From contig JAKMXF010000066.1 in the NCBI GenBank assembly GCA_024704765.1, forward strand, positions 372,001 through 436,000: a DNA stretch of 64,000 nt. Reading direction: 5' to 3'. Source of the stretch: Oopsacas minuta (taxonomy: Eukaryota; Animalia; Porifera). Position 1 is the first letter of the stretch. The number at the start of each line of letters is the position of its first letter. A program made the position numbers and the translations under genes. A model generated the notes under the pieces. It was given only the letters and a program-made list of their open reading frames with translations. It did no database searches and was not told the DNA's origin. Positions 1-64,000 of the stretch are shown here, piece by piece.

Positions 1-1072
1 GGGAATTCCCTTTCCGACTACGATACCCAGATGGAGAGCTGCATAAATGATGTTCCCAGGTGAATATAAATATGATGTATAATAATCCCTAATTGAATTT
101 TATTTTAGTGGTAACATAGAAATATTCATCAAAACTCTGACTGGTAAGATAATCACTCTTTATGTTAAGCCTACTGACACTATTGAAGTATTACGTGCTA
201 ACATCCGAGACAAGGAAGGGATCCCTTCCAACCAGCGGCTCATATTTGCTGGGGAACAGCTAAAAGATGAGAGAACCCTATCCGACTACAATATCAAGAA
301 CGGGAGTACACTCCATTTGCATGTAGTATTCCGGCTTAAGAATGGCATACAAATATTCATCAATACTCTGACTGGTAAGACAATAACTCTTTATGTTAAG
401 CCTAGTGACACCATTGAAAACGTATGTTATCAAATTCAGGACAGGGAAGGGATCCCTCCCGACCAGCAACGCCTCATATTTAGAGGGAAACAGCTGGAAG
501 ATTGGAGAACACTATCCGACTACAATATCAATAACGGGAGTACACTCCATTTAGTACTCCGGCCTAAGAATGCCATGGAAATATTCATCAAAACTCTGAC
601 TGGTAGGACTATCACCCTTGATGTTGGGCTTAGTGACACCATTGAAAACGTGCGTTATAAGATTCAGGACAAGGAAGGGATCCCTCCCGACCAGCAACGC
701 CTCATATTTGAAGGGAAACAGCTGGAAGATTGGAGAACACTATCCGACTACAATATCAATAACGGGAGTACACTCCATTTAGTACTCCGGCCTAAGAATG
801 CCATGGAAATATTCATCAAAACTCTGACTGGTAGGACTATCACCCTTGATGTTGGGCTTAGTGACACCATTGAAAACGTGCGTTATAAGATTCAGGACAA
901 GGAAGGGATCCCTCCCGACCAGCAACGCCTCATATTTGAAGGGAAACAGCTGGAAGATTGGAGAACACTATCCTACTACAATATCAATAACGGGAGTACA
1001 CTCCATTTAGAACTCCGGCTTAAGAATGGAGAAATAATTAGAAGATGGATGAACACTATTCTACCTAAATAG
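1..1072 (+). CDS. 5'-partial gene encoding four tandem divergent ubiquitin-like units (exons <1..59, 109..1072); no unit ends in Gly-Gly
   Basis: GT at 60 and TTTAG at 104-108 join in frame (...VPS|[13 protein letters not shown]). Four ~76-aa units match ubiquitin ([24 protein letters not shown]...TLHLVLR) but end RLKNG/RPKNA. The exon/intron junction mirrors the paralog at 3048/3125. Confidence 0.88.
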
Positions 1073-1471
1073 GTAATACGAAGGATAGCTGTTAGTCATC
1101 CCCCAACACAGATTAGTGTAATTATGCCACAATATGCTAATTATAGGAATGTAATATAGTCGTATACATAGAGATTATAATAGCTGAGGTTTCATAATAA
1201 TACATTGTTTCAGGGGCGGATACGCACAGGTTTAAGAGAATCACGGTGATAAATGAGTAAATGTGTTGGATACCCGTTGGGTGTGTTTCTCCCCTTTGCT
1301 ATTCTATTGGACATCAAGTGCCACTATTTGACACCAACCAAATTTGTCTGACCAATAGGCTACTAATATATGTGATTATGACATCTCAGGGCACCGCCCT
1401 CCTCTGTATGTAACTCTGATTGATTATATATCAGCCATAATTGTCATTGGGGTCACAGCTAAAGTAACTAA

Positions 1472-1580
1472 CCATTAGAATGGCATCAAAAATGGGATAG
1501 AACAGTTCGATGATATCTCCTAACAAATCGACGAGAAATTCGACCTTCTCATCTGCCGATTGATCTTAAGGATACATGCT
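1472..1580 (+). pseudogene. Decayed copy of the 5' end of the coiled-coil/ubiquitin-like gene family
   Basis: CCATTAGAATGGCATCAAA...GATAGAACAGTTCGATGATATCTCC..CAAATC..GAGAAATTCGACCTTCTCATC closely matches 2505-2610, but has an indel and an in-frame TAA. Confidence 0.75.
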
Positions 1581-2194
1581 CTCTTAAGCCCGCCATACAT
1601 ACATTTTTCTATCGAGATGTTGATTGGTGCTGCTATAATTATACACACTGTGCGAAGAAGATTACTTGGATAAAGACGAATAATCTCAATTCAGTGAATT
1701 CACAATTCTTATAAGAGCCAGTCACACAGTCAGGACTTCATGAATATAAAGTAGTGCTTTGGATTGATATTGTTACCTTATAGCTTAGTATCATAGTCAG
1801 TCTACCCGGGCACTGATTAGTACAAACTAGACAAATTGCTACAAATTTTGCATACATACATTTGGAGCCTAGATTGCCTTAGAGTAGCCAATTCAATACC
1901 TACGTCTCCTTCGATACGATTGCTCAAGTTGAACTGATCAATTCTTATTATACAACTAACTGGTGTAAATCCAAACGAGTGATTTAATTCTGTTAGTTTA
2001 TTAATTATAAGAATGTTGTTACAACAAATTTGGATAAAGTAACAAATAATAATATGTATTATACGTAGTTTGTTATTAACTTACAAGAAATCTGATAGGT
2101 CTATAGATCATCTATCGTCTATAACTATGTCTATCATGGGTCACAACTAAAGTAACTAACTAACAGACGAGGGCAATCTCTTTTTGGTACTCCA

Positions 2195-2356
2195 GGTACT
2201 GACACCATTGAGATATTGAAGCAATATATCCATGATAAAGAAGGGATACCCCCAGACTACCAGTTAATTTCTTTTGCCAGTAAGCAGTTGGAGGATTTGG
2301 CTACCCTCTCCAAATACAAAATCCAGTATAGGAGCACTCTGAACATAGTTTATTAA
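2195..2356 (+). pseudogene. Degenerate ubiquitin-like fragment
   Basis: Translates [53 protein letters not shown]. No start codon or ubiquitin N-terminal strands were found. Confidence 0.7.
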
Positions 2357-2512
2357 TAATATTTAGGAAACATGACTTCATATCCCTTGGATTATAAAAC
2401 CCTCGTTCTAACTATATTTATAGTTTATACATAAATTATTTGAATGTTTTAATCCCAAATTGGATAATTAACTTTAATAATCACACATCTGAATTATCAA
2501 ATAGCCATTAGA

Positions 2513-3842
2513 ATGGCATCAAACATACCATCCAATGAGATAGAACAGTTCGATGATATCTCTAAACAAATCCAAGAGAAATTCGACCTTCTCATCCGTC
2601 GATTGATCGTAAGGAGAGATGGTCTCTTAGACAGACTATTACAACTCAAGGAGGATTATATCAACAAAGAAACAACTCGAATTTCATCCATAAAAGATCT
2701 AGAAAGAGCACGAAAAGAAATAGAGGAATTGAGGAGTAGAGTAAATACCAATAATCAGATCCATGAACAAGCTGCTCAGTTATACGATAAGGGTCTTGAG
2801 GATCTCAGAGCACCAACAAATCTACAAATCCCTGCATTCCATTATCCATCATTACAACAAATCAAATCACTAATTGATCAATTCGGGGAGATAGAGTTGG
2901 AGGTGCCTAAGATAACACCTCAAGATAAGAGTAAATCTGTGCTGGATAAAGTCATATCCATCAATAGTGATAGGAAACAGCTGGAAGATGAGAGTACTCT
3001 ACCTGTCTACGATACCCAGATGAAGAACTGCCTACATGTTGTTCCGAGGTGAATATACATATGATGTATAATAAAATTTGTCTATGGAGTATACATTTTT
3101 ATAACTAATTATATTGTATTTCAGGGATAACATAAAAATATTCATCAAAACTCTGACTAGGACTATCACCCTTGATGTTGGGCTTAGTGACACCATTGAA
3201 AACGTGCGTTATAAGATTCAGGACAAGGAAGGGATCCCTCCCGACCAGCAACGCCTCATATTTGAAGGGAAACAGCTGGAAGATTGGAGAACACTATCCG
3301 ACTACAATATCAAGACCGAGAGTACACTCCATTTAGTACTCCGGCACCGGGGTACCATGCGAATATTCATCAAACCTATAACTGGTAAGACTATCACTCT
3401 TGAGGTTGAGCCTAGTGACACCATTGCAAACGTGTGTGCTAAGATTCAGGACAAGGAAGGGATCCCTCCCGACCAGCAACGCCTCATATTTAGAGGGAAA
3501 CAGCTGGAAGATTGGAGAACACTATCCGACTACAATATCAATAACGGGAGTACACTCCATTTAGTACTCCGGCCTAAGAATGCCATGCAAATATTCATCA
3601 AACCTATAACTGGTAAGACTATCACTCTTGAGGTTGAGCCTAGTGACACCATTGCAAACGTGTGTGCTAAGATTCAGGTCAGGGAAGGGATCCCTCCCTA
3701 CCAGCAACGCCTCATATTAGCAGGGAAACAGCTGGAAGATTGGAGAACACTATCCTGCTACAATATCAAGAAAGATTTTACACTCCATTTAATGGTCCGC
3801 CCTCGCTCAGAGCTAGAATTTGAAGAGAGCAATATGAATTAA
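2513..3842 (+). CDS. N-terminal coiled-coil protein with a partial plus three full ubiquitin-like units, join(2513..3048,3125..3842)
   Basis: ATG at 2513; heptad-like helical N-terminus; GT 3049 / TTTCAG 3124 splice keeps frame (VPR|DNIKIFIK). Units end RHRGT, RPKNA and RPRSE, with no LRGG. Confidence 0.88.
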
Positions 3843-4680
3843 ATATTGAAAATATATTTACTAATAAAACTGCTTTTTTGAAGTTATATTTGCTGTGATT
3901 ATAATTCTTTAATTTGTATGGAATTTTAATTATCGAATATTCTAGGGTTAAATAAGTAAGACCAGTTTGGATTGAGGTGTATCGAAATAGGCAGCTGCAC
4001 TATTTATACCTTGGAATCGCAGAATATTACGAGATCACTTGGCAAAAGTCGAGATATTTTGTTCCGTTCCCGGAGGCTTTTTCCCGCTGTAGGCCACTAC
4101 TAACAAGTTTTACTTGTAGTGTATACGAACCTACATACTAAATAGTAGCATAGCTGCATAATTTTCCATCAGTATTACTTAATTGACCTGTTTTCTTGAA
4201 ATGTTAACTTTATGAATCCTTATTGGAGGCTTCAATATTGTCTATTGAATCCAGGTTCCATCAATATGTGCAACAGAACTTATCAAAATTGAGATTATTT
4301 TCCCCCAATATATTGTCTCATATTCTTATCTGGTTAATGTTATTATGTAAATTGCAACAACGACTTTTTCATTGTTACAGTCTATTGGACTGATAACCTC
4401 AGCTGCATAACATTACGTCTATATGTCTGTCTACCTTACAAAAATTGCCTAATTTAATGAGTAACGCGGGTGTATTAGCCGTCCATTTTCTTGGAGTTAT
4501 AATAACAGACTTGTGAATCATATAGCCTCTAGTAGTACAATCAGAGTCTGTACTAAAAATATATATCTCACTGGTAATTTGAGAGTAATCATTATATGTT
4601 ATGAATTCCTATAAATAAAGCTTCTATAGTAGGCTAAGCATCAATTCAAAAGAACAATCTAATATCTATTATCCAACGCA

Positions 4681-7600
4681 ATGTCAATGGAAAAGCCGCG
4701 ATTCAAAGTAAGAGCTCAACTACCCGACGAGGAATCACCACACACATTCACGATTATGCCATCTGTCGCATTCCCAATGCTACACACCCACTTGAAGGAA
4801 ATTTCTGGGCTAAGTCAGATTATTGTGACGTACCAAGATGAAGAAGGTGACGATGTAACTCTGACTAATGAAGAGGAGTTCACAGAGGCTAAGAGGATGC
4901 TTGACCTCGGGAACATCTTATCACTACGACTTACAGTCACTGCAGGACCAAATGCTACCCCCTATAAGAAGGAAGAGCCTGTTATAACCACAACCTCCAG
5001 GCCACAGCCTACTCCACGATCTGCCGGGAAGACGAAGAAAACCGGATACTATCCCGAGCTGGCGGAGGAGCTGGGAGAGATGCTTCATGTATCTACACCA
5101 AAGGAATCTGTACCTGTGAACAGAAATACACAAACTACTCCTGACCTCACTAATGTAAGTTTAGTTGATTGGGGCCTTTTCTCATCTGGGTTCTTTAATT
5201 ATCGGAAATTTTGTCATCGAAAAAACATACATTGTAGAAAAGAAATAGACTTTTGGATGTAATTCCTTCTGATTATTTCGTATATATGATTTTTCTCGTG
5301 TAAAGAATTGGCAAAAAACTACTGTAATTCTCATTTATTTATTTTATACATTTTGAAATTCTTTAGAATAAATCTGAATGGACTGACTCTTTTCTCTCTA
5401 CTGCTTCTAAAGAAATAACAAATGTTCTAGACTCTCTACTCAAATCAGTAACAGCCGAGCCATCTTCTCTCATGAAGACCAGCTCCAGTAGCATGTGTCA
5501 TACGGGCATCCTCTGTAAGCTATGCAACAAAACTATAATCGGGAATCGTTACAAATGTGGGAATTGTGCCGAGTTCGATCTCTGTGAACTATGTCTACTG
5601 AATCCAGATGCTCACGACCCCACCCACATACTAATGCTTATACGTCTGCCCTGTCCAGGAGCTGGATACATTGACGATGAACCTGTACCAATGCTACGAG
5701 AGAACATATACCAGCCTAACGACAACAATGAGGAAAAGTTATTCAAACAATTCTACGCTGATAAACAGGCTAATAAGAAAGCAAAAAAGGCTTTGAAGTT
5801 AGAAAGGAAAATAAAGAAGATGATACTGCCCCAACATGTAGAGGCTAAGGTAATTTAATATACTATCATAACATTTATTCGAGCTGTCCATACCTACTCT
5901 ATATGATCTCAAAATTTGTATTATAGTCTATGGAAAGGGGTCTACTGGTGAACGGTTATGAACTGTTGTTTTATTTATACGTAGAAAACTATACGATAGT
6001 TATTAATATTCATTTATCAAGATTTTATTGTGCAAATTCTACAATGCATATGACGTAATACATTACACGCTTATGACCAATTCGGGAAAAATCCTTATAT
6101 GATTTATGGCTGCTAGTTGTCTGTATATGCTTAATAAAGAACCTTCTAATAATAATATTTCCATATACGTAGGTTGGAGCCTTACAGTCTGACATCGAAC
6201 TCAGGCGCAAAGAAATTAAAGAATTACGAGGAAAAATACGATCTACTAAGAAGGGCGTGGGTGTATTCTCTGAGGATATAGCATTACAAGAACCTTCTCA
6301 GGATTTCAGTGTTAGAATTCTAAGAGATACAAGCGAGTGTGCAGTCGTTCTTCCTATGAGTAGAGGTAGCTGTAAATGGCTTGTAGAAAACAACGGAGAT
6401 TCATTTTGGACTTCTGTTCGCTTCCATTGTGTGTCAGGAAATTTGTTAACAGATGAGAGACAGATTAGCTTGCCGTTCTGCTCACAGGGTGATCAGATAG
6501 AATTGGAGGTTCCCTTCACTGCCCCAGAGATCCAGGGCTATTACTACAGTAAATGGAGACTGTCACACCACGGGAAAGCATTCGGTCCATCTTTCAAAGC
6601 TGAGTGTAGAGTTATATTCGAGCATGTCTTATCTGATAAGAATGTAGAAGTAGATTCAGGTGCTGAAGATGATGAGGATCTAGCATCAGCTGATCAGGGC
6701 TTTGCTATAAGAGCATATCCTGGAGCTGGAGGCATGCAGCAACCTCTCATAGCTATTTCACATGAAGATTACTTGGAAGATAATTCTCTACAGGTTTGTG
6801 TTATTCCTAATTCATTATTTTATTTTGTCCATGTCCACCTACCTGAAAATCCTTAATTGAGAGCAGCTGCCTACGTTTTGTTGTTGCTTTACTTTGCAAG
6901 TGCGTAATTATAAATTAAATCATGCAATACATTGATTGTATTGCAATGATTTGATTGTCTAAATGGCTTAGTTTATAATTTTGTTGTGTTGAAACATGGA
7001 AAAGTCATAAACAATTTTTTGTGTATTAGCGATATTCAAATTCGACAATATATCATACCTGTATGATTAGTAAACCCCCGAATTCCCTACTACCCTGTTA
7101 TTGCTGACCAAACAATAATAATTTGATACGTAATAGTATTATGCCATATAAGGTTCAAAAGTTCAAATTCGTGCTATTTATTCAATTGAAATACAATCTT
7201 ATTCCTTAGCTCGTAATTCTAATTTTAGATAGTTTGAAGTTCGAAGCAAGTAATTTACCTTGCATGGAATTTGATATACGTACTGGCATGCTATTAATAG
7301 ATTTTAATGCTTTGTTCATACAGGTAATCTATTTTCTAATGAAAAATTTAATGAATTCATATTAGGTGTTGTTACGTTACGAAATTGAAATTGATGTGAT
7401 ATATGTTTTGGGTGAAAGAAACGAGAGTTACGACTTTCGAGGCCTCGTTGTACCCTTATCGAATTTCTAGTCGTTCTTAATATGCGAGATACTGCCATAT
7501 TGGGATAAATTTATGGATTATTGAGGGTAAAACTTTAGCATATATAAATTGATCGAATTCTTTATCTACCAACATGCCTTCTTGCAAATAATCATGCTTT

Positions 7601-8916
7601 CAATTACTTTGTCTGGTAACTTGATTATTGCACAATGTATGCACCTCTTTTGCAAAGGATCTCATAACAAGAATATCATTACGTATTATCTCATAACAAG
7701 ACTAATAAATTTATTGCATACGTCTGCTACACATACACACTGCAAAGTACGTGTCCATATAGATATTATTTATGGAAATTGGCTTATAAGCTATTTATGA
7801 AATATTCTATCATAGGCCTTGCCTAGAGAAGACACTGATAGTATTGACTTAGATGCTACAGAGCTGATACAAGAACATGACAGAAATTCTCCTCTCTTCT
7901 CAGACTCAGATCATGAGTTTTTACATGACGCCATTGACATCACACCCTCATCTCCTCCTCCCACTCGCCTCATATCTAATGGAGACACTGCTTCAGTAGC
8001 AAGTAGTTCAGCAGATAGCTTTATTGTAGTACAGATGCCAGATTCATTTGATCCCGATAAGCCAATGTATCTCAGTCAGGGTAACGAGACTATTCCTGCT
8101 AAGATAGTGCCTGATGCTACTAAGGAACAGATCTATGAGGACTCTAACGATTACTCTCCTTTGTCTTCTCTTGAACTCGTAAGTCCATCCATATCGCCTT
8201 CAGCTCCACCAGCCTTTACGACGCATTCACCTCAACCGAATGTATCCATAACCTCCAGATCTTCTGTCTCTCCTATGTCTAGCATTAAGTCATTCGTATC
8301 ATCAGTTGTAGATAAACTTGATGATAGTCTTACAAGGTCACTTACCCCTAAAGTACAGCAAAAAGAGGAACTATTTTCTTCCTGTGAAGATTTTTCACCA
8401 ATTGAATTTGACTTCTCCCAAACAACCTCTATGTCCTCCGTGACCCAGGAGTACACAGCCCCAGTCGATCTTACTACTCCTCTCTCCACCTCACAAACAG
8501 TCAATATCTCTCCTCCTATCTATGAATTCAACTTTGATCTACCCCCCTCTGAAAGCTTCATGGTACCAAATTCAGATACTACCCCTTGTGAAGCTAAACC
8601 AGCCGTCACTGAAGACACTGACCTGTGGTTATCTCAGTCCAGTGGAGCTGTATGCAGTAAAGAACAAGATCCTACTAAATGGATTGCTTCTAATGAAGCT
8701 TTTCCTAACCTTTCACTCACAAGCGAAGAAGAAGCATGGATAGCTCCTAGCGCTAACTGGAAACCAAAACAACCAACTACACTTCTTGAACGTCTCATGA
8801 AGATGGGATTCTGTAACAGAGAACTCAACATTAAGTTGTTAGAGGAGTATAACAATGAATTGGAGTTGGTGATCAATGCCCTGATTGAAGAATCTCAAGC
8901 TCCTTGGGTTCACTGA
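4681..8916 (+). CDS. NBR1: NBR1-like selective autophagy receptor (PB1-ZZ-FW-LIR-UBA), join(4681..5154,5367..5849,6173..6793,7816..8916)
   Basis: PB1 (VTYQDEEGDDVTL); ZZ finger (CKLCNKTIIGNRYKCGNCAEFDLCELC); FW/Ig-like domain (WLVENNGDSFW...GYYYSKWRL...FGP); LIR-like DSFIVV; C-terminal UBA (LMKMGFCNRELNIKLL). All four GT-AG exons join in phase 0. The FW domain favours NBR1 over p62. Confidence 0.9.
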
Positions 8917-9502
8917 TTCGTGTGGTGTGAGGAGTAAATTAGGCATAGTATTAAGTGACCTATTTTATACATTCTAAAACTGTTTTGTTGAGTACTGTAT
9001 ACAGTTATGCTCCTCCTTATATTATAAGTTAATTAATGTCTCTTCGTACTTTTGACTTTGTTGTTTGTTTCTTTGTTTTCATTATACATTTTAGGTATTT
9101 TGTGTGCTTTCGACTGTTTGGATTTTGACTTACCCAGCAGCTTTAGCTGTTATAATATCGCATAATTTGGCTAAGGTGTCTAGCTATTGTCAAGAGCTAA
9201 CTAGGAAATTAATTCATAACTTCCAATGCCACATAAATCGTTGAATAAATTCATTCGACATTTGGTAATGCACAATGCCAATTGGAATACCGTTAATAAG
9301 ATTTTTCGGTTAATACTAACTCCGGATATAGCGAACAGATTTTGAACGTATGTTTGGTTGGTGTTCGCATTATTAACGAGGTTCCATTGTATCTATATTC
9401 TCTCAAGGGTGCCAACGATTACAATTATTGGATAAATTACATATACAAGTTCCTTATATTTGTGTGTCTTTGAGTTTGCACTTTGCATATAGAGTTTAAG
9501 TG

Positions 9503-11578
9503 ATGAGTAGTGACAAACGTGTAATAGTGCTGATAGACATGGACTGCTTCTATGTACAGGTAGAACAACGTATACACCCTGAGTATAACGGTAAGCCATG
9601 TGTTGTTGTTCAGTACAAGTCATGGAAGGGAGGAAGTATTGTAGCTGTTTCCTACGAAGCGAGAGAGTTCGGAATCAACAGAAGAGGGTTTGGAGATGAC
9701 GCGAAAATGTTATGTCCTGATTGTCACCTTTTTCGTATACCAGAAAAACGCGGGAAAGCTGATCTCCAACGGTACAGAGATGCTGGGGCAGAGGTGATAA
9801 CCGCATTGAGTGATTTCACGAATTGGATAGAGAAAGCCAGTGTAGATGAAGCCTACATAGACATAACTGATCTTGTACGAGAAAGAGGAGAGAGTGCTAA
9901 TCTACGAGACGAGATATCAGATATACATGTAGCTACTTATAAGTCTAAGAGAGGAAGCAAAAAGTGGTTTGATAGTGATATTTCTCGGGGAGATAGGGAC
10001 TTGGCTATCGGTGGTGTTATAGCTGGTGAGATGCGGAAACATATATTAGAAAAAACAAAATTCCATTGCTCCGCTGGTGTTGCCAGGAACAAGAGCTTAG
10101 CTAAATTAGCTTGTGGAATTCGTAAACCGAAAGGACTGACAATTCTCCCACATTCTTGTGTGCAGGATTTGTTCAAAGAAGTTCCTGTTGATAAACTTAG
10201 GAATTTGGGTGGTAAGCTAGGTAGCAAAGTTATAGAAAAATTAGATGTAAAATTCATGGCTGAAGTATATAATATGGGACTTGATAAGCTAAGGAAAATT
10301 CTTGGTGAAAAAGATGGTGATTTTGTATTTGCTATGTCAGAAGGTACGTATAGTGAAGAGGTTAAGAAGAGACAGTTATCTAAGAGTATTTCTTGTGGGA
10401 AAAATTTCCTCGGCCCTGATACACTAAGAACACCTGATTCAGTGAAACATTGGCTGAATCAGCTGGCTCTTGAGATTGTAGAAAGGGTTACTAAAGATCA
10501 GCAAATTAATAAGAGAAAACCTTTGACAATTACTCTCTATTATAAACCGGTGGAGACGAGACATGGCATAACTCGTGCAGCTCCGTTCTCTGTCAACTGC
10601 GCGGATAGATTAACTGAAATTTGCTGGTTAGCTATGTCAAGGGATAAAGTACCTTCTCGTTTATTGAAAGGAAATTCTACAGAGGACAATGAGCTATGTA
10701 AAGCTATTGGGGTATCTGCTATAACTAGCTTGGGATTATCAGCATGTAATTTCACTCAAATAACTGAAAATAGTATACAAAACAAGCTAAACTTCAGTGT
10801 AGTAAACAATGATTCTAATAGTACTATGCTTCCTACAACTTCAAATATTGTAGAAGATACTCCTGAGATCCTTGAGATAGATCGGAGTTGTCATCCAGCA
10901 CTTATTGGCCTCAAAGAAGACATTGATGCTCAATTTGCTCTTAATTTCCCTAACCGTGGCCGTGATTTCAAATACACACAACGTTCTTCTATTTCTAACC
11001 CTCTTCCAAAGACGGATGCAGCTGCCTTTCTAGAATCAATTCCTTATGCAAATAGAGTATCAATCTCACATTTACCAACATTAATTGATCATGATTATAG
11101 CTCAGATGAACCTGAACCATTCAACTACCGAACTAATGTTATGCTAACTGCACGCGGAATAGACGTACCTACAATGCATTGTCTACCATTAAGTCTACAG
11201 GAAGAGATTCTACAGCATTTAGCAGATGATGCACGTCTGAATAGAAATATGTCTCTTAAGATTGAAGATTTTAGTAGTAGTTCGAATTCTGGATTCGGAT
11301 TCACTGCTCCTAAGAAAGAGAAGAGTGTTAAGTGTGTTACTTGTAATGAATCAGTACTACGGTCTAAACTGCAGGAGCATAAGGATTCTCATTTAGCACA
11401 TGCTATACAGGATATTTCTGAGTTTAGTACGTCTACACCATCTCTACCCAAACCGTCGGTGTCTAAAAAGGTTAAAATTGAGAAGACTTTGAAAAAGGGA
11501 GGTAGAAAGAAGAAACCTATCGTTAATACTGGGCAATCTACACTTAATATATTCTTTAATTCTAATTCTAATGAATGA
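9503..11578 (+). CDS. POLH: DNA polymerase eta (Y family), single exon
   Basis: IDMDCFYVQVEQ, VVQYKSWKGG, ASVDEAY motifs; UBZ (CVTC...EHKDSH); C-terminal NLS and PIP-like QSTLNIFF. First ATG at 9503. Confidence 0.95.
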   Translation: MSSDKRVIVLIDMDCFYVQVEQRIHPEYNGKPCVVVQYKSWKGGSIVAVSYEAREFGINRRGFGDDAKMLCPDCHLFRIPEKRGKADLQRYRDAGAEVITALSDFTNWIEKASVDEAYIDITDLVRERGESANLRDEISDIHVATYKSKRGSKKWFDSDISRGDRDLAIGGVIAGEMRKHILEKTKFHCSAGVARNKSLAKLACGIRKPKGLTILPHSCVQDLFKEVPVDKLRNLGGKLGSKVIEKLDVKFMAEVYNMGLDKLRKILGEKDGDFVFAMSEGTYSEEVKKRQLSKSISCGKNFLGPDTLRTPDSVKHWLNQLALEIVERVTKDQQINKRKPLTITLYYKPVETRHGITRAAPFSVNCADRLTEICWLAMSRDKVPSRLLKGNSTEDNELCKAIGVSAITSLGLSACNFTQITENSIQNKLNFSVVNNDSNSTMLPTTSNIVEDTPEILEIDRSCHPALIGLKEDIDAQFALNFPNRGRDFKYTQRSSISNPLPKTDAAAFLESIPYANRVSISHLPTLIDHDYSSDEPEPFNYRTNVMLTARGIDVPTMHCLPLSLQEEILQHLADDARLNRNMSLKIEDFSSSSNSGFGFTAPKKEKSVKCVTCNESVLRSKLQEHKDSHLAHAIQDISEFSTSTPSLPKPSVSKKVKIEKTLKKGGRKKKPIVNTGQSTLNIFFNSNSNE

Positions 11579-12185
11579 TGTTTATGTTTATGATTTCTAT
11601 TTAATCACTCAGTTTATAATCAATTAACTTTTGGATGATCTCTTAATATTGTATTTGAATACATTTCTAAGTTTGAAAAACTCTTTTCTTATATTAGATC
11701 AAGATTTAATTTGGATCTTTTTTGAGCCAACGAGTGTTTTACTCGCATAACCTATACTCGTGAATTATTTCTACATAATTCGCTGATTATTTTAAACTAC
11801 GAGTATATGTTTTTGGTTTTACAATTACATCCTACTGTGTAATCACAGCCACACTTATGAGTTATAACCACAAATACATTTCTCTGATAATTTTCTCTTT
11901 TCTGGTAAGGCAAGTTCAAAATTACGTAACACTTCCAAGGGGAGGTGAGTGGTAAGAAAGCTCTAGCCTTTACATATATATGATCATGACAATCTGGTTT
12001 TCATGAATTTTGTGTTTACCGTTATAACTGTCCCTAAATGAATGTTGAGCAATCGATGATAAGACTAGAACTCTTCCAGGTAATTTGACTAGAGAGTTTC
12101 TTTACGAACATCCCACATTGGTTATTCCAATTTTCTATTGTACAGAATTTAGTGAATAATTAATATTATTATTTATCAAAGTATC

Positions 12186-13139
12186 TTATGATGTATCGGC
12201 TAATTTAACTGCCATTACACACCAATTCTCATGATCATAATAACTATCTATAACTCTAACTTCGCTTACAAATTTATCAACTAATTCTCTCAATTCATTC
12301 TCCCTGAATACGTGATAATATCTCATAAATGTGTCGAATGAATCTCTTGTGTTTTCAAGTTGAGTTTGCTCCTTTTCTAACACCACGTTTTCTATTTCTT
12401 CAACTTTTTCCAATTCATTGATTATCTCTAGATCTTCTTTACAATTTGTTATTGAAATATTCTCTATTTCAAATGTAAAGTTATCTTCTCCAAACAAATT
12501 ATCTAAATTTGCTTCATAAACTATATCACCAGTTTTTACAACTTTGTTTTTCAGTTTCTTTTTGCGATATTTCTTCTTCTTAATCTTGTTTCCCTCTGTA
12601 GTCTCTGTGCTGGCCTTCTTCATACGCCATGGTACCAATACATCTTGTGTAGCAAACGTTCTCTTATCTTGTTCCATAGCCCATACATACACAAGCATAC
12701 GTCCTCCTGGTATTAATACTCTAGCCATTTCCTTCAGAGCTTCTACTCGTCTCTCCTCGCTACTAAGGTGGTGTATCACTGCTATAGATATTACAGCATC
12801 AAATGTATTACTGCTAAAAGGTAGATTGGTTGTATCTGCTTGGATTAGAAATGGACTGCTAGATTTCGCGAGTGTGAGCAAATTCACACATGTATCACAA
12901 CCTATCGTGATCCCGGTAGAATTAATATGCAGATACTTCCCATTGCCACAGCCTAGATCAGCTACGAGAGAATTGTGAGGTAAAGATTGTATGAAACTCT
13001 CTACCCTAGGCCATGGCTTGTAGCGTGTCATACTGAAGTGTGGAGCTATTGAATCGTATACTGACGTCACGTGTTCTGATTCAAGTTTGTTGGAATTAGC
13101 TATGTCTATTGATGTTATACTTGGCTTACAAAATGCCAT
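12186..13139 (-). CDS. TRMT9B: Trm9-family SAM-dependent tRNA methyltransferase (TRMT9B-like; resembles the ALKBH8 MTase domain without AlkB/RRM)
   Basis: LESEHVTSVYDSIAPHFS..RYKPWP, DLGCGNGKY, IAVIHHLS, YVWAMEQ, RYYHVF...EL and YYDHENWCV motifs. Confidence 0.8.
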   Translation of the reverse strand: MAFCKPSITSIDIANSNKLESEHVTSVYDSIAPHFSMTRYKPWPRVESFIQSLPHNSLVADLGCGNGKYLHINSTGITIGCDTCVNLLTLAKSSSPFLIQADTTNLPFSSNTFDAVISIAVIHHLSSEERRVEALKEMARVLIPGGRMLVYVWAMEQDKRTFATQDVLVPWRMKKASTETTEGNKIKKKKYRKKKLKNKVVKTGDIVYEANLDNLFGEDNFTFEIENISITNCKEDLEIINELEKVEEIENVVLEKEQTQLENTRDSFDTFMRYYHVFRENELRELVDKFVSEVRVIDSYYDHENWCVMAVKLADTS

Positions 13140-13506
13140 CCTATAGGAATCTGCTATACGTATAAGTTGATACTATCCGAGCGCGATATTTTGTGTCTGA
13201 AGAATTGAAGAATCCGGAGATTGGTGTTGGTGCCTTTCCCAAATAATAGCCTAAAATTGTCATTTTATTATGGGTGTACTACCTACTTGGAAATACAGGG
13301 AATTTTTCAAAAACCCGGGATATAGCAATATCCCGGCAAAATATCGTTAATATGTAATCTTTCAGTTACAAAAAGCAAAAACTATTCTATTATTTTGCTA
13401 AATTCAATATTTCTACTTGTAAATAATAATTTGATTGTTGCGATTGATTTTCAATTATAAATTATATTCCCTTCGATACTTCTATTATAATTGAACATTT
13501 GTAAGT

Positions 13507-14474
13507 ATGGTTACTGTAGATCCAGCTGAAGTCTCAACAGATCCGAATAATGCGTATTTCGATAAAGCTACTCTTAAGAAACTTCCATTTGGGAGTCCTG
13601 ATTGGGATGAGAAGGTACAGGAGCAGATAGCAGCTAAGAAGGGGAGTAATACTTTATACGTAGGGAACCTGTCCTTTCAGACTACAGAGGAACAGATATT
13701 TGAGCTGTTCTCTCTAGCTGGAGAAGTCAAATTGGTAACAATTACATGTTTATTCGAAATAATAATTATTTGCACTTTATCTTCACGAAAACAACAAATA
13801 ATACTCATAAAAACCACATAATTTTTGCGAATTCCAAATTCTTCATTCGCGATATTTTTTCAAAATCGTACAGACGTACCAGTTAGAGTAATGTAGAGTA
13901 ATATCAATGATTGAATTATGTAAATCTTCTAGGTAATAATGGGATTAGACAGAGAACATTACACCCCCTGTGGTTTCTGTTTCGTAGAGTACTTCAGACG
14001 AGAAGATGCTGAGAGTTGTATGAGATTCCTGAATGGAACTAAACTAGATGAGAGAGTTATCCGGACTGACTGGGATGCTGGATTTATTGAGGGGAGACAG
14101 TTTGGTAGAGGAAAAAGTGGAGGACAGGTAGACAGCTGTAATTAACATATAGTAAACTCTCGTTATAGCGATCTGCTCGAGATTAACAGGAGTTTACTGT
14201 ATTTATACACTCGTGTTTGATTCATAGAAAATATATTCTTGTTATTCAGGTGAGAGACGAATACCGTAGAGATTATGACCCTGATAGGGGTGGATTTGGT
14301 CGTAAGGTAGAGGAAGCACAATTTGCTATGTATGAGATGATCTCTTCCGGAGTTGGTAGACCGGAAATGCTTCCTCCCGTACTTCCTACAACAGGAATAC
14401 CTGCTGGAGTTACAGAGAAGAAAGAGACAGAGACTATATCCCCTACTCCTGATGTTAAAATGGAAACTAATTAA
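13507..14474 (+). CDS. NCBP2: Nuclear cap-binding protein subunit 2 (CBP20), join(13507..13734,13933..14127,14250..14474)
   Basis: [24 protein letters not shown]...[42 protein letters not shown]; three phase-0 GT-AG joins. Confidence 0.95.
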
Positions 14475-14588
14475 TTCATTTATTGTAGCATTTTCAATGA
14501 ATTAAATTTTGCTTTATATTACATGCTTCTTATTAGGGAATTCGTTAGAGTGAGATTCGTAATCTATCAAGTAGATTGATCAAATATA

Positions 14589-14725
14589 CAGTCAAAACTC
14601 TCGTTATATCGAACACGGATATATTGAAATACCCGCTTATATTGAAGTCTTAAATTGTACCAATATGGTACCTAATTAGCAGACAAAGTAATATAGATTC
14701 CATGGTTTATATCGGGAGTTAACTG
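14589..14725. mobile_element. MITE, Tc1/mariner-pogo/Tigger-like
   Basis: Imperfect TIRs (CAGTCAAAACTCTCGTTATATCG / TTATATCGGGAGTTAACTG) flanked by TA. Related copies near 37995-38095, 52279-52424 and 55262-55431. Confidence 0.65.
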
Positions 14726-14757
14726 TATTCCATTTTGCTCATTATAAGCTCTATAGA

Positions 14758-17700
14758 ATGAACGAGCCACATGTGATATGTATGGTCTCCGATTTCTTCT
14801 ATCCCAATATGGGTGGAGTAGAGAATCACATATTTCAAGTAAGTGAGTGTCTTATGTCGAGAGGTCATAAAGTTATTGTTGTTACTCATGCTTATGGAGA
14901 TAGAACAGGAGTTAGATATCTCTCAGAATTCCTCAAGGTTTATTATCTACCTCTATATCCTCCCTTCTATAATCAGGTGAGATTATTATACAAACTGTAG
15001 CGGGTAGATATTGTGTATTTAAACCATATGGACACCAGGGAAAATTGTTGCCCTGATTAATACAGTAGAAATCGGATAAGACGTTACCTCTTCGGGAAAC
15101 GAAAATTGGTACACGTATTAGTGTACGTCTTATCCGAAAGAGATTGCATTAAAAAGAATGGGCACTAAATTTTGCTTGTAAAGAAGTAGTACATATGTAT
15201 TACCGAGTGTTGTCTCCGAGATAATTATAGTGTATATGAAGTTGAAATGTTCTGCTATGTTTCTCGACGAAAATACTCACGTAATAGCAAGATAGATCAA
15301 TTCTCTGTTATGCAAAATGATAGTATAATAGTGTTATCATTAATGTAATATACTGAATGAATCTATTTCTTTTCTTTATCGTGTAATACAGGTATTTTTT
15401 CATCCCTGTGCTTTGATAGCCATTTGAGTTGATCTATTAGATATTCACTCTGTTTTTCTTGTCTCTTCCTATCATCTTCATCCAGAATAGAAACGAAATC
15501 CTTCGTAATATGTAGTCTGTAAGAGTGATACAGTGCTACTCCTACTGTTGTAAAGGTAACGAAATATATTCCAAATAGATGAAGCTTTTCTACACGTCTG
15601 CTGATCTGAGTTAGTCCTACCTTAACCCTCATCTATCGAGCTATCTAATACGAAACGGTTTAAGATTTTAAATGTTAGAATATAATAGGTATAGAAGAAC
15701 TCAGTTAAGATGTATTACTTCTCATCTCAAATATTTAGTTCCTATTCATTTAATACAATCTCTATTTGGATAAGACACTCTGATTTTACGTAGTAATTAT
15801 GTTTTCCGAGGAGGTACGTCTTGTACGAGTTATACTGTATCTATACTGGAAATTTTCAGAGTTCATATCATATATCCAATTCTAACATTAAATTAGAAAA
15901 TTCGCTATTATTGCTATAAAAACCAACTAAAATGTGTTCTCCTTCATATTTTCACCAAATTTCCTCTTAGGTAATATTCCCTAGTGTAATTGGTCTTATC
16001 CCAATTCTTCGTGATATATTCATCAGAGAACAGATTGAGATTGTACATTGTCACAGTGCATTCTCTACACTTGGTCTAGAAGCTGTGAGTATAGCTATAT
16101 GCTTTGGACTCAAATGTATATTCACAGACCATTCATTATTCGGTTTTGCAGATGCTAGTGCTATTCTAATGAATAAAGTATTGGAGTTAGCTATGGTTAA
16201 TGTATCTCATGCAATATGTGTTTCTTATGTAAGTAAGCAGAATACTTATCTCAGAACTAAGATGCAACCTGAGAGGATATACGTTATTCCTAATGCAGTG
16301 GATACTAAGGTTAGATACCCATGGTCTAGCTAGCCTAATTATTTAGAATTAAATGCAATACGTATTATTACCGAATAATTTCAAAATTATTAATTACAAA
16401 CTTCTATAGGCATTTTTACCAGATCCTTCCGCTAGAGATCCTAACTACATCACTATATCTATTATGAGCAGATTAGTGTATAGGAAGGGAATGGATCTGG
16501 TAGCTGGTATTCTCCCAGAGATATGTGGAAGACATAAGGATGTTAGATTCATGATTGGAGGAGATGGACCTAAGAGGAAGCTATTAGATGAAGTGTGTGA
16601 TATGCATAATCTACATCAGCAGGTATTGTCTATGGGACAGTCTTATACGTATATATTGACATTTAGATCTGTTATATCGAACTCTGCTTATATCCAAGTA
16701 ATTATCATGGAGTTGACCGTATACATATGAGTATTAGTTAATTGAGGGAACAAATATATTGATAAACTTGTCAAAAGATAATAGTTACAAAAATAGTTTA
16801 TAAAGCAAAATATTCTTTAACTCAAAGTTTTGTTTGCATCAACTTGATAAAGTCTTCATCATTCTTCATGTACTCTATAATCGACTCACTGAATTTCTTT
16901 CTTGTACACATTTTAATTAGGTGTCGATATTGTTCTTCAGGGCTAAGAGTCTGGTTAAACCTATACAAGTTGTATTTTTCAAAATATTCGTATACTTCAT
17001 TGAGGTTCTTAGCTCTTAAGGATATTTTATGAAATACTTCGTATTCATGAGAGGGCAATATAGCGCAGAACTTTAAGCTCCCTTCTTGGACGTTAAACGT
17101 AAATACCATTCGCATCCTATTGCTAATATTTGGTAGCGTAGCAGAATAGAATCCAAAGAGAGAATGGGAGAGAGCATGAAATGCAAAAGGATCGATTCTT
17201 TCAGAACCATACTTCATCTTTTGGATATATTTTTTATCACTCACGGGAGCTTTTGATAATTCTTCTGTGAGCCTCTCTACTGTAGCTTGAGGTATGTTCA
17301 AAACAACATTTCGCGTTGATGTAGCTTGTTTCTTAATAGGTTTATATAGATAATAAAATAATGGAGGAGGCAGCAGAGAACCATTTTGTTTGTTTATTGT
17401 ATTTGCATAAAAAAGTTTGTAGAAGAAATGTGCTAATTTGGTTTGGAATGTAGTTTTATCAAGAAATTTTATCATCATAATCCGCGATCATCTACAGATA
17501 TACAAAATACATCCATGATATCAGGGTTCTATCTACTGGGGGGGGTGGGGGGAAGCTTCCTCCTCAAACACTTCAGCTTCCCCCCCAAAAATCTCATAAA
17601 ATGTACTATTAATCGCAATATATTATTCAATTGATAAATTATTAGAATATCAATTCATTGTGAAAATACTATTTGAAGTGTAAATAAATAACAAATGGGA

Positions 17701-20398
17701 AATCTTCATTATTAGGAATTAAATTAAAGGTTTGGTGTTTACTTCAAGGTTGTAATATTTTGATAATTGAGTACTAAGGATTTCAAAGCTTCCCCCCCAA
17801 ATTTAACATCCTAGATAGAACCCTGGATATGGTATCATAACATGTTAGAAATGTATTTTTACTATTTACGTAATATGTTACCCCAGTAATAATTATACAG
17901 CAGCCTACTGTGTACCCGCATGAACATGTACATGTATAGTATATATGCTTGATTATTATCAACATTTACAAAAGAGGAATACATTTTGAATACAATTTGA
18001 AACTTAGAATTAAACATTTCAAAGGATTACCTATAGGTGCTAAAACTTTCAAAGGATTACCTATAGGTGCTAAAACTTTCAAAGGATTACCTATAGGTGC
18101 TAAAACTTTATTACAAACATCTCTTAGTTTACAGTTGGGATCTGTTTCATCAAATTCTTAAATACATTATTTTGTTCGCTAATATAGTTTATGAGCTGTT
18201 GACTGTACTGAAGTTTAATACACTTTTTAAGCAAATTATTGTATTTATCTTCCACTTTCATGGACTGATTAAAACAGTTTCTATTATATCTCTCAAAGAA
18301 ATTTGATGCTTCCTCGTAGCTCTTGGCTTTTTCTAATACAATATGGAACAAGCTGTATTCATGATTTGGTAGTAGAGCAAAGTAGTTTAGCTTTCCTCCT
18401 TTGTTGTACTTGAATATCATTCTCATTCTCTTGAACGCGTCAGGAGCATTTGCTGGGGCTAGTATCCTAGCAGAATAGAATCCATAAAGATTGTGTGAGA
18501 GTGGGTGAAATTGGAAAGGTTCAATCCTTTTAAAATTAGAATCAATTGCGTTCTGTTTTTCTTCTAAATGTTGCAATTTATTCTTAATTTCTTGTAACTC
18601 AGTACTCACTGATTCATTTGTTGTATTTACAATCCTTGAAAGTATTCCTATTATTTCCTTGAAAAGATATTTCTGTATTCTGAGATCTTCCCTCAATTCC
18701 TGTGAATCTAAATGTAGCCTTTCAATTGTCTTTCCAGGGGTTAATGTAATTGCGTTATACGTCTTAATGATCTGTTCCCTATAATTACTGCTAATATAGG
18801 AGAACATTATCGGAGGAGGATCTGGTGTCGAACCATATGTTTGTCGAATGATAATTGGAGAGTTTATATTGTACAAATCATGCAGTAGCTTGGTTTGAGA
18901 TGATAGTTTCCAAAGCGAATGCAATCTGAACATTCAGAGCTAATGAAATATCTATAAACGAGGGACATGCACATGTCAGAATATTTAGTTCTGCATTTGT
19001 TAGAATGGATATTTTAGAGTTTTGCATATGTCAGACTAGTTGTTATCGAGTTCTGAATTTGTCAAAATAGTGTATATCGAGTTTATTGTGCTCCGATTCT
19101 GAAGACTTAATATTTGCATTTAGTTTCGACATTATTTAGTTGTTTATTGTTATGGATTGACAGAGTTAAATATCACCTTCCGGTAATTCTTTAAATATAG
19201 CTGTATTATAAAACACCTGGCCAGTTAACCAAATAGTCTACTGAAATGTCTGCTCTTCTCAGCTCAAGCAAAGCTAGCTAGATAATCCAATCATAATCCA
19301 ATTCTCCCGAAGTCAAAGCTCGATAAAAACCATTCTGACAAAGTCAGAACTCTAAAAACCGATTCTAACAAGTGCAGAACTAAATATTCTGACAAAATCA
19401 GAACAGTAAATTCTAACATGTACAGGTCTCCCTCTATAAACCAAGTCAAGAAGATTATTAATAAATTAATTAAAAAACTTTTCGAAGTAAACAAGCCAAA
19501 AAGCTGAATTTCTTGCTTTTTGGTGAGTCAGAGTGAACTTGATATTACGTTACGAAAATACGACAAATCTTATTCTTTTCTTCAGTTTGAATGATAGTTG
19601 TAATTTTGAACACTTTCCACTAATTTATGGAGAATTAAATGAGAATAAATACGGATAAATACGGATAAATTAAGCTAGCCTATATTATTCCTCGATAGTA
19701 TAGTGGTAAGTATCTCCGCCTGTCACGTGGAAGACCCGGGTTCGATTCCCGGTCGGGGAGCTTTTTGTTTCTTTTATATTTGCTTAATCCCAAATGCTCT
19801 TTCATTGAACCAGGGATTCATAGGATTTCATTTGCATTGCACTTTTTAGGTAACTTTTCTTGGAGGACAGAATCACGTCGATGTCCCAAAACACCTCGTC
19901 AAAGCTGACATTTTTCTCAACCCTTCATTGACTGAAGCATTCTGTGTCGCTATGTGTGAAGCCGTCAGCTGTGGACTTCAAGTTGTCAGCACAAATGTAG
20001 GCGGAATACCAGAAGTATTACCTCCAGGCATGGTTGAGTTATGTCAACCTAATGTTCAAGCTCTATGCGATGGCCTGGAGATTTGTATTCAGAATGTACG
20101 TGATAATAATATACCTGACCCATGGGAGTATCACAATAAAATGGAGGAGTTTTATAATTGGCATAATATAGCAGAGAGAACTGAAATAGTGTATGACAGT
20201 GCTAGAGATCAACCGACACGTTCTCGAGCTGAATTACTGATAACAGCCTATTCTCTTGGCCCAGTTATTGGGAAGTTGGTGGTTATTCTGTACTCTATTA
20301 GCATGGCGCTGTTATTGCTATGTAGTGTTGTCTGGCCGAAGTCTAATATCGATATTGTACCCGAGTATGGATTCCATCGAAAGAGGAAATCCAAGTGA
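14758..20398 (+). CDS. PIGA: GPI N-acetylglucosaminyltransferase subunit A, join(14758..14976,15971..16309,16410..16622,19850..20398)
   Basis: [61 protein letters not shown]...[22 protein letters not shown] and a C-terminal TM helix. All introns are GT-AG, phase 0. Confidence 0.95.
15063..15233. mobile_element. Degenerate Tigger/pogo-like MITE in PIGA intron 1
   Basis: Starts TA|CAGTAGAAATCGGATAAGACG. The first ~110 bp align by eye with the reverse complement of 15725-15839. Confidence 0.5.
15363..15632 (-). CDS. Small single-pass membrane protein, tentatively PET117-like cytochrome c oxidase assembly factor, antisense in PIGA intron 1
   Basis: ATG-started 89-aa ORF with one hydrophobic helix ([17 protein letters not shown]) and a charged helical tail. 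Pattern T.TV..V...D...KRQEKQ..L.DQ..L...R resembles PET117 from memory; the match is weak. Confidence 0.5.
   Translation of the reverse strand: MRVKVGLTQISRRVEKLHLFGIYFVTFTTVGVALYHSYRLHITKDFVSILDEDDRKRQEKQSEYLIDQLKWLSKHRDEKIPVLHDKEKK
15690..15837. mobile_element. Degenerate Tigger/pogo-like MITE, inverted relative to the 15063 copy
   Basis: Ends GTCTTGTACGAGTTATACTG|TA; decayed left TIR near 15690. Confidence 0.45.
16822..17478 (-). CDS. Intronless ORF with a RelE/YoeB-like toxin motif, antisense in PIGA intron 3; paralog of 18124..18933
   Basis: 218-aa [22 protein letters not shown]...RMRMVFTF...[12 protein letters not shown] aligns with the paralog over ~130 aa, which supports coding status. 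Confidence 0.75.
   Translation of the reverse strand: MMIKFLDKTTFQTKLAHFFYKLFYANTINKQNGSLLPPPLFYYLYKPIKKQATSTRNVVLNIPQATVERLTEELSKAPVSDKKYIQKMKYGSERIDPFAFHALSHSLFGFYSATLPNISNRMRMVFTFNVQEGSLKFCAILPSHEYEVFHKISLRAKNLNEVYEYFEKYNLYRFNQTLSPEEQYRHLIKMCTRKKFSESIIEYMKNDEDFIKLMQTKL
17547..17585. repeat. Perfect 11-bp GC-rich inverted repeat with 17-nt loop
   Basis: GGGGGGAAGCT (17547-17557) pairs with AGCTTCCCCCC (17575-17585). The motif AGCTTCCCCCCCAAA recurs near 17788. Confidence 0.7.
18017..18110. repeat. 30-bp tandem repeat, three exact copies
   Basis: TTTCAAAGGATTACCTATAGGTGCTAAAAC x3, just 3' of the stop of ORF 18124..18933. Confidence 0.95.
18124..18933 (-). CDS. Intronless ORF with a RelE/YoeB-like toxin motif, antisense in PIGA intron 3
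   Basis: 269-aa ATG ORF containing [16 protein letters not shown]...RMRMIFKY...[12 protein letters not shown]; paralog at 16822..17478. Confidence 0.78.
   Translation of the reverse strand: MFRLHSLWKLSSQTKLLHDLYNINSPIIIRQTYGSTPDPPPIMFSYISSNYREQIIKTYNAITLTPGKTIERLHLDSQELREDLRIQKYLFKEIIGILSRIVNTTNESVSTELQEIKNKLQHLEEKQNAIDSNFKRIEPFQFHPLSHNLYGFYSARILAPANAPDAFKRMRMIFKYNKGGKLNYFALLPNHEYSLFHIVLEKAKSYEEASNFFERYNRNCFNQSMKVEDKYNNLLKKCIKLQYSQQLINYISEQNNVFKNLMKQIPTVN
19689..19760 (+). tRNA. tRNA-Asp (GTC) inside PIGA intron 3
   Basis: 72 nt TCCTCGATAGTATAGTGGTAAGTATCTCCGCCTGTCACGTGGAAGACCCGGGTTCGATTCCCGGTCGGGGAG; A box, GTC anticodon loop, GGTTCGATTCC B box; close to eukaryotic tRNA-Asp. Confidence 0.95.
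19762..19766 (+). terminator. RNA polymerase III terminator (T5)
   Basis: TTTTT starts one base after the tRNA 3' end. Confidence 0.75.
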
Positions 20399-20878
20399 CA
20401 GGTATTCGTTTGACAATATATGCCATTCTCACTTGTTTCTATACTATGTGTATGTTTGTGTATAATTGAAGTGTATTGTTTATGGTATTACATACATGTA
20501 TTATATTTGAGAATATTATCTACTCACAAATTTTACACAGTTAACACTCTTCGTTTGCAAGAACAAGTAAAAATTCGCCAATATTGTGCAAAATGCTATC
20601 CTGGACTATCGACTTGGGAAGTTTCAAAAATCGTGAGGTTCGACTCGAGAAGACTCTCATGGTTTAGCATTAGTTTTCTAACCAAAACTCAAAGATTTTG
20701 TTGTAAGTGTAGACCCGAAATCATGAGAGTTAGAGTCCTGGCTCTCTAGTATAAATTAATAAGGAATATCCCTAAAATGCTGGATAGTTGTCATTTATCT
20801 ATAGCCATATACGTATTATGTAGCTAACGCAATAGCTAATAATAATAATAATAACTAAATATTACTGAACAATTTGTA

Positions 20879-23493
20879 CTATACTTCCATAGTTGCAATA
20901 TTCGGTCCATGGTCCACATACATCTTAGAACTGGTGAGGTAAGCAGAGGTTGGGTAACTATAAGCTAGAGATCTGAATCCTTGTTTTTCTAACTGGACAG
21001 CGACGAGAGTAACATTGTGCTCCTTGAAAATAGAACCCGCCTTATCCATGGTCCCTTTTTCATCTGTCTCAGTTTCAACTTGTAAGTGTATAACTCCGTA
21101 ATACTGCATTGAGTCGTGTTGCCATATCCTCGCGTTAGAGATAGAACTCACCCCTGGTATCTGTCGTATTTGAGCCATCGCATATTGTAAATTTACATTC
21201 CTCGGCGTTGTCAAGGAGAGGTATTGAAATGAATCGACGATTAGAGGTTTTACACTGAGCAAAATCAGCATAGAAATGCATAATGAACAGAGTGGATCGC
21301 TCCAATACCAACCAAAGTACTCTATCAAAAGGCTGGAAATTATAACTCCTACAGAACCCATAGTATCAGCTAACACATGGAGAAATACACCATGAAGATT
21401 TTCACTATGACAATGGTTACCATGGTGATCATGTGTGGAATGTGAGTGTGTATGTTCATGTTGATGCTCAATTTCTATAGAATGATCATGTGACTCTCCT
21501 TCATGGTGACAATGTTCATGTGTGGAATGTGAATGGTCACCATGCTGATGTGTGGAATGTGAATGATGTTTATGGTCACCATGGTGCTGTGTGGAATGTG
21601 GTTCATGGTGACTACCATGAGAATGCGAATGTCCATGTGAATGCAGAGAGAACACTCCAATGAGATTAACAATAAGACCTAAGACTGAAACCGTGAAGAG
21701 ACGGTTAGTCAATACCTGCGGGGGATCCAGCAACCTACCTATCGCCTCTAAAAATATCATACACGCGATAACAACTAAAAACACTCCATTTATAAACCCG
21801 CTTAATATCTCAATCCGATTCATACCGAATGGGTACATCCGCGTGGCATTCATTCTAGCCATTATAGATGCCCATAGGCCTATCATAAGAGCTGAGCTAT
21901 CAAATAGCATATGAAAACCATCTGAAATCAAACTCAAACTATTCGTCCAGTATCCGTATAAGAATTCAACTCCAGTGAAAGTTAAATTTATGGTTAGATA
22001 GAAAAAAATCCTCCTGGATTCGTGTGCGGATAATATTTTCCCCATATTATTCTTGAACGCTGATACCCAGCTTGTGCCACGAGTCTGTGTAGCGAGTAAC
22101 GGCAGTCCAGAACCTGAATACCTACCCCCTATTTCCTGGTGTCTGGGTGTTGGTTCGGATAGCAAATACACTCCACAGGCAATCAGTATAGCACTCATAG
22201 CCAGACCAACAGTGATGTCATGAGTTGTATCAACATTATATATCATATTTCCTATACTAAAGCCAGATCCTGTAGCGAATGCTATCATTGTACCAAAACG
22301 GACATATTTTGTTGTTTCTATGACACTATGCACAAGATGGTAACCATAGAAACAGGCTAGGTATGCGATAATAACGAATATAATAGCTGGTATTGATATA
22401 GCAGGTATTCCGTTGTATACAACATGTATTATTGATATTGGTAGTAATAACGGTAGTGAAAATATACAGCTGAGCGTCTGTAATCTTTTCACACCTCCTA
22501 TCTCGTTAGAAAGACTCTTGCTGACTCTGTTTAGAGCTGATTTATAGAAGAGAGCTAGCACCAATAGTATTATACCGGTTTTGTGATCACTTGATAGACC
22601 AATGTATGAGGAGAACTAAAATGGAAAACAAAATTTGTAATGCAGAAGGTATGGATACAATACAGAGTGAAACCTTCACAAACTGGGCCTGTGGAATTGA
22701 AACGGGGAACTTCTGAAAACAAAATGGATAGAATTCCTAGTACGAATGAAACTCCACAAAATGGGAATTTGGCAAAAAACGCGGTCGAAAGTTTCAGGGT
22801 CCCTGGTAACCCCTTTTGTGATGTTTATATACCGTATAGGTATACGGATAACGATGGATTGTCTTGCAAGTAAATATCATTCTCAAGTCTTTGATCAGAA
22901 TATCCATCAATTCAATATTAGGAACTCGTTTCAGTGACGCGATATGGTATAACAATAATAGAATATACTATACTTACCTGGTAAACCCAGTGTAGTAGAA
23001 AGCTGCTACGTGCTCCTTCAGGATGCTGGAGACCATTCCCCGTATCTTTATCAAACAATAACATAGTTATGACTCCACCAATGAAATACCAGCTGCCTTT
23101 GTTCCTTACAGAACTAACACTACCACATTGAACTAGTGTTGTAATCAGACCGAGAACAATAGGCTCATAATGGTCGTACAAGAGAATGGCACGAATAGGT
23201 CCACAGATTGCCAAGCCACCAATCCATAGAAAATCTCCTAGAATAGCCAATAGGGAGTATCTGAATACCCGAAACCATAAGCGGTAACTGAGGTGTTTGC
23301 CATGAGAGAAGGGCTTTTGAAGAGGAAGATATACGGTAGATAGGCCTATCTTTATGAGGAATATGGCGATCGGTATCGGAGTAGAGTTGAGGATGTAAGA
23401 AAGTATGAATAGAGAACTTGTATGGAGAAATTTACTGAATAAAAATCCAACCCAAATTGGAGATTCTCTTTTGAGAGTAATTCTACGTTCCAT
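20879..23493 (-). CDS. SLC30A5: Zinc transporter 5 (CDF family), complement(join(20879..22615,22978..23493))
   Basis: N-terminal TM extension (LWIGGLAICGPIRAILLYDHYE, SSDHKTGIILLVLAL); CDF core (SLSLISDGFHMLFD, His-rich loop, NLHGVFLHVLADTMGSVGV); phase-0 GT-AG intron. Confidence 0.92.
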
Positions 23494-23962
23494 CAGTGAT
23501 TATACTGTCATAGCAGCTAAAATAATTATCTACGTGTACTGTTCATATAAAAATGTTAAGAAGCCGAATTATGAAATATTTAAACCATCCAAGTATACTT
23601 TTATGCTTTCTGCAAAATTCTACTAAAAATATCACATTCAGGATGGTTGAATTTCATACTTGCCAACCATACAGGAGAAAGGGAAAATGTTGGAATTTTC
23701 TGTCTTTTTCTCAAAAAGAGGTAAATACTTATATTATTTTCGTATTTAAGTAGATATCCAACTCCAGGGAATATTTTGAAAATCTAGGGGGATTTTGAGA
23801 AACTATCAAGGAAACAGTTACAAGGTGTTGTAAGTATGGAATTTGCATATTTGTCGCCATATTGGGTTTTACTGAAAAGTTTTCAAGCACGTAATTATAA
23901 ATACAAATATACATACTTACTACACATTAGCTACTAATTTTTTACTTCATGTAAATCTGTAT

Positions 23963-25591
23963 TCAATTTGCCAAGTTCTTCACTATTACTATATACTTTC
24001 TCATTGAATATTCTATCCATGATGATCCAAGCTCAAGTCTAGATTGCAATCCAGGATTCTTTGAATCAAATTCCCTCAAATATTCTAAATTATATTCAAA
24101 CATTTTATTATACTTGTTTGTGTCAACATCCCATCCTTTAAATGTAGATTTCATTTTGAAGTAATGTGGATATACCAGGTGAAGATAGTAGAGAATCAGG
24201 AGAGTTGATATGAAATTCTGAATATTTGAGTACATTTTAGTACCCAAAGATTTGGCTCCTTTATCGATCAATTCTTGATTTACGAGTTCTATAATTGAAA
24301 AGTCTTTTGTGGAAATTGCGAAATGTAAATCTTGTAATTTGAAGTAGTTTCTGTCATCTTTAAGCTTGATTAATTCCGTTAGTAATTCTTTCAAGGTTAT
24401 ACTCTTCTTTCTTAATACAGAGATTATTTCTTGTAAATCTGTCTGGTCGGTCTTGGAAGTTATTTCTAGATATTTCTTTCCCTTTTTAACATCTTTCTTA
24501 ACTGCTTCCCCACCCCAAAATATGTGTTCTACTTCTGACTTTTTCATACCGCGTCCGTTCCTTGCGCTAGTAAAAGTGGTTAACTCTTTACCGTTGATGG
24601 ATTCTGAAATATTAATGTCTAATGATAAACCATTAGTAACTGTGAGTTCGGGAAATTTAGGACTATAACTTGGAGATCTATGGCTATAGCTCGATGATAT
24701 AGGAGTATAGCTTGGCCTGCTTGGAGATGTAGGAGTATAGCTTGGAGAAGTAGGACTATAGCTTGGAAATCTTGGAGAAGTAGGACTATAGCTTGGAAAT
24801 CTTGGAGAAGTAGGACTATAGCTTGGAGAAGTAGGACTATAGCTTGGAGATGTAGGACTATAACTTGGAGAAGTAGGACTATAGCTTGGAGATGTAGGAG
24901 TATAACTTGGAGAAGTAGGAGTATAACTTGGAGAAGTAGGACTATAGCTTGGAGATGTAGGACTATAGCTTGGAGATGTAGGACTATAGCTTGGAGATGT
25001 AGGAGTATAACTTGGAGATGTAGGAGTATAACTTGGAGAAGTAGGAGTATAACTTGGAGAAGTAGGACTATAGCTTGGAGATGTAGGAGTATAACTTGGA
25101 GAAGTAGGAGTATAACTTGGAGAAGTAGGACTATAGCTTGGAGATGTAGGAGTATAACTTGGAGATGTAGGAGTATAACTTGGAGAAGTAGGAGTATAAC
25201 TTGGAGATGTAGGAGTATAACTTGGAGAAGTAGGAGTATAACTTGGAGATGTAGGAGTATAACTTGGAGATGTAGGAGTATAGCTTGGAGAAGTAGGACT
25301 ATAGCTTGGAGATGTAGGAGTATAACTTGGAGAAGTAGGACTATAGCTTGGAGATGTAGGAGTATAACATAGAGAAGTAGGACGATAGCTTGGAGATCTT
25401 GGGCTATAGCATGGGGAAGTAAGACATTGATCAAAGGAGGAAAATAGATAGCTTTTATGTAAAGCAAGTTGCTGCTCATATTCTTCAACATTCACATCTT
25501 CATCTCCTCCTAATCTTTCGTTATTATTCACGGTTACATCCACTTCTGATATTAAAGAGTCTACATCGTAATTTCGTGGTGTTTCTCCTCT
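23963..25591 (-). CDS. PARP4: PARP4 alternative last exon E: Pol II CTD-like heptads + divergent MVP-binding domain
   Basis: Acceptor TATTTTATTCTAG ends at 25592; the exon opens in phase 0 ([17 protein letters not shown]). C-terminus KGAKSLG...[11 protein letters not shown]...[14 protein letters not shown] matches the PARP4 C-terminal domain. Confidence 0.8.
24646..25408 (-). repeat. Coding 21-bp tandem repeat: about 35 Y(S/T)PTSPS heptads including degenerate flanks
   Basis: Directly readable in the translation; about 27 consecutive perfect [14 protein letters not shown] units. Confidence 0.95.
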
Positions 25592-25820
25592 CTAGAATAA
25601 AATACATAAGTACAGCGTACTCCAAATAAGACGAACTGTACAAATGTCGACGGCCCTTGATGTATTATCGATTTCGACGATTATTACATATTATTTACTA
25701 TGCACAAATTTACTTTTACTTTCTAATACATGTATTACTTGAATCACACAGATATGGAACGTAATAGTCTGTAGAATAGGATACCAATGTAAATCTAGTA
25801 TCTAATAATTAATCAATAGT

Positions 25821-28319
25821 TCATGATGAGTAAGAAATTCGTCTTTCAGCATACTGCATCCAAGAGGTAGCAAGATCAAGTCTGGAAGAGAGGGAAGGAT
25901 TATGTTTATTGAAGGTACGTAGAAAGGAGAGAGCCTTATCTCCAGCTGGTTTCCATCTAGGAGGTATGATGGTCCAGGAGATGAAGGAGGGAGACATCTC
26001 GAAGCTCTTAGGATAGACAGTGTGTAGGAACATGAGTAGTAGCAGTGTAGGTATGAATTGTAGTAGCTTTTTGTATACTGATACTCCTAGTGACTTTACT
26101 CCACTCTCTTCTATCTCTGTTTCTATCTGTTCTGGAGACATAAGTAGAGAGGAATGTATTATACTCAGATTTGATATCTCCCAACTTCCTTCTTCACTCT
26201 GTAGAGAGAATACTTCTTCACAGAATTCATTCATGTCTGGTACTAATACGATCTGTTCAGTTTCCGAAGACTTTGGTTCTATGTCATCATATAGATCTTC
26301 ACAAAATTCATCCATCATTTTCTCACGTTCTTCGACAGTAAATAGACCTCCAATAGGTGATGATGAGCCAAAACATTTTCTATGTACGATAGACGGACCA
26401 CTGTAATAATCATCATCATCATCGTATCCGCATATGTCTTCAAGAAGCTCATAGGAGCCATAATTGGCCCCCTCTTCATATAAATCATCTAGCAAACCCA
26501 TTTCTATTTGAGGAGCGGGAGAAAGTGTAGGGAATATCTCATCTTCTTGCTTTGTGTAATGCAAAATAGCTTCCATTTCTGGAGCTGCAGGTGCTTGTGG
26601 GAGTGAGGGTAGGGGAATAATCTCTTTTTGTTTCTCTTCAGCTCTTGCATAAGACGACACATCTCCTTTAGCTACACCAAGACTTTTCAATTTATTTTTG
26701 AGTCGAGGCAATTTAGCTGTTTTGGTTTCTGACTTATCACTTCGATATTTTAGACTGGCATTTATTGATGAGACCGTTTGTATAGCTCCTTCATCTGCCA
26801 CGTTGCATTTGTCATCTCCTAAATTCTTTACCAAACTAAGGCTTGAACATGTATATGGTTCAGCTAGTAGTAAATCCAATTCCATTAGAGGGGCTGAACG
26901 AGCTTGTGGAGCCGTGGGTAGGGAAAGAATCTCCTCTTGCTTTCCAGCTCTTTCAAGATCAGATTTGTATACATCCTTTTTTCTAGCCAAAACATTCTTT
27001 TTTGTAAATTGAGATGCTGATGAGATCATTTGTAGACTTATTTCATCTGCCTCGTCCAATTTGTTTTCTTCTAATGCCTTTAAAATTGCTCCTTCAACTC
27101 CCTCCTCGTTATCAGGATAAATCCAGTCTTCAGAACTACCACGTGTTCCTTTAGAACTGTACGGCACAGCCTCGGAAATCATTATCTCAATTTCCCTCTC
27201 ATCCAATGATTCCAATCTATTAAGCATAGCAGGTGCAGCTGCAGAAACAGGAGGAGAACCATTAATATCTTCAATGAGGGAATCGTCCACTTCATTTCTT
27301 GGTGCATAGTCTGATCCTGATCCATTAATTTCACCAATGAGAGACTCATCCATTCCATATGAACCTGCAGACTGTCTCCTCATGATGGGTTTGTATCCAC
27401 CAACATCATCGAATAAATCATATCCCATTTCATTATCTGATTCGGCTGTTGCATCATAGTCGGATAACTGTGTCGTATCCTCTAAGGAATGAATGCATGC
27501 ATATATTTCACGTTTAGGTTGTATAATTGTACCTACAGAACCCGTATTGAAACGTCCCGAGTAATCTCCGCCCCATCCTCCTCCGTCTAAATCTTTAAAT
27601 AATGGTCCTTGTGAAACTGGCATATCATATGTGAGACATTTTCTCAACATGGTTTCATCATTATATTCATTTAGAGGTGATTCTATAAAGGCAGGATCTA
27701 TTGGTTCAGCTAGGGAACTCTCGGAGGAGGAGGAAGGTATCATTGCACACATTCCACTAACAAAATATTCTGATGATGATTTCGTTCTAGTTACTACTTC
27801 TTTAGTTATAGGTTGTCTAACTGTAGGTTCAAGAGGGTTCTTGAGTGTTAGGATTCCTCTCTTGCTCATAGCTTCATCTCCTACGTATTTGTCCTTCTGT
27901 CCCATACCTACCATAACTCCCATGTGTCTAGGTCTACCTACAACAGGAGGGAACAGAGCTCTAGGTGTATCGTCTCCAGAGAAACCAGCTCCTATCTTCC
28001 ATCCACCTATATCTATAACGATAGGACAAGTCTCATCGTCTGAAGAGTCTGGAGAGGAACAAGATTGATGAGTGGAGAGGAACTGATTGAGTATAACTGA
28101 TTGTAAGGGTGTTATGGGGAGAGAAGTGGTGGAGAGTTGTTGATTAAGTTGATTGATTTGTGAGAGAGTATTGTCAGCATCAGTTGATAGATCTACCTTG
28201 ACTAGTGAAGAATTAGTTTGATATATTAGTTCAGCAGCTTGCATATACAGATGTCGTTGTATGTAATCTTGTATTGAGGATAGAGTCAGTTCCAACCTCA
28301 AAGGATTCCAGGGATACAC
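25821..28319 (-). CDS. PARP4: PARP4 alternative last exon D: actin fragment, ubiquitin-like and P-stalk-like motifs, degenerate SNARE, MVP-binding domain
   Basis: Acceptor TTTTCCTTCAG ends at 28320; phase 0 (VYPWNP...); no upstream in-frame ATG. Ends [10 protein letters not shown]...GVKSLG...[13 protein letters not shown]. Confidence 0.85.
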
Positions 28320-28756
28320 CTGAAGGAAAACCTTTTAATATGTGTGAACTTATAATTAATACTACGTAATGTTATTTGTACTAAATTTTTATGAAACAGC
28401 TGCAGTTCTCCCTTAAATATACGTAAATGGATGCTAATTTCATTAATTGGGCGCAAAGCCATGTGATCTGTACAGTTGGTAGCTAATTGATCTTACAACA
28501 TTTTCCATTCATTATTTTCACTGTTACCCGTGTTAGGAGGGATTGACTGGATAAATAAACGGAAAGTATTTAGAAAACAAGTCAACAGTATTACTTCTAT
28601 ATTTATATTCCACACACATACACAGTTACACACCAAGTCTTACTCCTCACTAATTGAGGATCTTTCATAGTCCAAATTTCTAATAAAGGCATGCTATCTA
28701 TATCTAATATTCTAAAGATCGAGTTTGTTCATACTAAAAGGAAACTATAGAGAGAT

Positions 28757-31069
28757 TTAAATGTTAGGAACTTTGATTCGTTTTTCAGCATACTGCATCC
28801 AAGAGGTAGCAAGATCAAGTCTGGAAGAGAGGGAAGGATTCTGTTTATTGAAGGTACGTAGAAAGGAGAGAGCCTTATCTCCAGCTGGTTTCCATCTAGG
28901 AGGTATGATGGTCCAGGAGATGAAGGAGGGAGACATCTCGAAGCTCTTAGGATAGACAGTGTGTAGGAACATGAATAGTATCAATGTAGGTATGAATTGT
29001 AGTAGCTTTTTGTATACTGATACTCCTAGTGACTTTACTCCACTCTCTTCTATCTCTGTTTCTATTTGTTCTGGAGACATAAGTAGAAAGGAATGTATTA
29101 TACTCAGATTTGATATCTCCCAACTTCCTTCTTCACTCTGTAGGGAGAATATTTCTTCACTTATTGTGTCTATATCCGGTGGTTCTACCAATTCTTGCTC
29201 TGATTTATATTCATCTAGATCATTTGAACTTGTTTTTGAGGAACTTCTCCGATGATATCTAACCTGTTCATCGTGACGTGTATCACAAAATCTAGCACTG
29301 CCCGATTCGAAATGAATCGATTCCTTTTTCTGATTCTTGCTTCCCTTATCCGTTCTTCTCATCATGTTTATTGAAGACCTAGATATTCTATTTTGATTCT
29401 CTTGCATTTGCGGCATTGCGTTATCAAATAATTGAGAACAGCCAGCTGATCTAATATCACTACTACTGGGTGGATCTAGTCCTAAGTAGGAGTGACTATC
29501 CTTCTCAAAAAGCTGTATTTTTCCACTTTGAGGGTGAGACTCTTCCTTAATGTTTGAATCAGAATAATTTTTTTGGGGAATGATCATTGAACCATGTAAC
29601 TTTGTTGAAACAGCTTGAGGAGGGGGAAGAGGAGCAAGAGCAGATTTAGAATATGGCTTGCTTGCACTTTGAACAGCTCCAGGGGGAGGAGCAATAGAAG
29701 GAGGTCCATGCACCTTCCCTCTGGGAGCAGCTCTAGTAGCCACACGAAGGGGAGGGGGAGCAATGGAAAGCGATCCATGTACCTTGCCCCCTCTTTTTAC
29801 AGGAGGAGGAGGAGGAGCATATTTCGATAGTAAAATACCAGAACTATCTAATTCATTGTCCATATCAGATATTTCAATTTTTTTTAGTAGCATTCCTTTT
29901 CGAATACTTGGTAACAATTTATCTCTAGAGCCTAATGGCGCTGTCGCCATTGATGTTGGTTCTGGAGGGATGTAAATCTTAGCTGATCCATGTTTGCCAG
30001 TTTTCAGAACTTGATGCGAAGAAGGTGACTTAGTACTATCAGTCATCATTTTGTCAAGAAGTCTTTGAGTTTCTTCATCTAGATCATCTTGTTTTGGCTC
30101 TTCGTAACTCTTAAATCCTAAACTAGTAGAATATTCAGTTTTCAATTCAGAAGAATAAGCGGATGCATCTTCATCAGAATCATCTCCAAACAAACCTCCA
30201 AAATCTTCGGGAGATGATAACTGAAATTTAGAAGTATTTTCTTTAGGAATTTCGCTGATGCTCAATGCATGCTTAGTAGAAGGTTTACTCGTATATTCAC
30301 ACTCACCATAATCAGCATCACCATCATCAAATAACCCAAATACCATAGAATCATAGTCATCCTCAGATTCATCATCTTTGGTATATGTAACAGCTGAAGT
30401 AGGAGGTGTAACAACAGCTGTAGTAGGTCTTATTATTGTCTTTTGCTTTCTCCTTTTATGTGGTATATGTGGTATTATAGGTTTGTCTGAATATTCAAAA
30501 TCGTCGAATAGATCAAACCCCATATCATCATCATCATCATCAGATCCTCCACCACCCCAACCATAGGATATCTGTGCCTTTGAATCTATAGCTTTACCAC
30601 GTACTGGACTTGGAGCTCTTTTAGTTATAGGTTGTCTAACTGTAGACTCAAAAGGTTTCTTGATTGTTAGGATTCCTCTCTTGCTCATAGCTTCATCTCC
30701 TACGTATTTGTCCTTCTGTCCCATACCTACCATAACTCCCATGTATCTAGGTCTACCTACAACAGGAGGGAACAGAGCTCTAGGTGCATCGTCTCCAGAG
30801 AAACCAGCTCCTATCTTCCATCCGCCTATATCTATAACGATAGGACATGTCTCATCATCTGTAGTGATTTGTAATTGTTTTTTGAACTGATTAATCTGTG
30901 AGAGATACTCACAAGCTTCTACAGAGAGTTGTGTTGAGTTAGAATCTAGAGCTAGTGTAGAGTTAGTTTGTTGTATAAGATTAGCAGCTTGTATGTGCAG
31001 ATGTTGTTCTATGTTAGCTTTCACTGAGGATAGAGTCAGTTCCAATCTCAACAAATTCCAGGGCTCCAC
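28757..31069 (-). CDS. PARP4: PARP4 alternative last exon C: actin fragment, P-stalk-like motifs, WH2/poly-Pro, eS30-like repeats, MVP-binding domain
   Basis: Acceptor ATCTCCTTCAG ends at 31070; phase 0 (VEPWNL...); same C-terminal domain as A, B and D. Confidence 0.85.
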
Positions 31070-31416
31070 CTGAAGGAGATACCACCTGTAACAATTTAGT
31101 TTTGAGGTATTTATCATATACATTTAATGATTTACAAAACATTACATTTTATTTTACTGATATACTTGCAGAACTACAGTTACCCCCAACTATGATAAAT
31201 GACGAATGTGTTCTAATTGTGGCTTAATTATTTCTGATATTTATACCGTATTTATATAGAGAGATGTTTAATCTAGGAAAACTGAACATACATAAATATA
31301 TACAACAACTTATTGTTTTTCATCTTGCGTAAATATGCTAAACTAGAACAAACAAATAACTAAATGAGTCATTTAGGATTTCTGGGTAGAAAAGATATGG
31401 TTAATAACTCAATGAA

Positions 31417-33729
31417 TCAAATTGCAACTTTGATTCGTTTTTCAGCATACTGCATCCAAGAAGTAGCAAGATCAAGTCTGGAAGAGAGAGAAGGATTCTG
31501 TTTATTGAAGGTACGTAGAAAGGAGAGAGCCTTATCTCCAGCTGGTTTCCATCTAGGAGGTATGATGGTCCAGGAGATGAAGGAGGGAGACATCTCGAAG
31601 CTCTTAGGATAGACAGTGTGTAGGAACATGAATAGTATCAATGTAGGTATGAATTGTAGTAGCTTTTTGTATACTGATACTCCTAGTGACTTTACTCCAC
31701 TCTCTTCTATCTCTGTTTCTATTTGTTCTGGAGACATAAGTAGAAAGGAATGTATTATACTCAGATTTGATATCTCCCAACTTCCTTCTTCACTCTGTAG
31801 GAAGAATATTTCTTCACTTATCTTGTCTATATCCGGTGGTTCTACCAATTCTAGCTCTGATTTATAATCATCTAGATCCAGAGACTCATCTGAGCTGCTA
31901 TCGCTATCTGGCTCTTCTATCCCATCATCTATCATGTTAAGCAGATGTCCAACTTTAAACAACTTACTTTGATTCTGTAACTGATCAGCACGTTCCTCTA
32001 ATTGATCCAGCATACAACCTCTTTTGAGAACAGAATGCAAATTTAACCTAGTTTGAGCCTGAACTTTGAATAGTTCATCTTCCATATCTTTCTTTTCTGA
32101 AACTTCCATTCTTGCCTTGCGTTTTCGCTCTTTGGGTTTGGGTGCTGAGGATCCACCTGCAGCATGACCTTCCATGCTATCGAACCCTTGAAATAGTTGT
32201 GCGGCCTGCATCTGGGGTGGAGGAGAAGAGCTTTTCTGAAGTAGATTCAAAGAACGACGTTGGTTGGTGACTTGTAACTTTAATGCTGTCAATCCACCAG
32301 GAGGAGAAAGACGAGCCTTACTGGCACCTGGTGGACGCGGTAGGGAGAATTTAGTTCGAGATGTCTCAGATAATTTGGGGGAATGCCTATATTCAGAACT
32401 CAACTCCGAAATAGTGTCTACTATTCGTTCTCTGGATTCTATTGAATCGAGACACACAGTCTGTTTTTTCATTTCCTTATCTACTGATTGAACTTCCTTT
32501 TTCAGAGACTTTGTAACTCCACCACCAATACTTCTAAACGGTTCCATAAACGTAAAGCCACTGAAATCTATTTCGTTCTCTTTTGATTCCTCCATGGTAA
32601 TTTCCCTAACGAGATTGCCGGGAACAACTCTCTCCCTCTCCCTCTCCCTCTCCCTCTCCCTTTCCCTCCCCCTATCCCTACGAACAGCATTAGAACTTCC
32701 AAAAGAACTTAATTCATCTAATAATATTTCATCATCTTCAGGTAAAGGTATACTAATTGCTTTAGTAAATTCTTCGTCAAAATTGCGTAACAATTCTTTA
32801 TCAATTGTTACTTCGGGAGGAAGTAGAGCTGGCATTTCTAACTCTTGTTGTTTTTGTGTGGTAGCTGGGGTAATATACGTTGAATACAAGTCATGCTTTG
32901 AAGCAAGGAAATCTTTATAAGCCTTTGCTCCATCTCCACCATCTGCATCGAAAAAGGCTGACCTATCTTCATCCGATCCCCCTCCTCCATCTGCTTCTTC
33001 TATGAATGCGAATTGTCCTTGTAAATCTGGCATATTTGTGAGACATTTTCTCAACATGATTTCATCATTATATTCTTTTAGAGGTGATTCTATAAATGCA
33101 GGATCTATTGGTTCAGCTGGGAAACTCTCGGAGGAGGAGGAGGAAGGTATCATTGCACACATTCCACCTCCAAAATATTCTGATGATGGTTTCATTGTAG
33201 TTACTACTTCTTTAGTTATAGGTTGTCTAACTGTAGGTTCAAGAGGGTTCTTGAGTGTTAGGATTCCTCTCTTACTCATAGCTTCATCTCCTACGTATTT
33301 GTCTTTCTGTCCCATACCTACCATAACTCCCATGTGTCTAGGTCTACCTACAACAGGAGGGAACAGAACTCTAGGTGCATCGTCTCCAGAGAAACCAGCT
33401 CCTATCTTCCATCCACCTATATCTATAACGATAGGACAAGTCTCATCGTCTGAAGAGTCTGGAGAGGAACAAGATTGATGAGTGGAGAGGAACTGATTAA
33501 GTATAACTGATTGTAAGGGTGTTATGGGGAGAGAAGTGGTAGAGAGTTGTTGATTAAGTTGATTGATTTGTGAGAGAGTATTGTCAGCATTAGTTGATAG
33601 ATCTACCTTGACTAGTGAAGAGTTAGTTTGATATATTAGTTCAGCAGCTTGCATATACAGATGTCGTTGTATGTAATCTTGTATTGAGGATAGAGTCAGT
33701 TCCAACCTCAAAGGATTCCAGGGGTACAC
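31417..33729 (-). CDS. PARP4: PARP4 alternative last exon B: actin fragment, AGC-kinase-tail motifs, R-SNARE motif, MVP-binding domain
   Basis: Acceptor ATCTCCTTCAG ends at 33730; phase 0 (VYPWNP...); same C-terminal domain. Confidence 0.85.
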
Positions 33730-33998
33730 CTGAAGGAGATACCACCTGTAACTATTTGGTTTATATTGAGCATTGTGATCATCAAGAATATTAATTAATC
33801 TCCAATTTATTGAGCTAATTTGTGCACGCACACATAATCACTTCATGTATATTAAGTTTGCTAACTTTTTAACAATTTCTGATAAATATACATCCTAAGA
33901 AGTTTATTTATCAACAAAAATGTCTCTAATGAAACAGAAATTTAGCTAAATATATGTGCATGCATTCTAATTCTGATTTCTACTCATGCATTCAAGCA

Positions 33999-36437
33999 TC
34001 ATTGCTTGATGTTTGCATCGATTCGTTTTTCAGCATACTGCATCCAAGAGGTAGCAAGATCAAGTCTGGAAGAGAGGGAAGGATTCTGTTTATTGAAGGT
34101 ACGTAGAAAGGAGAGAGGCTTATCTCCAGCTGGTTTCCATCTAGGAGGTATGATGGTCCAGGAGATGAAGGAGGGAGACATCTCGAAGCTCTTAGGATAG
34201 ACAGTATGTAGGAACATGAGTAGTAGCAGTGTAGGTATGAATTGTAGTAGCTTTTTGTATACTGATACTCCTAGTGACTTTACTCCACTCTCTTCTATCT
34301 CTGTTTCTATCTGTTCTGGAGACATAAGTAGAAAGGAATGTATTATACTCAGATTTGATATCTCCCAACTTCCTTCTTCACTCTGTAGGGAGAATACTTC
34401 TTCACAGAATTCGTTCATGTCTGGTACTAATACGATCTGTTCAGTTTCCGAAGACTTTGGTTCTGAGTCTTCAAATAGATCTTCACTAAAACCACCACAA
34501 GTTGCAATTTGTCTGCTCTCAACATTCAAGTTTATTGGCATATTTGTGATGTCAACTGTTCCTTCGTCGGCTTCTTCATAACCACCTTCAAAGAATTTAG
34601 AGCTATAGTATTCACTTGGTACAGTTTTACCCATTTTCCTTTCATAAATGTTTTCAATATATCCTTGCTGTAGGTCCATATATGATTGCTGGTTTTGTGG
34701 GGCTAGTAGCTGCTGCTGCTGTTCATCTAGTGGTGGTCGATATCGGTGTGGTAATTTTACTTGACTTGGAGGTGGAATTGCTTGCGTTAATACTGGAAAT
34801 TGTGGTTGCGACGAAATCGAACGTCTACTTAACAGTTGGGGCATAGGTTTTGGTTGTGCTCCTGAAAAAGTACAAGCAAACGGATCTAAAGCTTTTTGTA
34901 AATTAAATCTTGCAGCTGTTGCTGTATTTCTACGGAAGTCAGCTGTTTTATCTGTTTCTGGTATAGGTGCTCTAGAGGAATTATATTGTGTTTCACTAGG
35001 AGGCGATATTTCAGGAGGTGAAGCCCCAAACAATGATATTTGAGGAGCTCCTGGAGCAGATCTATCTGCGCTCCTTAATCGACTCCCAAAATGAATTTTT
35101 CGTAATTCGCTTGCTGGAGCTGCTGCAGACTTACTTTGGTAATTGGAAAATAAAGATTGTTCATAGTGGGGTATATCTTGTGATTCTCCTTTATTGGCCT
35201 TTCCATATGTTCCATATGCACCACGGCCACGGCCACGGACTCTTGTTTTGGAAAACTGTGGATGTAAATCTAATTGAGGTTGCTGTGATTGTGGACTAGA
35301 TTGAATTAGACCTTGTATGTCACTTGATGGAGCTGAAAATGTTTCTAACTCCATTCCACTTGATTGGGTTGGCTTTAAATTATATGTCATTCCACTTGAT
35401 AATTCCATTCCACCTATAGTGGGCTCGGTTAGCTCTGCCATAAAACTCATTGAACCTGAACGAGCTTGAAAGGGTTGACTTTGATTACTTGCTCCTGATT
35501 CCCTTGGAAATTTAGTGGACCGACGACTCATTCCACTCATTGGTTCAAATAACACTTCACTTGATTGAGCTTGCTCTGATTCAATTAATTTTTCAAAAGA
35601 TTGATCTTCAAAATGTTCACTTTGATTACTTGGTGCTACATCCATACATAGAAACGGACTGGCTTGATGACTCATTGCAGTGTAAGATCCTACTTCCATT
35701 TTTCTTAATAATGGCATACTTTTCTTCTGGAACACTTTAGGTACGGATGCTAGACACTCCGATGCATCTACTAATGTAGTCAATTCCTCGTCTCTAATAA
35801 GTAGATCCAATACTTTGTCATCAACTCCTGTTGGCACTTCTACAGAAAGATTTTCCATTTGTTTTTTACGAAATTTCTTTTTTTTACCTTCCTCCTGGCT
35901 CTTTTCTCTACTGTCTCTCCTATTTAATGGTTTTGCTTCTTCTTCCTCTCTTCTTCTCTTTTCTTCTGTCCCTAAAAGCATGCTACTTCCTCCAGCTACT
36001 AGCTCATCTCTTCCATGATGGATTTCCTCTTCCTTTTCATTAACATCCAATTTCTCATTTTCCATCTCACTTGTTTTAACGCTTATAAAATCCCTTAATA
36101 ACTGTAGCTTCATCGTTTCACTTTTGTAAGTATCTTCAGACATACAATCTAGTTTAGATATTCTCTCATCAAATAACTTGATCGCCTCATTTACATCAGT
36201 TGGTAGACCTTGATTTGAATACCATGAAGGGATATCCCTACCATCCACTTCACTTGAGGATGAACTACTTGATTCTAGCAGTACGTAATCTGAATCATCG
36301 CTAGCTAACGAATCTCTCTCCCCTCTGAGTTTCATCTGTTCATCGTAATCATGCTCTTTAGTAGTTTCCAATAACTCATATAACTTTTTCATTATATCTT
36401 TTCTAGCTGTAGTTGTAATGGGAAGATCTTGACTGAC
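33999..36437 (-). CDS. PARP4: PARP4 proximal last exon A: 14-3-3 fragment, R-SNARE motif, low-complexity linker, MVP-binding domain
   Basis: Acceptor TTTCCTACAG ends at 36438; phase 0 (VSQDLP...). Minus-strand AATAAA at 33908-33903, about 90 nt past the stop. Confidence 0.88.
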   Translation of the reverse strand, partial: VSQDLPITTTARKDIMKKLYELLETTKEHDYDEQMKLRGERDSLASDDSDYVLLESSSSSSSEVDGRDIPSWYSNQGLPTDVNEAIKLFDERISKLDCMSEDTYKSETMKLQLLRDFISVKTSEMENEKLDVNEKEEEIHHGRDELVAGGSSMLLGTEEKRRREEEEAKPLNRRDSREKSQEEGKKKKFRKKQMENLSVEVPTGVDDKVLDLLIRDEELTTLVDASECLASVPKVFQKKSMPLLRKMEVGSYTAMSHQASPFLCMDVAPSNQSEHFEDQSFEKLIESEQAQSSEVLFEPMSGMSRRSTKFPRESGASNQSQPFQARSGSMSFMAELTEPTIGGMELSSGMTYNLKPTQSSGMELETFSAPSSDIQGLIQSSPQSQQPQLDLHPQFSKTRVRGRGRGAYGTYGKANKGESQDIPHYEQSLFSNYQSKSAAAPASELRKIHFGSRLRSADRSAPGAPQISLFGASPPEISPPSETQYNSSRAPIPETDKTADFRRNTATAARFNLQKALDPFACTFSGAQPKPMPQLLSRRSISSQPQFPVLTQAIPPPSQVKLPHRYRPPLDEQQQQLLAPQNQQSYMDLQQGYIENIYERKMGKTVPSEYYSSKFFEGGYEEADEGTVDITNMPINLNVESRQIATCGGFSEDLFEDSEPKSSETEQIVLVPDMNEFCEEVFSLQSEEGSWEISNLSIIHSFLLMSPEQIETEIEESGVKSLGVSVYKKLLQFIPTLLLLMFLHTVYPKSFEMSPSFISWTIIPPRWKPAGDKPLSFLRTFNKQNPSLSSRLDLATSWMQYAEKRIDANIKQ

Positions 36438-37164
36438 CTGTAGGAAAGTTTTTGAGGATAGTTTGATAATCGAAAATCCTTCAATTATCAATATAAACTT
36501 TAGCGTTTACCCAGCTTTATATCATTAGTCATTTTATTATACCATTACTGAGTTACTGCTAACTTTTCATTTTTCGGGACATTATGCAATTATGTAGATA
36601 CAACAGCAATAATTCCTTTTATGGAAGTTTAGGTTCCTTGTAGAATATAACACACAATATATTAGAGCTATTTACCGTATAAATTCATTAATAAATAGGT
36701 TTATATTTGATAAAGTAAAATGAGAATTTGGCTAAGTTACTTCGCGTTATATAATTACAGTAAATAAATCAACAAGAATACTGTTTACAGCAATATGTAC
36801 GTATTCAAATGAATTTCGAGATTGTTTAGTATAATCGAATCCCTCAGAGTATAACCAAACATACATTTAAGTTAATGAGAAATAATGAATCCAAATAATT
36901 AAAATAAAATAATAATTACATCAGAATATATGTTGTTTTGTATCATGGCTTGTAGCAAATGCTTCAATTCAATCTTGTTGTTATGAATTATATTGTTTTA
37001 TGCAATTATCGTCTTAAATATACTGATATTCAAAAATAATATACATTCATTGAATTTCAAATAATATTCACCTTCTGTGCTTTCTAGTATTCCAATATTA
37101 GCGAGAAACAACAAATAAATAAATAAACAATAGCGTACAATAGTGTATAATGCTTGTGATAAAC

Positions 37165-37166
<2 letters not shown>

Positions 37167-37225
<59 letters not shown>
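37167..37225. repeat. (TAA)~20 microsatellite, read (ATT)n on the PARP4 strand
   Basis: Starts a few nt inside the intron after the last common PARP4 exon. Confidence 0.95.
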
Positions 37226-37231
37226 CCTGAC

Positions 37232-38679
37232 CTGCTCCTTTGCAATTTCCAATGCTCTCTCCAGACTAGCAGTTGTCTTTGAACTCATAGCCTCCTCATA
37301 AGCTTCCCTTAAGATAGCTTCTCCACTGGTTGCTATCTCTTCCTCCGCTCCTTGTTCCCATCCCATGTAATCGAGAATATCTACATCCTCATCTATAACC
37401 AGCTCCTCAATGCTTGGACCAGTCTCCTTACTGAATACTTCTCCCTTCTCGCGCTTTTCAACAGCTACGAAACTTGTGTACTAAATTGAATGGTATTTTG
37501 TTAATTCGAACTGTCACTGTAAAATAATGTTCGAATTATCGAACGGAAGTGATAGTATAATATCTTCACGGGAAAAATCAAATTTTTCGAAGTTTTTCAT
37601 AATCCTAAGTTTACCTGAGTGACTATACAATACTTCTTAGACATTTCTATAACTTTGGGTTTCCTCTCTCTTCGTTTCAATTCATCCTGAATAGGATCTC
37701 CCTCTAAGTGTCCCTCTAGTGAGTCTCTTATCACAGCCTTAGCTGTCAGTCTCCCTAACGTAATTCCCTTTGTAACAGAAAGATCTGAACAGTACACGCT
37801 AGTCTCCAACTGCTTCCCTCCAAGAGTGGCTCTTAGTATAGCTTGTCTGCATGATGATGCAAAACCGTACACTACTAATCTGTTTCCGTGGAAAACCGGT
37901 CCCAACTGTAGAGGCGCCCATTCAGGCGGCTCTAGCTTCACGACTCCGTCCTATTAATGGAATTTAAGGGTTAATTCCTTTGCCCAAGATATAAGCAAAC
38001 TCCCGATATATCGAACACATATATTTAATTATCGAGTTACAGCAGTCCCTTAAGCTTCGATATAACGGATGTTGACTGTAAATAGATTGAAGTGACTGTA
38101 TTTATCTGGTTTATATCAATTGAATGCATTACTTTTACAGCTAACTCAACTTACGTCAAATTGTTTCCATTCCACTTCTATTCCTCCAAGTGCTGGCTGG
38201 AACGCCCTGTTAATCTGCCTATGTACCTTTCCTTCCCATTTAGATTTAGCTGTTGTATCAAAGCTCTCTGAACATCCAAGACCTGTCCTACTCATTCTGT
38301 TCATCAAGTGCTTGTTGAGAGCTGATCCTACTCCCAGAGTAAATACTCTACTATGTCTACTGATGTTTTGTATCTTGTTAAGGACTGTATGTTCCTGTTG
38401 ATAGCAATACGTATTATAATAGCTTTTGATAAAATCGAAAATATAAAGGCTCCGAATTCATATAATAACATTACATATCATATGCTGTATTCTAAAACTC
38501 TTCTTCTTAACGAACACTACTCACGGGGGTAGTATGGAAATTCTTTTTGTTCCAAAGGCGTGATACAGAAAAGGAAGGGGTCAAAACTCAAAATTTCAGG
38601 AATTTACGTTACGTAGCGTTCCAACGGCCCCAACTCAGTTTTAATCATTAATTGGTATTATTATTATTATTATTATTAT

Positions 38680-38720
<41 letters not shown>

Positions 38721-41700
38721 CATTCAATACTAACCTGTGTAACGTGCCCATCAGAGATAATGAATACACTCCTGTTGGGTATGAGTGATCCACTACTAGA
38801 ATCTCTGTACAACAGCTCTACAGCATGGAACAACTTCCATAGGTTTGTACTACCCATATTAGGTCTGGCTAGCTGCACCCAGTTGCTAGCCTGTTTAACT
38901 GTATCTTTAGATTGGTTCTGTGAGTATGGAAATAATTCCTCCCAACCACTTCCGAACTTTATTATGTTGAAACGAGAATTGTTTGGGAGATGATATAATG
39001 CTAAGAGGAGAACCTGTAGCGAGAATATTATTAGAAATAATTTTAACTTTGTACTGAAAACATCAGGAAATTACAAATGCGATCGAATTGGAAAATAGAT
39101 TTAGAATTCTTATATCCAGAAAAGCTGACAAAGCACTAGAGACTACCAACAATTTCACCCGTGGGCCCCCCCTATACCAATATTAGCACATTCTGTCCTC
39201 TCATAGACTGAAATACAAATATTGAGATGCTTGGAGTAGACCGCTGCACTAACTGCCTGTACACATTATCCCTTTACTACTCACCTTCTTTGCAGTAGAG
39301 AAAGCTGTATCCTCCTGCATAGAGTGAGAACAGTCAAGTAGGAATAATATCTCAGCGTAAGGAGACTCCTCAACTTCAAATTCGGGATAGAATGTTAGCA
39401 TACATGCTTCTGTTCCATCCTCTGCTTCTTCTACCCACATTCTTGGTACATGAGCATGAGAGAGAACTATTTGAAGATGGAACCCATCTTTCCCAATATT
39501 CTCACCTTTAATCATCTCTAGAACAGCTCTTGTTTGTGTTTTCTTTATCTTCATACGATGACTGGTACAATTGATCCCTTGTATGTCAAATGGCATTTCT
39601 ACTTTCAACTAATAAGAGAAATAAATTGTGGTTAAGAATTATACTTTTTAACGAAAATTTACATTATTTCAGCGGTTTCAACCTTTTTAACCCTTGGGAA
39701 CCAAGCGGGCACAAGGACCCAGATTGGGAACAACTGTATTATTTAACAGTTTTCAATTACTATAGTAACCTGTAGTGAAGTTTTCCCTGCATGTTGATCT
39801 CTAATCTTTACAGTCCCTACTTCAGACTGTGTGAGTGGATCTAGAGCTGTTCCTGTGTGCCAGGGAGCTACACTCCCGGGTAGATTAAACAGTACACTGT
39901 CTCCTTCCATCATTAGCTCTGCTACATATGTTATCTTGATTAACACGTTAGCTCCTGGAGGGAGGTTGCCAACACTCACTGTAAATACATCTGGCACCTA
40001 TAAGTATATTGTATAAGAACTTTTTCCCATTGTTTTTGCCAAAAATTGTTGCTGCTACCACGTAAAATCGGTTGAAAATGTAAAATATCATATTTCACCT
40101 ATTATTCGCCTAATAGCAAGTTTTTTTCAGGATTCGAGTCCCATTTTGTATCGGAAATAATTCTCTAGTAGCAAATTCGCTTACAAGCAAGAAAATTGTT
40201 CCCAAAATACGACTTGTTAATATTCAAATTTTTTCATTGAAAACACCCCATATTCGAACTTTTCCCTTCAAGTTTATCTTTCAGCTTACCTCTTCGTCCA
40301 TGAGATAAGCTCCGTGTCCTTCTTTTATAGCTTCTCTGTACTCCCTGTGTGCTTTTTCCTTCTCCTTAACTTCTCCCACGATATGCTTACCGTTAATGAA
40401 AGCTTCGAATCCACACACACAAGCATTTTCATCCAGTGGAAACACATACTTAGCTTCTATTGCTTTCAAACCCTCGTTTTCATACTCTTGCATTACAATA
40501 ACTTCACTTGACAGATCCATTAATTTGACTCGTATATGAACAGATTTTAGAGGTACACCTGCTCCTCCGGTGTCTCCCCCCACTACCTGCAGACCTGGTA
40601 CTATCTTATCCATTGGGTTAGACACACCCTGTACATCTCCTATCTCCACATGACCTGATTCACTCTCTAATTCTTTTGATTCATAATTCTCTTCGTTTTC
40701 ACTCTCAGATCTACGAATGTAGTTAATTAGTCATATAATATAATATCTAGTTCAGTGGTTCCCAACCTGTGTTCACCCGATGACCCCCCCCCTATACCAA
40801 GTTTAACACATTCTGTGGACCCCTGCTGTCGTTCGTGGGAGCACCAAGAGGTTCATGGACCTCAGGTTGGGACCAGCTGATTTAGTGATTTTCAACTTAC
40901 TCTGTGTCTGTATTTTTGATAATCGGCCCATCGCTTGGAAGTTGAAACTCCACTGCGAATCTCAGCACCTGTTGCTTAGTACTATACACGACATATTCAT
41001 TCTCAGAGAACTTACTTCCTGGTTCTTCTCTCCTACCTACCCCTCTCACACTGTCATAACCATCAGGTGCCTTATCCAACTCTCTATCTTCCTCCAAATA
41101 ATCCTTACATTTTCCTATGTTAACTTCATGTATTAGCATCATTCTAGTGTTTGTTGACTGACCAGCTGATGAGAACTTAACACTATGACTTGTGTTTGAA
41201 GCGAAGTAAATACCGGACCCCAATTTTCCGTAATCGGACCTCTCTCCACCGTGTTGTGAGACAATAACTTTCGGCATTAATAATCCTCTCGACAGGATTC
41301 CTAACATGTTTTGATAGGAACTTGAATGGAATAGCAATTTAGTATTAGATTCTTCTCCGATATTTATTTGTTCTGATGGTCTATCGATTCTATAAATGTT
41401 ACGAATTGTTATAGCCTTAGGATCACTAGCCTCTGATAATACCATCTCATTGATTAGATTGAATTCATCAGATTTGGAAGGTAACTTTTCAATAGAACAT
41501 CCCAGTGTAGCGTATTTAGCCCAATAGTTGAGCTTATCATCCCATTTGGTACTTTCTCCAATTGATACCACGTCACGGATTAGCTGGCAAAAGTCTTGTT
41601 TCAGTGATACCTGTTTGATTAATTATAATATAGTTAGAATATTGGATGCAGAATTATTTCCTCAGACCATAGTGTTTACTGAACCAAATTTTGCAATAGT

Positions 41701-42999
41701 TGAATGTGGCCCAACCACTTTGTACGTCCATATCTCGAAAAATACAAGTCAGTTTTATATGCTCAAAAATGCAAAAATGTAGGTCAGAGTCTCCTCTACC
41801 CGAAAAATTGTGTCTCGGGACAATTTCTCCTACAATTATTAAACTATACGGGGGGTTAAAACTAGATTTTGTAGTAGTTTGTAACTAACTTGTTTGAGAT
41901 CAGTGATAGGATCTTTAGCTTTATGTTTGAATGGTATAAGAGTGTAGAATTCGTTAGAAAGTTCTTCTTTACTAACTTCAGATGTCTTAGTACCTTGTAG
42001 CTGATCTCTTATCAATCTTAGAATAGCTTCAGCACGAGTTACCTGATCCAACCCTACTGACTTAACAGGCACACTTAGCAGTCCGTCTCCTCCGTGTCCT
42101 AATGGTGTTAGAGCTTCTCTCCAGATCCCATCTACAAAATCTTTGATATCTCTGCCACCAATCTCGCTACTACCCCACTCAGCTTTGAGGCCTACACTAG
42201 CCTGTACACACGAATCTATCAGATGTTGTTTTAGCTTATTAGAACCTATCTTAAGGGAAATAAACTGTTTGTGTGAATAACCACTTGCTGTAAACTGCTT
42301 TACAAAATGCCCATACACATATTCTGCCTCTCCCACTAACTCCAGGTAGCGTACCTCTTTCAATGTCTTGTCCTGATCACCAGACAGCTGTCCAGTGTGT
42401 GTAAACACGCGGAAATTATGAGTAATTTCGTCTGTATTATCTGTTGATACCTGTAGCTCAACACACGCGAAACTCACGAGCTTACTTTTATAATCAGTTT
42501 TTTTCAACAGAGCATACTTTCCTATATCATATGCAGTTTCTATGAATTTTGGTTCTTTCCCTTTGTTCTGATCAATCGACCATACATACACAGGGAGTTG
42601 ATTGACATTGACAGAAACTTGTTTCGGTTTGCTCGACCTTTTGACTGTCAATTGTTTGTCAATTCCTGATGCGACGATCTTACCAGAACCGAATGATAAT
42701 GAAGCAGTACTACCAGTCAGTAGGTACTTATCAGTGTCAAGAAGTTTCCCTTCTTCTATGCAAGCATCCAGGTAACCAATACCTACAACAGGAATGCCCT
42801 TTTTCAACGCGGTTTTTGCTTTATAGGAGTCCTGCGCTTTATCGGGATTGTTCATAAGCATGAACTTAGTCTGAGCAGTTATTAGGAAGGATATTATCCC
42901 GCCATTATCTGTAATCTTCTTTTTGAGAAGAGTTTTTTCTTTGAACGAAACACTGAAGTCAAGTTCAAGCACAAAATGACAATGTTCAAATATTCTCAT
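37232..42999 (-). CDS. PARP4: Vault PARP common core (BRCT, PARP regulatory/catalytic, VIT, vWA); exons 41890..42999, 40901..41610, 40290..40710, 39770..39997, 39285..39608, 38735..39013, 38155..38394, 37615..37950, 37232..37480 (1299 codons)
   Basis: BRCT (MRIFEHCHFVL...GGIISF); DFCQLIRDVV; catalytic H-Y-E residues (LLFHSS, GSGIYFA, ENEYVVY); VIT (IEAKYVFPLD...CGFEAFINGKHIVGEVKEKE, PDVFTVSVGNLPP); vWA (FLLDCSHSM, IISDGH); YTSFVAVEKR...EDVDILDYMGW. Every splice checked is GT-AG and frame-preserving. Confidence 0.93.
38656..38720. repeat. Compound (TAT)n(AGT)n microsatellite in PARP4 intron 6
   Basis: Directly visible; about 8 + 13 units close to the donor site. Confidence 0.9.
40753..40879. 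mobile_element. hAT-like MITE in PARP4 intron 2
   Basis: TIRs CAGTGGTTCCCAACCT / AGGTTGGGACCAGCTG; flanks ATCTAGTT / ATTTAGTG (6/8 match, decayed 8-bp TSD). Related copies near 39155-39210 and 51405-51560. Confidence 0.6.
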
Positions 43000-43582
43000 T
43001 TCTAGGAGAAAAAGTGTATTCAAATAGACCAAACTTCTTATATAAGAAAGTGTATGCAAATCCTTGCTGCATTAAGCCTAAATGGTTCTGTATAAATCCT
43101 GTTAATGTTCAATATAGTAACTCTAGCTGGCTCGTTATAGCAATCTTAATGTGTATTATTTTAAGCTACACACATAATATTTATGACCTAAGACGGATTG
43201 TAAATTGTAATCTTTATGAAAGGAGAGATTTATTATTGTAACAACCTTGCTTATTTAGGGACATATGTTAGATCACGTGTTTTGTTTAGCATTAATCAAA
43301 TAGCATTGCATGTAGTATATTACCTCATATTTGGGACGTACATAATTAAACGCTCATTATCTGTTACAAGACTTTTACATATTTATGGCAGTGTTGATAT
43401 TGCAAAATTCTTTCACCACATGGGATTTCTGTAGACACATTCATTCATTCAATGGGATTTTATTTAAATATTCCTAATATATTAATTATCAAATTTCTTC
43501 TTTTTTTGAAAAAAATTTGCAAATGTTGTTTAGCATTAATGAAATAATTGAGTTACTGTAACTACAATAGCAAACAGCTGTA

Positions 43583-44593
43583 ATGTCCAAAACATACTAT
43601 CAACTGCTATACAACACTGCTAATGCTCAGAAAGTTCTACCCAAATCTCTTGCTAACACATTCCTTTCTGAGCAGTTAGAAGGAATTGGTAGTAAGAACG
43701 CGCTTGCTGGCGCTGGCGATTTTAAAACCTCAGCTAAAGACGCTGCTATTCTACATCATAAGGTAGAACATTATGCTAAAGAGGCTCTTGGAAATCTTAA
43801 CCAATTGCAGAGCAGACAAATTGGAGTTAGGAGAATGTTCGATAAACATAACCAAATACTTGAAAATGAAAAGGAAGAACTTTTGAATTTGAAACCACAG
43901 ACTGTTACACGTGGTGGCATGAGGACATCTCAGACAGGATTCAGTAGCAGATCGTCTAGCGCTGAGAGGAGAAGAACCACATCGGGAAGAGAAGAGAATC
44001 TTAGGAGTGAATCTAGATGTGCTTTTGGAATAGACTTGAGCCAGTACTTAGTCTCAACTGTGGTGAAGAAAAAGAAAGTAGAAGAACAGCTAAAACGAGA
44101 TTCTCTGCTCACTCAGAGTAGAAGTGGCTTGACTGGCTCAAAAAGTAAACTCATGAGTCCCTCTAAAGTTAATGTATTCTCTGGGGTTGGAGCAGGAACT
44201 ATACAAGTTGATGATCCAAAGAAAAAGGCTCAAGAGGCTCGACAGAAGAAAGTCGATGGCTTTCTGAAATTACTGGATCAGCCTTTTATACAGATGGATC
44301 TAGGTCTTAAAGGACCTGCTGCATTCAATGAATTCTATTCTCTCTCCCTTGACAATCTTGTGGTAGAAGAACAGCAGTACACGAACCTGTTAAGCGAGCT
44401 TAAATCTATTCCAGAGAACGATGAACTAGCAAAGAACTTCAATCAGCGTAGTACCGAACGCAGGACTGAGAGGAAATATGCCAGTCAGCTCGAGATAGAA
44501 TTTGATAAGATTAAAAACACTCGATATATTAGAGATTTCCATCCCTTCCAGAAGGAAGGAGGGCCGGATACAAATAGTGAAGAGTTCATGTGA
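43583..44593 (+). CDS. Hypothetical 336-aa helical/coiled-coil protein, divergent (head-to-head) from PARP4
   Basis: Long ATG-started ORF with coding-like composition; no family recognised. Confidence 0.7.
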   Translation: MSKTYYQLLYNTANAQKVLPKSLANTFLSEQLEGIGSKNALAGAGDFKTSAKDAAILHHKVEHYAKEALGNLNQLQSRQIGVRRMFDKHNQILENEKEELLNLKPQTVTRGGMRTSQTGFSSRSSSAERRRTTSGREENLRSESRCAFGIDLSQYLVSTVVKKKKVEEQLKRDSLLTQSRSGLTGSKSKLMSPSKVNVFSGVGAGTIQVDDPKKKAQEARQKKVDGFLKLLDQPFIQMDLGLKGPAAFNEFYSLSLDNLVVEEQQYTNLLSELKSIPENDELAKNFNQRSTERRTERKYASQLEIEFDKIKNTRYIRDFHPFQKEGGPDTNSEEFM

Positions 44594-45062
44594 ATTTCTA
44601 AATATCTCGTATTGTTAGAATTTTTTATATTATTACTGTTTCTACATTAATATCACTTCACTTTTAATGTAATACATTGTAATTCATATTATTGTAAACT
44701 GTGTCTTTCTGTAGTTTAAGGGACTGTTGGTTAGAAAATTGTTTCAGCTCAATCGCCCCCATCAAGTTTACCTGCCGCATGAATATTGAAATTTAACTAC
44801 ACAACATATTTACTATTAACTACTTGTAGTAATTTTACTGATTATCTTGACATTCCTTTACCTCGCGTAATTATCATATTTTGAAGTAGAGTTAATGATA
44901 ATGAAATCGAACTTCCACCCGCCCGCATGCTTAGATGAACATCATGTGGAGCTGAAACAAGTTCCTCATTAATAGGAGGCTTACTATTAAATAGGAAATT
45001 ATTTGTTGATATTATTATATCTCATGTGATAATTCTGTATTACTGCAATTGCCTTAGCTTTC

Positions 45063-55673
<10,611 letters not shown>

Positions 55674-55943
55674 ACTAGAATTTCGTTAGTTTTATACTTA
55701 ATATCGCAAGTTAGTCCCTTATTAATAATAAATATGCGAATTCACGTTCACTTAATGCAGTCAGGTCAGGATCACGTATTGTGAACCGCAAGGGCACATA
55801 AATTGGCTAAACTTAATATTCATTCTCATTGAGATAATATTATGGTCACAGAATGTCATGGAATATTTCAAAATTGTATCTTTTCATATTTTGCTAGATG
55901 AAGCTCTGTAGTAAATACTAATTAGAAATTTGTACATGAATAG

Positions 55944-56174
55944 ATGTCACGTAGTGAGCTACAGAAGATTGTACTTCGACTGTATAGAGATTATCTGAGG
56001 GTAAGTTACAGGAAATTTGAAATGAGAGAGTACATTCGTAAAGAATTTCGTGCTCAAGCAAATAGCGTAAAAAAGACAGATATTCTGCATATAGAATCTC
56101 TTTTGAGAAGGGGGACAAATCAACTCAAGAAATTAAAAACTGCTGATAATGTTACAAATATGAAGATTGAATAA
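55944..56174 (+). CDS. SDHAF1: LYR-motif protein, succinate dehydrogenase assembly factor 1
   Basis: LQKIVLRLYRDYLR...IRKEFR...DILHIESLLRRG..QL matches the SDHAF1 pattern. Confidence 0.85.
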   Translation: MSRSELQKIVLRLYRDYLRVSYRKFEMREYIRKEFRAQANSVKKTDILHIESLLRRGTNQLKKLKTADNVTNMKIE

Positions 56175-56319
56175 AATCTCATTCAATTCTGATTATCTAC
56201 CTTACTTAATGATATTATCTCTTAACGTGTCTATATTGTTCTGCTGTAACTCTAGCTTAATATTTAAGCCATCTAGTGATAATTTTGATTATTTTATCAA
56301 ATTTGCTACAAAACTAAGC

Positions 56320-57693
56320 ATGGCTGATTTTCCTAGAAAATCAAATCGTTTGCAAATAAAGGCTAGAAACAAGAGAGCAGTAAATCGTGGATTAGAATAC
56401 AATTTCTCTACGGAACAAGATGAGGAAATAAGCAATGGACAGGATAGGATTATTGATAACTTTGAGCTGGACTCGATTATCAGGAAACCTACGAATAACT
56501 TTCTACGAGTACACAACAGCTATTGTACTTATGATTGTGGGAAATATGATGGTTATGATGAAGATTTTATTGATGATGGAGAATCCAATGGATATAGTAG
56601 TCAGGAAGATAGTACCAGCGATGAAATAGAAAATAGGAGATCAAGGATACTAAGATTTGATAGTAGTTCAGATGCAGAGATGGAACAGAGTGATTTCCAA
56701 TTCAATGATTCGAGCATACACACACAAACTGATTCAGATATTAGTTTATTAAGGACTCCTTGTAAGGATCTGGTACGTGGAGGCAAGAATGGATTGAAGC
56801 GTGAAAAAGCGCGATGTACCATATCTCATAGTGATGAAGATATTATGACTTCTGCAAGGAAACAGAAAATATCCGTATTGTCTTCCTCAACCGATTCTGA
56901 AATTGAAGCTACTTTAGATTCACCGTCTCTACGTACACCGTCAGTTAGAGCTATTAACTTACAGGCGAAAATGAGTAACAACCGTGAAGAAAAGTTTGCT
57001 AATTTCAAAGCTAATCGTCTTAAATCCAAGAGAGCAATAGAAGAGAAATCACCACCTGTATCTTCTATCGCAAACTTTGGTTTGATGGAGAAAACCCTGA
57101 GAGAAGAAGCTAGAGTGCTTCCTTCTGCTCATCAGAAATTATCCAGCATGTCACCGAATAGAGGTTTGATAGGGGATAATAGTGATTACAGCGGAGATGC
57201 TGATGAGTATGAAACAAGTTATATGGAAGCACTTAACCATACTAAACAAATGGTAGCAGAAGATGAACCAATACCCACCAGTTCAAAAATATTCAATGAG
57301 CCTACACAGCCTTTAGTATTTGAATTCTCTGATAATACTGCTTTTATTGAAGATACAGTTATGCCAGTAGAATCTCTCTCGATCAAGCAACAACTATTTT
57401 CCTGTTTTGATTCTAAGACGGATAATATTAAACCTAAGAAAATTTCTATTAACACAGCTACACAAATGGATAGTGAGTATGATATTGATAGTTACGAATA
57501 TCCAGCTATACTCTCTGCTTATGACATCACTATGGAGGAACTTATTGATTTCAGTCCTGTCGAATTAACAAATTCGATTTCTGATTATTCAAAGATTCCT
57601 ATAGATGTATGTGAGACAATTGGAATTCATAGCTCCAATGAATTGGGCTGCTCTAATCTGAAAACTTGTAAGAATTTATACGAGAACAAATAA
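56320..57693 (+). CDS. Hypothetical acidic Ser/Asp-rich, probably disordered protein
   Basis: Long open frame; first plausible ATG at 56320 (MADFPRK...); basic patches (ARKQKI, NRLKSKR) suggest nuclear localisation; family not recognised. Confidence 0.7.
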   Translation: MADFPRKSNRLQIKARNKRAVNRGLEYNFSTEQDEEISNGQDRIIDNFELDSIIRKPTNNFLRVHNSYCTYDCGKYDGYDEDFIDDGESNGYSSQEDSTSDEIENRRSRILRFDSSSDAEMEQSDFQFNDSSIHTQTDSDISLLRTPCKDLVRGGKNGLKREKARCTISHSDEDIMTSARKQKISVLSSSTDSEIEATLDSPSLRTPSVRAINLQAKMSNNREEKFANFKANRLKSKRAIEEKSPPVSSIANFGLMEKTLREEARVLPSAHQKLSSMSPNRGLIGDNSDYSGDADEYETSYMEALNHTKQMVAEDEPIPTSSKIFNEPTQPLVFEFSDNTAFIEDTVMPVESLSIKQQLFSCFDSKTDNIKPKKISINTATQMDSEYDIDSYEYPAILSAYDITMEELIDFSPVELTNSISDYSKIPIDVCETIGIHSSNELGCSNLKTCKNLYENK

Positions 57694-57982
57694 ATTACGT
57701 AAATGAACTTTCCCTATTGTCAATTATTTTCAGGTGCTGTTTTCGGGATTCAAAATTGTGAATTTTCTTCCTACGATTCAGTATTGATCTGTTCACGCAT
57801 ATTTTGGCAACATTTTCGAAAGATACCAGAGTCTAGGATGCTATTTTGAATCATATTCCCCACTTAAGTTCTACCGTGTCACGTGATTTAGTTGTTTTAT
57901 TATTAGCTTATAATAATACAGAAATACTTATGTACAATAGTTAATCTATCATGAGTTAGTTTGCATATTTAATAAACTGGCC

Positions 57983-59767
57983 TTATTGATCGTATTGACT
58001 GTACTGATAAGCTGGATAGTAATAATGTTGGTAAACAGGTTGGTATGGGGGGTAACCATAAGGGTGCATGTAAGGAGATTGGTAGGGATCTGGGTAGGAG
58101 CATTCTGGAGGGAAAAAATTCTTTGGGACGAATTCTTCTATTTTTACATCTTTATCTTCAAACTTTTTCAATTGAAGTGTATTTGATGAGTTTTTGTCCA
58201 TTTTCTTTCTACTTGAATTTGAATTTTGATCAGATTCTGCTTCTTTATCATGTTCATCTCTACTCGTTTCAGACTTGATAGAAATATCCAATAAGTCATT
58301 TCTTTTCTCTCTTACAGTATCAGAGTATTCCTGCTCCTTCACTACAACCAATGCTATCAAATCCTTGTATATACCTTGCCTACCATCATAGTTTAGTATA
58401 CCAACTATACTAACAATAGTTTTATGCTTACACACACTGAAACTTAGTGTACGTTTTGTTAGCGCGAATATTACCTGTACATTTTGTGATCTACATAGAC
58501 TACATATTGTAGTTATCTGGTGCTCTAATCCACCGATAGCTCGGCTCCTCTCTAGGTCACGTGCTATTACGACACACTTTAAGTTTTGAACACGAAGATG
58601 TTTTGTAACCTCATGGAATCCGAACACGAGCCTTTTCCTTCCTTTAGATTTTATCCTATTCATATCGTGTTGTCTTGCTTGAAGCTTCATCAGTTCATAC
58701 AGTAACTTAGTTGATAGCTCATCGATTTCTTTGTCAGGCATTTGGTAGCAATACTCGCGGAATTTTTTCGTGTGTAATCCAGGCAATCCCTCTCCAATGA
58801 AACTAACTTGAAAAGTTTCAATTTCCACTTTAGCTATTTCAGGTTTTGATTCGATTTCTTCTTTCTCATCTATATCTTCAGGGATAACTGTATCTGTTTC
58901 TTCAACTTTCACCTGAATTTTCACCTCTTCAATACTTGCATTTTGTGATACACTGCTATCACATGCATCAGTACATTCAATAGCTTCATGCTCAATCAAA
59001 TCAGAATCCACGAATGTTACTGTTATTTCTGGAATTGGCTTTTCTGTTGAAAAATCAATTGATTTATTCGTATCATCTATACTCGATTGTTTCCTCAAAT
59101 CTTTCTGCAGTTTTATTAATCTACGTTCTTCTAACACAAGCCTTTTTAGTTTGGTGGGTTTCTTTATCTTGGGAGTGACACGTTCCTTTCCTCTTCTTAC
59201 CAGAGGTGCAGTTGAATCCAGGACGTTTCTTGGTGTAATCGTATTTTTGGATTTTTTGTGTGTTTGCGAGCGAACAGTTACCCCAGTTGATATCTTTGTT
59301 TTGCTCGCATCTATATTCTTAGGAACTTCTCGGAATATATCACTCAAATTGAGTGACATTTCATTGACAGACCTGAGATAGTGAGATTCTGGCTTTTTCT
59401 TCTTTGATTTTTTCGTTTTCTTTGGTTTCTCTTTCTGAGGCAGCACGATTATACCTGGTATCTTCGTTGTTCCGATCTCACTTTTATCTTTTTGAATATA
59501 TTTCATTTGGTCTGTGTTATTATTAGCTAATTTGGGATATGTATTTTCTTTATTTCTTGTTTGATCTGGTTTATAATTCTGCAAACTCCTGACATTAAAA
59601 TCTCCCGAGAAGTCTTTACCAATCGGTTTGTTTGGTTTTGCCATTGGATGGGTTATTCTTTTTTGGAACGGCTTCCTGGGGACATAAGGATCGATAGGTG
59701 GAGGTTTGTCTTGCAATTTCTTTTGCTTGGGTTTAGCTACAACAGTCCATTCCTCGTTTGAAGCCAT
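57983..59767 (-). CDS. SECISBP2: SECIS-binding protein 2
   Basis: LDSTAP...RGKER...KKPTKLKRLVLEER motif, FREYCYQ, and L7Ae domain (KRLVFGFHEVTKHL...KCVVIARDLE...GGL). First ATG at 59767. Confidence 0.92.
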   Translation of the reverse strand: MASNEEWTVVAKPKQKKLQDKPPPIDPYVPRKPFQKRITHPMAKPNKPIGKDFSGDFNVRSLQNYKPDQTRNKENTYPKLANNNTDQMKYIQKDKSEIGTTKIPGIIVLPQKEKPKKTKKSKKKKPESHYLRSVNEMSLNLSDIFREVPKNIDASKTKISTGVTVRSQTHKKSKNTITPRNVLDSTAPLVRRGKERVTPKIKKPTKLKRLVLEERRLIKLQKDLRKQSSIDDTNKSIDFSTEKPIPEITVTFVDSDLIEHEAIECTDACDSSVSQNASIEEVKIQVKVEETDTVIPEDIDEKEEIESKPEIAKVEIETFQVSFIGEGLPGLHTKKFREYCYQMPDKEIDELSTKLLYELMKLQARQHDMNRIKSKGRKRLVFGFHEVTKHLRVQNLKCVVIARDLERSRAIGGLEHQITTICSLCRSQNVQVIFALTKRTLSFSVCKHKTIVSIVGILNYDGRQGIYKDLIALVVVKEQEYSDTVREKRNDLLDISIKSETSRDEHDKEAESDQNSNSSRKKMDKNSSNTLQLKKFEDKDVKIEEFVPKNFFPPECSYPDPYQSPYMHPYGYPPYQPVYQHYYYPAYQYSQYDQ

Positions 59768-60557
59768 GATTAGGTTAGACAATTACCATATAGTGAATTG
59801 AGTCAATTGAATGGCTAGCTATTGCCTATTGGTTCCTTTTAAAGCAATTTAATCATTCGTATTAATTTCATTATCTTATCTCCATGGCAATTGAATAGAG
59901 AATACTTGGGTGTAAATACACATGAGACATTAGATAGCAATGTAGGACCAAAATTACGAATTAAATCAACATCTGCAATCTATTTAGAATTTCATATTCC
60001 GTACCTGTATAGTTATGACCGTGAGATCTTTAATCCATTTTCCTTCCTAATTAATTATTTACAACTTCATTTAGTGACGATTTTCTACTTTACAGTTAAG
60101 CTTGCAGCGAATAAATGCTAAGATTATGTATGTATTTTCAGTAGAGCCCAGAATTTGTTAAATATTTTATTTACTCTATTTTCTAAATCGTAATTTTAAG
60201 TGCTAACATGGTAAATTTCAATGTTCTACGTTTGTGAACAAAAATTGATTAACAATTATTCTTTATGTTGTTTCTTATATACATAGTTAACAGATGGATA
60301 AGTTGTGTATATGTGTTCAATATATTATCTGAATATGATATGTTTTCGCCATAGCATTCTATAGTTTTCACATCGAACTAATGCCAAATCACGAGGATTT
60401 ATAGACACAGCCTTTAAAGGCTAAATTAGGTATCTATGCGAGTTGAGACATAGATATCAAATTTAGCTTGTATGCACTGCCAAGACATTCTTATAAGTGG
60501 ATTAAAGATCACTTCCTATAGAATAGAACCATACCAAAAAATTTGAAATTCTCAAGT

Positions 60558-61016
60558 ATGGATCCTAACTACCTACTTCTTCCTAATGAACATCAAGATT
60601 GTATGCTTATACCACACTTAGAATTTGTAAATAGGGCATTTGACTGGTCTCATAGGGATAAATCACCTGGTCGCTTTTTTGGGAGATTTCAATGTGACTG
60701 TGGTAATAAATGGGTAAGCGGTTGGACATGGTCAGGTAGAGGCCAGAAATGTCATATGTGTACTGATGAATATGGATGGAACGAAGTAGAATACACAAAG
60801 CCTTATGATGTAGAACCTCGAATGAGGCGTCCAATACGCCCACGATCACCCCCAAGATCCCCTCAACCAAGATCCCCTCAACCAAGATGGCCTCATGACT
60901 ATGAAAATTGCGAATATTGTGCTGAGCTATCTGGTTTCATCCGAAGAATACCGACACAGTCCGAGTGTGAGAAAGTGAGGTCTGGTGATCCATATTCACG
61001 TGCTTATATAGTTTAA
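60558..61016 (+). CDS. Stand-alone 3CxxC zinc-finger protein (ZCCHC24/ZAR1/RTP-type domain), copy 1
   Basis: FFGRFQCDCGNKWVSGWTW..RGQKCHMC...HDYENCEYC; first ATG at 60558. Confidence 0.85.
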   Translation: MDPNYLLLPNEHQDCMLIPHLEFVNRAFDWSHRDKSPGRFFGRFQCDCGNKWVSGWTWSGRGQKCHMCTDEYGWNEVEYTKPYDVEPRMRRPIRPRSPPRSPQPRSPQPRWPHDYENCEYCAELSGFIRRIPTQSECEKVRSGDPYSRAYIV

Positions 61017-61372
61017 CTAACTGAGTGTATTAGTTTCTTATGTATTTAAACTTGTATATTTGCTAGAGCCTGATTGAAGTACATATCCAAGTGATATATA
61101 TATAATTTTGTAGTTATTGTGCGCCTTTGTATTATCATAACCTTCAAACCTTAGCAAGATCGCACAAATCAAGATGGTTAATATCTAGTACAATATCAGT
61201 GTAGTGTATGCTGTCAATTTCTTATACTATTCTCGCTTCCTACTATTTGGGGGAGGAGCGATTTCTAAGATAATTATTGTAGCAAAAATTATATGCGGGA
61301 TGCGAATATACTATCCTGATCTGTGTCAGAACTTCTGATATTTTATGATAATTTAGTAGTAAACAGCACATA

Positions 61373-61858
61373 ATGGACGATGAATCCACTGAAATGAGTG
61401 ATAGCTCAGAAGATCATGATCATGATTATTGTTTATTCGTGCCATACATGGAAATACACAATGTAGAGTTCGACTGGTGGCATAAAGACCGAGATCCATG
61501 TCGATTTTTCGGGCGATTTCAATGTGATGAATGTCCAAATAAATGGACAAGCGCGTGGACCTGGCTAGGAAGAGGTCATAAATGTAGAGAATGTGTTTAT
61601 GCGTTTGGTTGGCATTCAGTCGAATACACTTTGCCATATGAAGTAGAACCTCGGATGAGGAATCCACCTCCTCGTCTGTATGGACCAATTGGACCACGAA
61701 GAAATCAAAATCATTTAGACTATAAGAATTGTGAGTTTTGTGCTGAAATATGCGGCTCCACGACAAAAATACCGAAAGACAGAAAATGCAACTATGTGAA
61801 TCCTGGCAACCCGTTCAGTAGGGCTTATCGACAACGAAGACGTAAGCATTACTCATAA
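61373..61858 (+). CDS. Stand-alone 3CxxC zinc-finger protein, copy 2
   Basis: FFGRFQCDECPNKWTSAWTWLGRGHKCREC...DYKNCEFC. Confidence 0.85.
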   Translation: MDDESTEMSDSSEDHDHDYCLFVPYMEIHNVEFDWWHKDRDPCRFFGRFQCDECPNKWTSAWTWLGRGHKCRECVYAFGWHSVEYTLPYEVEPRMRNPPPRLYGPIGPRRNQNHLDYKNCEFCAEICGSTTKIPKDRKCNYVNPGNPFSRAYRQRRRKHYS

Positions 61859-62396
61859 GAACACTCTCATTGAGTATCTAATGACTCTATAAGCTCAATA
61901 TAATCGCTATCTTCCTCTAATTCTATTTTACTAACTATCACTTTTCCTTTTTGAATTTTATCTCACTTTTTTTATTTTTCGAATTTTATCTCAATTATAC
62001 TCTCAATATCCCTTTTGTTACTGCCATAGGCATGTCTCTGTATTAGTGAAGTTCGTGTAATGTTCTTTACTTTCAAGTGATGCGACTTCCCCTATTTAAT
62101 TAGCTGCCTTAGCCAATCCCATCGAAATACTATACTACATCTACAATTTCAGTGAAACATTATACGTATTTTATAAGATACACCCCCTATCAATTCGTCT
62201 CTTCAGTAATATTTCCGATCTATATAATTGGCTCTTAAGTTCATTAGTTTAAACTATAAGCATGAACTCATAAGCTAGATCACCTCAAATATGAACTCAA
62301 TATTAGTGAACTAAGGCACATAAAAGGAGTAATTACCGTTAAATTTACTATAATTATAATTTCAAATAATAGCACAACAACAACAACAACAACATC

Positions 62397-62834
62397 ATGG
62401 CTCAGAGATACAATTCATTCACCCTTCATGCCCATTGCAAACATGTACCACACTTGAATGCTCAGGGAGAAACTTTCGATTGGTCTCATAAGCCGAAGCC
62501 ACCAGGTAGATTTTTCGGGAGATTTAAATGCGATACCTGCACACATGAGTGGGCTAGTGCTTGGACCTGGCTAGGTAGAGGTCAGAAGTGCAGAAATTGT
62601 ACTGATACTTTTGGTTGGCAGGCGGTAGCGTACACCATCCCCTACGAGGTAGACCCGCTAATGAGACGACCTCCCGGACCACGAGTTCATCGCAAAAAGC
62701 CAGATCACTACTACCAAAACTGTGAGTACTGTGCTGAACTGTGTGGCTCTCCTAGGAGGAAACCTTCTCACCATGCGTGTGGGAAAGGGAGATCTGGAGA
62801 TGTAGAGTTCCCAAGACCTTTCGGACGTAATTAG
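62397..62834 (+). CDS. Stand-alone 3CxxC zinc-finger protein, copy 3
   Basis: FFGRFKCDTCTHEWASAWTWLGRGQKCRNC...HYYQNCEYC; (CAA)n run just upstream of the ATG. Confidence 0.85.
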   Translation: MAQRYNSFTLHAHCKHVPHLNAQGETFDWSHKPKPPGRFFGRFKCDTCTHEWASAWTWLGRGQKCRNCTDTFGWQAVAYTIPYEVDPLMRRPPGPRVHRKKPDHYYQNCEYCAELCGSPRRKPSHHACGKGRSGDVEFPRPFGRN

Positions 62835-63169
62835 GCTACTAAGTGTTTCTAACTCACTCTCTTTTCTATCTAATATCTTGTTTCTTATAGTTACTAAGTG
62901 TTATGCTATTCTCTTGTTCAACGTGAATGAACTTTCTTTTACCTTTCAGCGTATATTAATGAATAACTTAGTTATTTGTATATACAATTTGAGTATAGAT
63001 TGTCAAATTTATTGACAGCTCTGATAAGATTACTGATAATAGTTGGGATACAAAAATATGATAGTAATTATTATTAATTAATGAGTTCTCTAAATGTGTA
63101 AGTTTTGTAATGTATATTGTGTCTGAACCACCTGATTCTTGTAAGTGAAAGCTGTAATAAATATAACTT

Positions 63170-63595
63170 TCATATTCTCTCAGTATACAGCTCTATCCCC
63201 ATGCTAGATAATTCTTTCTGTATATGCTTGCCTTCTTCTTCAAATAGTTTCCTTAATCTTTCCTTACGGTCTCGTATCAGTACTTGATTTGCGATACTAA
63301 CTTCTCCATCCATTTGTTTCTGTTTTCTTAACATAGTCCTCTCTCTGCATTTACTTTCTCTGTCGTTTGTCCATTTAGATAGAAGTTCTTTCCTTTCTCT
63401 CTCGTGTTTCTGTTGCTCAAAAGCCAACAGTTCTTTCTCCTTCATAGCCCGTTCATATGTCTTATGTGTGTTTATTATAGGGCTAGCTGGAGGTTTAGAT
63501 TTATCATAGATGTAGTTGCTTGAAAATTCGGTCATTAACGTAGGTTTCTTCAGTGATTTCATCATACCTATTCTTTCCTGGAATGTTTTGAACAT
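63170..63595 (-). CDS. CFAP141 (C1orf189)-like ciliary coiled-coil protein
   Basis: C-terminus EVSIANQVLIRDRKERLRKLFEEE...QKELSSMGIELYTERI resembles the CFAP141 C-terminus as recalled (EL..A...L...R...L..LFE.E...Q.EL..MG...Y.ER). Confidence 0.6.
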   Translation of the reverse strand: MFKTFQERIGMMKSLKKPTLMTEFSSNYIYDKSKPPASPIINTHKTYERAMKEKELLAFEQQKHERERKELLSKWTNDRESKCRERTMLRKQKQMDGEVSIANQVLIRDRKERLRKLFEEEGKHIQKELSSMGIELYTERI

Positions 63596-64000
63596 TTCTT
63601 ATATGCAATTTGTAATAAAGTTATGGATAGATGCCTAATTGACTGCTCTTTGTAAGCGCCTTCTGTAATTAACTAATGATTCTCGGAAAGACGAGTAAAT
63701 TGTTTGCGAATGAGTATTTTTGCTATATTTATAGTTACCAAATGAACTCTATTTCCTCTATGATTTGATTTGTGTCCGTCTGCTAGAGCCAGCTAGGCTA
63801 AGTCACGTCTTACTCAATTATGTCCCAAATTAGCTACTAAATCATTTCTCTAATATTCATCAACTTTATATGTGTTAATTAGTTTAAAAACTTAAGTAAT
63901 ATGATTAAGTTTCTGATTTAAGGGTATTATTATTGGAATTAAAGTTATAAATGTGCTTTCTATGCATTAATTTGTGTTACATTTTATTATTTGTAAAATA

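Follow-up and report, generated by a model that had tools for sequence, protein, structure and literature searches.

Whether an animal can encode a toxin of the RelE/ParE superfamily is the question raised by two neighboring open reading frames (ORFs) in Oopsacas minuta. Toxins of this kind are seen as addiction and stress modules of prokaryotes, and a full-text literature search returned no animal-encoded or mitochondrial family with the RelE/ParE fold. A sequence-only reading of the window, that is, the whole 64,000-nucleotide stretch of DNA analyzed here, had nonetheless described the two ORFs as resembling bacterial YoeB/RelE mRNA interferases. This RelE-superfamily interpretation is supported by our analysis. 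We further propose, as a reading that models and sequence comparison make marginally probable, that the two proteins are host-adopted descendants of a bacterial YoeB/HigB-type mRNA interferase that may act on the ribosome, probably the mitoribosome.

Both ORFs are real, expressed nuclear genes of the glass sponge. They are uninterrupted, and their description as tandem, intronless paralogs holds at the coordinates originally given (Table 1), as evidenced by the ORF list and by a BLASTP alignment of the long and short copies (31% identity over 255 columns; E = 1e-35). The pair is antisense to PIGA, whose exon ORFs are present in the ORF list of the window. Sequencing run X4 behaves as RNA, because in it the PIGA intron is spliced out and contigs run across both ORFs: in the short gene, a single gap-free contig extends over 16854-17493, and others span 18080-18522 of the long gene, with additional bins up to 18979. 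The N-terminus of the long protein is conserved in orthologs from M1 onward. The spliced leader on the short-gene mRNA matches four spliced-leader (SL) RNA genes of the same genome (ending ...CTTACAG/GTAAGT).

Table 1. Features of the gene pair and of the intron that contains it (positions are those of the window)
Feature	Position	Strand	Description
Long paralog	18124-18933	-	269 aa, intronless CDS, stop codon 18124-18126 (ORF listing)
Short paralog	16822-17478	-	218 aa, intronless CDS (ORF and paralogy to long copy)
PIGA intron	16621-19847	+	Hosts both genes antisense; GT..AG joint 16620>19848, in X4 only
AG trans-splice acceptor, short gene	17492-17493	-	13 nt upstream of ATG; spliced leader joins here; X4 loose end beyond 17493
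AATAAA signal, long gene	18107-18112	-	12 nt past stop codon; RNA-like contig ends at 18080
Presequence-like N-terminus, long	18820-18933	-	Residues 1-38; basic, hydroxylated, nearly acid-free, low pLDDT, predicted helix 4-23
Presequence-like N-terminus, short	17377-17478	-	Residues 1-34; from AF2 and composition
Predicted RelE/ParE-fold domain, long	18355-18819	-	Residues ~39-193; AF2 pLDDT 77
Predicted RelE/ParE-fold domain, short	17035-17376	-	Residues ~35-148; AF2 pLDDT 75
Core motif, long	18355-18528	-	Residues 136-193; invariant H143, R171, H191, Y193
Core motif, short	17041-17199	-	Residues 94-146; invariant H101, R123, H144, Y146
Predicted five-helix C-terminal domain, long	18127-18354	-	Residues 194-269; helices 193-264, pLDDT ~90
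Predicted five-helix C-terminal domain, short	16825-17034	-	Residues ~149-218; generic helical matches Z ≤ 6.6

The nearest known fold is bacterial, which could suggest that contaminant or symbiont DNA was misassembled into the scaffold. This idea is refuted for practical purposes, and we give it a negligible probability. The short-gene mRNA carries the host's spliced leader, four other assemblies share the gene order, and the GC content of the pair is like that of its surroundings. The sequence-only reading had suggested examining whether the ORFs are physically linked to PIGA, and DNA contigs do connect the short ORF with PIGA exons. Moreover, a genome scan found no toxin-antitoxin HMM matches anywhere in the assembly, either for PF06769 (YoeB) at E ≤ 1 or for PF05016 (ParE) and PF05015 (HigB-like) at E ≤ 10.

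The other assemblies (L003, L004, L086, and L087) hold syntenic orthologs inside the same PIGA intron. In L003 and L004, the two genes lie ~180 to 190 bp apart, while L086 and L087 each carry just one copy, unaccompanied by another ORF of the family. Comparison of L003 with L004 gives dN/dS values of 0.30 to 0.36. The family is small, and its known members have been seen only in sponge-like assemblies with the matching gene neighborhood: an exhaustive phmmer search of 1.84 billion representative proteins returned only this family, and phmmer together with two profile searches found no bacterial proteins at E ≤ 10. No bacterial relative was near enough to identify a donor. In a tree of the nine family sequences, the deep nodes are poorly supported (57/36) and do not give the order of duplication.

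A type II toxin-antitoxin module comprises a toxin gene and an adjacent, cotranscribed antitoxin gene, and the sponge locus departs from this arrangement. No antitoxin-sized conserved ORF lies beside either gene, the sole conserved neighbor being the paralog, and the short gaps in L003 and L004 leave no space for an antitoxin between the genes. Together with the single copies in L086 and L087, these data bear out the earlier remark that no adjacent antitoxin was visible.

The likeness to bacterial toxins is clearest in predicted structures. The AlphaFold (AF2) models, which rest on a shallow alignment of nine sequences, support a RelE/ParE-superfamily toxin fold in both paralogs, closest to HigB and YoeB. 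Each model displays the arrangement beta1-alpha1-alpha2-antiparallel sheet and superposes over most of the toxin chain. The helices that the sequence-only reading had placed upstream of the motif appear in the models, and in the long paralog the helices at residues 67-102 and 106-133 form an elongated hairpin. The long model (residues 39 to 193) aligns with HigB 5iwh (Z, 8.4; rmsd, 2.4; 78 of 97 residues), and an unbiased VIA scan of 48,161 PDB chains matches the short model to HigB (Z, 7.2; 82 of 99 residues) and to YoeB 2a6q (Z, 6.4; 74 of 84 residues; 22% identity). The structure-scan tool's own notes rate Z scores of 5 to 8 as middling. In the VIA scan, RelE/ParE toxins account for 16 of the top 50 matches; the short model also matches YafQ, RelE, GraT, and ParE, and all matches over its residues 35-148 are toxins of this superfamily. 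The structural matches cover the whole chains of HigB, YoeB, YafQ, RelE, and ParE.

Other searches point the same way. HigB and HP0892 head both Foldseek lists (HigB is the top match of the short model and the second match of the long model), and the list for the long model is rich in HigB, HP0892, RelE, and YoeB. An ESM Atlas shape search with the short model retrieved HigB, YafQ, and ParE-like clusters (TM 0.66 to 0.74 by target). RelE/ParE is indicated as well by a search on ESM features and by the ESMFold model of the Atlas itself. In the Pfam, NCBIfam, and PDB sequence searches, no unrelated family matched better.

At the level of sequence, the "striking" resemblance to YoeB noted earlier is real: within a 14-residue motif, 10 of 14 positions are identical (pairwise BLASTP E = 1e-4), and the E. 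coli YoeB sequence on which the comparison depended is correct, as determined by translating K-12 yoeB. Against a 74-sequence YoeB profile, hhalign returned P values of 1.8e-4 to 1.5e-3 at a probability of only 17 to 48%. Of 200 column-shuffled controls, no more than 1 attained the observed score, which favors a real relationship. We regard this profile-profile likeness as weak but specific. It is the only family signal from profiles at the sequence level, since curated families of the superfamily (PF06769, PF05016, PF05015, and NCBIfam) do not recognize the proteins. A Pfam search of both at E ≤ 10 retrieved no RelE, ParE, YoeB, or HigB families, and neither NCBIfam nor the PDB sequences, queried with individual sequences as well as profiles, gave any match at E ≤ 10.

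Such results could also be expected of a lineage-specific orphan without RelE descent, in which a small alpha/beta fold and the 14-residue motif arose by convergence or the predictor was biased toward a known fold. The absence of HMM matches, an hhalign probability below 50%, a column-shuffled control that reached the observed score in 1 of 200 trials, and the shallow nine-sequence alignment are all in keeping with this idea. We consider it improbable, however, because AF2 with VIA, Foldseek, ESM embeddings, the Atlas ESMFold model, and hhalign converge on one small superfamily, the structural matches span entire toxin chains, and the sequence similarity lies on the very same strands and catalytic positions.

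In YoeB, residues E46, R59, R65, H83, and Y84 have been implicated in ribosome-dependent mRNA cleavage; E46, R65, H83, and Y84 form the catalytic set, with R59 in support. Four residues of the sponge family (H143, R171, H191, and Y193 of the long copy) are invariant in nine of nine sequences that share 27 to 45% identity. Mapping through the hhalign profile, rather than through coordinates, puts H143 and R171 at the positions of E46 and R65 and puts H191/Y193 at or within 1 to 2 residues of H83/Y84. The R65 equivalent and a C-terminal His and Tyr are kept, and the general base E46 is replaced by an invariant His. Of the matches claimed by the sequence-only reading, the R65 equivalent lines up and the terminal His/Tyr pair is invariant, although the placement of that pair is uncertain by 1 to 2 positions. 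The alignment also confirms that the 269-aa copy has an R59 equivalent (Arg) that the 218-aa copy lacks (Thr); this position varies across the family.

These residues bear on two further alternatives. ParE toxins share the fold, and a ParE-like topoisomerase poison that does not act on RNA would be compatible with the matches to ParE1 (Z, 5.4), ParDE (Z, 4.7), and a ParE-like cluster (TM 0.70). We judge this very unlikely, given that the best structural likeness and all of the sequence likeness are to the RNase branch (HigB, YoeB, YafQ, and RelE), and the conserved His/Arg/His/Tyr set fits an RNase site. A more serious contender, if still an unlikely one, is that the fold and ancestry are as we propose but catalysis has been lost, leaving a noncleaving ribosome- or RNA-binding factor (in assembly, rescue, or as a regulatory adaptor) whose C-terminal helical domain would do the real work. 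In favor of this idea, E46 has given way to another residue and the R59 position varies, a harmless protein could more readily do without an antitoxin, and the C-terminal domain is no less conserved and no less confidently modeled than the core. Against lost catalysis, invariant polar residues occur in the core precisely and solely at catalytic positions, in both paralog lines, and the related toxins HigB and YafQ normally rely on His for catalysis.

The regions flanking the putative toxin domain are informative about where it might act. The sequence-only reading overlooked the N-termini, whose presequence-like character points to an organelle. In all nine proteins, the first 35 residues contain 4 to 8 K+R and 0 to 1 D+E, compared with 9 to 13% D+E in the remainder, and in both models this stretch has low pLDDT and includes a predicted helix ahead of the folded domain. 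Judged from composition, it is probably a mitochondrial import presequence.

At the other end, the ~70-aa helical C-terminal domain described earlier is seen in the AlphaFold models of both copies. Searches of the VIA set (48,161 chains) and the ESM Atlas gave no convincing fold match to it, only generic helical ones. A fused HigA-like or Xre-type HTH antitoxin was considered for this domain but received no support: there were no HTH repressor matches, and a HigB-HTH fusion appeared in only one weak Atlas row. The predicted heterodimer of the two paralogs scored 0.00, which speaks neither for nor against binding.

Under our main proposal, in which the proteins descend from an mRNA interferase of the bacterial YoeB/HigB type that the host adopted, they would bind a ribosome, probably that of the mitochondrion, which is of bacterial type, and either cleave RNA in the A site or hold it there. 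Since an antitoxin is absent, control might be exerted by compartmentation or by the added C-terminal domain. The data show that the genes are real, expressed, and conserved and that their products are modeled with the toxin fold; nuclease activity, the ribosome as target, the location, homology by descent, and gene transfer, as opposed to extreme divergence, are all features that we infer. In its fullest form, which we put forward tentatively, glass sponges gained a YoeB/HigB-type interferase that parted from its antitoxin and received both an import signal and a new C-terminal domain, and the enzyme would now serve them as an active, ribosome-dependent endonuclease on the sponge mitoribosomes, with tandem duplication in one lineage.

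Comparison with characterized toxins places the sponge proteins near, yet apart from, their putative relatives. The complete 84-residue chain of YoeB (Txe/YoeB family, PF06769; 2A6Q) can be superposed on the short paralog (residues 35-144), and the two share the motif PF...(E/H)PL.HNL.GF.S..I...R(L/M)(V/I)(Y/F) as well as the C-terminal His/Tyr. However, the sponge proteins exceed YoeB 2.5- to 3-fold in length, carry a five-helix C-terminal domain in addition to the presequence-like N-terminus, have His in place of E46, and find no Pfam match; their genes are eukaryotic and nuclear, lack a YefM-type antitoxin, and, for the short gene, are SL trans-spliced. Proteus vulgaris HigB (4PX8, 5IWH, and 4YPB) is the best structural match of both paralogs, but identity is only 12 to 16%, and the sponge proteins lack a HigA partner and have extra domains. 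RelE, YafQ, GraT, HP0892, and ParE show the same beta-alpha-alpha-beta-sheet fold (Z, 4.7 to 5.9), whereas they have other active-site sets, are bacterial or archaeal, and are encoded next to antitoxins. A functional analogy is possible with the SMR endonucleases Cue2/NONU-1 and the mitochondrial rescue factors ICT1 and C12orf65, which act on stalled ribosomes, although their folds are unrelated and nothing in our data connects these factors with the sponge family.

That a whole animal group has a version of such a toxin that is conserved and expressed but free of an antitoxin raises the question of how a ribosome-directed toxin is tamed and, second, what role a eukaryotic cell would give it. 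Should the import signal prove real, the family could indicate a new form of mRNA surveillance or turnover on mitoribosomes; if the proteins are active there, they would be the first RelE-superfamily enzyme to serve as an animal host factor. The family is also well suited to testing gene transfer into animals that branched early, and it presents four residues to mutate. We downgraded a connection with the +1 frameshifting in mitochondria of glass sponges, as O. minuta has kept both genes although its mtDNA is reported to be without such frameshifting (PMC4520895).

The two ORFs, which lie on the opposite strand within a PIGA intron (see the table), uphold an earlier, sequence-only reading of tandem, intronless paralogs: both are uninterrupted, and their products share 31% identity over 255 columns by BLASTP (E = 1e-35), by which they are clear paralogs. 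Across the whole O. minuta assembly (61.5 Mb in 365 contigs; GC, 36%), they are the only copies of the family, and GC at their locus (0.33 to 0.34) is similar to that of the remaining window. The repeat in the spacer between them has a summed contig depth 10 to 50 times that of its flanks in DNA-like sequencing runs, and it is absent from the orthologous loci L003 and L004 of other assemblies.

Features of the paralog locus, related loci, and the predicted protein models
Feature	Position	Strand	Remarks
Short ORF	16822-17478	-	218 aa
Long ORF	18124-18933	-	269 aa
Spacer repeat	17508-17875		interspersed, with G/C runs
Tandem repeat	18012-18109		30-bp unit x3.2, 98% matches
89-aa gene	15363-15632	-	one hydrophobic segment in protein
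PIGA splice joints	16307>16408; 16620>19848		GT..AG, run X4
X4 coverage of ORFs	16854-17493; 18080-18522		contigs; bins up to 18979
AG before short gene	17492-17493	-	13 nt upstream of ATG
AG before 89-aa gene	15645-15646	-
Spacer, L003	10766-10953
Spacer, L004	1184-1362
Short-type copy, L088	6001-6624
Partial leader copy, L093	G000:C314:274344-274361	-	O. minuta assembly
Long model, N-terminus	residues 1-40		disordered
Long model, helices before sheet	residues 49-64, 67-102, 106-133
Long model, strands	residues 142-144, 152-156, 171-176, 182-188
Long model, C-terminal helices	residues 193-264		five
Short model, N-terminus	residues 1-34		disordered
Short model, helices before sheet	residues 46-60, 64-76, 81-91
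Short model, strands	residues 93-95, 98-102, 110-114, 122-129, 134-142
Short model, C-terminal helices	residues 143-214		five

All structural evidence is predicted and comes from AlphaFold2 models built on a shallow 9-sequence alignment; with a pLDDT of 77 and pTM of 0.65 for the long paralog and 75 and 0.69 for the short one, both models are usable. Foldseek against the PDB returned nothing at E ≤ 0.001 for either model, and both lists were topped mostly by HigB, HP0892, RelE, and YoeB. Upon re-alignment with VIA, the long model matched HigB across model residues 39 to 193 (Z = 8.4; rmsd, 2.4 Å; 78/97 residues), and its residues 67 to 141 matched generic helical hairpins only, at a Z of about 9. 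When the short model was compared with each of the 48,161 PDB representatives, independently of Foldseek ranking, every row spanning residues 35 to 148 belonged to the RelE/ParE superfamily. Proteins of this superfamily made up 16 of the top 50 rows; the others were weak matches of a generic kind, confined to the C-terminal helices. At Z values that are middling by the alignment tool's own standards, the superfamily rows were HigB (Z = 7.2; 82/99 aligned), YoeB 2A6Q (Z = 6.4; 74/84 aligned, 22% identity), an HP0892-type protein (5.9), Staphylococcus aureus YoeB (5.8), YafQ (5.8), and Escherichia coli HigB (5.7), together with GraT, PrpT, ParE, and the RelE proteins of four organisms. Searching the ESM Atlas by shape retrieved HigB-like, HigB, YafQ, and ParE-like clusters (TM 0.66 to 0.74 by target; rmsd, 2.5 to 3.3), and both its language-model feature search and its own low-confidence ESMFold model pointed in the same direction, RelE/ParE. 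Because several largely separate routes reach one small superfamily, and the matches span whole toxin chains, we accept a RelE/ParE-superfamily fold as very probable in silico; the RelE/YoeB-like character first read from sequence has thereby held up under structure search.

Neither paralog matched Pfam, NCBIfam, or PDB sequences in single-sequence or profile searches, and the YoeB, ParE, and HigB-like Pfam HMMs, which do match in control genomes, found nothing in the whole assembly. The YoeB-like motif noticed earlier was borne out by BLASTP against the E. coli K-12 YoeB sequence from its record (10/14 identities; E = 1e-4 for a single comparison). With hhalign, the sponge profile aligned to a YoeB profile of 74 sequences, built from genomic loci, at a P of 5e-4 to 1.5e-3, and the short-paralog domain as query gave a P of 1.8e-4 and a probability of 48% over 60 columns (YoeB residues 20 to 83). 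Observed scores were 23.6 to 25.9, versus 10 to 12 ± 2.5 for column-shuffled YoeB profiles, and 1 of 200 shuffles reached the observed score. On sequence alone, kinship with YoeB is suggestive, not proof.

Searched exhaustively with phmmer, 1.84 billion representatives yielded 8 real relatives, plus one spurious repeat; two profile searches added 3 further members and matched no protein outside the sponge family. Synteny is the sole basis for assigning taxa to the other assemblies. L003 and L004 each hold a long and short pair, about 180 to 190 bp apart, next to the PIGA exons and the conserved 89-aa gene that also neighbor the O. minuta pair. L086 and L087 hold a single long-type copy between PIGA exons and share wider neighbors (cation-efflux, methyltransferase, and POLH), while L088 holds one short-type copy outside PIGA, near RanBP1 and TMEM65. 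That copy is the sole family member on a 12.6-kb locus from a more distant assembly. Comparing L003 with L004 gives a dN/dS of 0.36 (long copy) and 0.30 (short copy), and a 9-sequence tree did not place the duplication in time.

Among 9 sequences with 27 to 45% identity, the invariant polar core residues are H143, R171, H191, and Y193 (long-copy numbering). Profile alignment placed these, along with R156, at or near E46, R59, R65, H83, and Y84 of YoeB, which we take to be functional site positions, E46 being the general base. R171 corresponds to R65; H191 to H83, and Y193 to a position just past Y84, the register of these last two being uncertain by one or two residues. The earlier reading that R59, R65, and the terminal His/Tyr have counterparts in the long copy agrees with this alignment. 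An invariant histidine, H143, occupies the place of E46, and the counterpart of R59 is variable in the family, being Arg (R156) in the long copy. The main rival explanation is that the RelE/ParE fold has been kept and catalysis is absent; that precisely these four residues never vary in either paralog line speaks for a functional site.

Outside the toxin core, the first 35 residues contain 4 to 8 Lys plus Arg and 0 to 1 Asp plus Glu in 9/9 proteins, the remainder being 9 to 13% acidic. This stretch shows little sequence conservation and low pLDDT, and it contains a predicted helix; it looks like a typical mitochondrial presequence, features from which a putative mitochondrial location is slightly favored. 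The upstream helices and helical C-terminal domain anticipated from sequence were both modeled, and in the long copy two helices are predicted to extend into a hairpin with about 35 residues per arm. The C-terminal five-helix domain is well modeled in both copies and has its own invariant residues (A203, E208, N217, F221, and C238); structure searches gave it no assignable fold. No antitoxin gene is present at the locus, as the same reading had held.

Most likely, we propose, the gene for a bacterial YoeB/HigB-type mRNA interferase either came into the glass-sponge lineage or persisted there; it would have parted from its antitoxin and acquired both an import signal and a new domain at the C-terminus. 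The protein is predicted to target a ribosome, the bacterial-type mitoribosome being the most plausible candidate, and would either cut RNA as an endonuclease or, at a minimum, bind the A site, with organelle confinement or the added domain replacing the antitoxin's role. Glass-sponge mitochondria have +1 frameshifts (PMC5633667), but the mtDNA of O. minuta reportedly has none (PMC4520895), which weakens a link between the family and such frameshifting. No animal or mitochondrial family with a RelE fold turned up in a literature search; the fold is known, and the host, architecture, and genetic setting are new.

Four public runs from one sample were mapped as contigs over 15300-20800. Three yielded unspliced contigs, as DNA would, including two of 2.4 kb and 2.9 kb that extend from the neighboring 89-aa gene across PIGA exons as far as the short ORF's end. 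The remaining run, X4, has the character of RNA: its contigs bear PIGA splice junctions, one of which shows that the 3.2-kb intron hosting both antisense ORFs is spliced out, and they cover both ORFs. The X4 contig of the short gene continues beyond a genomic AG into letters absent from the window, and identical letters follow the AG upstream of the 89-aa gene, whose mRNA is likewise spliced-leader (SL) trans-spliced. The reverse complement of these letters occurs five times in the genome, in 4/5 cases followed by AG/GTAAGT within near-identical units (L089 to L092; three on contig C10 and one on C16) that end in ...TCTTCATAAAAAACTTACAG and then GTAAGT, the pattern expected of SL RNA genes. 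SL trans-splicing has already been reported in another glass sponge (PMC10282587). Since the short gene's mRNA carries a spliced leader, the nuclear machinery that processes it is the sponge's own. The fifth occurrence, L093, contains the leader's 3' part followed by ordinary sequence and may have arisen by retrocopying of an mRNA that bore the leader.

At the long gene, AATAAA lies 12 nt past the stop codon, and an RNA-like contig ends about 30 nt beyond this signal, inside the tandem repeat that immediately follows this poly(A) signal. In the orthologous loci, the paralogs stand head-to-tail across a very short gap, and in O. minuta the downstream, short gene bears the leader, the arrangement one would expect where trans-splicing resolves an operon.

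Follow-up and report, generated by a model that had tools for sequence, protein, structure and literature searches.

A captured actin N-terminal segment, conserved but without its phosphate loop, in the vault PARP (PARP4) tail exons of the sponge Oopsacas minuta: a candidate molecular decoy

The window analysed in the present study, a stretch of 64,000 nucleotides from the glass sponge Oopsacas minuta (contig JAKMXF010000066.1, positions 372,001 to 436,000), carries on its minus strand a gene for the vault PARP, PARP4. The exons of the PARP4 body, i.e. the BRCT, PARP regulatory, PARP catalytic, VIT and vWA regions, were assigned by Pfam exon by exon and lie at 37597..43059 (minus strand). Searched singly rather than as a joined spliced protein, the window exons matched BRCT (6e-9), PARP (4.7e-29) and VIT (2.1e-27), and the presumed vWA exons gave no Pfam match when searched alone. 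The order BRCT, PARP catalytic, VIT and vWA is found on one strand, with the vWA taken from the orthologous Vazella protein. The final part of the last constant exon of PARP4 lies at 37232..37366 (minus strand), with a donor cag/gtcagg (the slash marking the splice point) after 37232. The same genome also encodes the major vault protein, MVP.

Three tandem, interchangeable tail exons, B, C and D, all on the minus strand, share an order of leader, actin module, conserved linker, variable low-complexity stretch and, at the end, a predicted MVP-interaction domain (MVP-ID), the putative vault anchor. The helical leader of exon D (28041..28319) starts at the splice acceptor ccttcag/GTG and that of exon B (33451..33729) at the acceptor ttcag/GTGTACCCC, in agreement with the junction Q/V-x-P-W-N-P of the Vazella protein P0121. 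Exon C, whose leader (30860..31069) also starts at a splice acceptor, has a shorter leader of the type present in the L013 tails, and this exon paralogue is therefore old. The non-actin linker that follows the module occupies 27798..27833 in exon D, with V, R and P invariant (alignment A1), and its equivalents lie at 30617-30652 in exon C and 33208-33243 in exon B. The MVP-ID was located at 25848..26213 (exon D), 28787..29152 (exon C; pS 0.02 compared with exon B) and 31444..31809 (exon B), and was assigned by homology with tails that are 78% identical in this block and carry precomputed PF26156 PARP4_MVP-ID matches (E<=1e-5), not by a direct PF26156 score. BLASTP of the divergent proteins P0146 and P0147 and their neighbours against the window MVP-ID was not significant; P0146 is tied to a vault-PARP-type gene solely by an upstream VIT exon, and P0147 has no such support. 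Exon D continues to its own TGA, and for exons B and C candidate donor sites of low strength are present.

The tail of Vazella pourtalesii is known from P0121, a protein of 1912 amino acids derived from a Trinity transcript, which contains the PARP4 body, leader, actin piece and MVP-ID in one reading frame, in the order BRCT-PARP-VIT-VWA, then Actin (residues 1390-1461), then MVP-ID. The peptide that ends the last constant exon of the window also precedes the tail in P0121, and the donor and acceptor sites in the window agree with the P0121 body-tail join. An actin-bearing exon is thus part of the mature PARP4 mRNA in this relative, and is predicted to be so in O. minuta from the splice signals.

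The actin modules lie at 27834..28040 (exon D), 30653..30859 (exon C) and 33244..33450 (exon B), and translate into 69-residue peptides that correspond to actin residues 2-70, as the original prediction of an actin N-terminal piece in three PARP4 exons had proposed. Each of the three aligns without gaps to actin 2-70; compared with PDB actins, residues 1-69 of the exon D module match at E 1.7e-27 (98 bits). All three match Pfam Actin (PF00022) above its gathering cut-off (E 1.1e-10, 3.5e-10 and 1.5e-10 for D, C and B respectively), covering profile positions 2-66/67 of 410. Identity to the genome's own actin L001 is 50/69, and the actin sequence quoted for comparison in the earlier prediction is that of the canonical actins L001-L004 of this genome. 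Homology ends at P70, beyond which the sequence is unrelated to actin, and R177 and T148 consequently fall outside the fragment, as had been stated. What is present is the N-terminal β-hairpin of subdomain 1 and all of subdomain 2, including the DNase-I-binding loop (D-loop); the full actin/HSP70-type ATPase fold, which takes ~375 residues and includes two phosphate loops and an adenosine motif, is absent. We found no published account of an actin fragment in vault-PARP tails in the literature.

In total, 23 actin-bearing modules were found in six genomes, and 22 of these, from all six, were compared residue by residue. The phosphate-1 loop signature (D11-N12-G13-S14-G15 ... K18) is not present in the modules: N12 is always replaced by L or I, S14 by G or A and G15 by W or C, and K18 is G in the modules of the O. 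minuta genome. None of N12, S14 and G15 is kept in any of the 22 modules, which bears out the proposal that the ATP loop is degraded. Within residues 8-18, an alternating hydrophobic pattern is retained and G13 and V9 are invariant. The D-loop had been predicted to be conserved, and this holds for G42 (21 of 22 modules) and for V43, M44, M47 and K50 (22 of 22 each), but not for Q41, which varies among Q, M, L, R and H. V45 and K61-I64 are likewise invariant in all 22.

Selection on the module was assessed by pairwise Nei-Gojobori statistics over 200 between-genome pairs from the six genomes. Synonymous sites are near saturation between genomes (dS ~0.9), and dN/dS is 0.28 for residues 2-18, 0.003 for residues 19-25, 0.08 for residues 32-70 and 0.065 for the D-loop, compared with control values of 0.38 for the leader, 0.49 for the linker and 0.23 for the MVP-ID. 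Purifying selection on residues 19-25 and 32-70 therefore exceeds that on the vault anchor itself. In comparison with the actin genes of the same genome, dS exceeds 2 (saturation) with dN of 0.24-0.27, and mismatches are concentrated in residues 2-25 (11/24 compared with 8/45 elsewhere; Fisher p=0.022). Variable columns are similarly concentrated, with 15/17 in residues 2-18 and 18/52 in residues 19-70 (p=1.6e-4), and 42-44 of the 52 positions in the latter segment are still identical with actin despite saturating synonymous divergence. These data show that the fragment has not diverged from actin in the uniform and neutral manner that would have refuted the original prediction. An antisense open reading frame as the source of the constraint (e.g. 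27631-28068, plus strand) was ruled out, as the constraint is specific to the minus-strand module frame, where pS is 0.5-0.7 and pN 0.05. The further proposal that selection preserves an exposed interaction surface may hold in part; however, the constraint spans a nearly unbroken run of some 50 residues, among them positions presumably buried in folded actin, indicating that what is preserved is the whole subdomain-2 sequence and not a surface only. Constraint that reaches residues buried in actin counts against the bait reading proposed below, being more in keeping with a folding unit, or with an interface that is long and extended, than with a simple patch on the surface.

The three modules of the window are not independent witnesses of this conservation, since they have been homogenized by gene conversion. 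The exon C module is 96-97% identical at the nucleotide level with the B and D copies, whereas the adjoining leader has a pS of 0.38-0.40, and module copies inside one genome are in general nearly identical (dS 0-0.07); judged by these sequence comparisons, gene conversion is what homogenizes copies within a genome. This near-identity would also be expected if the modules were neutral relics or non-coding pseudo-exons, i.e. chance remnants of exon shuffling kept similar through recent duplication or conversion from actin genes. We regard that explanation as having next to no probability, given the core dN/dS of 0.06-0.08 at a between-genome dS of ~0.9, an open frame in all but one of the 23 copies and the presence of the module within the full-length Vazella PARP4 transcript. 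In addition, all 22 modules share the derived states A22S, S33P and I34V, and at residues 12, 14, 15, 52, 59 and 69 none has the actin residue. Together with the saturated dS relative to the genome's own actins, these derived states, found in all genomes, indicate that the modules have not been refreshed from actin genes, and repeated conversion by the genuine actin genes was accordingly rejected as the cause of conservation, as were neutral decay and the pseudo-exon reading. The modules probably have a single origin and would be copies of one old cassette.

The structure of the tail was predicted with AlphaFold2 from a tails-only alignment of 17 sequences. The leader was modelled as helices (pLDDT 55-71) and the actin module at a pLDDT of ~40, without secondary structure or contact with the leader; this weak model does not support an autonomous mini-actin fold. 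With only 69 of ~375 residues, a replaced phosphate loop and no autonomous fold in the prediction, the module most probably does not function as an actin, as the earlier prediction had also held. A co-opted structural element, in which actin-derived strands and a helix pack against the leader, another PARP4 domain or MVP and the likeness to actin is irrelevant, would account for the constraint on hydrophobic positions that are actin core residues, for the alternating pattern at residues 8-18 with its invariant G13 and V9, and for the constant position of the module between the leader and the same conserved linker. Nevertheless, the AlphaFold2 model shows no such packing against the leader, the number of actin-identical positions in residues 19-70 exceeds what packing alone requires, and tails that lack the module retain this leader and MVP-ID, so that we consider this explanation improbable.

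Given its derivation from a conserved host protein, the loss of that protein's own activity and the strongly host-like sequence held by selection (dN/dS 0.003-0.08 at dS ~0.9), we tentatively favour the possibility that the captured actin cassette is kept as a decoy bait, most likely for a foreign actin-directed factor. The start of an actin gene, 69 codons for residues 2-70, would have been captured into the large PARP4 tail exon in an ancestor of several glass sponges. The module would now be a flexible peptide that presents the actin subdomain-2/D-loop sequence and connects the ADP-ribosyltransferase on one side with its vault-wall anchor on the other. The putative binding partner might be of microbial or viral origin, a factor whose usual target for binding, cleavage or modification is actin; once bound it would be brought to PARP4 and the vault, and cleavage of the tail would separate the enzyme from the vault anchor. 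The Synaptobrevin, WH2, Rpb1-CTD, Ribosomal_60s and FG-nucleoporin pieces carried by sibling tails fit such a general bait logic. Protealysin, ACD toxin and DNase I all act on folded G-actin, and a disordered 69-mer may escape recognition by them. In addition, the tail is expected in the vault lumen, where access for large effectors may be restricted, and the variability of Q41 within the D-loop also speaks against a decoy. Besides PARP4, vaults contain the minor protein TEP1, a STAND-type, TIR-like NADase; the C-terminus of PARP4 is anchored within the vault (PMC12280208). In mammalian PARP4, recurrent positive selection falls on a single exon, the disordered one directly before the MVP-binding domain, a proposed pathogen interface (Daugherty et al. 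2014, PMC4038475), and its equivalent position counts in favour of the decoy reading. Both that exon (exon 30) and the sponge exons are large, mostly disordered and placed after the vWA region and before the MVP-binding domain; however, the mammalian exon is single, positively selected and without recognizable homology, whereas the sponge exon is tandemly multiplied and holds recognizable pieces of host proteins under strong purifying selection.

The client could instead be endogenous, the module acting as an adaptor for the sponge's own actin or actin-binding proteins that tethers the vault PARP to the cytoskeleton or loads actin-associated cargo, e.g. with the D-loop inserting at the barbed-end groove of actin, monomeric or filamentous, in the manner seen within F-actin. 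The invariant V43, M44, V45, M47 and K61-I64, which we take to be the residues of the longitudinal F-actin contact, would be expected of such an adaptor, as would the WH2-type actin-monomer-binding motifs of exon C and several homologous tails (Pfam WH2 E 3e-4), and an arrangement of cargo followed by MVP-interaction domain is a known packaging route into vaults. However, the CTD heptads, P-stalk tails, SNARE motif and FG repeats of the other tails belong to unrelated machines in different compartments, odd targets for one cytoplasmic particle, and the observed pattern of selection is equally expected from a decoy. The evolutionary pattern would thus fit a foreign and an endogenous client alike. 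We consider the adaptor somewhat unlikely.

Several known systems resemble the decoy proposed here. Plant NLR proteins carry integrated decoys, e.g. the WRKY domain in RRS1 and the HMA domains in RGA5/Pik-1, and in these as in the sponge tails a piece of a conserved host protein has become part of a larger polypeptide without its former biochemical function, its recognizable face being maintained by selection, within a tandem gene or exon family that diversifies fast. The sponge carrier, however, is a vault-anchored ADP-ribosyltransferase, the piece is a non-folding fragment of 69 residues and not a whole domain, diversity arises via tandem alternative exons, and any effector or immune output would be hypothetical. 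The tripwires of NLRP1 and CARD8 mimic short viral polyprotein cleavage sites in a disordered linker, cleavage of which separates two functional parts; the sponge module shares the target-mimicking disordered linker between two functional parts, but comprises ~50 contiguous host-protein residues, and its cleavage is hypothetical. As in engineered vault cargo on the PARP4 INT/MINT domain, the order of passenger and MVP-interaction domain would put the passenger inside the vault, although the sponge version is a natural one whose passenger belongs to the PARP4 tail itself. Primate POTE-actin likewise joins actin coding sequence to an unrelated protein, but there the actin is whole and its nucleotide site intact, whereas the sponge module consists of residues 2-70 only with a replaced phosphate loop.

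On a broader and, in our estimate, doubtful version of the decoy proposal, the vault PARP of glass sponges would be an effector trap, its tandem tail exons an integrated-decoy library (actin, R-SNARE, ribosomal P-stalk tail, Pol II CTD and FG repeats) and the actin module a tripwire for actin-directed toxins or proteases. If true, this would give a concrete immune role to the vault particle, for which none has been established in decades of study, and would place integrated-decoy logic in an early-branching animal. The actin piece, which probably no longer binds ATP and is nearly unchanged across several sponge species, offers a natural example of a fragment kept for its looks over its activity, its ATP site decayed and its D-loop region under near actin-level constraint. 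The function of vaults and PARP4 is a long-standing question, and a defined, strongly conserved 69-residue peptide allows direct fishing for its ligand. The identity of the client, whether foreign effector or endogenous actin machinery, would reveal the purpose of the vault-PARP tails and would also help to explain the fast evolution of the equivalent mammalian exon.

The PARP4 (vault PARP) gene of the Oopsacas minuta window, which has a G+C content of approximately 36%, was searched one exon at a time. On the minus strand lie five tandem tail ORFs of approximately 2.4 kb each, namely E (23963–25543), D (25821–28319), C (28757–31123), B (31417–33831) and A (33999–36491), with a common C-terminal block that is 97–99% identical in DNA and more divergent in exon E. 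BRCT, PARP regulatory, PARP catalytic and VIT domains are encoded by exons upstream of these on the same strand. The final constant PARP4 exon has a cag/gtcagg donor after 37232, with a long (ATT)n microsatellite a few bases past it (37150–37225, minus), and exons B, C and D each have a polypyrimidine-CAG acceptor immediately 5′ of V-[Y/E]-P-W-N. These three exons encode, in this order, a helical leader, an actin module, a short and conserved linker unrelated to actin, a variable low-complexity region (260–560 residues) and the C-terminal block, on which homologous tails elsewhere have precomputed matches to PF26156, the PARP4 MVP (major vault protein)-interaction domain. MVP itself is encoded in the same genome (MVP_shoulder, E 1.5e-51 and 1.2e-38).

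The original prediction of actin residues ~1–70 in exons D (27834–28040), C (30653–30859) and B (33244–33450) gave peptides that agree exactly with the translation and an actin reference identical to the canonical actins of this genome. A gapless alignment places the 69 residues on residues 2–70 of solved actin structures (E 1.7e-27), and all three ORFs exceed the Pfam Actin gathering score, with profile coverage of only 2–66/67 of 410; the resemblance is far beyond chance. The module ends correspond to structural borders, from the acidic N-terminus to P70 at the close of subdomain 2. No actin module was found elsewhere in the genome. AlphaFold2, supplied with a 17-sequence alignment of the tails only, predicted three helices in the leader (pLDDT 55–71) and no secondary structure in the actin module (pLDDT ~40), weak evidence that lends no support to a self-folding mini-actin.

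Five other assemblies, from five different ENA analyses (L011–L015), of which one group clusters with Vazella, carry arrays of 4–7 tails downstream of PARP4 body exons, and the six genomes, window included, hold 23 actin modules in a constant position after the leader; one copy with a disrupted C-terminal end (L012, from 21189) was excluded from the codon statistics. In an exhaustive search of 1.84 billion representatives, the 27 proteins that reached E<=1e-30 were without exception tail-like, and ordinary actins followed at ~100 bits. In addition, P0146 and P0147, divergent proteins from G+C-richer genomes, contain an actin 5–70 piece in which the phosphate loop is changed, the D-loop is intact and the derived N69-P70-L forms the end; the M59 change is present in P0146 only, residue 59 of P0147 being N. 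As a VIT exon lies 3.6 kb upstream of P0146 on the same strand, the cassette may predate the six sampled genomes; no such context accompanies P0147.

Exon C differs from B and D with pS values of 0.38–0.40 in the leader, 0.06–0.11 in the adjoining actin module and 0.02 in the MVP-interaction domain, and the same step between leader and modules occurs in L013. A short-leader exon type is common to the window and L013, so the exon paralogues predate the species. Gene conversion has homogenised the actin and anchor modules within each genome, and therefore the selection argument rests on between-genome comparison; the three copies of the window are not independent.

Compared with the genome's own actins, the modules show saturated dS (2.2 to undefined) and dN of 0.24–0.27, which is not neutral, nor is the divergence uniform, since mismatches concentrate in residues 2–25 (11/24 compared with 8/45, p=0.022). 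Among 200 pooled between-genome pairs (dS ~0.9), in which pairwise values are not phylogenetically independent, dN/dS was 0.28 for actin residues 2–18, 0.003 for 19–25, 0.43 for 26–31 and 0.08 for 32–70, with 0.065 for the D-loop (39–51). The same-tail controls gave 0.38 (leader), 0.49 (post-module linker) and 0.23 (MVP-interaction block), so that no other part of the tail is as constrained as the actin core, which comes close to the level seen for these residues in the genome's canonical actin paralogues (dN 0.02–0.04, dS 1.1–2.0). A neutral relic fits these data poorly and is scarcely credible; a purely structural role for the module is also a poor fit, and we regard it as improbable.

Variable columns make up 15/17 of residues 2–18 compared with 18/52 of 19–70 (p=1.6e-4), 33 columns are invariant and identical to actin, and A22S, S33P and I34V are fixed throughout the modules. 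The actin residue is absent from every module at positions 12, 14, 15, 16, 17, 52, 59 and 69; residues 12, 14 and 15 are thus never those of actin, and with the low D-loop dN/dS this bears out the predicted combination of a degraded ATP loop and a retained D-loop. The sharing of derived states and the saturated dS against actin point to a single old capture without later refreshment and rule out ongoing gene conversion from actin genes.

A word search with exon D as query yielded 27 tail-like proteins, one of which sits in a 90% cluster with Trinity-derived proteins from Vazella pourtalesii, a glass sponge. The Vazella protein P0121 (1912 residues) contains BRCT, PARP_reg, PARP, VIT and VWA domains, then Actin at 1390–1461 (Pfam) and finally the C-terminal block, and its junction (…KEQ/V-E-P-W-N-P…) matches the donor and acceptors of the window. 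This is direct evidence that, in this relative, the actin piece is translated within vault PARP. The end of the Vazella transcript protein (P0121/P0122 compared with P0127) differs from the genomic ORF directly past A-E-K-R-I, which suggests a donor after this motif and a short terminal exon downstream; at this point exons C and B show aaa/gtt (28757–28790 and 31417–31450) and exon D continues to its own TGA.

The tails also hold other pieces. Exon E has ~35 repeats of YSPTSPS, the heptad of the RNA polymerase II CTD (24646–25408, minus; RNA_pol_Rpb1_R, E 3.7e-28), and exon B a Synaptobrevin/R-SNARE-like stretch (31954–32091, minus; E 2e-5) that is weaker in exon A (E 0.008) and also accompanies the actin module in homologous tails of other genomes. 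Exon C contains a WH2 actin-monomer-binding motif flanked by proline-rich repeats (29864–29932, minus; E 3e-4, slightly under the cut-off), and several homologous tails have WH2-like motifs. Exons C and D and P0022 (L012) carry repeated D/E-rich acidic stretches ending M-G-F-x-L-F-D, which resemble the ribosomal P-stalk C-terminal tail; one homologous tail has a precomputed Ribosomal_60s match. P0138 (L012:2443–5109), a tail lacking the actin module, joins the same leader to a 14-3-3-like piece and long G-L-F-G-Q FG-type repeats with a faint precomputed Nucleoporin_FG match. P0001 (on an ENA contig of 64116 bases) and P0146 (L017:10001–11455), from different lineages, have an additional partial actin copy of residues ~44–70 beside the full module, which hints that this segment may be the functional core. 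P0148, an unrelated ORF (on an ENA contig of 21079 bases) with 5–6 tandem degenerate copies of actin ~10–62 that keep D-N-G-S-G, is no PARP4 tail but a different type of actin-fragment repeat. Elsewhere in the window, three paralogous intronless plus-strand ORFs of 145–161 aa (60543–61016, 61373–61858 and 62397–62834) have in common a pattern rich in cysteine, F-D-W-x-H-K … G-R-F-x-C-D … W-T-W-x-G-R-G-x-K-C, and look like a small zinc-finger family; a short tandem repeat translating as Y-S-I-F-Y-I-L flanks an assembly gap, a run of N (~46600–47220).

Our full-text literature search (PARP4 with sponge, decoy, vault or Hexactinellida) found no account of host-protein fragments in PARP4 tails, and the O. 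minuta genome paper (PMC10280926) mentions neither PARP nor vaults; the nearest concepts are the integrated decoys of plant NLRs and the fast-evolving exon of mammalian PARP4. These data show an old actin-derived cassette, selectively maintained, expressed (in Vazella) and deprived of its ATP site, between the enzymatic body of PARP4 and its vault anchor. We propose that it would act as a tethered peptide bait presenting the actin subdomain-2/D-loop sequence. Because the bait sits between enzyme and anchor, a client that binds would be drawn to PARP4 and the vault, while cleavage of the bait would release the enzyme. The client might be endogenous, either actin of the sponge itself or its actin-binding proteins, and the invariance of the F-actin contact residues fits this, as do the WH2 motifs within the same tails; evolutionary rates do not separate this from a foreign client, and we consider the endogenous role, the main rival, rather unlikely. 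We tentatively favour a foreign client, a reading we hold at a little under even confidence, because sibling tails hold fragments of further conserved hubs (Synaptobrevin, Rpb1 CTD, Ribosomal_60s tail, FG repeats and WH2), because the vault's other minor protein, TEP1, is a STAND-type TIR-like NADase, and because mammalian PARP4 shows recurrent positive selection solely in the positionally equivalent exon, for which a pathogen interface has been proposed (PMC4038475). The actin module may then serve these sponges as a decoy for actin-attacking factors of microbial or viral origin.
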